From Takakia lepidozioides (taxonomy: Eukaryota; Plantae; Bryophyta): 64,000 nt of DNA. Positions 1 through 64,000 of the stretch are shown in pieces; position 1 is the first letter of the stretch; every line of letters begins with the position of its first letter. A program made the position numbers and the translations under genes. Below the pieces are notes generated by a model that was given only the letters and a program-made list of their open reading frames with translations, ran no database searches and was not told the DNA's origin. Location: contig CM060733.1 of the NCBI GenBank assembly GCA_030704615.1, positions 55,490,001-55,554,000 on the forward strand, given 5' to 3'.

Positions 1-750
1 CAGGTTTATTTGCCCTCCTACTTGGTTGGGCGTTTTCGACACTCGTAACACTTCGCCACCATTCCCACACGGTAGCGTGACTATTCTCTTGCGACCATCT
101 ATGACCGCTCCGGATTTGCTCAAAAATGTCAACCCCAAAATGAGATCCACTCCATTGATCTCGCAAATGGTGAAGTTCTTACGTCCCTCCCAACTCCCCA
201 GCTGAAGAGGAACATCGAACGCTCCATCATCCCTTTTATCTCTCCCGAGCATTCCCAATTGCTCAATTCTGTTGGCTATTTCGAATGTCTCCTCCACTGT
301 ATTATGAGGTAACATATCCACTTTCTTTTGTAATTCAGGTCTTAGTCCACTCACAAACCAAGTTTTCTGTAATCCTGGTGCTGGTACTGTAGCCAGCTTT
401 TTCATCATTAACTCCATTTTCTCCATATATTCTTCAACAGTTTCATGCTTCTTTTGCCTTAACTGTTGTAAACTCCCATACACTTCATCCTCAGTTTTGC
501 TTGTCCTAAACTAATTTCGGAATGTTGTATTAAGGCCATTCCAGGTTAGGAAATGATTATTAGGAAACCTTGCATACCATTCACTTGCTTTCTTGATAAG
601 TGAACAAGGAAATAGTCTCATCTTGGCATCATTGCCATTCTCATTGTTCACTATACACATGTGCTCAAATTGCCTGATATGTACATCAGGATCCCATTTT
701 CCTGCATATATTGAAAAAGGTGGTTTTGCCCGTGTTGGAGGTACCGCCAT
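1..750 (-). mobile_element. LTR retrotransposon gag remnant (Retrotrans_gag-like), runs off the window edge
   Basis: ORF 511-750 (YAGKWDPDVHIRQFE...LFPCSL...ASEWY...TWNGL) continues in frame past one stop into LRQKKHETVEEY...WFVSGLRPEL, which is typical Ty3/gypsy gag. Confidence 0.75.
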
Positions 751-1150
751 CTGTGGCCCTACATGAAGGCACCTTCTTCAACACATTTCACCCTGATTTT
801 CCCTCTTGTCAGAATCGGCCTTAAATTTCCATGTTGAAGTTTGCAAGTTAGCTGGTTGAGTGAATCTGGTTTGGAGTGACTTTGACATGCTACTGCCAAT
901 GTGATATTGTCAGCTGCTAGCAGCAAAGGAAAAGATGAATGCATGATTGTGCAGAGGCATGGATAGCTGAAGGAGAAGGGATAGAGTGGGTGAGTGTGGG
1001 TCCAGATTCATCCAAGACGGCCAGATTTCAAGCACTAAAATTACGTATGATCCCCTGTGGAACAATAGCTACAAGAAACCTACATGCGTAGATGGTCAAC
1101 TAGAGGCAATAGCTGCAGCGGCACAGTTGATAAAATCAGGCACCTCAACC

Positions 1151-4100
1151 ATGACCACAGCCTCTGGAAGAGGATCAAGAGAGGGGGTCCACAATGCCTC
1201 TTCTAGTACTTTTGGGCATGTGAAGATGCTTTGTGAGGCAGACAAAGTGAAAGAGGCTCTACAGACTTTAAACCAAGGAGGCATTTCAGCAGATTCAGAT
1301 ACGTATGTCTGTCTTGCATAAGTGCATGAAGATGAAAGGCCTTAAAGCTGGAAAGCAGGTGCACACTCACATTATCCAAAGTGAATTCACGCCAAATGTT
1401 TTTCTAGTCAACACCCTTGTCAACATGTATGTTAAGTGCGGGAGCATCATGGATGATCACCAAGTGTTCAACAGAATGTCTCAACGATCTTTGATCATGT
1501 GGAATATAATGTTGGCAGGATTTACCAAGCATGGGTGGTCAAATCCTCCATGGGTCGTGCCACAAGGTCAAGGCCAATGTGGTGAGGGCACCTTCTTCTT
1601 CTACCTATTTCAGCCTGTTTTGCCCTCTCATCAGACTCGGCCCTGAGATGCATATTGAATTGTCAAAGACAATGTGGTGAGGGCACCTTGATGTGGTGAG
1701 AAAATGATGCGCGAAGGGGTAAAGCCCAACCACATCACTTTCATTTGTGTTTGCAATGCGTGTGCAAGCCTGGGAGCCCTGGAAAAGGGGAAAGAGGTCC
1801 ATGATGACATTGTCAAAGCTGGAATTGTACCAGATGTCATTGTGAACACTATCCTAATGGACATGTATGCCAAATGTCGGTGCATTAAGGATACGAAGGG
1901 AGTTTTCAACACTGTGGCTGAACGAGATGTGGTGTCATGAAACACGATGCTTGTAGGGGTATGCACAGCAGGGACGTGGTAGGGAGGCTTTAGAGACCTG
2001 TGATCAAATGATGGGGGAAGGGGTGAAGCCCGACCACATCACGTTTCTATGCATTTGCAAATGCGTGTGCAAGCCTAGCAGCTCTGGAAAAGGGCAAAGA
2101 GGTCCATGGCGACATGGTCAGAGCTGCGGTTGTACCAAATGTCATTCTGAACAATACCCTTGTGGACATATATGAAGGGAGTGTTCAACAGTATGGCTGA
2201 ACGAGATGTGGTGTCATGGAGTGCGATGATTGCAGGATATGCACAGCAAGGGCGCGGGATGGAGGCTTTGGAGACATATGAGCAAATGATGTGCGGAGGG
2301 GGTGAAGCCCAACCACATGACGTTTGTTTGCATTTGCAATGCGTGTGCAAGCCTGGCAGCCCTGGAAAAGTGCCAAGAGGTCCATGGTGACATTATCAAA
2401 TCTGGAATTGTACCCGATGTCATTCTGAACACTGCCCTGGCGGACATGTATGTCAAATGTGGGTGCATCGAGGATGCAAATGGAGTGTTTGACAATATGG
2501 CTGAACGTGATGTGGTGTCGTGGAGTGTGATGATTGCAAGATATGCACAACAAGGGTGCGGGATGGAGGCTTTGGAGACCTATGAGCAAATGATGTGCGA
2601 AGGGGTGAAAAACAACCACATCACATTTATTTGTGTTTGCAATGCGTGTGCAAGCCTGGGAGCTCTGGAAAAGGGGAAAGAGGTCCATGGTGACATCGTG
2701 CCCTGGTGGACATGTATGCCAAATGTGGGTGCATTAAGGATGCGAAGAGAGTTAATTTCAACACTATGGCTGAACGAGATGTGGTGTCGTGGAACACGAT
2801 GCTTGAAGGGGTATGCACAGCAGGGGCGTGGGATGGAGGCTTTGGAGACCTATGAGCAAATGATGGGGGAAGGGGTGAAGCCCAACCACATCACGTTTGT
2901 GTGCGTTTGCAGTGCGTGTGCAAGCCTAGCAGCCCTGGAAAAGGGCAAAGAGGTGCATGGTTGCATCGCCTGGAATTGTACCAGATGTGATTCTGAACAA
3001 TACCCTTGTGGACATGTATGCCAAATGTGGAGCATCGAGGATGCAGATGGAGTGTTCAACGGTATGGCTGAACGAGATTTGGTGTCATGGAACGCCATGC
3101 TTGTAGCACAGCAAGGGTGCGGGATGGAGGCCCTGGAGACCTATGAGCAAATGATGGGGGAACGGGTGAAGTGCAACCACATCACGTTTCTGTGTGTTTG
3201 CAATGCTTGTGCAAGCCTGGCAGCCTTGGAAAAGGGCAAAGGGTGCATGGTGACATCATCAAAGCCTGAATTGTACCAAATGTCATTCTGGACACTGCCC
3301 TGGTGAACATGTATGCGAAATGTGGGTGCATTGAGGATGCAAAGGGAGTATTTGACAATGTGGCTGAATGAAATGTGGTGTCGTGGAATCCGATGATCGC
3401 AGGATATGCCTAGCATGCGGTTGTCATAGGGAGTTCCTGCAACTATTCGAAGGAATGCAAAAGAATGGCTTGAAGCCGGACAGTATCACCTTTATATGTC
3501 TTCTCTCTGCATGCAGCCACACTGGCCTACTGAATGAAGGAAGAAGCTACTTTGATTCCCTGAGTCAAGATCATGGTGTCACCCCGCCAGTAAAGCACTT
3601 TGGCTGCACGGGGGACCTTCTGGACGAGCGGGACAAGTACATGAGGCAGTGGACCTGATTAATAAAATGCCAATCAATCCAGATGTTGTGGTGTGGAAGG
3701 CTTTGTTTGGTGCCTGCGGAATCCATGGCAATGTGGAGATGGCTGAATGTCTGGCAACATCTATCCTCAAGTGGGATGAACAGGATGTCGCGACTTATGT
3801 GTTGTTATATCAAACATCTATGCTGCAGCTGGCAGGTGGGATGATACTGCAAAGGTGAGAAGAATGATGAAGGTCAGAGGGGTTAGAAAGGAGCCAGATG
3901 ACAAGTTGCATCCCAGAATTAAGGAAATCCATGCGAAGCTGAGAAGATTGTCTGGGCAGATAAAGGAGGCGGGGTATGTGCCTGACACATGCTTTTTATT
4001 GCATGATGTGGAGGAAAGGAATTTTCTCTTTGCCACCACAGTGAGAAGTTGGCCATTGGTTTTGGGCTGATCAACACGACTCATCAAGAATCTTCGAGTG

Positions 4101-4221
4101 TGTGGAGACTGCCACACCTCCACCAAATTCAAAGATTGTTGGCCGAGCAATTGTTGTATGGGACGCTAACTACTTTCCACCACTTTGAAGATGGGATTTG
4201 TTCTATGGTGATTACTGGTGA
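1151..4221 (+). pseudogene. PLS-class PPR protein with E/E+/DYW domain (organellar RNA-editing factor), pseudogenised
   Basis: Repeated P-L-S motifs (ERDVVSW, GVKPNHITF..VCNACASL, LVNMYVKCG), E domain (PINPDVVVWKAL), HSEKLA, NLRVCGDCH and terminal GAT TAC TGG TGA (DYW*) at 4210-4221. Many frameshifts and stops; the PG-box region is deleted. Confidence 0.93.
1704..3400 (+). repeat. Tandem array of about 300-bp PLS triplet units (roughly 6 copies, some with deletions)
   Basis: Near-identical DNA recurs, e.g. 'ggctgaacgagatgtggtgtc', 'ggaggctttggagacctatgagcaaatgatg' and 'gcgtgtgcaagcctgg'. Confidence 0.85.
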
Positions 4222-5037
4222 AGGGATGTTTTCTTGGAAAGATGCTAGTGTCTTGCTTCATCCATTGATCTGTGTAGCTACTCAGACCATCCACCATTTC
4301 CTGATAGTGGGGTCTACCCGGCATAGGTGGGAAGTCAGCCCACAATTGCACTTGACTAAAGGGGTGATTTTTAACTGATTCTGGCGACAGTGGATGGAAA
4401 TCAGAGTGTCGTCCTAATTCTGGGTTTGGGTGGTGGAGCTTCTCCAAAGCGGGGGATGCTAGAGTGTGAGGCTAGCCACGTGAGCCCAGGAGCCTGGCGT
4501 GAGCCCAGGACATGTGGCATGATTTGGGAAGATGCGGCGTCTATTTCCGTGGAAGATGATCCATTACCACATAAACACGTCTTCATCCATATTAACCCTG
4601 CAACCCCAACCCTTGTCAGCCTTAGGGATCCACCTCAACCCCGACAGTGAACCTCGCCATCCCGCCCATGTGCATGATACTGCGCACTGACATCATCCAT
4701 GGGACCATCCATGCATACAACATTCATCCACAATGTACATCCATTTGGGCTTCATCCATCCAACCAAATATTGGTGTGATGGCATATGTCGAATGACTGT
4801 CTACTGGACTATGCACATATTCATCTCTGTTGAATAACTTTTATTGAATGCACGCGGTTGAATTGGAGAGCAATGTTGCGAAGGAAAACACTTTCAAATT
4901 CGTAGGACGCAATGGAGAGAATGTTTCAATTCAGGGATGTGAATTTCATTGTAGTCCGTGCTCATTACAACGGATGGTGGGAAGACAACAACGGAAAATG
5001 GAGAGTGTGTCCCCTCATGTTCCATAAATGAATGCCC

Positions 5038-8000
5038 TCAAGTATATCCGTAGGTGGTGTCAACACTGCTGCTGTTACCACATGAATCTGCTGCACCGCT
5101 AGAAGTACTGCTACCACCTGAAACTGTTGCACTATCATCTATAAAGACCTTTGCGCGGAGGTGCCTGAGCATCTTCCTGGAACTCTGACGCAAGGGTGGG
5201 GGAGAAAGCACAGCTGCTTGCAAATGAGCAATGCCTTCTGTGTAGTCGGGAAGGACATAATCAGGAGGTGGGCTCCAGCACAAGTCCCTCGAGTATATGG
5301 AGGACAGGGGCCACGGGAGAGCGTTCACATTCCTGCAATCAGAAATGCACCATTTGGGTAACAATCAGACAACAGAAGGGGACGCGACAGAGCATATACA
5401 CAAGGATCAAATAGACAGAAAATGAACTTACTCACATGAAAAGTCATTGTCCAGGTCCTTGTTTTCTCCGTCGATGATATCAATTGGCGCAGTGACGTCC
5501 TTCACATTGGAGGTAGACGCGCCCCCTCGCAACTCGGCGAGGAGGCCAGTGAAAATATCTGCATCTCCTTCCATACCAAACAAGTGCCTGCCACCTGCCT
5601 TGCAAGCATGGTAAGAAGCGCCTGCAAGAGACAGAATGAAGGAATTAGAGTTTTAGAATATTGAGTAAAGAAGGTGCAGAAGAAAAGAAATCGATGACAA
5701 AGGCAAGAAGAGAAACCTGTGCCGAGAGTGAGATCTATGATGCGGGCCCTGGCCAAGAACAAGTCTCAATGATCATTTGGATAAAAGCTGGGCTTTTCTC
5801 ATGGGCCCCTCTCCAAGGCATTCCATTTGGCTTTCGCAAACATACGTTGGAGTCAACATAGTTGTAGTGCATGTCGTCGACGACAAGATCGAACCTCTCG
5901 TTTATGAAACATCCTCCCCCATGAAGCTCGAACTCCACCACTGTGGTGGGAGTCAACAGTGGATGTACCCTCACTAGACAGACGGCCTCAAATAGACGGG
6001 TCTGCGATGAAGAGGAGAATAATTAGTGAGGAATGTTTCATAGCACATCTGGGTGGGAGTGCAGACCCATTCCGGATGGAACGGGTTCAGAGTCATTGCT
6101 CATGGACCGCCATAACTGAGTGCGCTGAAGCACTCAATTTAGGCAGTGCGAACAGCATGCCTTCATAACAGGGTATACAGTGGAACTTCAACAGAGAAGG
6201 CATAAAAATAAAGTATTTGAAATCTACCTTCTGCCCTGGGCAATCCCCCTTCGTCAGATATAGGCTGTTGACACAGTTCCAGGTCTTGATAATCCGCATC
6301 CCCGAGGCTTTCAAGTAGCTTGCCAGCTCCCGGCGACATCTCATCGTGATAGATTGCATGATAACAAGAACCTGTGCATTGGAAAGGAAAAACTTGCAAA
6401 AAGAAAACACCCAACTCCAATACCTCTCGTCAAATTTGTTCCAGGTTGGGCAGGTGTCACTGGGCAGAAATATCCGGGACAGGATGCCCGTCCGGAATGT
6501 CCACAATAACCATCTCCGAAGCAAACGGTTTTTGTGCACCATTCACCCAAGATTCCTTCCCCCTCCATGCCTGCAAGCACTATAGCGTGTAAGAAGGGGA
6601 GGATGTTTTATAAGCGACATGTCTGATCCGAGTAAAAATAAAACAAAGAAATCAAAACTCAAACACATGCATGATAATTGATTACCGATTAGAGAAAAGC
6701 ACATAGATTGTCCCACGTTTTGGAAGGATCACCACTGTAACTTGACTTCCGTGTCTCCATCATGGCCAGGAACCCGTCGTTTACCAGCTCGCACATGCCC
6801 GGAAAAACGATTCTGGATGGGTGCTCCATTGCATCGTAGGTCTTTTTTAGACCCTTCTTGTTTCGATCAGGCTTTTTGGCTGGGTGGGGTCTGCACTTGC
6901 TCCGGTTGCACCACGGACTCCTTCTCATTGTCATTCTGATTGTTTTTCTGCCCTTTTCCCTTCCCTTTCCCCTTGTCCTTTTTAGGCTTCACTGGCGTAT
7001 TCTGTGCAAGAGGCTCTTTCTCAGCCAATATCCTCAAGTTTCTCTCGTGCAACTCCTTCTCCGTCAGAGGGGCCAAGGCCTCTGCATTTTCGTTTTGATT
7101 TTGGGTCACAAGCTCATACCAAAGGCATCCAGCGCGTGGGATTTCCATATACCAACAACAGTCTCGAATATGTGAGCTCCTATAATCCTTCAAAATTCTT
7201 GTAGTGTACATTGTCTGGGCGTTGGATGGGTCACACCATAGGTCAATAAAGTGCGAGTGTCGACTCAGGTTTTTTCCTGGAATGAGAACGTTCTGGATGT
7301 ACCTACCCAATCAAAACAGAGGGAATGTTAGTAAGTGAGAATACAGTTTGAGGACCCCTTGACAGCCAGGGCAGGTGTGATTTAGTAGAGGATCGGATGT
7401 TTGTATATAAAATGAAAGGTTGGGAAACACAGAAGTTGCCACCCCTTTACTGAGTGCGTCAGCACATACAATTTTGGGGACTGTTTATTCAACAGAGCAG
7501 GGCTGCAACGACAACGAAACTTCGGGAGACAGTAATGAAGGGTGGATAAAGAGTGACAAGACGAACCTGTACAGAACCTTCTTCATGGCCTGTTCTGATC
7601 CATGCTGCTGCTCGAACTCGTTAGTGCGCGAGATGCCTCCCTCTTTGCCGAACTCCCTGAAGAAGCAAGTGCCGAAGCAAGCTGCTTTCCACTGGCGGAC
7701 ATAGTCTTCTAGAGTATCCGTCGGTGGAGTCATAGTTATCTTATAATCCTTCAACTGCTTCTCCAGCACCAGCTGTGCCCGAGCCTCTATCTGGGCAAGA
7801 ACGATTTTACAATTCAGATAACAGCTTTTTAAGAACAGTAAGTGACTTTTCCTGGTGCGATGCAGTATTGCAGTGGAAATGGAACGGCGAGAGGAAAAAA
7901 CCTGGGCCCAGTACGTGGCTTTGTGCAGCCACATATCGAGAACGTGGTCACTGAATTGCTTTATGACTCCTGTTTCCTTGTTCTTCTCACTCTTCGGAAA

Positions 8001-10837
8001 GCAGTGGTTATCTTTCACTGTCGGGTTGGCGTTCCAAATCTCAAGCCATTTCACTTTCACCTCTGGCTCCACTACGGCAGGGGGTAGGCGATGAAGCTTC
8101 TCCTGCATCATTTCGGGCTTGGTGTTCACGTTCCAGTGGATCCTGACCTGATTCAAGAATTCTGGGCCAAAAGCAGGGTCGGCTATTCCGAGTTGTTTTA
8201 CGAACGTGCTCATGTAGTGCCTCTTCGCCACCTCCATCTCCTTGTTCATAGATTCTTCCATTCCTTTTGAGGATCGCTCCCCTGGGTCTTTTTTGGCATA
8301 GTACTCTACTTTCCCTTTCTCTCCAGCCTCCGCAATCTCTTGCTAAACATTCCAGTATATAACGTATGAGTCAACTGGTATTTTGAATGAACAAGTAGAC
8401 AGAGCTAGGGAAGGAATACTTACGGCGTACATGTAGTCACAGAAAGCCTCCCTGGTCAGCTTGTACCATGTGTCGGCGGATTTGCAGGTCTCGCACTTCT
8501 TGTAAGCCTCAGCACTGATAAGGTTTTTGAAGGTGACCAGTGGCATTTGGCCCACCTTCTGTATCCTGAATAGAATATGGACCAAATTCGTCGTCACGTG
8601 TGCACTTTCGGTTCCCCTACAGTCACAACACAAAACTATGACCTCCTCCTTCACCAGGAAATACAAAACAGACAGAACAAATTGGAGAGTTTTGATGGCA
8701 TGAAGGGTGAGCATTATACTTACTTGTTGATGTCATGCATAGCCGTGAGAAGTGTTGTGATGTTTTCTTTCGGATCCCGCACCATGGACGCCACAAGGTA
8801 GTGCCAGTCCTTGTCTGTGTTGTGATATTTGTTTATGACGTTCATCCAGGCCATGAAGCGGTGATTGCCATCCCAGATATGAAACATTTTCCTGGTGAAC
8901 ACCTGTGTAGACAGTCTCTTCGAAATCTGGGCCTCGAACTCCTCGTTTACTTCTCGCCATATTGGATCCCAGCTTTTCACAATTGACTCGTCCACCAAGA
9001 CCTCCTTTCCACTGGCATCACACAAGGACACGTAAAACACCGGAGAACCCTCTATGTATCCGTGACTAAAATCTTGCTCCAACTTGGACACATCCCCCGT
9101 CAGGGCCGGTCGAACGATTGGCATTGATATTAGGCGGCAGAGAGGGATAAAAATCTTGCCTCCAGGTACCTGCATAGACTTGATCACCTGCGCGGAATTG
9201 ATCTTATGGTACACGAGGACCTTTGCCTCTCGCTCTTCATAGAAAGGATCGTCTTCTTCAACAGGCTTCTCAGTCACTACCTCCTGCTGCTGCTGCTGTT
9301 TCTCAGACTGCAATCCTTTTCTTTTCCTCCCCTGCACCTCCCACAATTATAGCCTTTCCGTCATTCTACAGCTACATTTTCCTGATCTTGCACCTACCAG
9401 AAGTGAGTGCGGTGGTGCACTCACTTTCGAGACTGACAAAGGATCGGAACAGACAAACATCAGTTCTCCAAAACAACATACATAACCCTGCTTTCCTGTC
9501 AACCGGAATTGAGTGCGGTGGCGCACTCATTTTTTGGATACCTTCTAGGACATCTATAAAATCATGTTCATTGCAGGCACTCTATCTCTACTCAGTCAAT
9601 GGCTCCTTTGTCACTTCCTCTTCCACATTATGTGCTTCATTCTAGAGGCATAAACTAAGTGCGCCACCACACTCAAAACTGTACAACTGTACATTCAAAT
9701 AAAAACCGGATTTTCCATCTCACAAATTGACATTTCACTCACCCAAGTCCGCTACAAAATATTGGGTGCGGCAGCGCATTCAATTCCGGACCTCACTCTG
9801 TCTCTCATTCAGTAGATTCCATATCAACTTCGACTTACCTACTGTCTTCAAAGATCTGCGAGTCCGCCACCGCACTCAGTTTCCAGGGTGTTATGATGTT
9901 TTTCCCATGAGTAAAAAATAATGCTTTCCAATTTCCACAAACATTTTTACCTTATGATTCATCTCAGACATCATCAAATCAACCATCTACAGGTGCTCAA
10001 AAAACTGAGTGCGGTGGCGCACTCAGTTCTGGGAGCCCTCCACTCTGTCTACCTGCTTTCTGTTGCGAGCACACCAGGGTCTTTACCTCTGTCCACGAAG
10101 ATGGTCGACCACACCTCAGAACTGAGTGCGCCACCGCACTCAGTTTCCAAGTTAGAGTTATTGTCATTCTAACAACTCAAAATAGATCTCACTTTGAATG
10201 AAACACACTTTCTAACTATCGTTTCACCTCTCTCATAAGCAAATTGACCATTCTATGGTGCTCAGAAACTGAGTGCGGTGGCGCACTCAGTTCTGGGAGC
10301 CCTCCATTCTGTCTGCCTGCTGAGTTCATTGGGGTCTTCACCTCTGTCCATGAAGATTGTCGACCACACCTCAGAACTGAGTGCGCCACCGCACTTATTC
10401 CAGGTTAGAGTTACTGTGATTCTCAGAACTCATGAGAGATCTCACTATGGAATAAATACACTTTCTAACTATCGTTCATCTCACTCAATAGCAAATCAAT
10501 GTTTCCATGGTGCTCAAAAATTGAGTGCGGTGGCGCACACAGTTCTGGAAGTGATAAAGCTCTCCTCAAAACTGAGTGCGGTGGTGCACCCAATTTTCAA
10601 TGGATCTCTCATATCCTGTCTATTCACTTGGTACCACAGTCTTGCGAGATTCATACAGATTGGGAGGAGGATCACCTTGGGTTTGATGACTTCTTCCTCA
10701 GGCCTCACCGCCTCCTTTGGTATCGCTTCTTTCTCAACGACGGTGGTGTCGATGTCCATGTCATGCACATTGGTCTCCAGGGCAGTCTCCTCTCCTTCCC
10801 TTCTTCCCTCCATTTGAGGCTGGACCTCCTCTGTCAT
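5038..10837 (-). pseudogene. Multi-exon gene: ParB/Srx-like N-terminal domain plus beta-class N4C/N6A DNA methyltransferase-like C-terminal domain, frameshifted
   Basis: Phase-compatible GT-AG joins: MHDINK|GTESAH, DYMYA|QEIAE, KVLYR|YIQNV, GQK|TRLF, LGTG|ASYH, FSCE|NVNA. Motifs: IWDGNHR (8858-8872), motif-IV-like EMVIVDIPDG (6487-6501), HEKSPAFIQMIIETCS, motif-I-like IIDLTLGTG (5717-5741), then GRHLFGMEGD. The 5' exons upstream of 9346 are tentative. Confidence 0.72.
9401..10595. repeat. Array of about 11 palindromes/hairpins (AAC)TGAGTGCG-GTGG/CCAC-CGCACTCA(GTT), partly within about 260-bp tandem units
   Basis: Copies start near 9401, 9510, 9657, 9761, 9860, 10003, 10120, 10267, 10375, 10521 and 10570. 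Perfect 11-bp arms at 10003-10028, 10120-10145 and 10267-10292. Tandem units start near 9992, 10257 and 10509. Confidence 0.92.
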
Positions 10838-11118
10838 CTGTTGTGATTCCTGGGTGGCTGCTCATCAGCGCTTTGCAGATTGCGCAACTTTCTTATTCCG
10901 ACTCGCGCGTTTTTTCTCTCTCTCGCACTCGTGTAGTAAAGGGACTGCCTTCTACGTCTTCTTCCTATGTCTTCTCTCTCACTCCCGCAACTCTCCAGCT
11001 TGACTAACAACAATAGAGAAAGTAAGGAACCCTCATAAGCCGTCAGTTATGCATGTGGTTAGCAACGTGCGTGTCTGCCTTCTAACCCCCCAAATGGATC
11101 GCTCTCACTGGCTGCGGA

Positions 11119-11940
11119 TTATTGGGCGCCCCTATTGCCATCAATAAGGCCGTTTTCTTCAAATGTGGATGTTTGGTGGTTTGGATGAAATATTGCGCAC
11201 ATGAGACCTGTCATCCCCTTCTCATACTCGGATTTTGCCTTCTTCGGAAAGAAAACATACATAACATCAAGAACGCCATCTCCGCGTTCATCCGGGGTCG
11301 GATATTTCCCGGACCAAGTGCGATAAGAGTGAAAAGAACGTCGTTTCCAAGTATTGCGATCTTTCTTTATATCATGGAGACTCGCAACCCAGATCCTCTG
11401 TTCTCAAAAGGAGTTCATCTCAGTGTCTATATTGCTTCGTCGCTTCTACTTGTAGGATTTCGGGTGTAGGGGCAGAAAAGAGCCCATTCACAACTCATTG
11501 TATTCATGCCACGATTGTACATGTGATCGTAGTGTGACCATCTCCCACAAGCATTGCCAGGATCATTGGTAGTGGAATGAAGGAAGGTACAATGCTCCTC
11601 TAAGTTGCAAGTTTCACCATGTACTGTAAGAAGCTGAAGGCGTTTGAACATGGAAGACAATGGAATAATAGATGTGCAATGTGACAAGATACCTTCTATG
11701 ATTTCTTGGGTGGCAGCAGGAGAGGTCCAAGTGAAAGCAAGGGTTATTAATCAACACTCTCACCTTCAACTAAGAGCGAGGATTCATGGCAGACAAGTCT
11801 TTCACTCCTCCACTCATTTTGTCACAATTCACAGCTCACCTATTTCCATATTTGCAAACTGTGCAGCTTTGCTAGCCCCTGCCTCATATCTTACAATCGT
11901 CCATGTATGGCAGATGAGCTCCCTCCTGATTTTCTCTTAG
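11119..11940 (-). pseudogene. Degenerate coding region of unknown product
   Basis: Protein-like frames (e.g. RIWVASLHDIKKDRNTWKRRSFHSYRTWSGKYP...GVLDVMYVFF) are interrupted by TGA stops that could derive from CGA. No family recognised. Confidence 0.3.
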
Positions 11941-12321
11941 AAGAGCAACCATTACAAAACCCCAAGTGTACTTCTTCCAATATTAAAATAAGATGCATTT
12001 TAAAGTAATTTTAATTACTAGTACATAATGGTTCTATTTTTGAAAAAACCCCACATGTCAAATCTGCAGATGTGGGAGAACATTGACCATTCGATTTATA
12101 CTTGAAGTTCATCAAGAGCATTTTTTTAAAATGTTTTTGTTGCTCTTCGTTTTTTTTCTAAGTCATTTGTTGGTCGTCATTGTCTTCCTACGACAACGCT
12201 GCAGAGACCCACCCAAAGTAATGAGATAATGCTGAAGCATGTTCACATGTATAGGTTTACATCTTACATGTCCAAGTATATATGTATAGCTGTTCTTTTG
12301 TATGGTGAATCTTTTTTGGGC

Positions 12322-12721
12322 CAATAAAGTTATTCGTTAAGTCCAGGGGATGTACGGTGAATTCGGTCAGTTTGGTCAAAAGATAGGGTGAACAGGGTGG
12401 AAGTGGGCCCACAAAGTACAAGCGAGATAAAGAGGGGGCCAAACTCAAAATAGCAGGAAAAACCAGCCCAAACGTGTTTGATCCCGTCTTCCTCCGCGCG
12501 GCGTCCCGCGCTGAGACACGTGGATGAGCCTGACGCGAGGCCCACGCTCCCATCATAACTGGCACAAGGCCAGGCCACTTTGTTCCTCTCTCGTGCCCAG
12601 TTTACTCGAGTCCTGCCCATTTTACTGGACTTAACAAATAGGCTCAAACTGCCCACCAAAGCCGCATATGGGGATGGATCAGAGGGTGAAAGAGGGCATG
12701 ACTTAACGGATAACTTTATTG
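12322..12721. mobile_element. MITE-like element with about 22-bp terminal inverted repeats
   Basis: caataaagttattcgttaagtc (12322-12343) and gacttaacggataactttattg (12700-12721) are inverted with one mismatch. The interior is non-coding. Confidence 0.55.
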
Positions 12722-13419
12722 AGGCAGAAAAATTTAAGGAACATCTTGTGATTGATTATGTAGTCTAACATATCTTGTATGACTTTATAGCTGCAGAAAC
12801 TGACGAGGCAGGGATGATGTGAAAATTGCAGGATGCCAAGCTGTCAAGATGCACAGTTTTACTCGAATTGCGATTTGAAAAGAGTCACAAAGCCTGAAAC
12901 AGTGGATGTCACATGCTTTCTTCAAAAATTCCAGGTACGTTTTTTGATAGAAGCAATGAACTCAAAGGCATTAAATGTGATCGACTCTATAGTAATTATA
13001 TATGTACTATTTGTTTTTCAGGGACAACTTGCACCCTGATCTATGAGGAGATCTTTCACCCCCCTGCCACTCCATTTCGTGAGCCCAATAAAAAAAAATG
13101 GTAAAGAAGCACTTCATCGGAATTGTCATCTCACACTTCTTCACAATCGCAAGCTCCTGAAAGAGTGGCTCGGAGATGCGGGATACTACTCAGAGCTCCC
13201 CAACCTCCGGGATGATGTTGACGCTCGTTTGGAAATCAAAAATCTAATTACTATGAAGCACAATGTACTCTAGTAGCACTCAGTTTTGGATCAGTACTCA
13301 CTTATAGATGGCATCCGGAGGACATCTACAAAGCAGCAAAAGAAATGCTACACTATTATCGAAAGAAGGACACCGGGAGAAAAGTCCCCAATTTAATATA
13401 TATATATATATATATAATA

Positions 13420-13560
13420 GAATTGCATTTTGTCATGATAGAGACCCTAACCAATCAATTATGTGTAAACGTGAAAAATATGAACCGCTCATCTTAGCCC
13501 TTCGTCACCTTGGATGGAACACTGCCCCTTTGACTATCATTACCGTTTGGTGTCCATCCA
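13420..13560 (+). mobile_element. Short fragment of a restriction-like endonuclease (RLE) LINE 3' region
   Basis: IAFCHDRDPNQSIMCKREKYEPLILALRHLGW...PLTIIT parallels FTFFHDRYPNYSILEKRQKYAPLILAIRRYGW...PLTVIT in the copy at about 14780-14900. Confidence 0.6.
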
Positions 13561-15159
13561 TTTCGTGAACTGGAACTTCGCCCTGTCCTCCTCCCATTCA
13601 TCCCCGGCCAAAGCCTCCCTCATTCTCACACGAACGTCATGGAGGGTGTTGCTTCTTCCTTGATGACTGCAAACCTTTGATTGAGAACAACAGAGGCCGC
13701 AGTGCCAGGTGTGACCATGGAGGCACCGGTCTTTTTTCTTTGAGCTCCATGCACCCGGTATCTACCGGCACAAACTTTCCATTCCTTGCATGCTCCCGAT
13801 TTAGTGGGAAGACAAAGGTGAATCCTGGCCATACCACCGTCAACATTATAAATCTCTTGCAAAACATTGCATGTGCTGATTTCAAATTTGAATTGCGATG
13901 CGAGGACGTCGTCCCCACATCATCACCCCTACCGCAACCTCATTGCCGCCATTGTCCAAAGGGCCATTTCCAAAAACCATCCAGTCCATTTCCTCAAAGT
14001 CCGCTCGCACACTGGCATTCATGGTAATGAGGAAGCAGACCTACTCGCTCAACTCGGGGCCTCTCAACCCACAATCAAACCCACAACCGACCCTATTCAC
14101 ATCGCCCATACCCACCCCTTCTGGTTCATACACCCCGTCCCGGACCCCCCTGCACCTAAACCAATCCAATACCTTCTGACTACTCTGACCAGAGAAGCAA
14201 ACAAGCAAGCTGCAGCCTCCCTCAGTCTCACCAAAGTACACATCCAAAAATGGACTCAATCAAATGTATTGCACCATAAACTCTCAAGTTATTTCTGGCT
14301 AACCAAAGCTACCACTGACGCACAAATCTGACAAACACTCAAATTCAAATACGCCCAATACATGGGTCATCAGCGCAAACACATCTTCTGGCCACATATG
14401 TTCCCATCTCCATATTGCCCATTATGTTCAACCACTCACCAAGCTCGTGACACCTGGCCACATCTCCTCAACCAATGTACACTCCCGATCATACATGGCC
14501 TTCACATCACGCGACACAACCAGGCAGTCTGGCATCTCCATAAGCTCTTTCTAAACCATGCTGAAACCAGACGGTTCTCGCTCATAAACGCTGGCACCTA
14601 CCGAGGTCGGCTACCCGACCACACTGTGTCACCCTGGCTGCTACTGTGCATATGTACCCGATCACCATGCTCATGCCCTGCTAGGCTTTGCCCAGACATA
14701 CTCTTTGTACAAGGCCTACCCATTAACACCCTACCCCCCACCTCACCATCCCCACAATTCACCATTCATTTTATTGAATTCACATTTTTCCACGATCGTT
14801 ACCCCAATTACTCGATTTTAGAAAAACGTCAAAAATATGCCCCGCTTATCCTTGCAATCAGACGGTATGGCTGGAAAATTGGGCCATTAACCGTCATCAC
14901 CGCCGGTACTTGAGGCGGCATTCATAATGTCAGTATCACCGACATACATGATAACTTCAAAATTCCCACTCTTCCCATTCACAAATGCTTCAAAGCAATT
15001 CACCTCACGACACTCCATTCACTCACAGCTATTATCACCAACAAACTCTAACTGGAATCCAGCACCTCAATCGCACCCTAGGTCCCTTAGGGTACCCAGG
15101 GGTACCACAGACTACTTTCTACGGTCACTTGATGTCCTACAGGACACCTTTTTTTTATA

Positions 15160-15228
15160 GGGCCGTCCCTCGAAAGGGGGGAGTAGCCGCAAGGCGAAGT
15201 GGCTCTTAGTTACGCCGGCTTCGGCCGG
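15160..15228 (+). ncRNA. Structured RNA element (three-way junction with GNRA and UUCG tetraloops) in the LINE 3' UTR
   Basis: GGGCCG/TGGCTC encloses TCCCTC-GAAA-GGGGGG and AGTA-GCC-GCAA-GGC-GAA, followed by CCGGC-TTCG-GCCGG. Confidence 0.55.
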
Positions 15229-15230
15229 AG

Positions 15231-15231
<1 letters not shown>

Positions 15232-15262
<31 letters not shown>
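15232..15262. repeat. (CT)n microsatellite
   Basis: Seen directly; it abuts the LINE 3' end. Confidence 0.95.
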
Positions 15263-15264
<2 letters not shown>

Positions 15265-15849
15265 AGGGGCAGTAGCAGGGAGTGCTCAGGGGCCAACACC
15301 TGGTGGGAGTTCCACCACTACAACAGCAGGTCCTCAAGGACCAACACCAACAGGAGGACCAACACCTGTCTATCATTTGTGCGGTTGCCGCTGCTGTTTC
15401 TAGTTGACCATCTACCCAACAACCTAACTTACAGAATTCAATGTACATCTCACAGCCAAATCTGATGAGAGGGCAAAACAGGCTGAAATAGGTCGAAGAA
15501 GAAGGTGCCCACACCACATTGTCTTTAACCTTGTGGCATGACCCATGGAGGATTTGACCATCAACCCAAAATGACCCCTTGTGTGTGCTGCTTGTGTCTG
15601 TAGTCAGACGATGTCGGATTGGTTTGTGAGAACCACCACGGTGCAGCTGAGTAGACATAGATTGAAACACGGCCTGCCAAGACCGAGCTGACTCTCCCAA
15701 GAACCTTGTAACCATAATCAGGAAGAATATCAAATCATGGTACTAACAGGAGCCAAAAGCCCACATGTGCAGGATGGACAAACTTCGTACATTAAGAAAA
15801 AGCCACACTTTGCGATTGCGGTTGTCCCACCATCCTGAGTGACATATGA

Positions 15850-16381
15850 ATGACATATGGTACAATTTCAACTTTGACGATGTCACCATGGACCTCTTCC
15901 CCTTTTCCAGAGCTCCCAGGCTTGCACATGCATTGCAAACACAAACAAATGTTATGTGGTTGGGCTTCACCCCTTCGCGCAGAATTTGTTCATAGGTCTC
16001 AAAAGCATTCCTACCACACCCATGCTTGGTAAATCCTGCCAACATTATATTCCACGTGATCAAAGATCGTTGAGACATTCTGTTGAATGCTTGGTGAGCA
16101 TCCATGATGCTCCCGTCCTTAACGTACATGTTGACAAGGGTGTTGAGTAGAAAAACATTTGGCGTGAATCCACTTTGGATAATGTGCATGTGCACCTGCT
16201 TTCCAGCTTCCAGACCTTTCATCTTGATGCACTTAAGCAAGAGACAGACATAGGTATCTGAATATGCTGAAATGCCTCCTTGGTTTAAAGTCTGTAGAAC
16301 CTCTGTTAGTCTGCCTGCCTCACAAAGCATCTTCACATGCGCAGAAATGCCACTTGATCCTCTTTCAGAAGCTGTGGTCAT
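15850..16381 (-). pseudogene. Truncated PLS-class PPR paralog (N-terminal part), inverted relative to the copy at 1151
   Basis: MTTASERGSS...HVKMLCEAGRL...TLNQGGIS...LNTLVNMYVK closely matches the 1151-1800 region and ends after about one PLS unit. Confidence 0.88.
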
Positions 16382-17429
16382 CGTTGAGGTGAGCATTCCA
16401 GAGCTTCTCCTCGTCTCTGTTATCTGTTTTCCGTTTCTTTCCTGTTGTCACATTGGAAAGTAACATGTCAAAATCACTCCAAAACCACCATAGATCCACC
16501 AACAAGCTAACTTGCAGAGTTCAACATCAAAATTTAGGACGACTTTGATAACATGCATCTCAGGGCGAAGAAGAAGGTGAAATAGGTCGAAGAAGAAGGT
16601 GCCCTCACCACATTGCGTGAAACCCCTCCGTGCTCGAACCGCTGGGCATCCCTTCCCCACGCAGTTTTTCGGGTATTTCGGGCAAATTCCAAAGAAATTG
16701 ATGACGACAATGATGTGACTACGATGACCGGACTACGATGATGACATGGCAACGATGACGTGGTACTATGGCACCCTATTCCTAAACTAGGTCGCTATAA
16801 TTGTGGGGCCCAACAGACTAGCTGATGTGTTTTGTGGCCCCAGCAGATTGCTTGCTGGGCAGACCCACCAAGCTGGCCTGGTAGGGGTGCTCCTACCTTC
16901 CGTGACCCCCTTTACCACACGCGGGCCCGCCGCGGCCACAGGCGCGAGAATTTATGACCCTATTATTGTTAAATGAGAAGCATTTGATCATGTCACTCAA
17001 ATCCTTCAAAAATTACCAAAAATGGATATGTTTATCCAAAGGCCCCAATAAATGGGCTCCACTTTCAACGGTGATGTAGGAGGAAGGTACAGGTACGTAC
17101 TAAGCACATAATGTAAGGTCAAGTTCTTTAAAAAGTTAATTTTATGAAAGTTACAGCAATTTTCATTTAAGGGGTCATGTTTTTCAAAAAGTCAAACCAT
17201 AGCACTGGCCGTTTAAGGGTTAATCGTCTTGATATCATTATTTTTTCCACAGCATTTTCTGATATAAAGTAAATAACCTAGGGTAAACATCTTTTACATT
17301 CACAAGTATATGACTTACCATGAATTATTGATATTTTACAGCTTCGATCCTGCTTTAGCTTGAGCATGTACAAAGAAACTTCATGAAAGACATCAGCCAC
17401 ATAAAAGCTGTAATATGAAGCAAAGGCCT

Positions 17430-20400
17430 TCAGAGGTTAAACATGACTTTGATGGCGCTACCCCCTTTGGCACTAGTCTCAAACGCATCCTCTACCTCCT
17501 CTTGAGAGAAGCCAAAACGGTTGGTGATGAGGGGCTTCACATTGATCTGACCACTTTTGAGTAAGTTCAAGCACAATGGATATGTGTTCCTGTAACGAAA
17601 GACGCCCAGAATATCCACTTCACTGCAGCACAGAAATTCCCATTGAGAGAATGCATTCACAAGACGTTCTTTGATGTAGCCCCATCAAAGAGAGAGTACA
17701 TCCGCAGAGGGCCCAAGGTACACAGCACAGAGGTAAGTCTACCAAGATGACCTACTGGTCTTTGATCAACTTCACTAACTTAAGGTTGCCTTTGGAGTTA
17801 TTTTACTCACCCTTTCCTAGCACAAAAAGGAAAGAAGAGGAACCGACTTTGAATGACTGAATGTCTATGTAGAAGCAGCTGGTTATACATTTGAGATCTA
17901 GAGAATTTGTACGAATGGAAAGGAAGAAACTCTACACATCCACAGGAAGCCCAAAAAGCTTATGGGACGAGAGGCTCAGAGAGAAAGAGAAAAGAGGTTC
18001 CTGACTGTCAGAACCGCAATCTCTTTCATCACAAAGTGACACATGCGGCATACACTCCCACTTGTCACCCCTATCGCTCCAAAGGAGAACAAGTTACATC
18101 TGATAGCAGTAGCCATTCACCACATCTTACCGTGCAGCTGCTGGCGTGAGTGGGACGGTCATTTCATGATGCCCCATGCCCACAAGACAAACACGTCCAC
18201 CAGACCGGGTAGCCTTCAAAGCTGTGGTCATCGTTTTTTGGAATCCCCCACAGTCGCATGTCACGTCGATAGGACCTTCCATAGCTTCTTGGAGTGCTGT
18301 CACTTCTTTGTCCACATCCTGGACCCCACCAACATACAACCTCCATTTACATTCTAAATAGCAAAAATTAAGTGTAAAACAAAATGCTATGATCAGATTG
18401 TCCACCTCTCTCTTGTGCAGACTGCAACACTGCAAGGAAGAAAGTACACATGTCATCACTTAGCTGGGTACTCCAAAGTTAACAGTTTCCATTACTGTGG
18501 GTGTCTACGTGTATACAGTAAGTGCTGCAGAGAATCAATCTGAGGCATGTCATCAATACTTATTTTCTACCTCATCAGTCCACACTAAGTTTTACGGGAA
18601 TAGTCAGATTATAAACATGAACCAGGTGTGAATGAATTGTTCAGTCCTGACAATTGCTGCCTACCTGTGCAGCTTATTGGCTCCATTACTGCTTCTCCGG
18701 CCTGAGCTAGACTTTGAAAAAGTTTTTGATAAAGTTGAGTGGCCAATGTTAGTACTAAGGAAAACGGGGCTCTCGGAGGATTTCTGCCATTGGGGTTCCA
18801 TCATACTCTACAATGCAACAAGCCGGGTCACCATAAATGGATTCATCTCAAAGCCTTTGGACTTGCAACTTTCTGTAAGGCAGGGCTGCCCCTTGGCCCC
18901 CTTCCTATTTGTGCAGACTCTCTTGGCCACCTACTGGACAGCAACCCGGACATCAAGGGTCTGCAAACCCCATGTTTGTGGACGATACAATTCTGTACTT
19001 AGAAGCTAGCCCGGCAAACACGAGTGCAGCCACAGCTACATTAGCCACCTACTGTGTGAGGCCTCAGGCTTTAAAACCAACGAGTAAAATCATTAGCTCT
19101 TTTGGTTGGTGACAAAACAAATTCCACGCTTAGTGCCGTCCCTAATTGGGGTTAAGCTATGGGTCTCAAATGGTGAAGTCTGGGGGTTTTCCAAACAGCC
19201 CAGATGGCCTTCCAAAGCGGGGAGCCTGTGAACTTGTGTTTATATCCTTGCATTCTCCACCTTAGGGATGGACCCCATCCTTTGGATTGAAGTGGTGAGC
19301 TGCAGGAAATGTGGGGGAAAGTGAGGTGTTTCCGCCAACCACCCTCTGGGCCAAGGAACCTGACCACCCACTTCCCCAATATTAGAGCACTAATCTGCGT
19401 GTTGGGGTCCATGATGCCGGGCCCCCCTTCTCTTTTGGGAGACAGGTTTGAGCCCACGAGACCGCTGGCCTTTGGTTGAAGTTGCGGATAGTGTTTCTGA
19501 TCTCGTTGATCTCAGGGGCCGAGGGGCTCCAGACTGAGGCAAAGTACCAATACTGGCAAGGAGGATTTGGCTCGCTACCAGGGCTCTACCTGTGATGGAT
19601 AGATGCCTAAAGCCCTAGTAGACCAGTTTCTTCTTTAGTTTGGTTAGCACTCCCCCTATTCTTTGCTCATCCATGAGATTAATCCGAAAAGAGTGGCCTA
19701 GCAGGGTTGTAACATACCAAGTAGCACTGAAGCAGGAATGCATCTCAGCAAGAAAGAACATCCTTGTATCTTGCCACAGAAGAGGATCAACCCCAATCCT
19801 CCCTCAGTCCAGCCGGCAGTAAGTGGTCTTGTGATGGGGAAATTTATGAATGTTTAGTGCATTGTAGAAAAATCCATTTTATTCTTTCATTCGTCTCTCG
19901 TGATGCTTACAATGAATTAGCCCATGGTAGCCCAAATCCCTGTATGCAGAAATTCCTCTGTTGTCACATAGCAGAAGTGACTCCACAACTCGCAAATTCA
20001 CCTCCACGTGCTACACTGGAAAGATATTTGCATACGGATTTTTGAAAGCTGAAAGATACTTACTGTGAGCAGGTTCGATACGTGAACTGTGGCATCAGCC
20101 CCAAGCTCCTTTGCAACCAACAAACGTTGGGCATTGACATCAGCAAGAATAATGCGGGGGGATCCAAAAGCCCTGGCAGCTAGCATAGTGACCAGGCCAA
20201 TGGGGCCTGCTCCCATAATCAAGACATTTGTACTGGGTCCAACTGCAGCGCGGCGGCAGGCATGTACTCCCACGCTCAGAGGCTCACACATGGCTCCCTC
20301 CTCCAGTGAGACATTTTCAGGAAGCTTGAAGCAAAGATCTGCTGGATGAACCACCTGTTGCATCTCCATCATTCACAGACAAAAGGAGAATAAGCAGAAA

Positions 20401-22019
20401 GTGGTTTCTATGACATACATTTGGATTTTTGCAAAGATGTCTCAGAGAGAATACTCCATGTACAGAGCAAGCAATCTCACACTATTAAGACTTATTCGTG
20501 GTCTGAGACTGTTGGGCAGGCCTAATAAACCTCTGCGTTTGAGGCAGGCCAAGATATTACAATTCAAGAAGGCCTCCTTTTGAACACAAATTTTCTTTTC
20601 TGGAAAAAAAGCAGAAGAAATCATACATGGCGAGCAAGAGAGCCATGAATCGGAGGAGTTGCAAAAAACTCCATCTCTGGGCACAGATTATAGAAGCCTT
20701 CTTTGCACAAATTGCAACACCCACATGCAACTCCCGGCTCCAGTGCAACACGATCCCCCATAGCCAAGTGTTTCACATCACTGCCAACCTTTACGACAAT
20801 TCCCGCGCACTCATGTCCTATGACCATAGGCTCCTTCACCACAAAATCTCCACACCGCATATGCTGCCATTCCCCTCCCATCCCTTTGGGTTAAGATGTC
20901 CAACTCTCCCTTCCTTAGAATATTCTACAACCTTCTCATAATTTTGATCACTACTTTTAACCCAAAGGGACAAAGTTCGAGTGCGCTAGTAGACTACTCC
21001 ATTAATCTCAACATGTGTGACACCAATAAGCTGTTGTACTTAGAGAGTATCTTCTTTCCACTTCTTACCAAACTCGATAGATAAAAGAGCCATGACAGGA
21101 GTGCATGGAACAAGGCAGACAAGTCATTAATGCATGCATACCTTGAGATAATGGACATCACTACCACAGATGCCAACTGCCTTTATCCTCACTTTCACCT
21201 GCATGCTGCCTGGGGTCCCGATACTGAATGAATATGTTGAATCTTGGTGCGAAATATGCAGTAGATGGCATACTTTTAACTGTTAAACTAATCAGTAACC
21301 AACCAGAGAGAGACCACACTATACTTATTGAGCTATGATTCACCCAAATTCCATAGAATCGACTTTTCAGAGTATCACCACTATACTAACACAAGGCTCA
21401 AGCAGGAGGACTGGATCAGTTGGGTGCCTCTCCAGCCTACCACCCAGCTGCGTCTGTCTTAATCTTTAGGCTACATAGTCTTTTAAATGATAGCAACACG
21501 TGACAGTGCATGTGTCTGGGTGGCAGATATAACAGCAACGTGCTCGGCAGACTCCGTAGATCAAAACTAGAATTGTGGCTTTTGTGGCTCATCACCGATA
21601 ATAGTTAAGCTCTCAGGATCACCTTTGCACAACGTTGTACGCAATTGCCGTAGAAAGGTGGCCAGAATGTACGTGAGAGGGACAATTTCAAGCTCATCGT
21701 GAACAAAGGAATCAAATTGTTCGACTACTCGTTATGTGAAGTTATCTGGCTCCAGATCTAGGGGGTTACCCGTGCTATGCTTGGAAGAGAACATATGGAC
21801 ACACGCAAACCAAGTCTTGAATCCAACACCAGGATAAAGACACCCACCGATTACAGCGGGTAATTTGAAAGGCTGCACTTTGAGATTGTCGATGCCCATC
21901 ACGAAAACCGCCAGATTTTCCTCTTCACCGGGCTTCATCTCCTCATTTGCCAGGCTATCCTTCACATGTACCTCATCGTGTGCCCTGCCTGTGAGAATTG
22001 GGTCTGAATCTATTCCCAT
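17430..22019 (-). CDS. SDH: Sorbitol dehydrogenase / L-idonate 5-dehydrogenase (Zn-dependent MDR), 6 exons
   Basis: Exons 22019-21848, 21209-21142, 20863-20627, 20354-20064, 18318-18131 and 17622-17430 splice in frame. Motifs: GICGSDVHY, GHECAG, structural-Zn cysteines, GAGPIG, C-terminal AIKVMFNL*. Confidence 0.95.
18700..19720. mobile_element. Decayed L1/Tx1-type LINE RT fragments in SDH intron 4, internally inverted
   Basis: + strand 18700-19140: LDFEKVFDKVEW, VRQGCPLAPFLF, FVDD. - strand 19720-19150: post-RT region LSITGRALVASQIL and LPKREGGPGI. Confidence 0.8.
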
Positions 22020-24153
22020 CGTACCAGTTTAGACCCTCCACTTGTTCACTGAAAACACAGTATCCACCCAATGCAGAGAAACAGATTGATGGTTACTTAG
22101 TCTGTCTGCAAAGGACCACCACTACAAGAGCAGGCGACCTCAATTTCAGGATGCTTGCTAAGAAGCTCAGTTGCACCGTCCCTGATTCTGCAGTGTAACT
22201 ATATGTAGCTGTATGTAAGGGTGGTGCCTAGTCCCGGACAGCAGTACAAAAATCATAATAAGATCTTAGCATGTGGGTTGTATGTGTGGCAAGCCTCCTC
22301 CACTACATGTGGCAAACTGTTGTACATTCCAGCCCTGTCATGATCTTAAGTACAAGAGTCAAGGAAAACCTGGCCTTGGCTGTGGGGGATATTATAAACT
22401 GTCCAGCTGACTCATCCTCAGAGGGAATCCAATACTCATTAGGCCAGTTTTCGAACCCTCAGTCCTCTACGTGTCAAGCCTGCCTAGCAAATACAGGGAC
22501 CCACCTTTTCTGCTACTACAAACATTTGCAGGTATAATAAGTAATAAGCAATTCGTTTGAGTCTGCAAAGATTAGGGGCCAAACATGGGCACGGCAGCAC
22601 ATGAAGACATGTGGGGGCCCTTGTAGATTTTTGACAGAAAGCATATGAACAAATGAATGATACGAAACGTGTCCCGGATAGACCAGCTTGCATGAGCCAG
22701 TTCTCCTTTGGCAGTCAGGACCGTGATGTAGCCATAGATTGGTTGCTGAAGCCGACTGCAACTTGATCCATAATGCAGGCACTCCTGGACAAAGTCTCTG
22801 TAGCTTAGAAGCTTCGAAGATGCAAATCACTTTCATTGCAGGGACAGACTATAAATCAACCATAGGGTGGCCTTGCTGAAGCTGGCTCGAGAAACATCTC
22901 CATGAAATTTCGAGCTGTAGAGAGTAGTGCGAGTAAGAAGCTTGTTGTGCGCTTAAGCGAGCATCCCACTGTTTGTGTGAGGCATACCAGAGACTATCAT
23001 TTGCCTCTTGCTGTTTCTGTGATCTATGAGGTACTGTGCTAGAAAGAGCTGGATGACCAAGCCCTATCAGATGTATCTTTTCATCTCTCAAGGAAGTGCA
23101 GGAGCCTGTTATGGCATTGAGGTTATTGTACTTCTTGGGGGCAGCCAACTGATCTCATACCATACTCGTAAAGAAGATTGAAGTGAGTGGGGAAGCATTG
23201 CATGTCTCTGTACTGAGAAATGGGTCCAGGCCGCACTGTACCACTCGCAAAACAAACTCCAATCGTCCAGTGGGTACATAATCCATTCTCTTGCATTCCC
23301 AGGAGAGGGGATTGAGCGCCAAAGACTGGATGGTCCATTCCAAACCAGTGCCCCTCATTCAAAGGCTTTATGACTCGTTAGACATTTGAGTTTGAGAGTC
23401 AGAGTTCCAGAGTAGTTAGTTGACCTTCGCAGCATAACCATTGCAGCATTCTCTCCTTCAACACAGGCGTTCAGGATCGGCCTACAGGACCTAATTTACA
23501 GTTAGACCGCTAACAAGAACTGTGACTGTTCTTGGCTTCCACCATGTTCAACATTTAGTGCACCCTTTGAAAGAAGACCCCCACTCACCACTGAGACCAT
23601 ACTTTCCGAATCCCCTGCAACTGTCCTGCCGTTACTCGGTCGTCTGTGGAGAGCCCTTCCATGTGTCCTGGTGCAAACCCGCTCTCGATCTAAAGAAAAA
23701 GAATGGGCGGATTTCGCCTTCGTCACATTTAGGGCTATGAGGAAACTATGTTCGCTCATGGCCCAAACTACGTGAAATGCAACACTCTCTCAAACTGCAA
23801 CTAAGGAGCGGAAAATTCGTGGGGTTTGCATTCATAGATAGTGGATCCTCTTTCTATTCGAATGGTTCATCCGATCAGTTTCAAAAGCTGATAGGTTTAC
23901 AAAATAAAGCTGTGTACAGCTCAAACCCCTACATTCCTCGTTTCCTACCAGTTAATGGTTGTAACTTTTCGACTTGTCCACATCTCCCTAAACCCCTTCA
24001 AGCTGCCTCAGCAAACCCATGTAGGCGTTCTTCAATCAGCAAGAGCTACCTGACGTGTACCGAATCAAAACCAGGAAAATCTTGAACGTTTCCAAGCAAA
24101 TCAAGCTCCGGCAATGTGATAACCGGTCTAGCCCGGCCACCTGCTGGAGACAC

Positions 24154-24260
24154 CGACAATCCAAGGCTTTGCTGTAAGTAGAGCGGAAGTCAGCTCTGGC
24201 GTAGCGACAATCCAAGGATTTGCTGTAAGTAGAGCGGAAGTCAGCTCTGGCGTAGCAACA
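24154..24260. repeat. 51-bp tandem duplication
   Basis: cgacaatccaagg...ctctggcgtag occurs at 24154 and 24205 with one mismatch. Confidence 0.9.
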
Positions 24261-24837
24261 ACCCAGCACACGGGAGGGAGAAAGATGACCGAATCTAGGG
24301 TTCCAAGATGGAATATTCTAGGGCGTGATTGATGGATGAAGGATCGCATCGCGGGTTCCATCCATCACGTCGGTTCTGGCTACTCGCGGCTAAACTCTGG
24401 CGATTGAAAAAGTTGCCCAGGCGGCGAAACCTGGCGAAACTCTGGCGAAACGCTGAAGCCCGTTAAAGATTACGGAATTCAAATTGCGGGGCCGACGTGG
24501 CGATGTTACTAGTAGGAAAAATCGGAGCGTAGCTAACTAACGTAGGCTTTGTGCGAATCTACGGACCTCAAGTCTGTGACGAGCGAGAGAAAGAAATGAG
24601 GGTTTGCGTGCTGGTCGTCGTGTACTCGATCACGCTGCGAATCACGCCTTCTGTGTTGCAATCACGCTGTCTGTGATCTTGCATTGTTAGGACGAACTGA
24701 TTGTGTTTATGTTAACTTTATTCTCGAAGCTGTTGTTTGGAGTTAGAGGAGAGGCGGTCTGCGTCCAGGAGGCTTCCAGACATTGCGGGTGAGCTTTGCG
24801 TTTGTTCGTGGTAGTTTGATATCTCTTGGGTGTAATC

Positions 24838-27800
24838 ATGAAGTGGGAACGAGTGAAGGTGAAGCACAAAGTGAAGGAGGTTCTTGAGGGCAAGAAGTCC
24901 CCAGGCCGCAAGGGCGGCACAGCAGGGCCCGGGAAGAAGTGGGGCCATACATGTAACACGGTGAAGAATGGTCGCTATCTTTATGTGTTTGGTGGCTATG
25001 GCAAGGACGATTGTCAAACGCAGGACGTACATGTCTTTGACTCTGGTGAGATTCGCCTCTTCGTTCACATTGCTCTTGACAAATCATTTAATGGTTGCGG
25101 GACCGCACTGTCCGCAACAGTAACCATTTTTATAGGAGCTGAGCAAGCTTCCATGACTTGAAGCACGGGTGTCTGATCTGGTTGGGCTAGTAGAGCGGTG
25201 ATTCTTGGTAGAGAAACCTGCAGGCGTTATTGTATAATATTCGTGGCAGGAAAGAGGAGGAACTCCGCTGTGAGCTTTAGAATAGGACTACTGGGCGCGC
25301 TTTTTCACTTAGGGTTTCTGGATGAAGCAAGTTTCCACGACACCAGTGTATTTACCGCCTGACATCCTAGATTCTGCTGGTAGCTGTGATGGAAAATAGT
25401 TATTTGAGCGGGAACTTTGATGATGGGGAGCGCTTGTGCTTGACCCTATGCAAGTCCATCACACCTGTGCCCCTCGTTGAAGCAGTAATATTAAAGGGAA
25501 AGCCTTTCTTTCCATTCCAACCTTAAGCCAGTTCACGGTAACACAAACTACTGATTGTCCATGTGTGCTAAATTTAAACAGACCTGCGCAAGTCTCAATT
25601 GGGGGGGCGTTGCTTTAGTTCACTTATGTTAGTTAGGCTCTCTCTCTCTCTCTCTGTCCAGCATGGAGAGGAGGGCAGATAGAAATTGCAAGTGAATATT
25701 GGAGACGTGAGTTGGTATTCTGATCTGCCTGTTTCCCTTTTAGCTTGAATTGGACTGATGATCAGTGGGTGTCCTTTGGGTTCTGTACTAGTCAAGCAAA
25801 CATGGAGCAAGCCAAATGTTAAGGGGCTTCCTCCAACTCCACGGGACAGCCACACTTGCACCACTGTGGGCACCAGTCTCTTTGTGTTTGGTGGGACCGA
25901 TGGAACAAGCCCTTTGAAGGATCTCCATGTTCTTGATACAGGTAGAACTCATTGCATGGCCATTTCATAGTCGTCTGTTATGGGAGGGTTGGATATTTTC
26001 TTCACTGCAACACAAACAGTTAAAGAGGAAGCTTTCTCCAATGTTTATTGATTTTGGGGCCAGAAAAAGAAAATAACAGGGCAAGAGAGAGGGAGTTGTC
26101 ATAGGAGTAAAAATGGGTTGAGGGATGCTCACGCATGTATTCTCTGTGGTTCTTAATAGATCATAGTTGAGAACCCGGAGGAAGCGTTCCTTTTATAAGC
26201 CTTATGCCACAGCTGATGGTTGTAGTAGTTTTGATGGGAATTTATGAACACCTTTTTTCATAGATCATACTGGACTTCAGAATAGGTTAGCAAAGGAAGA
26301 CAAGCAGCAGGCTAGGTGTAGAAGCCATTATCTTGATTTGTATGTGTCAGGGATGTGCTCTGCTTGCACTAGTTGCTGCAAAAGAATTTCAGCGCTGTTC
26401 CTGACAGTGATTTATCTACCATGAAAGGCTGTGGGCAGATACAAGGACTATCCGTACTTCACTTTTTTTGTGGTGCATGATATCTATGTGGTTAGTTGGC
26501 TTGTTACTGATGCTTGAGACTGGCTGCAGTTACCAACACCTGGTCCATGCCCAAAGTACGTGGGGATGCACCATCAGCTCGGGAGGGCCATAGTGCGGCA
26601 CTAATTGGTTCACGTATTTTTGTGTTTGGGGGATGCGGGAAGTCCACTGATGAGTCTGATGAGACCTATTTCAATGATCTCTACATCCTGGATACAAGTA
26701 AGTGTTTCTGCCCCATTACTAACTGGATGGTGGAATCTGCGTAAGACAGGAGGATGTTCAAGTGGGAGGGGAAGGGGAACAGATTGTGTTGTGGTTATAG
26801 AACTACCTTCAGTTGATGGTATGCTCAGGTTATAAAAAGTTTTCTCAGATGTTGGGCGTTTCTTGAATCAGCAACGTTGATGTGGTCGAAAGCTGCTACC
26901 ACTGGTAATCCACCAGCTCCCCGAGACAGCCACTCTATGTCTTCATGGAACAACAAACTTATCGTGTTGGGTGGCGAAGATGCTTCCAACTCATTTTTGT
27001 CTGATATCTACATTCTTGATGCCGGTGAGTGGATCTTCTGCTTTCTCCATTGTGCCTTATCCATGTGTTCCAAGTAACGTGAGAAATGCAGGAATCTCAA
27101 AAGAGGCGAAGGTAAGGGTAGTAAGAGAAACCAATCCAGGGAAGTGACAAAGAGGGGAAGTAGGTGGTGCTTTGTTTCTGGTCCAATAATGTTCACAAGT
27201 GCATCTGTTGCAGAGACATACATTTGGAAAGAGCTGAGGACAAGTGGGCAAAAGATAATTCCACGAGCAGGGCACACTACAGTTGCCCTTCGAAGGCATT
27301 TATTTGTCTTTGGCGGGTTCACTGATGATCGCAAGCTCTTTGATGACCTTCATGTCCTCAACGTTGGTGTGTTCCCTCTCTCTTCCACATTTTCAGTACA
27401 GGTCAAATGAAGCCACAAAGTTACTTCATCTGTGGCACCTTGGCATGGAGGAGACAGACCCAAAGAGATAGGATGCACTGTTACACTTGATATCCAGCCC
27501 AGAAAGCTGTAGTAGGATGGTACTGAAAGCTGTTAAATCTGATTCTCTCTCACCTAAGAAGCCTTGAATCGAGCACAGAAACCTGTATTAAGATGGTACT
27601 GAATGTGTAAGTTTTCTTATGTAAGAAGCTCTGGATTCTGTTGCTATGCTTCCTCTGCTGCAGACAGTGGTGTGTGGACAAGAGCTGGGACCAGTGGCCA
27701 AGGACCTTCTCCCCGATTCTCTTTGGCAGGGGATGTGATTGATTCTGAAAGAGGCATCCTGTTGTTCATTGGTGGGTGCAATGAGAATTTGGAGGCACTC

Positions 27801-29807
27801 GATGACATGTACTATTTGGATACAGGTATGACATGTGGAAATGTGGGAAATATATAGTTAGTGCATGTGTATTTCTCAAGGGTAAGTATGATTGGTAATC
27901 TGAATTCTATATACGTCAATTTCATTAGCAGCACTTCCCTTTTGTTCCGCTGGCATGCAAAGTCTGAGGACTTGGTGGTGAAATACAAAGAGCTCCCCAT
28001 ATTAGTTTGGGCTTTTGCCACGAGTGCATTGAACCAAAGAAATAATTCTTGAATATGATTTTCGGGTGATCAATCACCTATGTACCCTTCTCAAGATATC
28101 TTGGTATTTTGCATGAGCAGAGATGAAGGCAGAGAAGCCAGAGTTTGAACCCAGGAGGGAGAAACTATCTTTGCGCAAGGAACTGAAAAGGAAGCGGCAG
28201 GAGCATTTAACAGGCGGGCCGGAAGATTACACTTCCCCTCTGGGTGCTGGTTCAGTTGGTAGGGTTCCTTTGCTTCTTCCTTCCTCTCTCTCCCTATCAT
28301 GCACATAGTTCATTCATCTAGGCAGTCCCGTTTCTTGATAGTTACCAAGAACCTAGAAAAGACTTTTGCTTGTATTACATCAGTCCTAGCTTTCTGTGTT
28401 ATTGTTTTACAAAGCAACAAAATTATATGTTGTCAGTGGAGTGGGTATCATACTTGTTCCCACTCTGGAGGAAGCACCCAGACGTGGGTTGTGATATGCT
28501 CCCCAACGCACCTTAGAGAAGGTCCTCATCAGACCTGGTCAGGAAAGAATGATAACAACCTTCTCTAAGGTAACATCTAGACAACACATCAGACTTGTTG
28601 TCAGCCACTTGTGGGGGTTAGATTGATGTATACTGGATGCATGAATGCTCCATGCATGTTTGTTAGCATTTGCGCGTGCAGAACAGTTTGAACACTTAAA
28701 GAGTAGATGAGAGGGGGTAGGCAGTTTTGTCAAGTCTCGACACCTGTGGAACCGAATGCAGGTCCAAGCCTGTATGGGGTGTATGACGTAGTGCCAGTGG
28801 CAGAGCGCATATTTGAGGCCAAGATTAGCGACGTGTTTCACTATGGCTTCACTCTGGAAGCCACCATCGATGGCAAACCCTTGCGTGGCCTTCTCTTTTC
28901 CTATAAGCCTGGCTTTGCTCACTCTGCCCATAACTATGTCACCAGGTTAGCCTCCTACACCATACTCTTTTTTTCACGTCTTTTTTGCATTTGTGATGTG
29001 CAGTTGTACTTGTAATGTGTGTGTTGAACGTTGGTAACCTAATACTCCTTGCTGATTTTTTAACTTGTAGAAAGAAGGCTGCGGAAGAATCGGCTCTTGC
29101 TAAGTTGCGGGAGCAGCGGAGACAAGAGCGGAAGATGGCCCGCTTTGCTAAAGCTCAGCAAAAGCGGGCGGATGCTGCAGCAGCGTCAGCAAAGGATCCC
29201 CGGGCCGTACCAACAGTATCCGGTCCTCCAACAGCTCAAGTCCCTCCTGAACCTTTCCAAAACTACCTGGTATGTGTCTAAATCATTTTTATCATCTTCG
29301 GCAACATACCCTTCTCTCGTGTGCTGTATGTGCCGATGTTTGCAATCCCGGGTTTGGTCTGAGCTATGTTATGTTTCCCTATGTGAGTCTCTTCCTGATT
29401 TTCAGGGATTGTTTGCATTTAATGCAAATGAGCTAAGTGTTACATATAACCAGCACTTGTGCATTTAGAGGGATGCTAATAGGATTGTGAGACACCTATA
29501 CCTTTATTACCAGTCTCCTCTCCCCATTTTTCCAAGGAATGATTTTTTTTTTTCCTGTTTGGTACATCTTTGAATGGCCTATTAGATTCCAGCCTTAATG
29601 TTGGACATCTGAGTACTAACGGGTTCTTTGTGGAATCTGAAGCAACAAATGCTGGGCACAAGTGGAACCGCTTCTCCGCCAGCCGAAGTGAATGATGCTA
29701 GCCAGCTTGTGAGCCCAGGGCTTGCAGGAGTTTCTCTTCCTGCAGCAGAAGCTGGCCACTCACCATCTCAAGAATTCGATACTCCCTCCACTCCACCAGG
29801 TCTATAG
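24838..29807 (+). CDS. Kelch-repeat (galactose oxidase/kelch superfamily) protein, multi-exon
   Basis: Exon-borne kelch repeats (WGHT..YVFGG, PRDSHT..FVFGG, AREGHS..FVFGG, PRAGHT..FVFGG) and a plant-type C-terminal block FEAKISDVFHYGFTLEATIDGKPLRGLLF. GT-AG introns; stop TAG at 29805-29807. Confidence 0.88.
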
Positions 29808-30113
29808 TTGTGGCTTTGATATTATGATATCTGAAGGCAGGTTTTTTAGGTTGATGTTTATCTGATTTGTCCTCACAATTTACAGTTTAGAGTCACCATG
29901 TTAACTCCTCTATGACCACAATGGTTGGCGGTAGAGATAATGAAGGGTCCAAACTGATAACAATGTAAATTGAAGGTGGGGTATAAGCTGGGTTCTACTT
30001 TCTTTTAATATTTGGTTACCTCTCAAATGCGAGTGCAGAGTTTACCAGGCCCTCATATTAGATGTAAGGTTCTACATTATGCAAGATTGGTCACCCTGCT
30101 AGCTTGTCTAACT

Positions 30114-30950
30114 CTATGATGGGTGTGGGTGGTTGCCCTCTACGCCGTGAAATGAATGGTCGAGCAGGAATACATGCAGGCACTCACCAGCTGACAGAGG
30201 AGCAGGCCACAGAGATGGATGAGTAGTGAAGAGCTTCATCATTTGATGTAGTTGAATTGGGCAGCACTTTCCTAACAGCTGAAGAGAAATCAATCTGCAA
30301 GTAGTAATCTTATTGTGTGTTAAGGACTTTGTCTGGTGAGCAGCATCGTGGCTTAAAGCCGAAGTGCCAAGTGTCCATTCGAGTGGAAGGGAGTAAGTTT
30401 TCTCAATTATGAATCCATTAAGACAGATCTGGGGAGAAACTGACTTGGTAGACATCAAACTATTGCATTAGACATGTTTGAGAGTCAGATGCCTTTCCAT
30501 GCACAAGCATGGATTTTGCTAGCACGCGGGGTCACAGATTATTTTGCTGTCATGAGTAGTCTTGGTTCGCCGGGAGTGAAATAGGTGATGGCAGGGATGT
30601 GGAAGCTCCCTGAAAGAAACAGAAATCACTGTGAAGGCTGTACATTAAGGAGCACATGATGGAACTTTGATGTACAAAGGGGGTTTATTTGAAGCAATTT
30701 TTATCTTATTGGAAGATGTGTGCGGGCTTGCAGCTGTGTCTGACGGAATCAGCTTTGTATACTATGTCACAGTGGTAGCACCCACATTGTAATATGCAGC
30801 AACCAACTTGGGTGGCATGCCATATGCCAAGAGGAACAAGAGCATGGCAACATCATGCTCCACCTCCACAGGTGGCCTAAGCTTGGTGACTGGCAACTGG
30901 ACTAAAGGTTGCAGAAACTGAATGGTGGGGGGTTGGTCTTTCTGCAACCT
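30114..30950 (-). mobile_element. PIF/Harbinger-like transposase remnant
   Basis: HTH-like LRPPVEVEHDVAMLLFLLAYG...YNVGATTV and a downstream SHDA motif; heavily decayed. Confidence 0.45.
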
Positions 30951-33900
30951 TTAGGGTTGGACCAGCCCATTATCGACCTCTCCTACTGCCCCCCTTCGGC
31001 CGGCGGGCCACAGTCGTCAGCCCGGAGGAGCAGCGGGCAATGAATAGAAACGTACTATAGCTTTGCCATACACTAATGATGAGAATGTATGGCGGCTTGA
31101 ACATGCCTTACTTCACATGTTAAATGAAATAAAAACAGAAGTAAGAAAAGCACAGAAAGTAAGTCATATGATTTAGTAAGGGAAAAATAGAACTATGCAT
31201 ATATTACATTAAATAGCATTGTATAAAAATTAAAATAATAATAATTATCGTATCTGAAACCCATTTAATATGGAAAAACCATCTTATTTCCTTTCTCCTC
31301 ATGATCTATTTTTGGATTAGTCTGTTGGGTGAATATACAGTGGTATATGGGTGACAGACTGATAGTAGGAATACTACTAACAATCCCCCTGTTACTTTTA
31401 TTAAATAAATTTAAAAAAAACTAATGAGGGCTGCAGTGTAATTGTTATGGCATGTTGGTGGTCTATATGGGGTGATGATTTGGGGGTTAGGTAAGTGACA
31501 TGCTCAAGGTGATTTCATAGGGTTGTAATTTATTCAAACACCAGAACATATAAACTAGTTTGGTGGTAACCAGTCCAATTTTTTAACAATGTGTTGTTTG
31601 AACGTGGGTGTGGGCAAGTATTTATAAAAACTAGTGTAGTTTATGTCAGGGTTTGTATTATTAACATTGCTATTAGTGTAAGTGGTAGAAATACAAGCCT
31701 AAAAATCCCTGCATTTGCAATATGTGTGACTTTGTGAGATAAATATTTTGTTCTACAAGATTGTATTTACAAGTTGGTGCTCTAATGGGGGCCAAGGTCA
31801 GATGTAGAATTGATTGGCTACATCAACATGGTAATATTACACGTTTTGTTTTTTCTCGAAGAATTGTTGGTGATAAGAATGTTTGTTATTTCAATATTCT
31901 CAATTTGTACTTATATGGTATATATACACACACAGAGAACCAAAAGAAATATTTACGCAACATAAGAGTTTCGGCATTATCATCAGCTATTAGCACAAGC
32001 ATATTATTTTCTGTTATCTGTACTATTTACAAATAATAAACTGAAACATGCTCATTAGAAAACCACAATAACATATAGAAGTGTTGTAGTGATGTCATTG
32101 AATATGTGGTCAAAGAAACAAAAGAAGAAAAAGAATGGAAAAAATTATGTTATCAAATAGCTTATCTTTATAAATCGTGAAATAAGTCTTTAAATATTCT
32201 ATGCATGAGCATTTAAAATAAATCTTCATGTCAAATATGTGTCGTTTATTTTAATCCTCCCTTTAGTTATAAAACCCTCAAACTGTGCTCCACCCCCTTT
32301 ATTTATCCTATAAGAGGGAGAAATAAAATAATATTAGAGCTTTAACATTAAACACGGTTTTGTCGACATTATTTGGTTGATCAAACATCTAATAAGTGCA
32401 GGGTGTACTTGTCAATGTTACCAAGGAAAAATGATGAATTATTTTTATATACATTCCGAATATTAAAACTTTGGTGGGCACTATGTTTCTCTAAAAAAAA
32501 GACATAAAAAAAAATATTCCTCGTATAGTTTCATAATATGATTTTCATGGTTGTCTCAACAACGTGCGCCCCTATGCATCTTAGATGAATACATATCAGA
32601 TGGCATGCTGCCTTACAAATGTATATTTATGTGGAAGGAACCAGACATAGAATCACGTGATATTTTGAATTGATCCTTTAAACTGAACTATTTAAATAAA
32701 TCACATGTTGCTATGTCTAGTTCCCCACACATATTTTCAGAAATTCTTCAACTTTGTCTCAATAACTTGTGGACTTCGACATCCTAGATGCACAGATCAA
32801 ATGACATGCTACATTACAACTACATATTCATATGAGAGATGAATGAGATTTTATAGAAATAGTTTTTAATCGATTCTTTAAAAGACACTTAAATGAATCA
32901 TATTTTGGCCAAGCCTAGTGGTTCCACATATATTTCATAAAATAATTCTTGATGTTGTCTCAACAACTTGTGCACCTCCCCATCATCGATGTGTACAGTT
33001 GTGATGTTTTTACATATAATGATCATATACAATACTATCAATGTCTCCTTTTATACTAAATAAGATACGAGATTCTAGAGGACAACTATGGGCATCTCTT
33101 TGAGTTTTGATGTCTACCATGTCTCTTCAATATTCAGATTTGAAGAGCAATTGTAGATGTTCTTTTATCTATTTTTAATGGGAAACCTGAGAGCGAGTTC
33201 TTAATTCAAACAAGCCTAGGTTGGGGGATGATCCTGGGCCCATTCATTGTTTGATAAAACCCGTTGGTACAAGGAACTGACCCATTTTCCAGGCCCATTT
33301 TCTGTCAGAAAAAACATTGGTGCCGAGTAGCAAAGAGTTCCAAAGCTTCGCCGGCAAATTTTGTGAAAAATGATACAATATCATCAGACCATTACACTCA
33401 TGGAAGTCACTTCCATTTTTTTTCAAACGGCATGCAAAAAACTATAGGGTAACATATATTCTTTGAAGGTAAAATCTACAATCCTCTTAGAAACAAATGC
33501 ATGCAATTCATGCAAGCCGTCTAGTAATTATGAATAGATAGTAAAAATCTGGAAGATCACACAATGTTTATTAATAAATATTGCAGTAACAGGATTTCAC
33601 CTGGATGACACAGAGGGTAATATCCTCATTTATGGCATGCACAAGAAGTTGAACTCCAGACCTAAAGGCCAAACAAAACTGGTTTTGACCATGAACGTTT
33701 ATCCAGGGGATATCATTCATTAGAAATATGGACAGAATATTCTGGTGGCAACTGTCTCCATCGAATTGGAGTGTAAGCGAAAGTATCGGTGCTAAAGCAG
33801 CAATAAGCAGCTGAACCCTTTGCATAATCCTGCCTTAGGAATGCAGGCCAATAAAATTGGGTACGCTTATTATTTGGATACCGCATTTAAATATAAATAG

Positions 33901-35899
33901 GGTTATGAATATATGCTCCAATTATATATTTTTTAGAACTACAGATTGGTTGTTCAATCTATGCAGAATTGGAAACTCCATAAACGGTCGGTTGCACCTT
34001 AGATGATGGGACTTGGTCTCAGCTTGGATGAGGGACTTGGTTTACAGAGGATATGTTTTGGTTTAGGATTCAGTGACTATGACATATGACACAGCTCAAA
34101 ATGTTTACACCCTGAATGGTGCTGATGTTGAAGCTCTCAATGAGTTTGTATCAAACAAATAACACTCTAAGAAAAAATTGTTTTACTTTAATGTTGGTAT
34201 AAGGTGTCAAATATCTGATAACTACAGTCAAATATCAAAAAATGGTTTATCAGATAATTATGCATATAATAAAATTAAATAATTATAGGGGTGGAGGAGA
34301 AAATAATAATATCCTCATAAAAATACCTTTATATCTTAGGTTTGCATAAAACTATACATGGAGTGGACTCCCCGAGCAGTTACATTTGTTATAATTTGAT
34401 GAGTGATAACATTCCCCTTTGTGTGTTCTAACTTCTTTATCATGCGACGCCTATAAGGCCATGTCCGTTTGATCACAAATGTCACCTTTGTTAATAGCCA
34501 TGAAGATTACAGTGATCTTGTTATGATTAGAAAGCTCGTTGTTCTGATATGTGTCTCGTCCTATGGTCAAGGTTCCAAATCATTTAGTTAACCAACAAGC
34601 CCAAATTCCTGGTATGCACCATTTGACGACATTTGGCTTACATTTGGCTTATTTCACCAAGATAGACACTTCGAAATTGAAGATAAACCCAATTCTCAGC
34701 TTGTAGTGGTGGTTGTTGCCCCATCAACAATATATATATATATATATATATATAAACTTGAACAGGGGAACAATATTAATAGTTATATACCACTATTTGG
34801 TAGCTCAGCTGGATAGTGTCTCGAGGTGATTTTGACCTAGTTGAGTGTGCTATTATTTCTCTCCTTGGTGTGTTCCATGAGTCTTGTACATACAAGTTGG
34901 CGCATTTGACCAGGTTTTCTTAAAAAATAAATAAAAATAATAACGCAACAGGGGACAGAGGCCCTGAAAACATTATTAATAATTGAAAAAAGAAAGACAT
35001 GCAAGGAAAAAATAACCTTGCAGGGCAGCCATAAGATCAACAAGGAGGCACCGCTCACTAACCAGAGTTCAGAGGCAGATCCTATCAGGGCACTAAGGGG
35101 GGAGATCTAAGAGCCTTTGTCACTCACACTCTCGTGGAGGGCTCAAACGACAGATCCTAGACTTAGTCCTCCTGTAACTACGCTGGTGGTGCCAGTTAAC
35201 CTCCTGCTCTTCACCTTCAGCAGGGGAGTCTTTTTCACTAATGGAACTCCCAACATGCAGGGAGGGTGTTGCAGGGAGGGTGTTTCGAGTTGCGTGGACT
35301 AGGTTACTTTTAAAGAGGTTATTATCTGACTATTGGGTGTTTATATCTTCACAACCGTCAAAAACATGCTTCTACCTTGCTTGTACATCACTACTCTTAA
35401 TCCATTTTGATTCTTTTATTTATCTGGAAAAACTCAAATTTTTAGAAATTTATAAGGATAAAACACAACTCCTTGGGAAAGCCATCAATTAAACTTTACT
35501 TCAAATAAATATACGTTTTATTATGTTTACTATCAATTTTATTCTTATCGGTAATTTGAAGTACTAAAAATTTAATATATGATGCCTCCTAAATGAAGCA
35601 TAAATTATGGTGTATCTTGACCTGGAAATGTTATCGCCTTCCGGTGGGAAGGTAGATACCAGTGTTGTACTGATATGTGTGGGTATGTGCCCGGGTCTGA
35701 GTAAGGATCAACCAATGGGGGGTGTCATTGAGAAAACACCCGGCTGCATGTAGAACTAATTAGGGTTTAGAAAAAATGACCTAACCACCTGTAAACCATG
35801 GGATTCTGGCACTTCAGATACAAACAGTGGGGAGGGTTCATGACACAACATACATCATTGTCCACCATACATTCTAAGCACACAATCCTAGAAAGCTAT

Positions 35900-38800
35900 G
35901 TCATAATCGCCTCCCTAGCTGGTGATTAGGTCCCTCTAACACCGGATAGTCGACAAGTATCCATCTCAATAAGATCATTGCTTGGTCTTCAATCGCACAA
36001 GTCCCAGTATCTGAAGTCGATAGATCAAGAGGTCGGATGCAGAAGTAGCCCCATCGTTAGTCGTCTTCCTGCAATCCATGGCTTTCACCATGGTATTCAT
36101 GGCGTTGAACTCCTACAAGCTAGACCTTGGGTCCTTGTCAACCTCACCATTGTCATGCCCACTACCTCTGTCCAAGGCATCGTGGACACAACCACTCTCC
36201 GCTAGGAACTTCCTCAAGTGGCGGTGTTAACATCTCATGTGCTACCTCTTTGAGCATTTGTCACACACCAACATGGTTGCGGCACCACCAACATGCCCAC
36301 ATAGCATGCAACGCAACCCTACAGGTACCATCTCATCCACAAGTGGAAGGTGACATGACGCACAATTGAGCACATGGTCCTTCCATACCATGCCATCTCG
36401 ACCCTCCAGGATAAACATTCATGAAGACAACACCTCCCGGACCCTTAGAATCACACGACCTGCTGTGACATCCAAGGTCGTAGGCGCTGTCTGCTGCACA
36501 TACACATAGTCCCCAAGATAGAAACGTCGAACACCTGGCCGATATCCCCCTCCACGTATAGTGGCATACTTCAATGTGTCTCGGTGTTGGGCAATAGAAA
36601 GGTTCTCAAAAGCCATAGGCATGACTCTCTTGAACAATTCTGCCCGCTGGGCACATGCTTGTGTCCACACATCCAGATCATCAAGGTTGAGGACTACTGC
36701 AGTTTCCCTGTGAATAGATACAGACAAATCTGGATCTCGGACAAAGAGAAAGAAATAAGGCGAGAACGAGGCAAGTGATGATTGCTTGCTAAACCTGTAG
36801 CCCATGGCCAACCAAGGTAGTTGAAGGTCCCAATCTCCCAGGTGTCCCTTCTGCAAACCGTACTTGCGTAAACCCCTCTTGACTGTCTGAACAACTCTCT
36901 CCGCCAAGCCATCAGCCTCGGGATGATCCCAAGAAGTAGTGCGGTGGTCTATCAAGGCTTGCTCACATAAAGCCTGAAACTCCCCCAAGAACTCTCTCCC
37001 CTGGTCCGTGAGTACCTCGGCTGGAGCATCAAATTGGCTAAACACTCGATCTAAGAATGCATACGCCGCCCCCTCACTTGCCTTGTCAGGCAATTCAATC
37101 CATTTAGGGAAGTATTCCACCATCACTAGCACATACTTTGTTATGGTGAATCGTTAGTGGCAATGGGCCTGCAAAGTCAAGACTCCAACAATAGCCCAAA
37201 TCCATAATGGGTAAATGATGCAACTGTGGAGTAGGTGCATTGAAGGAAGCCCGTACTCTATCACATACCATGCACCTTGCCACTAACTGCCTGCACATTT
37301 GCATGCATGCCCCGCCACCAGTACTGCCCTTGCAGCAAACTATGAGTGCGCAGCACGCCAAAATGTCCCAACTCCTCATGAGCATGACGTACCAATCGCG
37401 CTCGTTGTGTTGGATGAGGCACAATCCTCACTCGTCCATCCTCCCATACTCGGAGTAGGTGAGTCCCCTCCCACTTGAACATCTTGGCTCGTTGTAGGAT
37501 CCGATCTCTCTCCTTGGCGACCACACTGGCTGCTGTCTCTCCGGCACAAAGATAGGCCAACATTGTTGCATCTTCATACATATCCTTAACACCACCAAGT
37601 TCCTCACTGATCTCCGGATCGTCTTGCACACCATTTACATGACCAATCCTATGGGATGGACCAGCTTGAGCTCCCATTGCTAGAATGCACAAAAAGACAG
37701 ATGCGTGTCATCTTGACACCATCTCCTCGTCCGTCTCACCATGCCAACGAGCTCATGTACCATCAAACTTACTTGTGCATGGATTGCGACTCAATCCATC
37801 CGCATCCCGGTTGACTATTCTGGCTCGATGCACCACTTGGAAGTCGTACTCTTGAAGCATAAGTGCCCACCGTGTAAGCTTCCCTGTAAGCTTGTCTGAC
37901 TCCATCAACCACTTCAATGGTTGGTGATCTGCGACAATGCTGGTGAAGATATTGCCATACAGATAGCATCTGAAATGTGCCACTGCCCATACTGCAGCTA
38001 GACACTCTCCTTCATATGAGCTCTACTTCGCCTCAACATCATTGTTCGAGCGGCTAGCATATGCCACTACGAACTCTCTTCCCTCATCATCCACCTGTGT
38101 GAGCACTGCTCCAATCCCCAGCATACTCCAATCCGTATATAGCTGGAAAGGCCGCCCCCGAATAGGCCGCCTTAGAATAGGTGCAGAAGTCAATCGAGCC
38201 TTGAGTTCCTCAAAGGCTTCCTCCTGCTCCTCCTCCCACTGCCACTCCTGACCCACCTTGGTCAACTTGGCAAGAGCCTTTGCAATGCTACTAAATCCCT
38301 TGACAAACCGTCGATTGTAGTTTGTCAACCCATGAAAGCACAAACTTTGCTTACATCTATGGGGCGTGGAATGCGTGCAATGGCCTCCACCTTTGTCTGT
38401 TGAACACCTAATCCTCCAGGGTATATCATGTGGCCCAGATACTCAATCTGATCGTGGAAGAACTTGCACTTTCCAGGGTGCAGTTTCAATCCATGCGCCC
38501 CCGCTCAAACACCACCTGAAGGTGTCTCTCATGCTCCTCAACCGTGGCACTAAAGATGATGATATCATCAATGTAGCACTGGACGAAGTCTAGCCCTGCA
38601 AGAATCCTATCCATGACCCTATGAAATTATGCATAAGCATTCTTCAACCCAAATGGTATCATTCACATGCTAGTCAATCTCCCAGAATGTCGTCTTTTGC
38701 TTGTCAGCCTCTTTGATTCGCAACTGGTGATAACCCGATTATAAGTCTAATGTGCTAAATACCTTCGCATGCCTAATGGCATCAAATATTTCCTCTGGAG

Positions 38801-38900
38801 TTGGCATGACATATCTATCGGACTTAGTCTGACGGTTCACATGACGATAGTCCCCACACATCATTCTTTGTGTCCAATTGTCATAAATATCATTCATAGC
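35900..38900 (-). mobile_element. Ty3/gypsy element copy A (RT, RNase H, integrase, PHD), decayed and 5'-truncated; same family as copy B
   Basis: MCGDYR..., YTDWS, HAHEELGHFG, TDQGREF, DGLAER and a PHD remnant PPLEEVPSGEWLCPRC. A PPT-like 'ctagggaggcgat' lies near 35905-35920. Collinear with 39610-42640. Confidence 0.9.
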
Positions 38901-38902
38901 TG

Positions 38903-39608
38903 TGTCGTACGCATACATATCGCTACACAACTACAACGTTGTCCAAAACCACACAACACATGTGCACACCACACACTATTGTACCACTAGTCCACCACTA
39001 GTCCAGCCACTAATCCAACCACTAGGCTACAACTAGTCAATCACTAGGCTGCCACTATGCTGCCCACTATGGCAATCACTAGTCCACACAATGATAAAGA
39101 AGAAGAATACAAGCACAAGCTCATGCGAGCTCACAAAGCTGAAGCATAAACTCATGCATATATAAACTCATCACTCAAATACAAGTCAAGCCAAGTGCAC
39201 CCCACGCCATGGTGAATCCAAACTACGGCGCCATAGCTAGGCGCGGTGAGGCTCAACTCGAGAAAGATGAGCCTCCCGCGTTTGCCATGAAGATAACCAC
39301 TCCAGGGCCTAAATATGCCTTGACCCCTGGATTGACACTTGGGCCAATCCCAAATGTCAATATGTAAAAACTAGTTATTTCCTAGCTAGTTTCACATTAA
39401 TGGTAAAATAACTTGTCAACTGTCGTGCGCATACATATCGCTACACAACTACATCGCTGTCCAAAACCACACAATACATGTGCACACCACACACTAGTAT
39501 ACCACTAGTCCACCACTAGTCCAACCACTAATCCAACCACTAGGCTACAACTAGTCAGTCACTAGGTTGCCACTATGCTGCCCACTATTGCAGTCACTAG
39601 TCCACACA
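38903..39608 (-). repeat. 3' terminal repeat region of gypsy copy B: two 188-bp direct repeats (TG...CA) around a 330-bp spacer
   Basis: 38903-39090 and 39421-39608 are highly similar. A PPT-like 'taggggggcgat' immediately precedes 39608 on the - strand. Confidence 0.8.
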
Positions 39609-39853
39609 ATCGCCCCCCTAGCTGGTGCTTAGGTCCCTCTAAGTCCAGGTAGCCACAAGATGTGATAGTGACCATAGCCTCACTAAGTCCTCCACCACTG
39701 TTCCTACTACACTCAAACTCGATAGATCAAGAGGCCGGGTGCAAGAGTCGCCTCATCGTTAGTCGCCGTCTTGCAACCTGTGAACTTGAGGCTGAGATCT
39801 CGTGTATTGACTCTTATGAGCTTGGCCTCCCACGTCTTGTTAGCTGCCTCTAG

Positions 39854-41818
39854 TCATGTCCATTGCCACTTTCCCAAGCAGTGTGGACATAACCAATCTC
39901 CATCAGGAACCCTCTCAAGAGGTGGTATCAAACATCCCATATGCCAACCTCTTGAGCATCGATCACACACCAGCATGGTGGCTGCCCCTTTGGCAGACCC
40001 ACAAAACATGCACCTCAAACCTACAGGTACCACTGCCAAGTTTGGGTCAACTCTGCCATCGACATTGGGAAGGTGACACGGCGCACAATTACGCACATGG
40101 TCTTTCCAAGTCATGCCATCCCGACCCTCCAAGATCAGGACTCCTGAGGGCAACACCTCTCGAACCCTCAGAATAACACGCCCTGCAGTGACATCCAGGG
40201 TCGTAGGAGCAGTCTGCTGCAAATAAACATAGTCGTCAGGGCTAAACCTCCGAACCCCAGGACGATATCCTCCACCACGTATAGTGACATACCTCAACGT
40301 ATCATGGTGTTGTGCAATGACAAGGTTATCAAAAGCCATGGGCATGACTTTCTTGAACAACTCTGCACGCTGATCACATGCACGTACCCACACGTCCGGA
40401 TCGTCAAGGTTAAAGACTTGAGCAGTGTCCCTACGAATGGCTGCAGGAAAATCCGGCTCTTGGCCAAAGTGAAAGAAATATGGTGAGAAGGAGACAAGTG
40501 ATGCTTGTTTGCTGAACCTGTAGCCCATGGCTAACCAAGGCACCTGAAGATCCCAATCTCCTAGGTGTCCCTTCTGCAAGCCATACTTGCGCAAACCCCT
40601 CTTCACCGTCTGAACAACTCTCTCTGCCAAGCCATCGGCCTCAGGATGATCCCGAGAAGTGGTTCGGTGGTCTATCAAGGCTTTATCACACAAAGCCTGA
40701 AACTCCCCCAAGAACTCTCTCCCTTGGTCCGTGAGTACCTCAACTGGGGCACCGAATCGGCTAAGCACATAATCCAAGAATCCATACGCAGCCCCCTCAC
40801 TAGCCTTGTCAGGCAATGGAACCAACTCAATCCACTTGGAGAAGTGCTCCACCATCACCAACACATATCTGTGGTGGCGCATAGTCAGTGGCAACTGTCC
40901 TGCGAAGTCAAGACTCCACCTGTAGCCCAATCCCATGATTGGTAAATGATGCAACTGTGGTGTAGGGGCGTTGAATGAAGCACGCACCCTGTCACACACC
41001 ATGCACCTAGCCACGAACTGTTGCACCTCTGTATGCATACCACGCCACCAATACTGCCCCTGCAGTAAACTGTGAGTGCGTCGCACTCCAAAATGCCCCA
41101 ACTCCTCATGGGCATGCCGCACCAACCGTGCACGCTGTGTGGGGTAAGACACAATCCTCACCCGACCATCCTCCCATACTCGGAGCAGGTGCATCCCCTC
41201 CCACTTGAACCTCTTGGCTTGTTGTAGGATCCGATCCTTCTCCTTGGCAGTCACAGTGGCTGCCGTGTCTCCAGTACGGAGGTAGTCCAATACAGCCGAA
41301 TCCTCATGTATATCTCTGGTACCACCTGACTCGTCACTAGCCTCAGGGTCCTGAGACACTCCGTCTACAATAATCCATGTTGTAGGTCCAACTTGACCTC
41401 CCGATGCCAAGATATACAAAAAGGCAGATGCATGCCATCCCGGCACCATCTCCTCGTCTGTCTCACCATACCATAGAGCTCTGGTGTCATCCTGCTGGCT
41501 CGTGCATGGATTGCGACTCAATCCATCCGCATCCCGATTGACCAAACCCGGTCGATGCACAACCTGAAAGTCATACTTCTGGAGTATGAGTGCCCACCGT
41601 GCAAGCTTCCCTGTAAGCTTGTGTGACTCCATCAACCACTTAAGTGGCTGGTGATCCGTGATAAGGGTGAAGAGATTGCCATATAGATAGCACCTGAAGT
41701 GTGCCACGGCCCACACTGCAGCTAAGCACTCTCCCTCATATGAGCTATACTTAGCCTCTGCAGCGTTGTTCGAGCGGCTAGCATAAGCCACTACGAACTT
41801 TCTCCCCTCATCATCCAC
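39854..41818 (-). CDS. RNase H (part), integrase (HHCC and DDE) and C-terminal PHD finger
   Basis: VVAYASR, TDHQPL, H..LGH...CMVC, LDFAG, TDQGREF, DGLAER. C4HC3 finger CMFC...VCDRC...WHMGCL.PPL..VPDGDWLCPHC. Confidence 0.93.
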   Translation of the reverse strand: MDDEGRKFVVAYASRSNNAAEAKYSSYEGECLAAVWAVAHFRCYLYGNLFTLITDHQPLKWLMESHKLTGKLARWALILQKYDFQVVHRPGLVNRDADGLSRNPCTSQQDDTRALWYGETDEEMVPGWHASAFLYILASGGQVGPTTWIIVDGVSQDPEASDESGGTRDIHEDSAVLDYLRTGDTAATVTAKEKDRILQQAKRFKWEGMHLLRVWEDGRVRIVSYPTQRARLVRHAHEELGHFGVRRTHSLLQGQYWWRGMHTEVQQFVARCMVCDRVRASFNAPTPQLHHLPIMGLGYRWSLDFAGQLPLTMRHHRYVLVMVEHFSKWIELVPLPDKASEGAAYGFLDYVLSRFGAPVEVLTDQGREFLGEFQALCDKALIDHRTTSRDHPEADGLAERVVQTVKRGLRKYGLQKGHLGDWDLQVPWLAMGYRFSKQASLVSFSPYFFHFGQEPDFPAAIRRDTAQVFNLDDPDVWVRACDQRAELFKKVMPMAFDNLVIAQHHDTLRYVTIRGGGYRPGVRRFSPDDYVYLQQTAPTTLDVTAGRVILRVREVLPSGVLILEGRDGMTWKDHVRNCAPCHLPNVDGRVDPNLAVVPVGLRCMFCGSAKGAATMLVCDRCSRGWHMGCLIPPLERVPDGDWLCPHCLGKWQWT

Positions 41819-42096
41819 CTATGTGAGCACCCTCCAAGCCCCAGCATGCTCCAATCCGTATGCAACTGAAAGGGACGCCCCCTGATAGGTCGTCTCAGGA
41901 TAGGTGCCGAGGGCAACCTCGCCTTGAGTTCTTGAAAAGCTCGTTCCTGCTCATCTTCCCAGTGCCACTCCTAGTCCACCTTGGTCAGCTTGGTTAGAGC
42001 CTTTGCAATGGCACTAAATCCCTTGACAAACCATCTATAATAGTTTGCCAACCCCATGAAAGCTCGAACTCGGCTCACATCCGTGGGGTGTGGAAT

Positions 42097-42612
42097 TTAT
42101 GTAATGGCCTCTACCTTAGTCTGCTGTACCCCCAATCCTCCAGGATATATCATGTGACCCAGATACTCAATCTGGTTGTGGAAAAACTTGCACCTCCCCG
42201 GGTGCAAATTCAATCCATGTGCTCTCAAGCGCTCCAATACCACCTGAAGATGTTTCTCATGCTCCTCCACCGTAGCACTAAAAATGATGATGTCATCTAT
42301 GTAGCACCGAGCAAAGTCCACCCCTGCTAGAATCCTATCCATGACTCTCTGAAACTCTGCAGGAGCGTTCTTAAGCCCAAATGGTAAGAACCGCCACTGA
42401 TATAGGCAATCCTTGCCGTGTTCATTGATCCCCCAGAATGTCGTCTTCTGCTTGTCCGCCTCTTTGATCGGCAACTGGTGATATCTGGATCGTAAATCCA
42501 AAGTGATAAAGACCTTAGCATGCCCGATGGCATCAAAGATCTCATCTGGTGTTGGCATGGCATACTTATCGGACTTGGTCTGACGATTTACAGGCCGGTA
42601 ATCACCGCACAT
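42097..42612 (-). CDS. Ty3/gypsy reverse transcriptase
   Basis: MCGDYRPVN, LDLRSRYHQ, LPFGLKNAPAEFQR, YIDD. Confidence 0.95.
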   Translation of the reverse strand: MCGDYRPVNRQTKSDKYAMPTPDEIFDAIGHAKVFITLDLRSRYHQLPIKEADKQKTTFWGINEHGKDCLYQWRFLPFGLKNAPAEFQRVMDRILAGVDFARCYIDDIIIFSATVEEHEKHLQVVLERLRAHGLNLHPGRCKFFHNQIEYLGHMIYPGGLGVQQTKVEAIT

Positions 42613-43153
42613 ACGTCTCTCCGTCCAATTGCCATAGACATCATTCTTGGCGTGGCATCACTGTGGCTGAAGCATACTCTCTACCAGAGAGCTCTACCAA
42701 ACCTGCCTCCTAGAGATCTTGAGTCCTCATCTGAATCAAAGACCTCTCCATGTCACTATATCTATAGGGTCTCCGAAAGATTGGCGTGTCAGTGGCCAAC
42801 TCAATACGGATCTCTTGACCCTTCAGTGCTCCCAAGTCCTTCAAACTGAAGGCAAAGCAATTCCTGTAAGCCCTCAGGAACCGCCGTATACGTCGTCTCT
42901 CTCCTCCGGTGACAATGGGTCCAATGTCAGGCTCCCAATTGTTCTCCGTAACTGCAACCTTAACTCCAGTGGGCTTAGAGGTAGAGGACGCGTCCCGTGG
43001 TTGCTATGCTGCAACATCTTGAGTAGTGCCCGCTGCCTGCTCTGTCAATGACAAGGCCTCATCCTGCCCCATCATCTCATCCTTAAGGACCTCATCAACC
43101 CGAGAAGAATCCCCAACCTCATCCATCACCACCGCCTTGGCTGCCAACTCCTT

Positions 43154-44380
43154 CTAAACCTCGAGCACATCCCACATGTGCCATGGATGTCTGCACCCTG
43201 TGGTCCTCACTTGCTCGTCCCCACTCACTGCTTGTACCGTCTCGGTAGGCAGAGAGACCATCAAAGGAAGTGTACTCCGCACTCTGCGTTGCTCAACCAT
43301 AGCCAAGCTGATAATCCAGGTCAAGCGATTGAGATCCATTGCTTGCCCCAACACCTGACGACGTGATGCCTCAGAAAGAGACGACACCGTCGTGGTACCA
43401 GTGGTAAAACCCATCGCCCGCTCACGCTCGTCAGCATTAGGCTCCACTAACTGCTGCAACTGAGCATCCCACAGGAGGCCAGGTCCACTATCCCGGAAAG
43501 CGTGCGATCCTGGGAAGCTGAGCAGTGTAGGTAATGTTGCTCGTGGTTGACCCACCCTGTTGACCACTGCCAAAGACGAACGGTCATCGTGTCTCACACG
43601 CTGAGACTGCCTCCCTGTGTCTAAAATGCTATCCACTGTGAGGTGTGCTGGCCGTTGTACCCCATCAAATGCACGCTTGAGCAGTGCGGGTGGCATCAAG
43701 TTAGTCCACCATAGCCGTGGACGATGAGCCCGTGATCCCACTGCAGCTGCATCCAGCAACACTGCTGACCCAAGCCACGACCAGACTTGATGCACACTGG
43801 CCATCACCCTGGCCCGAGAATCGCCCATCAGTGGCACATTCTCCAAGATGTATGTTGGAGATACAGCTTGATGAAGCTGCAAGTGGTGCAAAACCCGCAC
43901 CATCTCCCAAAACAGACCCGACCTCGAGTATCGCAATCCATTGCCATGCCCGGCTGATGAATGCCTTTGGCAGGGCCAACCTGCCACTACCAGATTAATG
44001 GAGCCAACCCGCTCCAAATCCTGCGCCCCCATCAACGAAATGTCTGCTGGCAAGGCCTGCTGATATCCACCAACTGCAGACACCGGCAACAACTCAGGGT
44101 ACTGTTGCACCAACTGAGCAACATGGCGTAGGGAGACGCTTCGTGCAGTCTCATCCCTCTGCACATACAGATAACGCCGAACTCATACACTTGATTATAG
44201 CACAACAACCAATCCGGTGTTGATCCCGCCAAACAAGTCTAGAAGACAAATGCCTTCATCCGGATACTGCCACACAATAGGTGTGGTGTCCATTGGAGAC
44301 AACTGAGGTGGTCCTGGTGCAATCCCCGCACTCTCCTCCTCTCCTGATGGTACAAAAGCCTCTACCCAGGCTTGTTGCAC
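43154..44380 (-). pseudogene. DNMT3-like DNA (cytosine-5) methyltransferase domain inside pol, with two in-frame stops
   Basis: Motif I LDLFGGINTG, IV AGWPCQ, VI ILENV, VIII AHRPRLWWTNL, IX ERERAMGF, X RQVLGQAM. ORFs 44195-44380 and 43154-44164 are in the same frame, separated by TAA and TGA. Confidence 0.92.
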
Positions 44381-44605
44381 CGTCGATCAGCCACCCGCTG
44401 CAAATCCTTGCTCTTGCCCCACAATGAAGTTTGAGCAACCATGGCAGACAACTCCACCATACCATACATGTCATCCTGCTATCCTGGAGGTGTGTCATCC
44501 TCTGAATGAGCGTTGCCCTCTAGCAACTCTCCAGACCAAGTCACTGCAGCTGTGAATGCTGCTAGTGTCGGCATCTTGTCCTGCTCCTATGAACGTCACA
44601 GGGAG

Positions 44606-45040
44606 CTACACACGCCGGCCCTCCCCTGACTGCCATCCAGGCCTATAGGAAGCTGACTCCTCCCAAAAATCCAGGGTGAAGCCCATGGGGTACACCCCAC
44701 CAACCATGACATCGTACGATACCGCGTCTGTCACAATGGCCTTGGCTCGCATCACTGAGCCATCTGTAGGGTGATCCGGCCGTAGTCGGATAGCCATCTC
44801 ACGCCGTGTCATGCCCCGAGCCTGCTCCAATCCTCCCAGAGATGTCTGTATCTGGAAAGGACAAGGCTTCATATCCGCCTCCGTGAGGCCCAAGCCTGCA
44901 ATAGCAGCTCTACCCAGCATCAATGGCTGAGCTCCTGAGTCCAACAAGACTCGCAGTGGCCGGTATCTCTTGCCTGCCGGTCCACTCAAATAGAAAATAC
45001 CATCCTGGTTGTCTAACATGACAACCCCAAGTGTCACCAT
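44606..45040 (-). CDS. Retroviral-type aspartic protease
   Basis: VLLDSGAQP active-site motif and a downstream YDVMVG motif. Confidence 0.8.
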   Translation of the reverse strand: MVTLGVVMLDNQDGIFYLSGPAGKRYRPLRVLLDSGAQPLMLGRAAIAGLGLTEADMKPCPFQIQTSLGGLEQARGMTRREMAIRLRPDHPTDGSVMRAKAIVTDAVSYDVMVGGVYPMGFTLDFWEESASYRPGWQSGEGRRV

Positions 45041-45837
45041 GGCGCGCTCAATGGTTGGTCTAGCTGGCAGCTCCGTTAACCTGGCAGCTGCAGCTTGTCA
45101 TGGCGCCGCCGTGGCAGTCTTGACCCTCAAATTCGAGGATCCCTCCGGCACTACATCTCCCACTATCTCCGCAGAAGATGAAGTAACCTCCCCACTCTCA
45201 CAGAGTGTAGCTGCTAGCCTGAACACCTCAGCTGGTCTTAACCCCGACGTCGCAATTATGGTAGCTGAGAACAATGGAGCCTAACACACAGATGTGGCCG
45301 CCCCCAGCAGCACACTAGCTGCCGTAGCCTTGGCAACACTAGGTAGTGGTGCTGCCCGTGTGGCTCTCCCCAATGGCATAATAACCTCTGCCTTAGTAAC
45401 AGTCGGGCGAGAACTAGGTGCCAAGGATGGCGTCGACACTGTCTCCGCCAATGTGATGATTGAGGAAGCCTAGCCTGACGGCTTGCCTCCCCACGCTGTG
45501 GATCCAATTCCACCTCTGCACCTCGTGGCTCAGGAACTCGTGCTGCTCCTTGGGTCACTGCCGCCGCCGAATCCACTTGCACTAGTGGTAGTGCTGCCCC
45601 GCACATGAATCCCATGCCTCCCATATCTCCTCCCTCAGGAGCAAGAGGTGGACCATCCGGCCTTGGAGCCAGTACCACCTGAGCTGTAGTCATGTCAGCA
45701 AGCCTCTGCTCTAGCTGCTGAAGCCGGTTAGCCATGCCTTGGTCAACACCCTAACCTCCACGTCCTTGGCCATGTTGAGCTTGCCCTTGGCTTGCACCTC
45801 GTGCCTGGCCACCTCGTCCTCTCTGGGCTGCTCCACC

Positions 45838-46948
45838 TCACCCCCGGCCACCATTGTTCCCTTGGAACTGGCCTGGGCGCAACTCATGATGCAAACCATA
45901 ACACTGGGCCTCTCCATGCCCGTGCTTACCACAATGCCCACACTGCAACTGTGCAGGCTGTGCATGTGCCGGCCCTTTGCCTCCCTTTGGGCAATCTTTC
46001 TTGACATGGGGTCCTCCACATGTCCAACACACCACCTCCGCCCGTTGTTGGCCTGCAAATGAAGGGGGAGACCCCTACATCTGAGGTCCTCTCTGTCCTT
46101 CCCTGGGCTTCACCTGAGCCCCATTGTTGCCTTGAGCACGTTGAGGTAGTGGTTGGCTAGAAGCACCACTACCCTGTGGTGTCTCCTTAGCAAATCCCAC
46201 CATGACCATTCATTCCTCCACCATGTTGAGCTCTATCCACTCTGCCAGCAAAAACACATTTGCTAAGGTGGGTTGGGCCGCTTGTAGGAGAGTTGCATCC
46301 CGCACCCTTCTCCTCAGCTCTTTGTCCAATATCCCATACCAGAATTGGACTGGATACTGGTGCTGGTGCGGTAGTGGCTTGGGTGGACGTCATAGCTACG
46401 GTACCACTAGTCCCACTGCTGCTTGTTGAAGCTGCCGGTGCAGCGGCAGGTGTAACCACTGCCCTCGTGGCTCTAGTGCCCCTAGTGATGGAGACATAGT
46501 CGGGTGACCAGTACATCTTCCACTCCTTGATCTCAACCTCATGCCCCCACCTGAACTCATGTTAATCATCCATAGGCGGCTCCTCAAGGTACTGAAACAG
46601 CCCCTTCCATGCCATGAAAGGGGTAAATAGTTGTGGATTGCGCATTTGCTGCAAATCACACCAACTATCAAACTCTTAGATAAAATCATCCAACTCAATG
46701 GTGCCCACCGCCCCAGAGTACCTTCGTGGCCCTTTGGTAGCTCCATACATCTCCTCCATTGTATCCCACAACAATGGCAAGGAAACAACTTGCTCCGCCG
46801 GTGTGAGTCCTCTTGATTCACAATCCGAATCAGAACCTTCCGTAGAAGACACAGGAGGCGAAGGTGGCCTAAACCGCACACCTCGTCTCGTGTACCCATT
46901 AGTATCGCTAGTGCTCGAACCGGCATTCTCCCCAGCAACTAGTGGCAC
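45838..46948 (-). pseudogene. gag with two zinc knuckles, frameshifted
   Basis: CWTCGGPHVKKDC and CGHCGKHGHGEAQC; upstream YSG....LDDFI.EFDSW. Confidence 0.75.
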
Positions 46949-47149
46949 CTCCGTGTTGACAAACTGTCACTCAACCGGTCATGAACATGTCCCTAACCCC
47001 CTCTCCACAAGGTAACCGGGTAGAGAACCTGTTGCGGCTTATGGTTTGGAATACTGGGTTCCTAACATAGCCTACACCTGCACCTGCATCCACCGCAAGC
47101 ACTCATACGGTTGGCTGGTCATCGATGGTCTGATTGGTCATCACCCCAG

Positions 47150-48219
47150 CCTCACCCTCTTTGGGATGTTTGCCAAGCTCGCCTAGTGTGTCGCGAATGG
47201 AGAGACATGATATACCGAAATACATTCCTATGTGATCGTGCAACTAGACGTGATTACAGAAGTATATATTCCCCGATGATTTTACGTGTGACAAAAGGAG
47301 GAAATTGGTTATGGTCAGTTTACGATGCCTCGTTGCAGAAATGGTGCACCCTGCCTTCGTTGACAATTGAGTCAATTCCAAAGGCAAAGTATTACGAGGA
47401 TTTTTTAATCGCAGGAGGTGGGGGACTGTTGTGTGTGGATGTGACAAATTTCCCTGAAACGGCCAAGCTATTCATATGCAATCCCGTAAGACAAGGTTGG
47501 AAAGAGCTGCCGCCCTTAAACCACCAACGACATCCTGTTCTAATGCATGTGCTGGCTGACAAGTCCACGAACAGTTACAGGATCATTGTGGCTGGGAGTG
47601 CATCATCCGGAACTGGGCACCTTTCTAGGAAAACAGAGGTTTACGATTCTAAGACGTCGGAGTGGACGGAAACGGGGGAGTTGCCTCTTCCAGAGTTTGG
47701 ACTTAATGAGTATCAAAATGGTGCATATTGCAATGGGGTGCTGTATTGCCTTGCAATAATAGACATGGGTAAGGGTGTATTAGCCTACGGTGTAGAAGCA
47801 GGAATCTGGTCAGAGTATACCTGGTGTATGATCCCAATCTTGAGCGTAATTCCTGATGCCTATTATGCGACTACACAGGTCGTGGAATGTGGAGGGGAAA
47901 TCTACCTTTTCGTGGAGCAAGAAATTGGTAGATATGTGCATACTTGCATTTCCAAACGTCAGTCAAATGGGTGGTCATGGATAAAGTTAGTAGACGAGTC
48001 TTGTGGAATACCCAGAGTACACATGTGTTGCACTTGGGGATCATCAACTATGTATCTGCAGCTCAGTTTCACACACCATGGTCATCTACAACTTTCAGGA
48101 CGAGGACACTTTTTGTACGACCATACCTCCACCAACAACTCCCGATCAATGAGGCAAAAGAGTTGCCATTTTAAATCCACTAGCATCTCTTTGAGCCAAA
48201 TTTTCACATGTCGGCTTAG
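47150..48219 (+). pseudogene. F-box/kelch-like protein, N-terminally truncated and frameshifted
   Basis: F-box tail PLWDVCQARLVCREW, GGLLC, ICNP....WKELPP, TEVYDS...W. The C-terminal YPEYTCVA...FEPNF lies in another frame, and there is no ATG before the F-box. Confidence 0.75.
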
Positions 48220-48748
48220 TTTTGAGATAATGAGTGATTGATTTATTGACTTTTCAAAGGAAGTGAGTTCTGCTCCAACTTATGCATACATCCGACATTA
48301 GTATTTGGTGAGGGAGGAGAGAAATGAACGCACTTCCAGGCAATGTGCTCTCAGATAGCACTCAGTCAATCAGGTCCCATTCAAGTATTTCAGAAGAGGA
48401 ATAGATGATAACTGCTGACAGTGTGTGAATCTTCGGTGGCTAAAAGGACTTAGCTGGTTACAGGGCCTGGTGTCACTGAGACCCTCGACCCTCAGTGCTC
48501 TTGGGTCACTGCCTTGGAAGTACACGTCATTTGATTACTATGTAAATGGAAGTGTTGGGTGAATTAAGCATTGGGCAACCCCACGGTGAACTCCAATGGT
48601 GAATTTTTGTGTGAATCTTCAGTGCTAGAGCTGTAAATCTTGTTCATACAGGCGGAGAGCATGCATTGATGCTTCACTCTTTCGGTCAACTCAGTAAATC
48701 CATGGTACCAGGGGAGCGAGCACGCATCTTTCAATTAGGCCTCTGATT

Positions 48749-51700
48749 CTATGTAGTCATGTGAGATTGTTCCTCCACAGCAAGCACAGAAAAAAGCAAG
48801 CTGGTCTTCTGCATCGCCTTAGGAAGCTCCTGCATCACCTGTGATTCCACATGTTGTTGTCACTAACAATTGGCTAGCTGATGTCACTAATACAACACGT
48901 TCACTCAGGGAAAGAGGAGTGCAGTGCAGGCTTGGGCGCAGTGTGTGCTCGGCTTGATTTCCAAAGCAGGTGGTAGATGCCATCCCCCTAATCATGCTGA
49001 TGAATTCATAAGATTGTTGTGATAAAGATATGTTCGCCATACAAGAAGCTACAGTTGGCACCAACAAAGAGGAACATGAAGCAGCTAGCAGGAGAACCTG
49101 CCTTAAGTCATTCACAAAATGGTCCCAAACCACAACTATGCTTTTCAAATTGTAGGGCAGATTGGTTTTCAATCAGAGCCGGCTACCCCCTTACTTCATT
49201 GTAGTGGTTCCAGAGATACCTGTTCATGGTCATCTGCCAGGGCAATTGAAGAGCCTGCACTATTAACTGCTGCAATGAACACGCGGAGTGGATCTCGTGC
49301 TTGCTGCAAACCCAACCAACCCTGGAGCTCAGGCTCAGCCTGACCTTGTCTCACCGAACTGTAGTCCAGTGGTTCCTTGTTATTGAGCAGGGGACAAGTA
49401 AATCAAAGGCACCTGCTTAAAATGTGTTGATATTTTCAAAATAAAAACAAGGGAGTGGAAGTAATACCGGCGGGTAGTCGCGATAGAACCTCACAGCCTT
49501 GGACTCCGCCAATATGGACATGCACTCCACTGCTTTTGCCCCGACCCTCATACCTGCGAAATCAGGCCAATCATTAACTTTTATGCAGCTGTGGCTAACC
49601 AGCTCCCAATCTACCTCGCTTTATCGAACAATCACTGTAATGAAGCAAGGCCATCACACCCCAGGTGGAGCCTGTAGTCCCCATCCCATAATTGAGTACA
49701 ATTTGTGGCCACTCCGACACTTTCTGCAACACAACAGAATGTTTGCCACACCAAGGAGAAGGGAGGTAGATAATGTTGTAGAAAACGTGTTTTCTACTAC
49801 ATTCTCTACCTCCCTTCGGCCACCACAACATTTTTTAAGAAGATGAGAACACATAACTAACAGCAACTGAAAGAAATTGAAAAATCAACGTTGAAAAAAA
49901 TTTGCTACGTATAAAGCATTTAATAAAGAAAGAATGCTAGAAAAACTACTTACCTGTGGTGAGATGAGCAACATGAATCGCAAAAATGTGTGCCATAAGT
50001 CGTAGGCATGCATTACTCCCATCCTTCTCTTGTGCAGCACCTCGCCCAATTTGTCTTAGGTACTGCAATGCCCCACCTTCATCAACTTTACCTATCCATC
50101 CACAAGAGTCCATGACCAGGTCAAAATCACTGCCACAACCAGACCATGTGTTTGATCTATCAATTACCTACCTAGGCCACCCCTGGAACTTCAGAACCCT
50201 AGATATAGACGTACCTTCACATATGCAGTTGTTTGAATAGTGGGCACTGGCAAATCCTTAGGAGTGCCACTGCGTCCAGTGGCTGCCCTGGACAAGGAAG
50301 AAATGTCGGCCGTAAGCTCCTGCAGGTGCAACAACACAGTGAGAGTCATTGCCAGACCGGGATGAAGGTCAAGATTTTCACTCCTATCACCATCTTCCTG
50401 ACACCTAGTCTTTTGTATGGACATAAAGCATTTCATCCATTGACACGCTAGCTCCCAATTACACCACCAACTGACCGTAACAAGTTCTGAGACCTGTGGA
50501 CGCATGATCCCAGGTACCTGGTCAGTTCCCTTGCAATAAAGACCCTGCCTAACCTACACACTCACACTTCCATCAGAGTCTGCGTTGCATTTCTACAAAG
50601 TGGTATAGGCATCAGCCATACTCAAAGGGGACGCACATATACAAAACAGAGACAGAGAGCAGGATGCAAAAGGAATGTGGCTGACCTCAGAGCGGTCAAG
50701 GCCAAGAGGGGTATCGAACACGGCAATGGCCGTGGCTGCTCTGCTATCAGGGACCTGGCTGTGGCCTGTGGAAGGTGCACCATCATTGATAATTGATTTC
50801 TTGACAGCTGCAATGACCTCCCTCAGAGCTTCGTAGACTGCATGCTACAACACAAAGACCACATATTCTAACTACCAGGGACTTCACCTACTCGAACTGG
50901 TCACTTACACAAATTGTATATCAGATTATGCAATGCAAAATAGATAATATACACAGCAGGGAACATAGAGCAAGAAAAATAGTAGAGACCTGATCCTGCA
51001 AGAACTGCAAATATCGGTCCTCACTAAAGCTCCACCGTTCAAAAGGTGGCAATGGTCGCGCTTGAGCCACCGATAATTCGCCCTGTCCGTCCACCCATTA
51101 TCCCCTGCGTCACGTTCGCTTCTAGTGTCTCAACATTAGGATGATCAATCGTTGTAAGATGAAATCATGACGTGCATACACCGTAAGTTAGACGCCACAA
51201 AAAAATTAGCCAAAATACCTTGGAATCCAGAAGCTGTAGGCGACGGACAAGCTGTTCATAAAAAGGGGCATCAGTTTCTTCAGAGCTGAAGGCTGGGCTA
51301 AAGCTCTTCAATCTGAGATTATCCAGTTCTTGTTCACCGCCTCCCTCGGAACCCCATGATTGTACCCGCACAAAATCCACCTTGCCCTTGGCTGCTGCCT
51401 CTGGATCTATGCCCAGGCCCTTGGACCGCTCATCTGCGCTCTCCTGCAAAACCCATTCAACAAAGAAGGTTCTATGATCGTCGCCAACACTCTCACAGCA
51501 CTAGAACGTAAGACACGAGAGAGGCGTACAATAATGGAATTGAAATAGGAATCACAGGGTAAAAGGGAGTACTTTCTCCACAGCCTTTAGAACATTTTGC
51601 AGCTGCTTGGACCCCTCCCTCACAGAAATCGCACGTTTATCTCCTTTGTTCCCGATCCCCTTTGTCACGGGCCCCTTAGAGGAACCCTGCTTTCCCCCTT

Positions 51701-51890
51701 TCTTCACTTCGGTCCCAAAACCCTTTCTAGGCTGACTTGTGCCCTCGCCCTCGCACAAGACAGTAGCCCAACCCCGCGCGGATGCAGGGAGACAGCCCAC
51801 CACCGAGCGCGGAGTGCCCAACTTGCTAGTGTCCAATGCCTGCTGCCACTGCGCATAGAACGCACCACAAGGCTGAATCCCCAGCGCCAT
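48749..51890 (-). CDS. Divergent heme oxygenase-like protein, probably plastid-targeted, multi-exon
   Basis: Spliced exons give RYLQFLQDQ|HAVYEAL, LGLDRSE, LMAHIFAIHVAHLTTG|MRVGAK...RFY and ELPKAMQKTSLL, paralleling plant HO1 (YL.FL.DS..VY..L; GLERSE; HFYNIYFAH.AGGRMIG; EFY). Transit-peptide-like N-terminus. Confidence 0.65.
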
Positions 51891-54800
51891 CTCTTGACCT
51901 CAGTCCTAGGTCTAGTCGTGGTTCACAAGCTACAAGAGATCGTGCAACACAGAGGGTGAATTCTAACGGCAATGGAGATGATGTGGAGACAGTGAATGCC
52001 AAGGATGCGTGTGTTTTGCTAACAGCTGCTCCAACTAACACAATGCCTGCCGCACTAAAATTTTAGCTTAACACATTTTAGTGCGTAATGTTAGGTTTAA
52101 ACACACGTTTGTCGGCCCATTTTCCCTCGCATCCTTCTTTACGCCATAGCCACAGGAGCAAGTTAGGAGACGAGTGACGTGAAGTGGGTGTTTGCAGTAG
52201 GAGGACTCTGTTCCTTCAAGAAAGGAGATCATCTATGGGTATTTGTACGTGTGGGTTTGTAGAGAAGAAAGTGAAGGAGGTGGACGTTCTATGGTGTTGG
52301 TGTTGCCGCTGAGGAGAAGCTCATGGCTACTGTCAGCTTCAACTGCGGGTGCCGAAGTGTGTCAACTGTGCCCTCACACTGCATTGGCAGTGCCTCTTGT
52401 GAGAAGCCTCTGTGTGTGTGTTTTATTTTGGTTTCATTTGCATTCATCTGCGATCGCATCTGTCAGCCATTGAACCATCGGCCCTGGGGCTGGAATGTAA
52501 TTTCTTTAGAAAGCAAGGGTGTTGATTGTGAAAATGGCTCCAGGCCCCACTGTAATTCCAAGTAACTGAGCATTGACGACTAGGGGAAGGGAGCTGAGAA
52601 ATTCTGACGTCGTTTCTGGTCACCTTTTTGGTAACTACAGTTCCTTCAAGTATCTTGCATGATTGAACGAGCAATTTATGAGCAATTTATGAGCAATTGA
52701 ATAGATTATCACAGCAACCAATGTGCATTACAGGTCAATCCTCATTACAATAGTATGTATCCATACTTTCAAATTTTTTACAGCTCTCCCAGCTCTCCAT
52801 AACAATTGTCCTCTGGAACTAATTGTAGGAGTAAAGATAGCTATGGTTTCTTGAAGGATAACCTCACAGAGACAGTCGGTGTCACCTTTAAGAGTGTTTG
52901 ATATGTATTTTGCATGTTGTGGGTGCCTCTCTCTCCTTCATATATAATCCCACAGTTTCACCACCAATGCACTTTATTGGGTTTTCTCTAGGGACGAGAA
53001 TAGTCCAAATGATCCCTTCCTCTCTCATTCAACCAGACACATGCATGCCTCAGCTCCTCCTGTTTCAGGATTCAACATCTTGCTCTCTCTATTCTGTATC
53101 ACAAAATGCACTCACCCCTGGTACTTGACTTGTCACCGGCTGTGGCACCCAACTCACATTCCTTGGTCTCTTAGGATGCATAGTTCGCAGGAGGTGCTGA
53201 CCATGCTCCAAGCTGTGGTTGAGGGCACATTGAGAGGGCACGATTGGAAAGGGTCCATTGAAATGTAGAAATCATGGACTTCTGGGGTCATGCAGTTCCT
53301 ATCCTAGGCAGCTTGACTGGAAACGCGCTGGAGTATCCATGTGGTAGCATATGTGTCCTCAAAGAATGGAAATGGTCTCTGAAGGCTTCATAGTCAGCAG
53401 AGCATCCTGAGCCCAGGTCCATTTACAGCACACACTGAAGACCTTGGCACAGAGATCGGAGAAGTAGAGGGGAAGATGACACTCAACAACTCCCTGGACC
53501 TAATTTTTACTTAGAGTAGGTGCGTGCGATCTCCATTAGATGTTTGTGAAGTTTTTCTGGTGCTGAGAAGGAAAGGCTGTGGTCAGAGTTTATGATACGA
53601 ATCTTTCCGGGTTGATTGGATCGGACAAGAATGCTTTAACCTGTGCTTCAGCAGGAAGAACTCTGTCTAATAATGTCCTTGATGTACATTGCTGTAACCG
53701 TTCCATGCTTCTGAGCTGTATATGAAATAGCAGCTGGAAAGGGGTTTCATCCCGTATCACCACCTTTCTTCTTCCACTTTCCCACATTCCCCTGAGTCTG
53801 CAGAAGTTGTGAGGGAATCAATGTTATTTGTAGCAAGACACGTTTGCTGCAGTGCTACTCCTCCAAGCACTTGCATCCTTAAAAACTGGGAACCAATATC
53901 ACATTTCCAGCAGAAAACGCTGATGTAACAATACAGGCATATGAGAACCCATCCCACAAAGCTGCTCCTCACTTCGTACTGTCTACAGTACACCCTAGAC
54001 CATATGCAGAGTAATGTGATAGATAGTAACACACCTGACCTGCCCCCACTTGGAAAATGCAAGGCACCCCCTTCTCCAAAGAACTGATTCAGACACATGG
54101 TGGCACTGGTCGGTGAATACTACCATGGTCTTTTCAACCACTGCCACACAGATTGTGTTGCCAAATAAAACTTCGTGACACCCGCTTTCACATGAGGAAA
54201 AATGTCTGAGGTGGCAGTGAAGATTCAGTACTAGGGTGTCACATATTTTGTGAAATACAACCACCTCAGGAGGTATCAGTTATGAATGAAGCTATGAATG
54301 AGATAGCTGTTGGCACTCCCGTTTCAGATTGACTTGTGTGTTGTCATAGAAAAAAGGAGCACCCATGATTCAGATTACCAGAGTCATCAAGAGTCCTAGA
54401 CCGATGTGGGAGTCCCTTGCCACTGCCTATTGTGGCAGGTAATGGCTGCGAGGTTCAAAATGGGGGTCTCAAAAATCTGACAAGGCCATTTGAGACGCCC
54501 ACCATTTGGACAAAACCATAGGTTTCCATCTCTCTCTGTCTCCATACCACAGGTTCATCTACTCAGAGTTGTACTCAGGCAGGAACAACACTCTTCCTGG
54601 ATTGCAACTAGCAATTGCTGAAGCACAGTCAATATTTATTTGCAATGATGGCCCACACCCCAAAACTTGCCTTCGTTCATGACAAACTTTGTAGCCCAAC
54701 CTGGAGTCCTTTCAAAATTTTCCCTGTTTGGCTGCACAATGACCAACTGATACATTTATCTTGCTTCTGTTGGAAAATCAAAACTGAAGAAGTGGGTCAG

Positions 54801-55570
54801 GCAGAGAGACAACTTATCTGTCAAATACCTTGTCAGAAGGTACCATGGCTACATACTTGGCTGCAACCTGTAATCAAGCAGTGAACCCAACCCGGTGACA
54901 GCACTATCAGTGCCATTCAATACCTTAAAATTAACCATTCCTGCTAAAGATTATGTACTCGGCAATCTGAAAAACTGTGTACATCTAGCAACATGCGTTT
55001 CACTGGGATCAGTGCACTTAGCAAAAAAAGAGTAAACGTATGCCTCATACTGCCCACCTGAACACCAACAGAAGGAGTTGGTCCACTACCAACCTCTTTC
55101 ACAGTAACCTCGTCGTGAAGGCTTTCGCATGGGACACCGCCCAGGGAAGGGGGAGAAGAACATACCACACCCGTCAAGGTAGCAGGATTTCACCCCAGAA
55201 TCATCCGGGTGGCACTGAGTGTACTATCCAACTGAGCTACTGACTGTTGGTTAGTGTGGGCCCTTGTCTGGTTGAAGGCCTTAAATCATGGGTTGGAGAA
55301 GGAATAGCTCTGCCAGAATTTACAATGTCCCGGAAGCAGCAGTGTTGGACTTGAACATCGGGATTCGGTCCGGACTCCGGAAGCAACCCTGGCAACTTTT
55401 CTGCACGGGAGTGCACGGCAAGTTGCGTAACAGGAAGGTAGGACCCACTCCACACCGACATCACGGTCTTGGTACATATGGAGACAGAAGGGGGAGTGCG
55501 GAGTGCAGCCACACAAGGGGCAAGCAAAGCAAACAGCAATTTGGAAATACTGATCACGGGGGCGGAAGCT

Positions 55571-57573
55571 ATGGATTCAGTTACCCAGTAAGTTGTCTGC
55601 GACTCTCATCCCGCTCGTCACAGCGTCGCCTTGAGTAGGCGACTTTTGATTGCATTTAACTCCATGTTTTGTCTGTCTGTAGCGTGTTGAGATTATGGTT
55701 TTTCATGGATTCGATTTAGAGATTAGATTGGGGATGTTTAGAGAAGTCAGTCGAGACTGTGGTGCTCATGTCATGTTTGAGTGAAATGAGTCTGAGGAGT
55801 GCAGGTGGGGTCATCTTAATTGTATGTACAACTACAGTAGCTTCCAGTGGGAATTTTGTCATAGATTGTTATTGATTTGGCAGAATGGCAACCATACTGA
55901 GTCATACGCATTGTTATCAATCATTTGATTCATCGAACAGTACCTTAATTTGTGCACTGAGCTTACTTGGGCGCACTTTTTTTAGCTCAATGATAGTTCG
56001 GATACAGTGTGGTAGTTGTGTTGGAAATAAGATTTTGCGCCGAGGTCCATCAATTCTGTTCGGAGGAATATGAATTGAGAACGACCAGATGTCAGCTCTG
56101 TTGTTCAACATGTATGATACTCCTCCCGACGCTACACTGCTTCCCCATGTTGAATTGAAGTTCATATATGTGGTCGATGTTCGGTGTATTTGAAATGTAG
56201 CTCTGGCCCAGTTACCTGATTCTCAAATGTACGTGATCTAGCATCTGGTTTCTTCGTATGCATGCAGAACGAGATGGTGGTCGAAGGACACAGTGGCAGT
56301 GGTGACGGGGGCCAACAAGGGCATAGGCTTGGAGATTGCACGCCAATTGGCAAAACAGGGGATCACTGTGGTTCTGACTGCGCGCGATGAACGTCGTGGG
56401 CGTGAGGCCCTTGAAGCTTTGAAAAGAGAAGGGTTACAGCAGGTGGCTTTCCATCTTCTTGACGTCACCAGCGAGGATTCTGCACGTACACTGGCACATT
56501 GGCTTCGCCACACCTATGGTGGTATCGATATCCTGGTTAGTTCCGGGAGAATTCCCCAATTTTGAGGGCGTTTAATTCTCGGATCCTGTCCCTCGTACTG
56601 TCAAAGATCTAGGTAGACAAGAAGATCGATTCTTATACAGACAGACGCGAGCCTCAGGAAGTTAGGGGGTCTTTTGTTGGAAGTTGACAAACTGGTGCAT
56701 TTTTTCGTGGGCAGGTAAATAATGCTGCGATCGCCGGGGTCGACCCTGTGAGTGTAGCGGATGCAAAAGATGTTATAAGCACCAACTATGATGGTGTCAA
56801 GCGTGTAACAGAAGCCTTGCTCCCTCTTTTACGACACACTCAGGCTGGTGCTCGCATTTTGGTGGTTTCCTCGAGACTTGGCCAATTGCAGGTCTCCCTC
56901 TCAGACATTGTGAAATTGGTCTCTTTTCTCCGTCATATGGGTATTCTTCTGGAGAAGACTAACTAGTAAACCTTTTTCTTCAGGTCTGCCAATTGATACT
57001 GGAGCTATCTGAGAGTTGTGTGTACATATAAGTCCTGATACGTCTATCCAATTTGCCTGGAGCATGCTGTAGTTTTGTCTCTTCATCCTGTCTTGCAGTA
57101 GTACAGCTGCTGAGTTTCGTGGAACATTGTTTCTTTGACTGCTTCAGTTCTTGGAAAACAAGTTTCGTGAAGAGTTGGCTGATCGTGAACACATCGAAGA
57201 AGCCACCGTCAACAAGTTCATTGATGAGTTTCTCCAAGATTTGAGTACTGGGTCGTTAAAGGAAAAGGGTTGGCCCACATATATGCAGGCATCAGCGTAT
57301 TGTGTTTCGAAGGTTGCGGTGAATGCGTACGTCAGCATACTGCACCGCGCCCTCTCTGGTCGATCGCAAGACGAGAGCATCGTTGTCAACAGTTATACTC
57401 CCGGGCTTACTGAAACAGATATGGTGGTACAGACGATGGCTAAGGGGGTGCCTTTACCCCGCACACCCAACCCCGTTGATGTAAGTGCTGATACTGGTGT
57501 GTGGGTAGCTCTCCAGCCTCCTGGAGGGCCTTCAGGGAAGTTTTGGTATGAGCGCCAAGAGATAGAGTTCTAA
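55571..57573 (+). CDS. Short-chain dehydrogenase/reductase (carbonyl reductase / neomenthol dehydrogenase-like), 4 exons
   Basis: MDSVTQ|TRWWSKDT splice, TGANKGIG, LDVT, VNNAA, VSSRLG, catalytic YCVSK, TPG. Stop at 57571-57573. Confidence 0.92.
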
Positions 57574-58249
57574 TAAGTAGATGAGAGAGATGCCGAAGTT
57601 AGCGTAAATAAGAGCCTAAGAAACTTGGTATCAACGGCAATCGGTCCAAGTATTGCTGATATTTAGAGCATCGCCTTTCCTGCTCTGATCAGTTTCTCCT
57701 GCATATGTAGGTGAGAGAAAGAGAAACAGATAACATAACTTGTGTAGGGCCTAATCAACCTCCACTACAGCTCAGTGAATGTAAAGGCCCACAGGTGTGC
57801 TTTGGGCAGCTGTTCTTTTTGCCGTGTGTTGTAACTCTGGCACACAATTACCAGCTGCCATACATGTCTCAAATGAGGCAGTAGGCTATGCTGTCGAGAG
57901 CAAAACCAATGTACTAGAAGGCTGGTTCTTCTGTTAATATCAAACGTGAGCAGATCCTAGTTTTCCATCTAGAAGCTTCACAAACTGCAAACCATCTCAA
58001 AGCACAGAGTCACAGGTTTAGAAACCAATTTGCGTATTTAAGTAGCGGAGAAAGACTCTATGTACACTTTATTTGGTACAATGGTCACAGAAGTACCTAA
58101 GCAATTTGCTTTTCATTCCTCAAACTTTATCTTCCACTGTGAGTGTCTCAAGATATGGAGTAGTTCTCTTTCTCTCCTCTCTGTCTCTGTCTCTCTCATT
58201 TTGTAAAGTTCTTCTTGCTTTCATACTTAAGTCATCCAGGAATATAATC

Positions 58250-58330
58250 TGCATGGGACAATGGTTGGAGCCTCGAGGGGAGAGATATCAAGGGAAAGGT
58301 CTCCGGTTCAAATCTGGTCGTAGGCTCTAT
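58250..58330 (+). mobile_element. Possible tRNA-derived SINE head
   Basis: A-box-like TGGGACAATGG and B-box-like GGTTCAAATC at plausible spacing; no full cloverleaf. Confidence 0.3.
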
Positions 58331-58407
58331 GGAAAAAAAATGATTGGACTTGGACACTTGGGCAAACGGCACATGCTACCCTGGAGGCCACACTTGGGCC
58401 TAGACAT

Positions 58408-59540
58408 TGTGATGCTCAAAACGTGCTTATCGTTGGGATTCTCCTTCCTCTTCCTACATGCACATGTAACCGGGGAAGTAGCACGGCAGAGCAGGCCACG
58501 TGATGAGGCGGGAATCTCACGATGAGGAGTCAGTCAGATGCCACAGAACGTACAGAGCTACCACGCCAGAACCTGCTCTCACATGCACATTCGTCTCATG
58601 CACACACCTCTCTCTCTCTCTTACACCAAGTTTATACACCAAAAATACCTCCCCCATTCCATTTTCAGGAACCCCTTTATTCAGCTGCCACATCACATGT
58701 GAGTCACTACCACGCGACAAGGCGTGAGTGGACAACTGCCAAGTAGGCTTATCAAGGTCATCGCAGATATCAACGATTCCTAGAATTAAAGGCGTATTAC
58801 AACGGTATGGCTAAAGTAATATGTCAGAGCAGCCCCAACAGCTCTCTACATTACATCCTGCGGTACTAATTAATCATCTGTCAGGGAGAATTGGGAGCAG
58901 GGAGAGAACGGTCCATCACATATGTGATGCTACCCCGGGCTTTCAAAATTCTGAACACCTGTGAAGACAAGTGACTACGTTTGGTTTGCCAATGATCTTC
59001 CAGATCCAGATTTGATCAATGAGATCTAACACCTTGGAAGCCATCAAAGAGGAAGTAGGAGCTCGCAAATAACAAAGCATAACAGAAAGCGAGAACACGT
59101 CAGTCACCAGGAACATGTAGTCTAAGTGTCACAGTGGGAGTTGCAAGATGCCCAACCTGTTGTGCAAGAAAAAACCCCAATCCTCACAACAATGGCCAGT
59201 ACATGAGCAAGACAAACTAAAACAAGTTAACCAAAACAAACTACTGCTAAGCTCTCTACCTATAAATGAAATCTGCACACGAGCTAAATTGGAATGAAGC
59301 CACAGCTTGGACACCTTCAAAACAGCTCCGGGATCATTGTCGAGCCTTCTTCTTGGGAGACATTTCCGCTGTCCTTCCCTCCACATTCACTACTGCTAAG
59401 CTCTCTACCTATAAATGAAATCAGCACACGAGCTAAATTGGAATGAAGCCACAGCTTGGACACCTTCAAAACAGCTCCGGGATCATTGTCGAGCCTTCTT
59501 CTTGGGAGACATTTCCGCTGTCCTTCCCTCCACATTCACA
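58408..59540 (-). repeat. 3' LTR (inner boundary approximate)
   Basis: Ends ...CATCACA at 58408 on the - strand and matches the repeat at 63696-64000. The inner end cannot be confirmed because the partner LTR is cut by the window edge. Confidence 0.65.
59241..59538. repeat. 149-bp tandem duplication (putative U3 region)
   Basis: 59241-59389 and 59390-59538 are nearly identical. Confidence 0.95.
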
Positions 59541-59820
59541 CAGGGTAGATCAAACTGCAGTCTCGAATGCAACAGATCAGCGATAGGCACTTCCCCAGGG
59601 ATCTCCTTGAGAAGGATGTTGAGGCAACAATCTAGCCCTGTTACCAGCAGTCATTTCATAAATCGGATAGGGCCCTTCAATGCGAGTCAGGTTTTCCTTC
59701 ATTTTCTATATCATGTTCAGCGAGGGTGGTTCTTCCCAGATCGGTGGGTCCCTTGCTAAACACGTCAATGTTACGTCTGATCAAATGTTCAAGCCTCTTA
59801 AGTTGGTGTTCTTCCAAGTC

Positions 59821-60270
59821 TCATATATTCACAGTTTCTAGCACCTCCTTGACATGAGTCTCATTTATTGTGTCATCATTCTCAGCAAGAGGGGATGCAG
59901 AATACCTTGCAAAGGCAGAGACTGCTTCTACATCAGAATTCACTATTCCCATCTCTTGAAGGGAGAATCCTTCCTGGATGTCCTCAATGTCACTAATAGG
60001 AGTTGCAGAAATACGAGCCATAACCTGCCCCTTTCGGACTGTGACTGGAATGCGTTCAGGGTTAGCTATTAGTAGTTTAATCTCCCCTCTAAACCCTCTA
60101 TCAACAACAAGTGGAGCAACCATGCAATGTTTCTGGAGAGCCAAACGTTGCCATCCCACTGTTTCAAGATAGTGTCCTTCTGGACATATGAAAGCCTGCC
60201 CTGTAGATACAACTTTCTGGCATATAGCAGGGATGATAAAATCAGCTTGAGCACGTAGCGTTATCTCTTA
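59821..60270 (-). pseudogene. dUTPase-like domain downstream of the protease
   Basis: ITLRAQADFIIP...VSTG...PEGHY...LALQKH...VVDRGFRGEIKLLIAN.....VRKGQVMARI follows the trimeric dUTPase pattern, but catalytic motifs are altered. Confidence 0.78.
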
Positions 60271-60280
60271 CAGGTATTGG

Positions 60281-60949
60281 CTAACCCCCTTTTTGTCGAA
60301 CAGTAGGTATGGTCCATTGGAGAAGAGAGTCCTTGGGAGTTCCCATCTGCATGAATTGCTGCCAATTGACTAACCTACCGTCACTTTCCTTAACACGTCG
60401 GGGTGTAGCCCTGATCTGAGACAGGTTGGCTCTGCTGATGTTGCGAGAGTACTGCATAGTAGTCAAAGGGATGACCACTTCTTGGCCATCACCCTTGTTG
60501 AAGCGCATGGTAGTGTCTCCAAGGTCAATGGAAGCAGCAGCCCCCTTCATCCAATCTAGGCCTAGAAGAAACGGGTCCCCTATTGTCACAATGCAAGTGA
60601 TCAGTACTTCATTGCCACCAATTCCAACAGGAACAGCAACAAGCCCAAGAGGTTCATAGCTAGTACCATCAGCAATTATAACCTCCACACCAGCAGCAGA
60701 GCCCAACTTTAATCCTAATATGCGCACGACTTCTAAAGGGATAGCACTCACAGTACACCCTGTGTCAATTACACAAGGGAAGTTCAGCTGGCCTACTTGA
60801 CATTGAGTCATGAGAGGAGAAATGGGATCAGCTAAAAGCTTCTTACTCAATTCACAGTGCAACACTTTGAAGTTTGTAGAAAGCATCACCTTGGTCCAAT
60901 GGCTTTTGTTATCAGAATTTTTGAGCTGCTTGCTTTTAAGACCTCCCAC
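60281..60949 (-). CDS. Retroviral-type aspartic protease region
   Basis: CVIDTGCTVSAI, IADG, FLLGLDWM. Confidence 0.85.
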   Translation of the reverse strand: MGGLKSKQLKNSDNKSHWTKVMLSTNFKVLHCELSKKLLADPISPLMTQCQVGQLNFPCVIDTGCTVSAIPLEVVRILGLKLGSAAGVEVIIADGTSYEPLGLVAVPVGIGGNEVLITCIVTIGDPFLLGLDWMKGAAASIDLGDTTMRFNKGDGQEVVIPLTTMQYSRNISRANLSQIRATPRRVKESDGRLVNWQQFMQMGTPKDSLLQWTIPTVRQKGG

Positions 60950-60999
60950 ACCTGACTCGTTAGGAGATCTTATTCGTTTTAAGGCTGCTTACCTTTCTC

Positions 61000-62316
61000 A
61001 AATGCCTTCAACATGGCTAGCAAGTCTGGTTGGTAGTGGCAGAATCTAGTTGCGTGGTTGGGATCACCATAGATGTAGCAAGGGGCAGCACAGCTTCCAC
61101 ACAGCATCAGACTTCAGGTTAGTCATCCTGGCTTCTATGTCTACTTCCAGGTCATCCAAACGTCGAGCCAAAGCCTCAGTACCTTCAGCTCTTGCTTCCA
61201 GTACCGGGGGTGGGATATAAGCACGAGGACTCTTGACCCTTTCAGTTTCTCTGTCAGGTATAGGAACATTCACAAACTTGACTTCTTTGCGAGAGGTCTT
61301 AACATTCATCTCCTTGATTTTGATCTCAACTTCTTTGACCATTTGGTCATCATTGTCAAATTCTTCTCGCTGAGCCCAGGTCTGGACAGAGGCGGAAAGA
61401 CCTTGCCAAAAGAACATCTTGATCATCCTAGCTCTTTCCTCAATATTCTTGAAGTTTTCAGTAAGCTCCTACCTTGATGTCTAAGTAGTATTGCCACAAA
61501 GGTTCACCTTCTTAGTACTTCCTATTGTAAAATTTTCCAAATGTCTCCAAGGGAAGCTCATCAGGTTTGAACAGCTTGGTGGCGCTGACCAAAACTTGCT
61601 TCCACGAAGGACTCTTTTCCCCCACTAAATCAGCATTGAGTAGGGTTCTGGTTTGTCCCTTAAGTGCCATTTTGAAGGAATGAACTTTGAAATCTTCAGG
61701 GACTCCATTCAACAAGGCTATACTCTCAAACAGTTCTAGAAAATTATCAAAGTCTTCTCCCAATCTGAATTCTGGATAGGCCTGAGCTTGGACCTTGGGA
61801 CCAGAGGCAGGGTTTGGGTATTGACAGGTTTCTGGACAGCATCCATAGCCACAGCCTGGTTCATAAGGATCTTTAATAAAGACGGAAATCTAGACAGGAC
61901 CTCCATAACCCACTTATCTCACACATACCTTCATCACCCATTGTCACTCCGGGGGAGGAGTTATCCAAATGAATGCCAGGTGTAATGATCTCTTCATTGT
62001 TCACCTTGGGTAGAGGGTTGGTGACACTTAAATTAAGGTGTCCCATCTTTCCTTTACATTTTGAGTCATTGACCAAAGGAGGGGCCACTGGGGGAATGGG
62101 CACGTTGGCTGGCCCAGTATTCTTGGGAGAATCTGAAACATCAGAGCCCGAAACACCAGCAGAACCCACTTGAGCATACATGTTAGTGGTGTCTTCCAGA
62201 GACATGTCACTATTATCTCCCGAGCTATCCCCTAATACTGAAGGTATTCTATCCGTGGACATCATCCTGTCAAAAACCTGAACGCAACCAGGACTTAGTG
62301 GTACTAGGCATCTCAA
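61000..62316 (-). pseudogene. gag, fragmented
   Basis: FDNFLELFESIA..NG, FFWQGL and a degenerate knuckle CYIYGDPNHATRFC. Confidence 0.7.
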
Positions 62317-62359
62317 CGGATGATGTCAAGCAAAAGGGGTGAGGAGTGTTCTTACACAC

Positions 62360-63085
62360 TTATATATTCTCAGGAGGTACACGAGCTGGTCTCCCTACCT
62401 CTCCAAATCCTCCAGTACCCATTCGTCTATCCGTGGGATTGCAATATGATGAAGACGTGCTGGAGTTGGATTCAAACTGCCACACCTGAGTGGTGCTAAT
62501 ACGGAGCAGCGAGAAGTCTTCTCCTTTACAGTAGTCAGCAACGGTCAGGAACTGCCAAGTTGTAGGGGTTTTTTGCCAAAAATCCACATGCACTATGGGA
62601 TAACCCCACTCACGGATCAGTATGGAGCTCAGAGGGTAGTTAGTTATGCTGTCTTCTCGTTGTAAGTGCACTATCCATTCGTCTTTGAACGTACGAGCAG
62701 GGTAGACTATCAAATCAGCTCTGTCTGCCCTTCCGTTCACAACGCTCATGCCATGAAGAAGGTCGCAGTACGATACCTGTCGGTCCAAAGAGACAGAGCT
62801 ACAAAAATGAATTGCATGCAACAACAAAGCACCAGGGCCTTGCACAAAGAAGTCAAGCCATAGAGGGTTTATGAGGCAATCTCCCTTGCGAAACGTAAGA
62901 GCTGCTTCCTTGTCACCAAATATCAAAGTTGCAGGAATGCCCAGTAACTGCCAGCTGAGACTTTGTCGTCGAAAAGCTAGCTGTTTGATGTTCGCGATCG
63001 GAAGGATGGTCTGATCCCACAATGTAGCCTCATCAGTTACCACAGGAAGATGTTGCGTGTTCAGGCAATTGTCTTCGAGTTGCAT
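62360..63085 (-). CDS. Extra ORF upstream of gag, unknown function, with C-terminal dUTPase motif-5-like TDRRMGTGGFG
   Basis: A 241-aa open frame between the PBS and gag, on the element's sense strand. Confidence 0.5.
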   Translation of the reverse strand: MQLEDNCLNTQHLPVVTDEATLWDQTILPIANIKQLAFRRQSLSWQLLGIPATLIFGDKEAALTFRKGDCLINPLWLDFFVQGPGALLLHAIHFCSSVSLDRQVSYCDLLHGMSVVNGRADRADLIVYPARTFKDEWIVHLQREDSITNYPLSSILIREWGYPIVHVDFWQKTPTTWQFLTVADYCKGEDFSLLRISTTQVWQFESNSSTSSSYCNPTDRRMGTGGFGEVGRPARVPPENI

Positions 63086-63684
63086 GCGCTATAGTGAGGT
63101 AAGATAGGAGGCTCGCTCAGATTCCCTTCTGATGGCGTTTAGGAAGCAGTCATAACGACGAGCATCTTCATGTAGAGGTTGATGTTCATGTTGTTTCGCT
63201 GCTTTTGCTGGTACAGGTCATATTCCACCTGAGCTAGGACCTCTTCTGGAATTAGAACAAAAGGGTCAACGTCCCAATCCAACGTTTCTTCATGCCAAGA
63301 TGTTCTTCAGACTCCTCAAATGGGTGCGGGTCTATGTCTTCCCTTGAAAACAATGGTGAGCCAGGGCGCGCCGTGTGACGTAGAGGAGCAGCTTGATAAG
63401 TAGAGCAAGGAGTAGCACAATGGTCATGGGAACGAGTTGCTGCTAAAGCAGCATGATGAACACGATGCACACGGGGGGACGAGGAGCTGATGACCACACC
63501 AGCGGAAGAGGATTGTGAGGAAGCAGATGCTGAAACTTCAGAAGCCACTGGGAGAGAACCGTGAGACACCATGATGAGCAGCAATACAACCCACATAGTA
63601 CACAGAAGATCACAACAGGAGACGCGGCTGAGAACAGTGAAGAGCGACCATGGTTAGCAAGGGTAGGTTAAGATCAGTAAACCC

Positions 63685-63695
63685 CATCTCCACCA
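63685..63695 (-). promoter_or_regulatory. Primer-binding site, tRNA-Ala-like
   Basis: TGGTGGAGATG directly follows the 5' LTR and is complementary to the 3' end ...CAUCUCCACCA of eukaryotic tRNA-Ala. Confidence 0.6.
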
Positions 63696-64000
63696 CAAAA
63701 CGTGCTTATGGTTGGGATTCTCCTTCCTCTTCCTGCATGCACATGTAACCGGGGAAGTAGCACGGCAGAGCAGGCCACGCGATGAGGCGGGAATCTCACG
63801 ATGAGGAGTCAGTCAGATGCCACAGAACGTACAGAGCTACCACGCCAGAACCTGCTCTCACATGCACATTCGTCTCATGCACACACCTCTCTCTCTCTCT
63901 TACACCAAGTTTGCACACCAAAAATACCTCCCCGATTCCATTTTCAGGGACCCCTTTATTCAGCTGCCACATCACATGTGAGTCACTACCACGCGGCAAG
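63696..64000 (-). repeat. 5' LTR (partial, runs off the window)
   Basis: Direct repeat of 58417-58721. Confidence 0.9.

Follow-up and report, generated by a model that had tools for sequence, protein, structure and literature searches.

A DNMT3-type cytosine methyltransferase in Ty3/gypsy retrotransposons of bryophytes, predicted to end the first open reading frame

Introduction

Retrotransposons that encode a DNMT3-type cytosine methyltransferase (DNMT) have been described from Klebsormidium nitens (KnitGypsy-Dnmt3) and from Symbiodinium (SymbioDIRS-Dnmt3), and the accessible text of PMC5890265 gives the features of both. KnitGypsy-Dnmt3 joins Gypsy domains to a DNMT3-type domain that is intronless, non-permuted and under purifying selection, and that lies in the Pol open reading frame with reverse transcriptase (RT) and RNase H. 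The element has DIRS-like A-coding-B-A-B repeats (text and Fig. 4c legend) and is present in few copies in K. nitens. The retrotransposon DNMT3s of Symbiodinium methylate CG de novo in yeast, and the Klebsormidium Gypsy enzyme gave no methylation in yeast, a result that its authors call inconclusive (PMC5890265).

The accessible part of PMC6338049 states that land plants such as tracheophytes lack transposon-encoded methylases, and builds a loss scenario on this absence. The available parts of bioRxiv 10.64898/2026.05.21.726589 and PMC12344493 say only 'streptophytes', and their supplementary trees could include bryophyte rows. No bryophyte transposon-borne DNMT appears in the accessible text of 10.1101/363937, PMC6453930, PMC6673714, PMC10952607, PMC8616336, PMC5784723, or PMC6317226, and what is accessible of the text supplements of PMC5890265 makes no mention of Marchantia, moss or liverwort. 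In agreement with a preliminary description of this DNA, which knew of no characterized land-plant case, our literature search (subscription journals and Repbase were outside its scope) found no land-plant description of the element or of its conserved stop codon, and no mention of six Marchantia gene ids.

The element analyzed here lies in a window of 64,000 nucleotides, the whole stretch of DNA studied. It resembles KnitGypsy-Dnmt3 in its Gypsy domains, in its intronless, non-permuted DNMT3-type domain and in its repeat layout, but differs in its bryophyte host, in a stop that cuts the DNMT off from RT, in the PHD finger of its integrase (the term 'PHD' is absent from the available main text of PMC5890265) and in its very high copy number. 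With SymbioDIRS-Dnmt3 it shares a retrotransposon-borne DNMT3 domain and split direct repeats. That system differs in its tyrosine recombinase, characteristic of DIRS elements, whereas the present element has a DDE integrase and its relatives have 4-bp target duplications.

Element structure and state of the copy

Three-frame translation and Pfam searches of 10 stretches identified a Ty3/gypsy element on the minus strand, from about 46970 down to 39854 (Table 1). Its domain order is a gag-like region with two CCHC knuckles, protease (PR), C5 methyltransferase, RT, RNase H (RH), integrase (INT) and PHD finger, and thus includes the PR-RT-RH-INT order of Ty3/gypsy elements with RVT_1 and rve matches. 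RT (RVT_1, E 7e-31) and the PHD finger (E 3.5e-10) were recognized by Pfam, the protease match (Asp_protease_2, E 0.011) fell under the Pfam cut-off, and the gag-like region had no Pfam match and is 62-72% identical to the N-terminus of Marchantia ORFs. The preliminary description had placed a full set of C5 methyltransferase motifs in canonical order, on the same strand and without introns, between protease and RT, and this was confirmed. Its span, 43154..44380, holds the domain, but the core is narrower (about 43280-44263). It had overlooked the motif II residue, and likewise the PHD finger, the family-wide stop (43004-43006) and the 3' end with its split repeats.

The DNMT frame of the window copy has stops at 44197, 44185, 43156, 43006, and 42712, and frameshifts occur between protease and DNMT and elsewhere; the copy is therefore dead. 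Both C>T-type stops reported earlier within the domain are real (44195-44197 and 44183-44185, just after motif I), but a further stop at 43154-43156 and the frameshifts had been missed. A family sibling (P0409) is open where the window copy has this further, private stop. The second copy has no DNMT part, and everything upstream of RT is gone from it, not just the DNMT. Other copies run on past the 5' break of the window copy, and their loose ends fall at 47123-47124. An intronless F-box/kelch ORF adjoins the break (47154-48241, plus strand), its F-box start replaced by the broken 5' end of the element. The junction likely reflects a deletion after nested insertion; the other half of the F-box gene was not found across the tandem copies.

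Table 1. Positions in the window of the element, its repeats and the adjoining copy.
Feature	Position	Strand	Basis
5' break of the window copy, joined to F-box/kelch ORF without F-box start	47123..47153	.	Loose ends, F-box and kelch matches
Gag-like region, two CCHC zinc knuckles at 45901-46029; broken by stops and frameshifts	45901..46966	-	Translation
Retropepsin protease, LLDSGA at ~44941	44609..45097	-	Translation, Pfam
DNMT3-type C5 cytosine methyltransferase domain (predicted type), motifs I-X in canonical order	43280..44263	-	Pfam, PDB profile and fold searches
Fast-evolving spacer, predicted end of ORF1, one private stop (43154-43156)	43007..43279	-	pN/pS 0.65-0.85
Conserved in-frame stop (43004-43006) and CAA-CCA hexamer between DNMT and RT	42998..43006	-	Locus comparison
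RT N-terminal block and reverse transcriptase, broken	42097..42997	-	Translation, Pfam
RNase H, integrase (H2C2, rve), C-terminal PHD finger (~39875-40010)	39854..41818	-	Pfam, PHD matches
Polypurine tract directly before repeat B1	39611..39625	-	By sequence
Repeat B1, 190 nt, ends CA	39421..39610	-	Repeat comparison
328-nt segment between B repeats, putative repeat A2	39093..39420	-	Analogy with L017/L005
Repeat B2, 94% identical to B1 (11/190 differences), element 3' end	38903..39092	-	Repeat comparison
Second copy, older and truncated at the 5' end; spans only RT to PHD, 78% identical	35902..38895	-	Repeat comparison, translation, Pfam

Identity of the methyltransferase domain

The stop-free ORF at 43157-44182 matched PF00145 (E 3.1e-10, 40.4 bits, cut-off 22), the HMM check put forward in the preliminary description. 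Motifs I (LDLFGG, ~44233), IV (GWPCQ, Cys at ~43971), VI (ENV, ~43843), VIII, IX, and X, numbered by the usual convention, follow one another in canonical, non-permuted order without introns. The motif II position has a non-acidic residue in the window copy versus an acidic one in relatives. Across the family alignment, conservation of the catalytic Cys is 90% or more, no variation occurs at the Glu of motif VI or at either Arg of motif VIII, and the catalytic residues are kept across relatives that are 35-65% identical.

All 26 PDB sequence matches of the window ORF were to DNMT3A/B/C (best E 1.9e-7). A 30-sequence family profile ranked DNMT3A (1e-23) before DRM (3e-14), M.HhaI (1e-9) and DNMT2 (7e-8), and its 58 PDB matches included no DNMT1 or CMT. 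L001, an intact (stop-free) relative 64% identical to the window copy, gave an AlphaFold model with a pLDDT of 94.6, for which DNMT3A/B/C filled all of the top Foldseek rows listed; the best match was DNMT3A (E 1.2e-20, TMq 0.72, about 21% identity). These similarity rankings by profile and fold, which are distinct from a tree with host DNMT3, indicate a non-permuted DNMT3-type C5 methyltransferase that resembles DNMT3 more closely than it does DRM, DNMT1/CMT, DNMT2, or bacterial enzymes. The earlier assignment as DNMT3-like, and neither permuted DRM nor MET1/CMT, thus agrees with both searches. The domain resembles host DNMT3 (animal DNMT3A/B and moss PpDNMT3b) in fold, motif order and best structural match, but is intronless, lies inside a retroelement, is about 21% identical to the human enzymes and shows no PWWP/ADD or plant companion domain. 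A related DNMT was also detected in a 1053-aa protein (P0047) with PF12237 (PCIF1/WW-like) and PHD annotations, a different context with no RT match.

Stop codon between methyltransferase and reverse transcriptase

In the window copy and in all 20 loci that have the RT block among the 45 screened, a stop in frame with RT lies 13-19 codons ahead of that block. CAA-CC follows the stop directly in the window and in 19 of the 20 loci, and a stop plus CAR-YYA makes up 24 of the 10,049 stop triplets in the loci. The 20 loci belong to three families, 18 of them to a single Sphagnum-type family in which some are re-assemblies of one insertion; the independent evidence for the stop comprises four families, the window included. 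Exact CAR-YYA follows the stop in two of these four (window and L001). The Sphagnum-type family, which is sister to a Sphagnum troendelagicum protein, has CAA-CCC-ATG after the stop, a one-base mismatch to the hexamer, and the DNMT/RT junction of L022 holds two consecutive stops. All 16 covering copies of the Sphagnum-type family have the stop, and none of the other codons among the 1,622 is above 33%.

Annotated Marchantia and Calypogeia proteins stop 72-76 aa past the DNMT domain. Continuation into RT was found in 7 of 102 related proteins, a set in which many of the other proteins end at a decay stop or at the edge of a contig. Five of the seven are eukaryotic gene models, which presumably splice around the stop, and two branch outside the bryophyte clade. 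Open PR-DNMT-RT proteins (e.g., P0020 and P0064) were placed outside the clade of bryophyte elements by a fast tree with a long-branch warning on other rows. We infer that the stop is an acquisition of the branch containing the bryophyte elements.

Because the in-frame stop between DNMT and RT is conserved, ORF1 is, at the level of sequence, Gag-PR-DNMT and ends with the enzyme, and RT-RH-INT-PHD would likely need recoding by readthrough or reinitiation. The DNMT had been described earlier as lying inside pol; the protease-DNMT-RT order stands, but the conserved stop puts the domain at the end of ORF1. The uninterrupted PR-DNMT-RT frame envisaged there is absent from the bryophyte families seen, given the stop in the window and in 20 of 20 loci. 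If translated as predicted, the stop bears on both the abundance and the location of the enzyme.

The TMV-type leaky stop, UAG-CAR-YYA, is defined by its hexamer and gives 32% readthrough in planta (PMC2754532, accessible text). The window and L001 match it in carrying the exact hexamer, and the Sphagnum-type family differs by one base. That the stop is bypassed through reinitiation, or else through a pol RNA that is spliced or subgenomic, with ORF1 still ending in the DNMT, seems to us somewhat unlikely. In its favor, the 18 Sphagnum-type loci carry an ATG two codons beyond the stop, which itself is TAG in some and TAA in others. Against it, the window and L001 lack an ATG there and match CAR-YYA exactly, and TAA too is read through in the TMV context, at a lower level (PMC2754532, same text).

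Distribution, abundance and selection

A search limited to proteins of up to 2000 aa yielded 48 longer homologues, of which the 17 named sequences are all from bryophytes (15 Marchantia polymorpha, one Calypogeia fissa and one Sphagnum fallax). Among the 120 of 279 near-length homologues listed, 10 had bryophyte names and one a bacterial MAG label, and these matches add M. paleacea, Riccia sorocarpa, and S. troendelagicum. No tracheophyte name occurred among the 48 longer homologues or the 120 of 279 near-length homologues listed. The DNMT holds the same position in proteins, or their contexts, of six named bryophyte species, and M. polymorpha Mp4g09160 and Mp8g17980, annotated as hypothetical proteins, are close relatives with all motifs present. 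By these homologues, the kind of element described from algae extends to liverworts and mosses (Marchantia, Riccia, Calypogeia, and Sphagnum). A representative protein library contained 209 homologues at E up to 1e-30. Viral contigs gave no relative with a single query, and an alignment query retrieved 16 weak loci (E 1e-9 or worse). The sequence with the MAG label (P0355, Candidatus Obscuribacterales) lies on a 2.4-kb contig yet is a member of the element family; its end motif matches other family members, so it is likely mis-binned plant DNA.

The family is very large and highly repeated in the host, since 83,440 contig records of run X1 lie along the whole element. Summed depth in X1 was 0.63-1.2 million in the DNMT bins versus 0.89-0.93 million in the RT bins, where records and depth do not equal copy number and X1 may be the source sample. 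The domain is accordingly not confined to one copy. A run guessed to be RNA (X12) gave 67 records and no cover over 43479-44026, which is not evidence either way. Most copies seen among the 45 loci screened are broken.

Between the window and other families, with synonymous sites close to saturation, pN/pS was 0.15-0.23 for RT (0.15-0.28 across families), 0.25-0.30 for the DNMT (0.50 against the distant L022), 0.41-0.43 for the protease and 0.65-0.85 for the spacer, which places the DNMT between RT and the spacer. The DNMT domain is under purifying selection between families, in line with the ratio below one that had been looked for. Inside the Sphagnum-type family, DNMT dN/dS was 0.40-1.0, which is expected of decaying copies and is not support for selection.

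A large and diverse set of gypsy elements (L030-L044, P0025-P0037, and P0069) has RT-RH-DNMT-INT-PHD in one open frame. The full order was found in 37 proteins, of which one is named, a 'pol' protein of Scenedesmus sp. PABB004 (P0069), and no description of chlorophyte Gypsy-DNMT3 elements was found in the literature. The chlorophyte-type DNMTs are 33-42% identical to the present domain and the integrase is likewise PHD-tipped, but the DNMT follows RNase H and precedes integrase, all in an open frame. In the DNMT tree and the RT tree alike, each of 59 rows, 11 PR-DNMT-RT sequences split from 48 RH-DNMT-INT sequences (support 99 and 89), and the agreement of the trees suggests that the DNMT has been co-inherited with RT. 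As the RH-DNMT-INT rows include the Scenedesmus protein, the lineage spans green plants, with two DNMT positions.

Repeats, ends and replication

No flanking LTR pair was found in the window across the tandem copies. In place of two identical flanking LTRs, the layout is A-coding-B-A-B, full in L017 (A1 at 1679-2017, coding region, B1, A2 at 10353-10691, and B2 up to 10805) and partial in L005 and in the window, whose copy lacks the 5' A1. Other contigs also contain the B2-to-A2 junction. TGTCA starts 10 loci, representing eight or nine distinct insertions, after unrelated flanks, and the last bases of the elements are GACA or differ from it at one position. The two relatives with both ends (L017 and L020) each have TG..CA termini and 4-bp target duplications. 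At the internal B|A junction, the L017-type family has CA-GC-TG and the window CA-GT-TG. The chlorophyte-type loci, which lie on short contigs, yielded no LTR-type repeats.

By eye, no tRNA-type primer binding site follows A1. In three of nine copies, 16 nt after A1 show full complementarity to a stretch of A that lies about 26 nt beyond a TATA box; the match is 7-11 nt in the remaining copies against a shuffled maximum of 8-11, and it overlaps a hairpin in A. This hints that reverse transcription may be self-primed. Ngaro-type split repeats have their terminal sequences restored from an internal junction, and those of A-coding-B-A-B elements could be restored in the same way from the internal B|A junction. 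A two-LTR circle could instead be cut at B|A. Restoration is preferred because every 5' end seen starts with A. The combination of split repeats and a normal target duplication poses a replication puzzle for an element with a DDE integrase.

Two other elements were considered. The Tcn1 clade, described in the accessible text of PMC6317226 as moss and lycophyte chromoviruses with self-priming and a chromodomain, differs at the C-terminus of the integrase, where the present element has a PHD finger and no chromodomain match. Troyka is rejected, as it has CG..CG termini and a 3-bp target duplication (PMC12440569, accessible text) versus TG..CA and 4 bp here.

Other features of the window

A sorbitol dehydrogenase gene with introns (17430-22028, minus strand) shares 79-85% identity with land-plant enzymes across one exon and carries a reverse-transcriptase-like fragment in an intron (~18600-19600). 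Ranking by identity did not place the host. In a quick tree without fern, lycophyte, or hornwort rows, the gene joined Sphagnum (SH-aLRT 94) within a bryophyte clade (99), which bears out the land-plant host of the preliminary description and makes a moss likely. A multi-exon kelch-repeat host gene lies at 24820-29281 (plus strand). Two degenerate PLS-type PPR copies (1200-3400, plus strand, and 15370-16620, minus strand) are inverted, 14 kb apart and up to 93% alike. Transposon-like ORFs at 7485-9350 (minus strand) and 9373-10596 lie beside repeated, partly palindromic CTGAGTGCGGTGGCGCACTCAG motifs, and, judged by eye, the end of a non-LTR retrotransposon with RNase H and a zinc-finger/endonuclease-like part occupies 13850-14913 (plus strand). 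A further LTR element at 58400-64000 has a repeat pair at 58417 and 63696 (98% alike) and a protease-like ORF at 60281-60988.

Discussion

The unusual repeat layout common to the element and KnitGypsy-Dnmt3 makes it likely that the bryophyte elements are a branch of the known algal lineage, inherited from streptophyte algae, and not a new land-plant capture. This proposed kinship draws on the described features of KnitGypsy-Dnmt3, the homologue searches having returned no named Klebsormidium match. The broken window copy and the neighboring copy without the domain might suggest that part of a host DNMT3 was captured in a single event or evolves neutrally. That neighbor has lost all sequence upstream of RT, however, and the same DNMT position in six named bryophyte species, the even X1 depth along the element, purifying selection and congruent DNMT and RT trees refute such a capture, whose probability we regard as negligible.

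We propose that the DNMT would be made at Gag-like abundance as the end of ORF1, cut free by the protease and packaged, and that it would methylate cytosines, likely CG, on the new cDNA of the element before or at integration. RT-RH-INT-PHD would be produced at a lower level by readthrough of a leaky stop set before CAR-YYA; for the Sphagnum-type family the route could instead be reinitiation at the ATG found two codons further on. The best matches of the PHD finger were CHD4, KDM5A/B PHD1, PHF12, PHF21A, ATXR5, and BAZ2, whose PHD fingers read unmodified H3K4; the integrase PHD may thus read unmethylated H3K4 and steer insertion into silent chromatin. New copies, pre-methylated in heterochromatin, would then do less harm to the host and be less readily detected as foreign DNA. 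We judge the chances of this whole reading, with a packaged DNMT acting on cDNA and a PHD guiding insertion, to be evenly balanced. A fuller version, in which the leaky stop gives the DNMT at capsid stoichiometry, the cDNA is self-methylated, a DDE integrase acts on ends defined by the internal B|A junction (CA-NN-TG) in place of standard LTR ends, the A-coding-B-A-B element settles in H3K4-unmethylated chromatin and a green-lineage-wide clade survives, sometimes very abundantly, in bryophytes, is more doubtful and is offered tentatively.

The enzyme could alternatively act mainly in trans on chromosomes, on sibling copies or host DNA, in copy-number control or as a parallel de novo pathway. 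The high abundance implied by the ORF1 position and the very large family in this host would fit such a role, and in heterochromatin moss DNMT3b methylates CG and CHH de novo (PMC6453930, accessible text), but most copies seen are broken, and the DNMT itself lacks a targeting domain, with the PHD on the far side of the stop. We regard action in trans as unlikely. The element and the window background have nearly equal CpG observed/expected ratios (0.50 vs. 0.49), and the absence of element-specific CpG or CHG depletion means that self-methylation has left no compositional trace. This, together with the inactivity of KnitGypsy-Dnmt3 on yeast DNA (accessible text of PMC5890265) and the Gag-level amounts that would fit a structural role, is compatible with a domain kept for nucleic-acid binding or RNA methylation in the particle. 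Catalytic residues conserved across 35-65% identical relatives, and a match to DNMT3 far better than that to DNMT2 (1e-23 vs. 7e-8), argue for DNA methylation instead, and a binding or RNA role appears to us a rather poor prospect, below that of action in trans.

Bryophytes keep transposon-encoded methylases, a point that bears on the loss scenario in the accessible part of PMC6338049. If methylation of the cDNA occurs as proposed, the element would bring its own silencing mark and add a mobile source of de novo methylation to land-plant epigenomes. The role of retrotransposon DNMTs has been a question since 2018 because the known hosts are hard to manipulate. Marchantia polymorpha is CRISPR-tractable and methylation mutants exist, so the role of the enzyme would be directly testable there.
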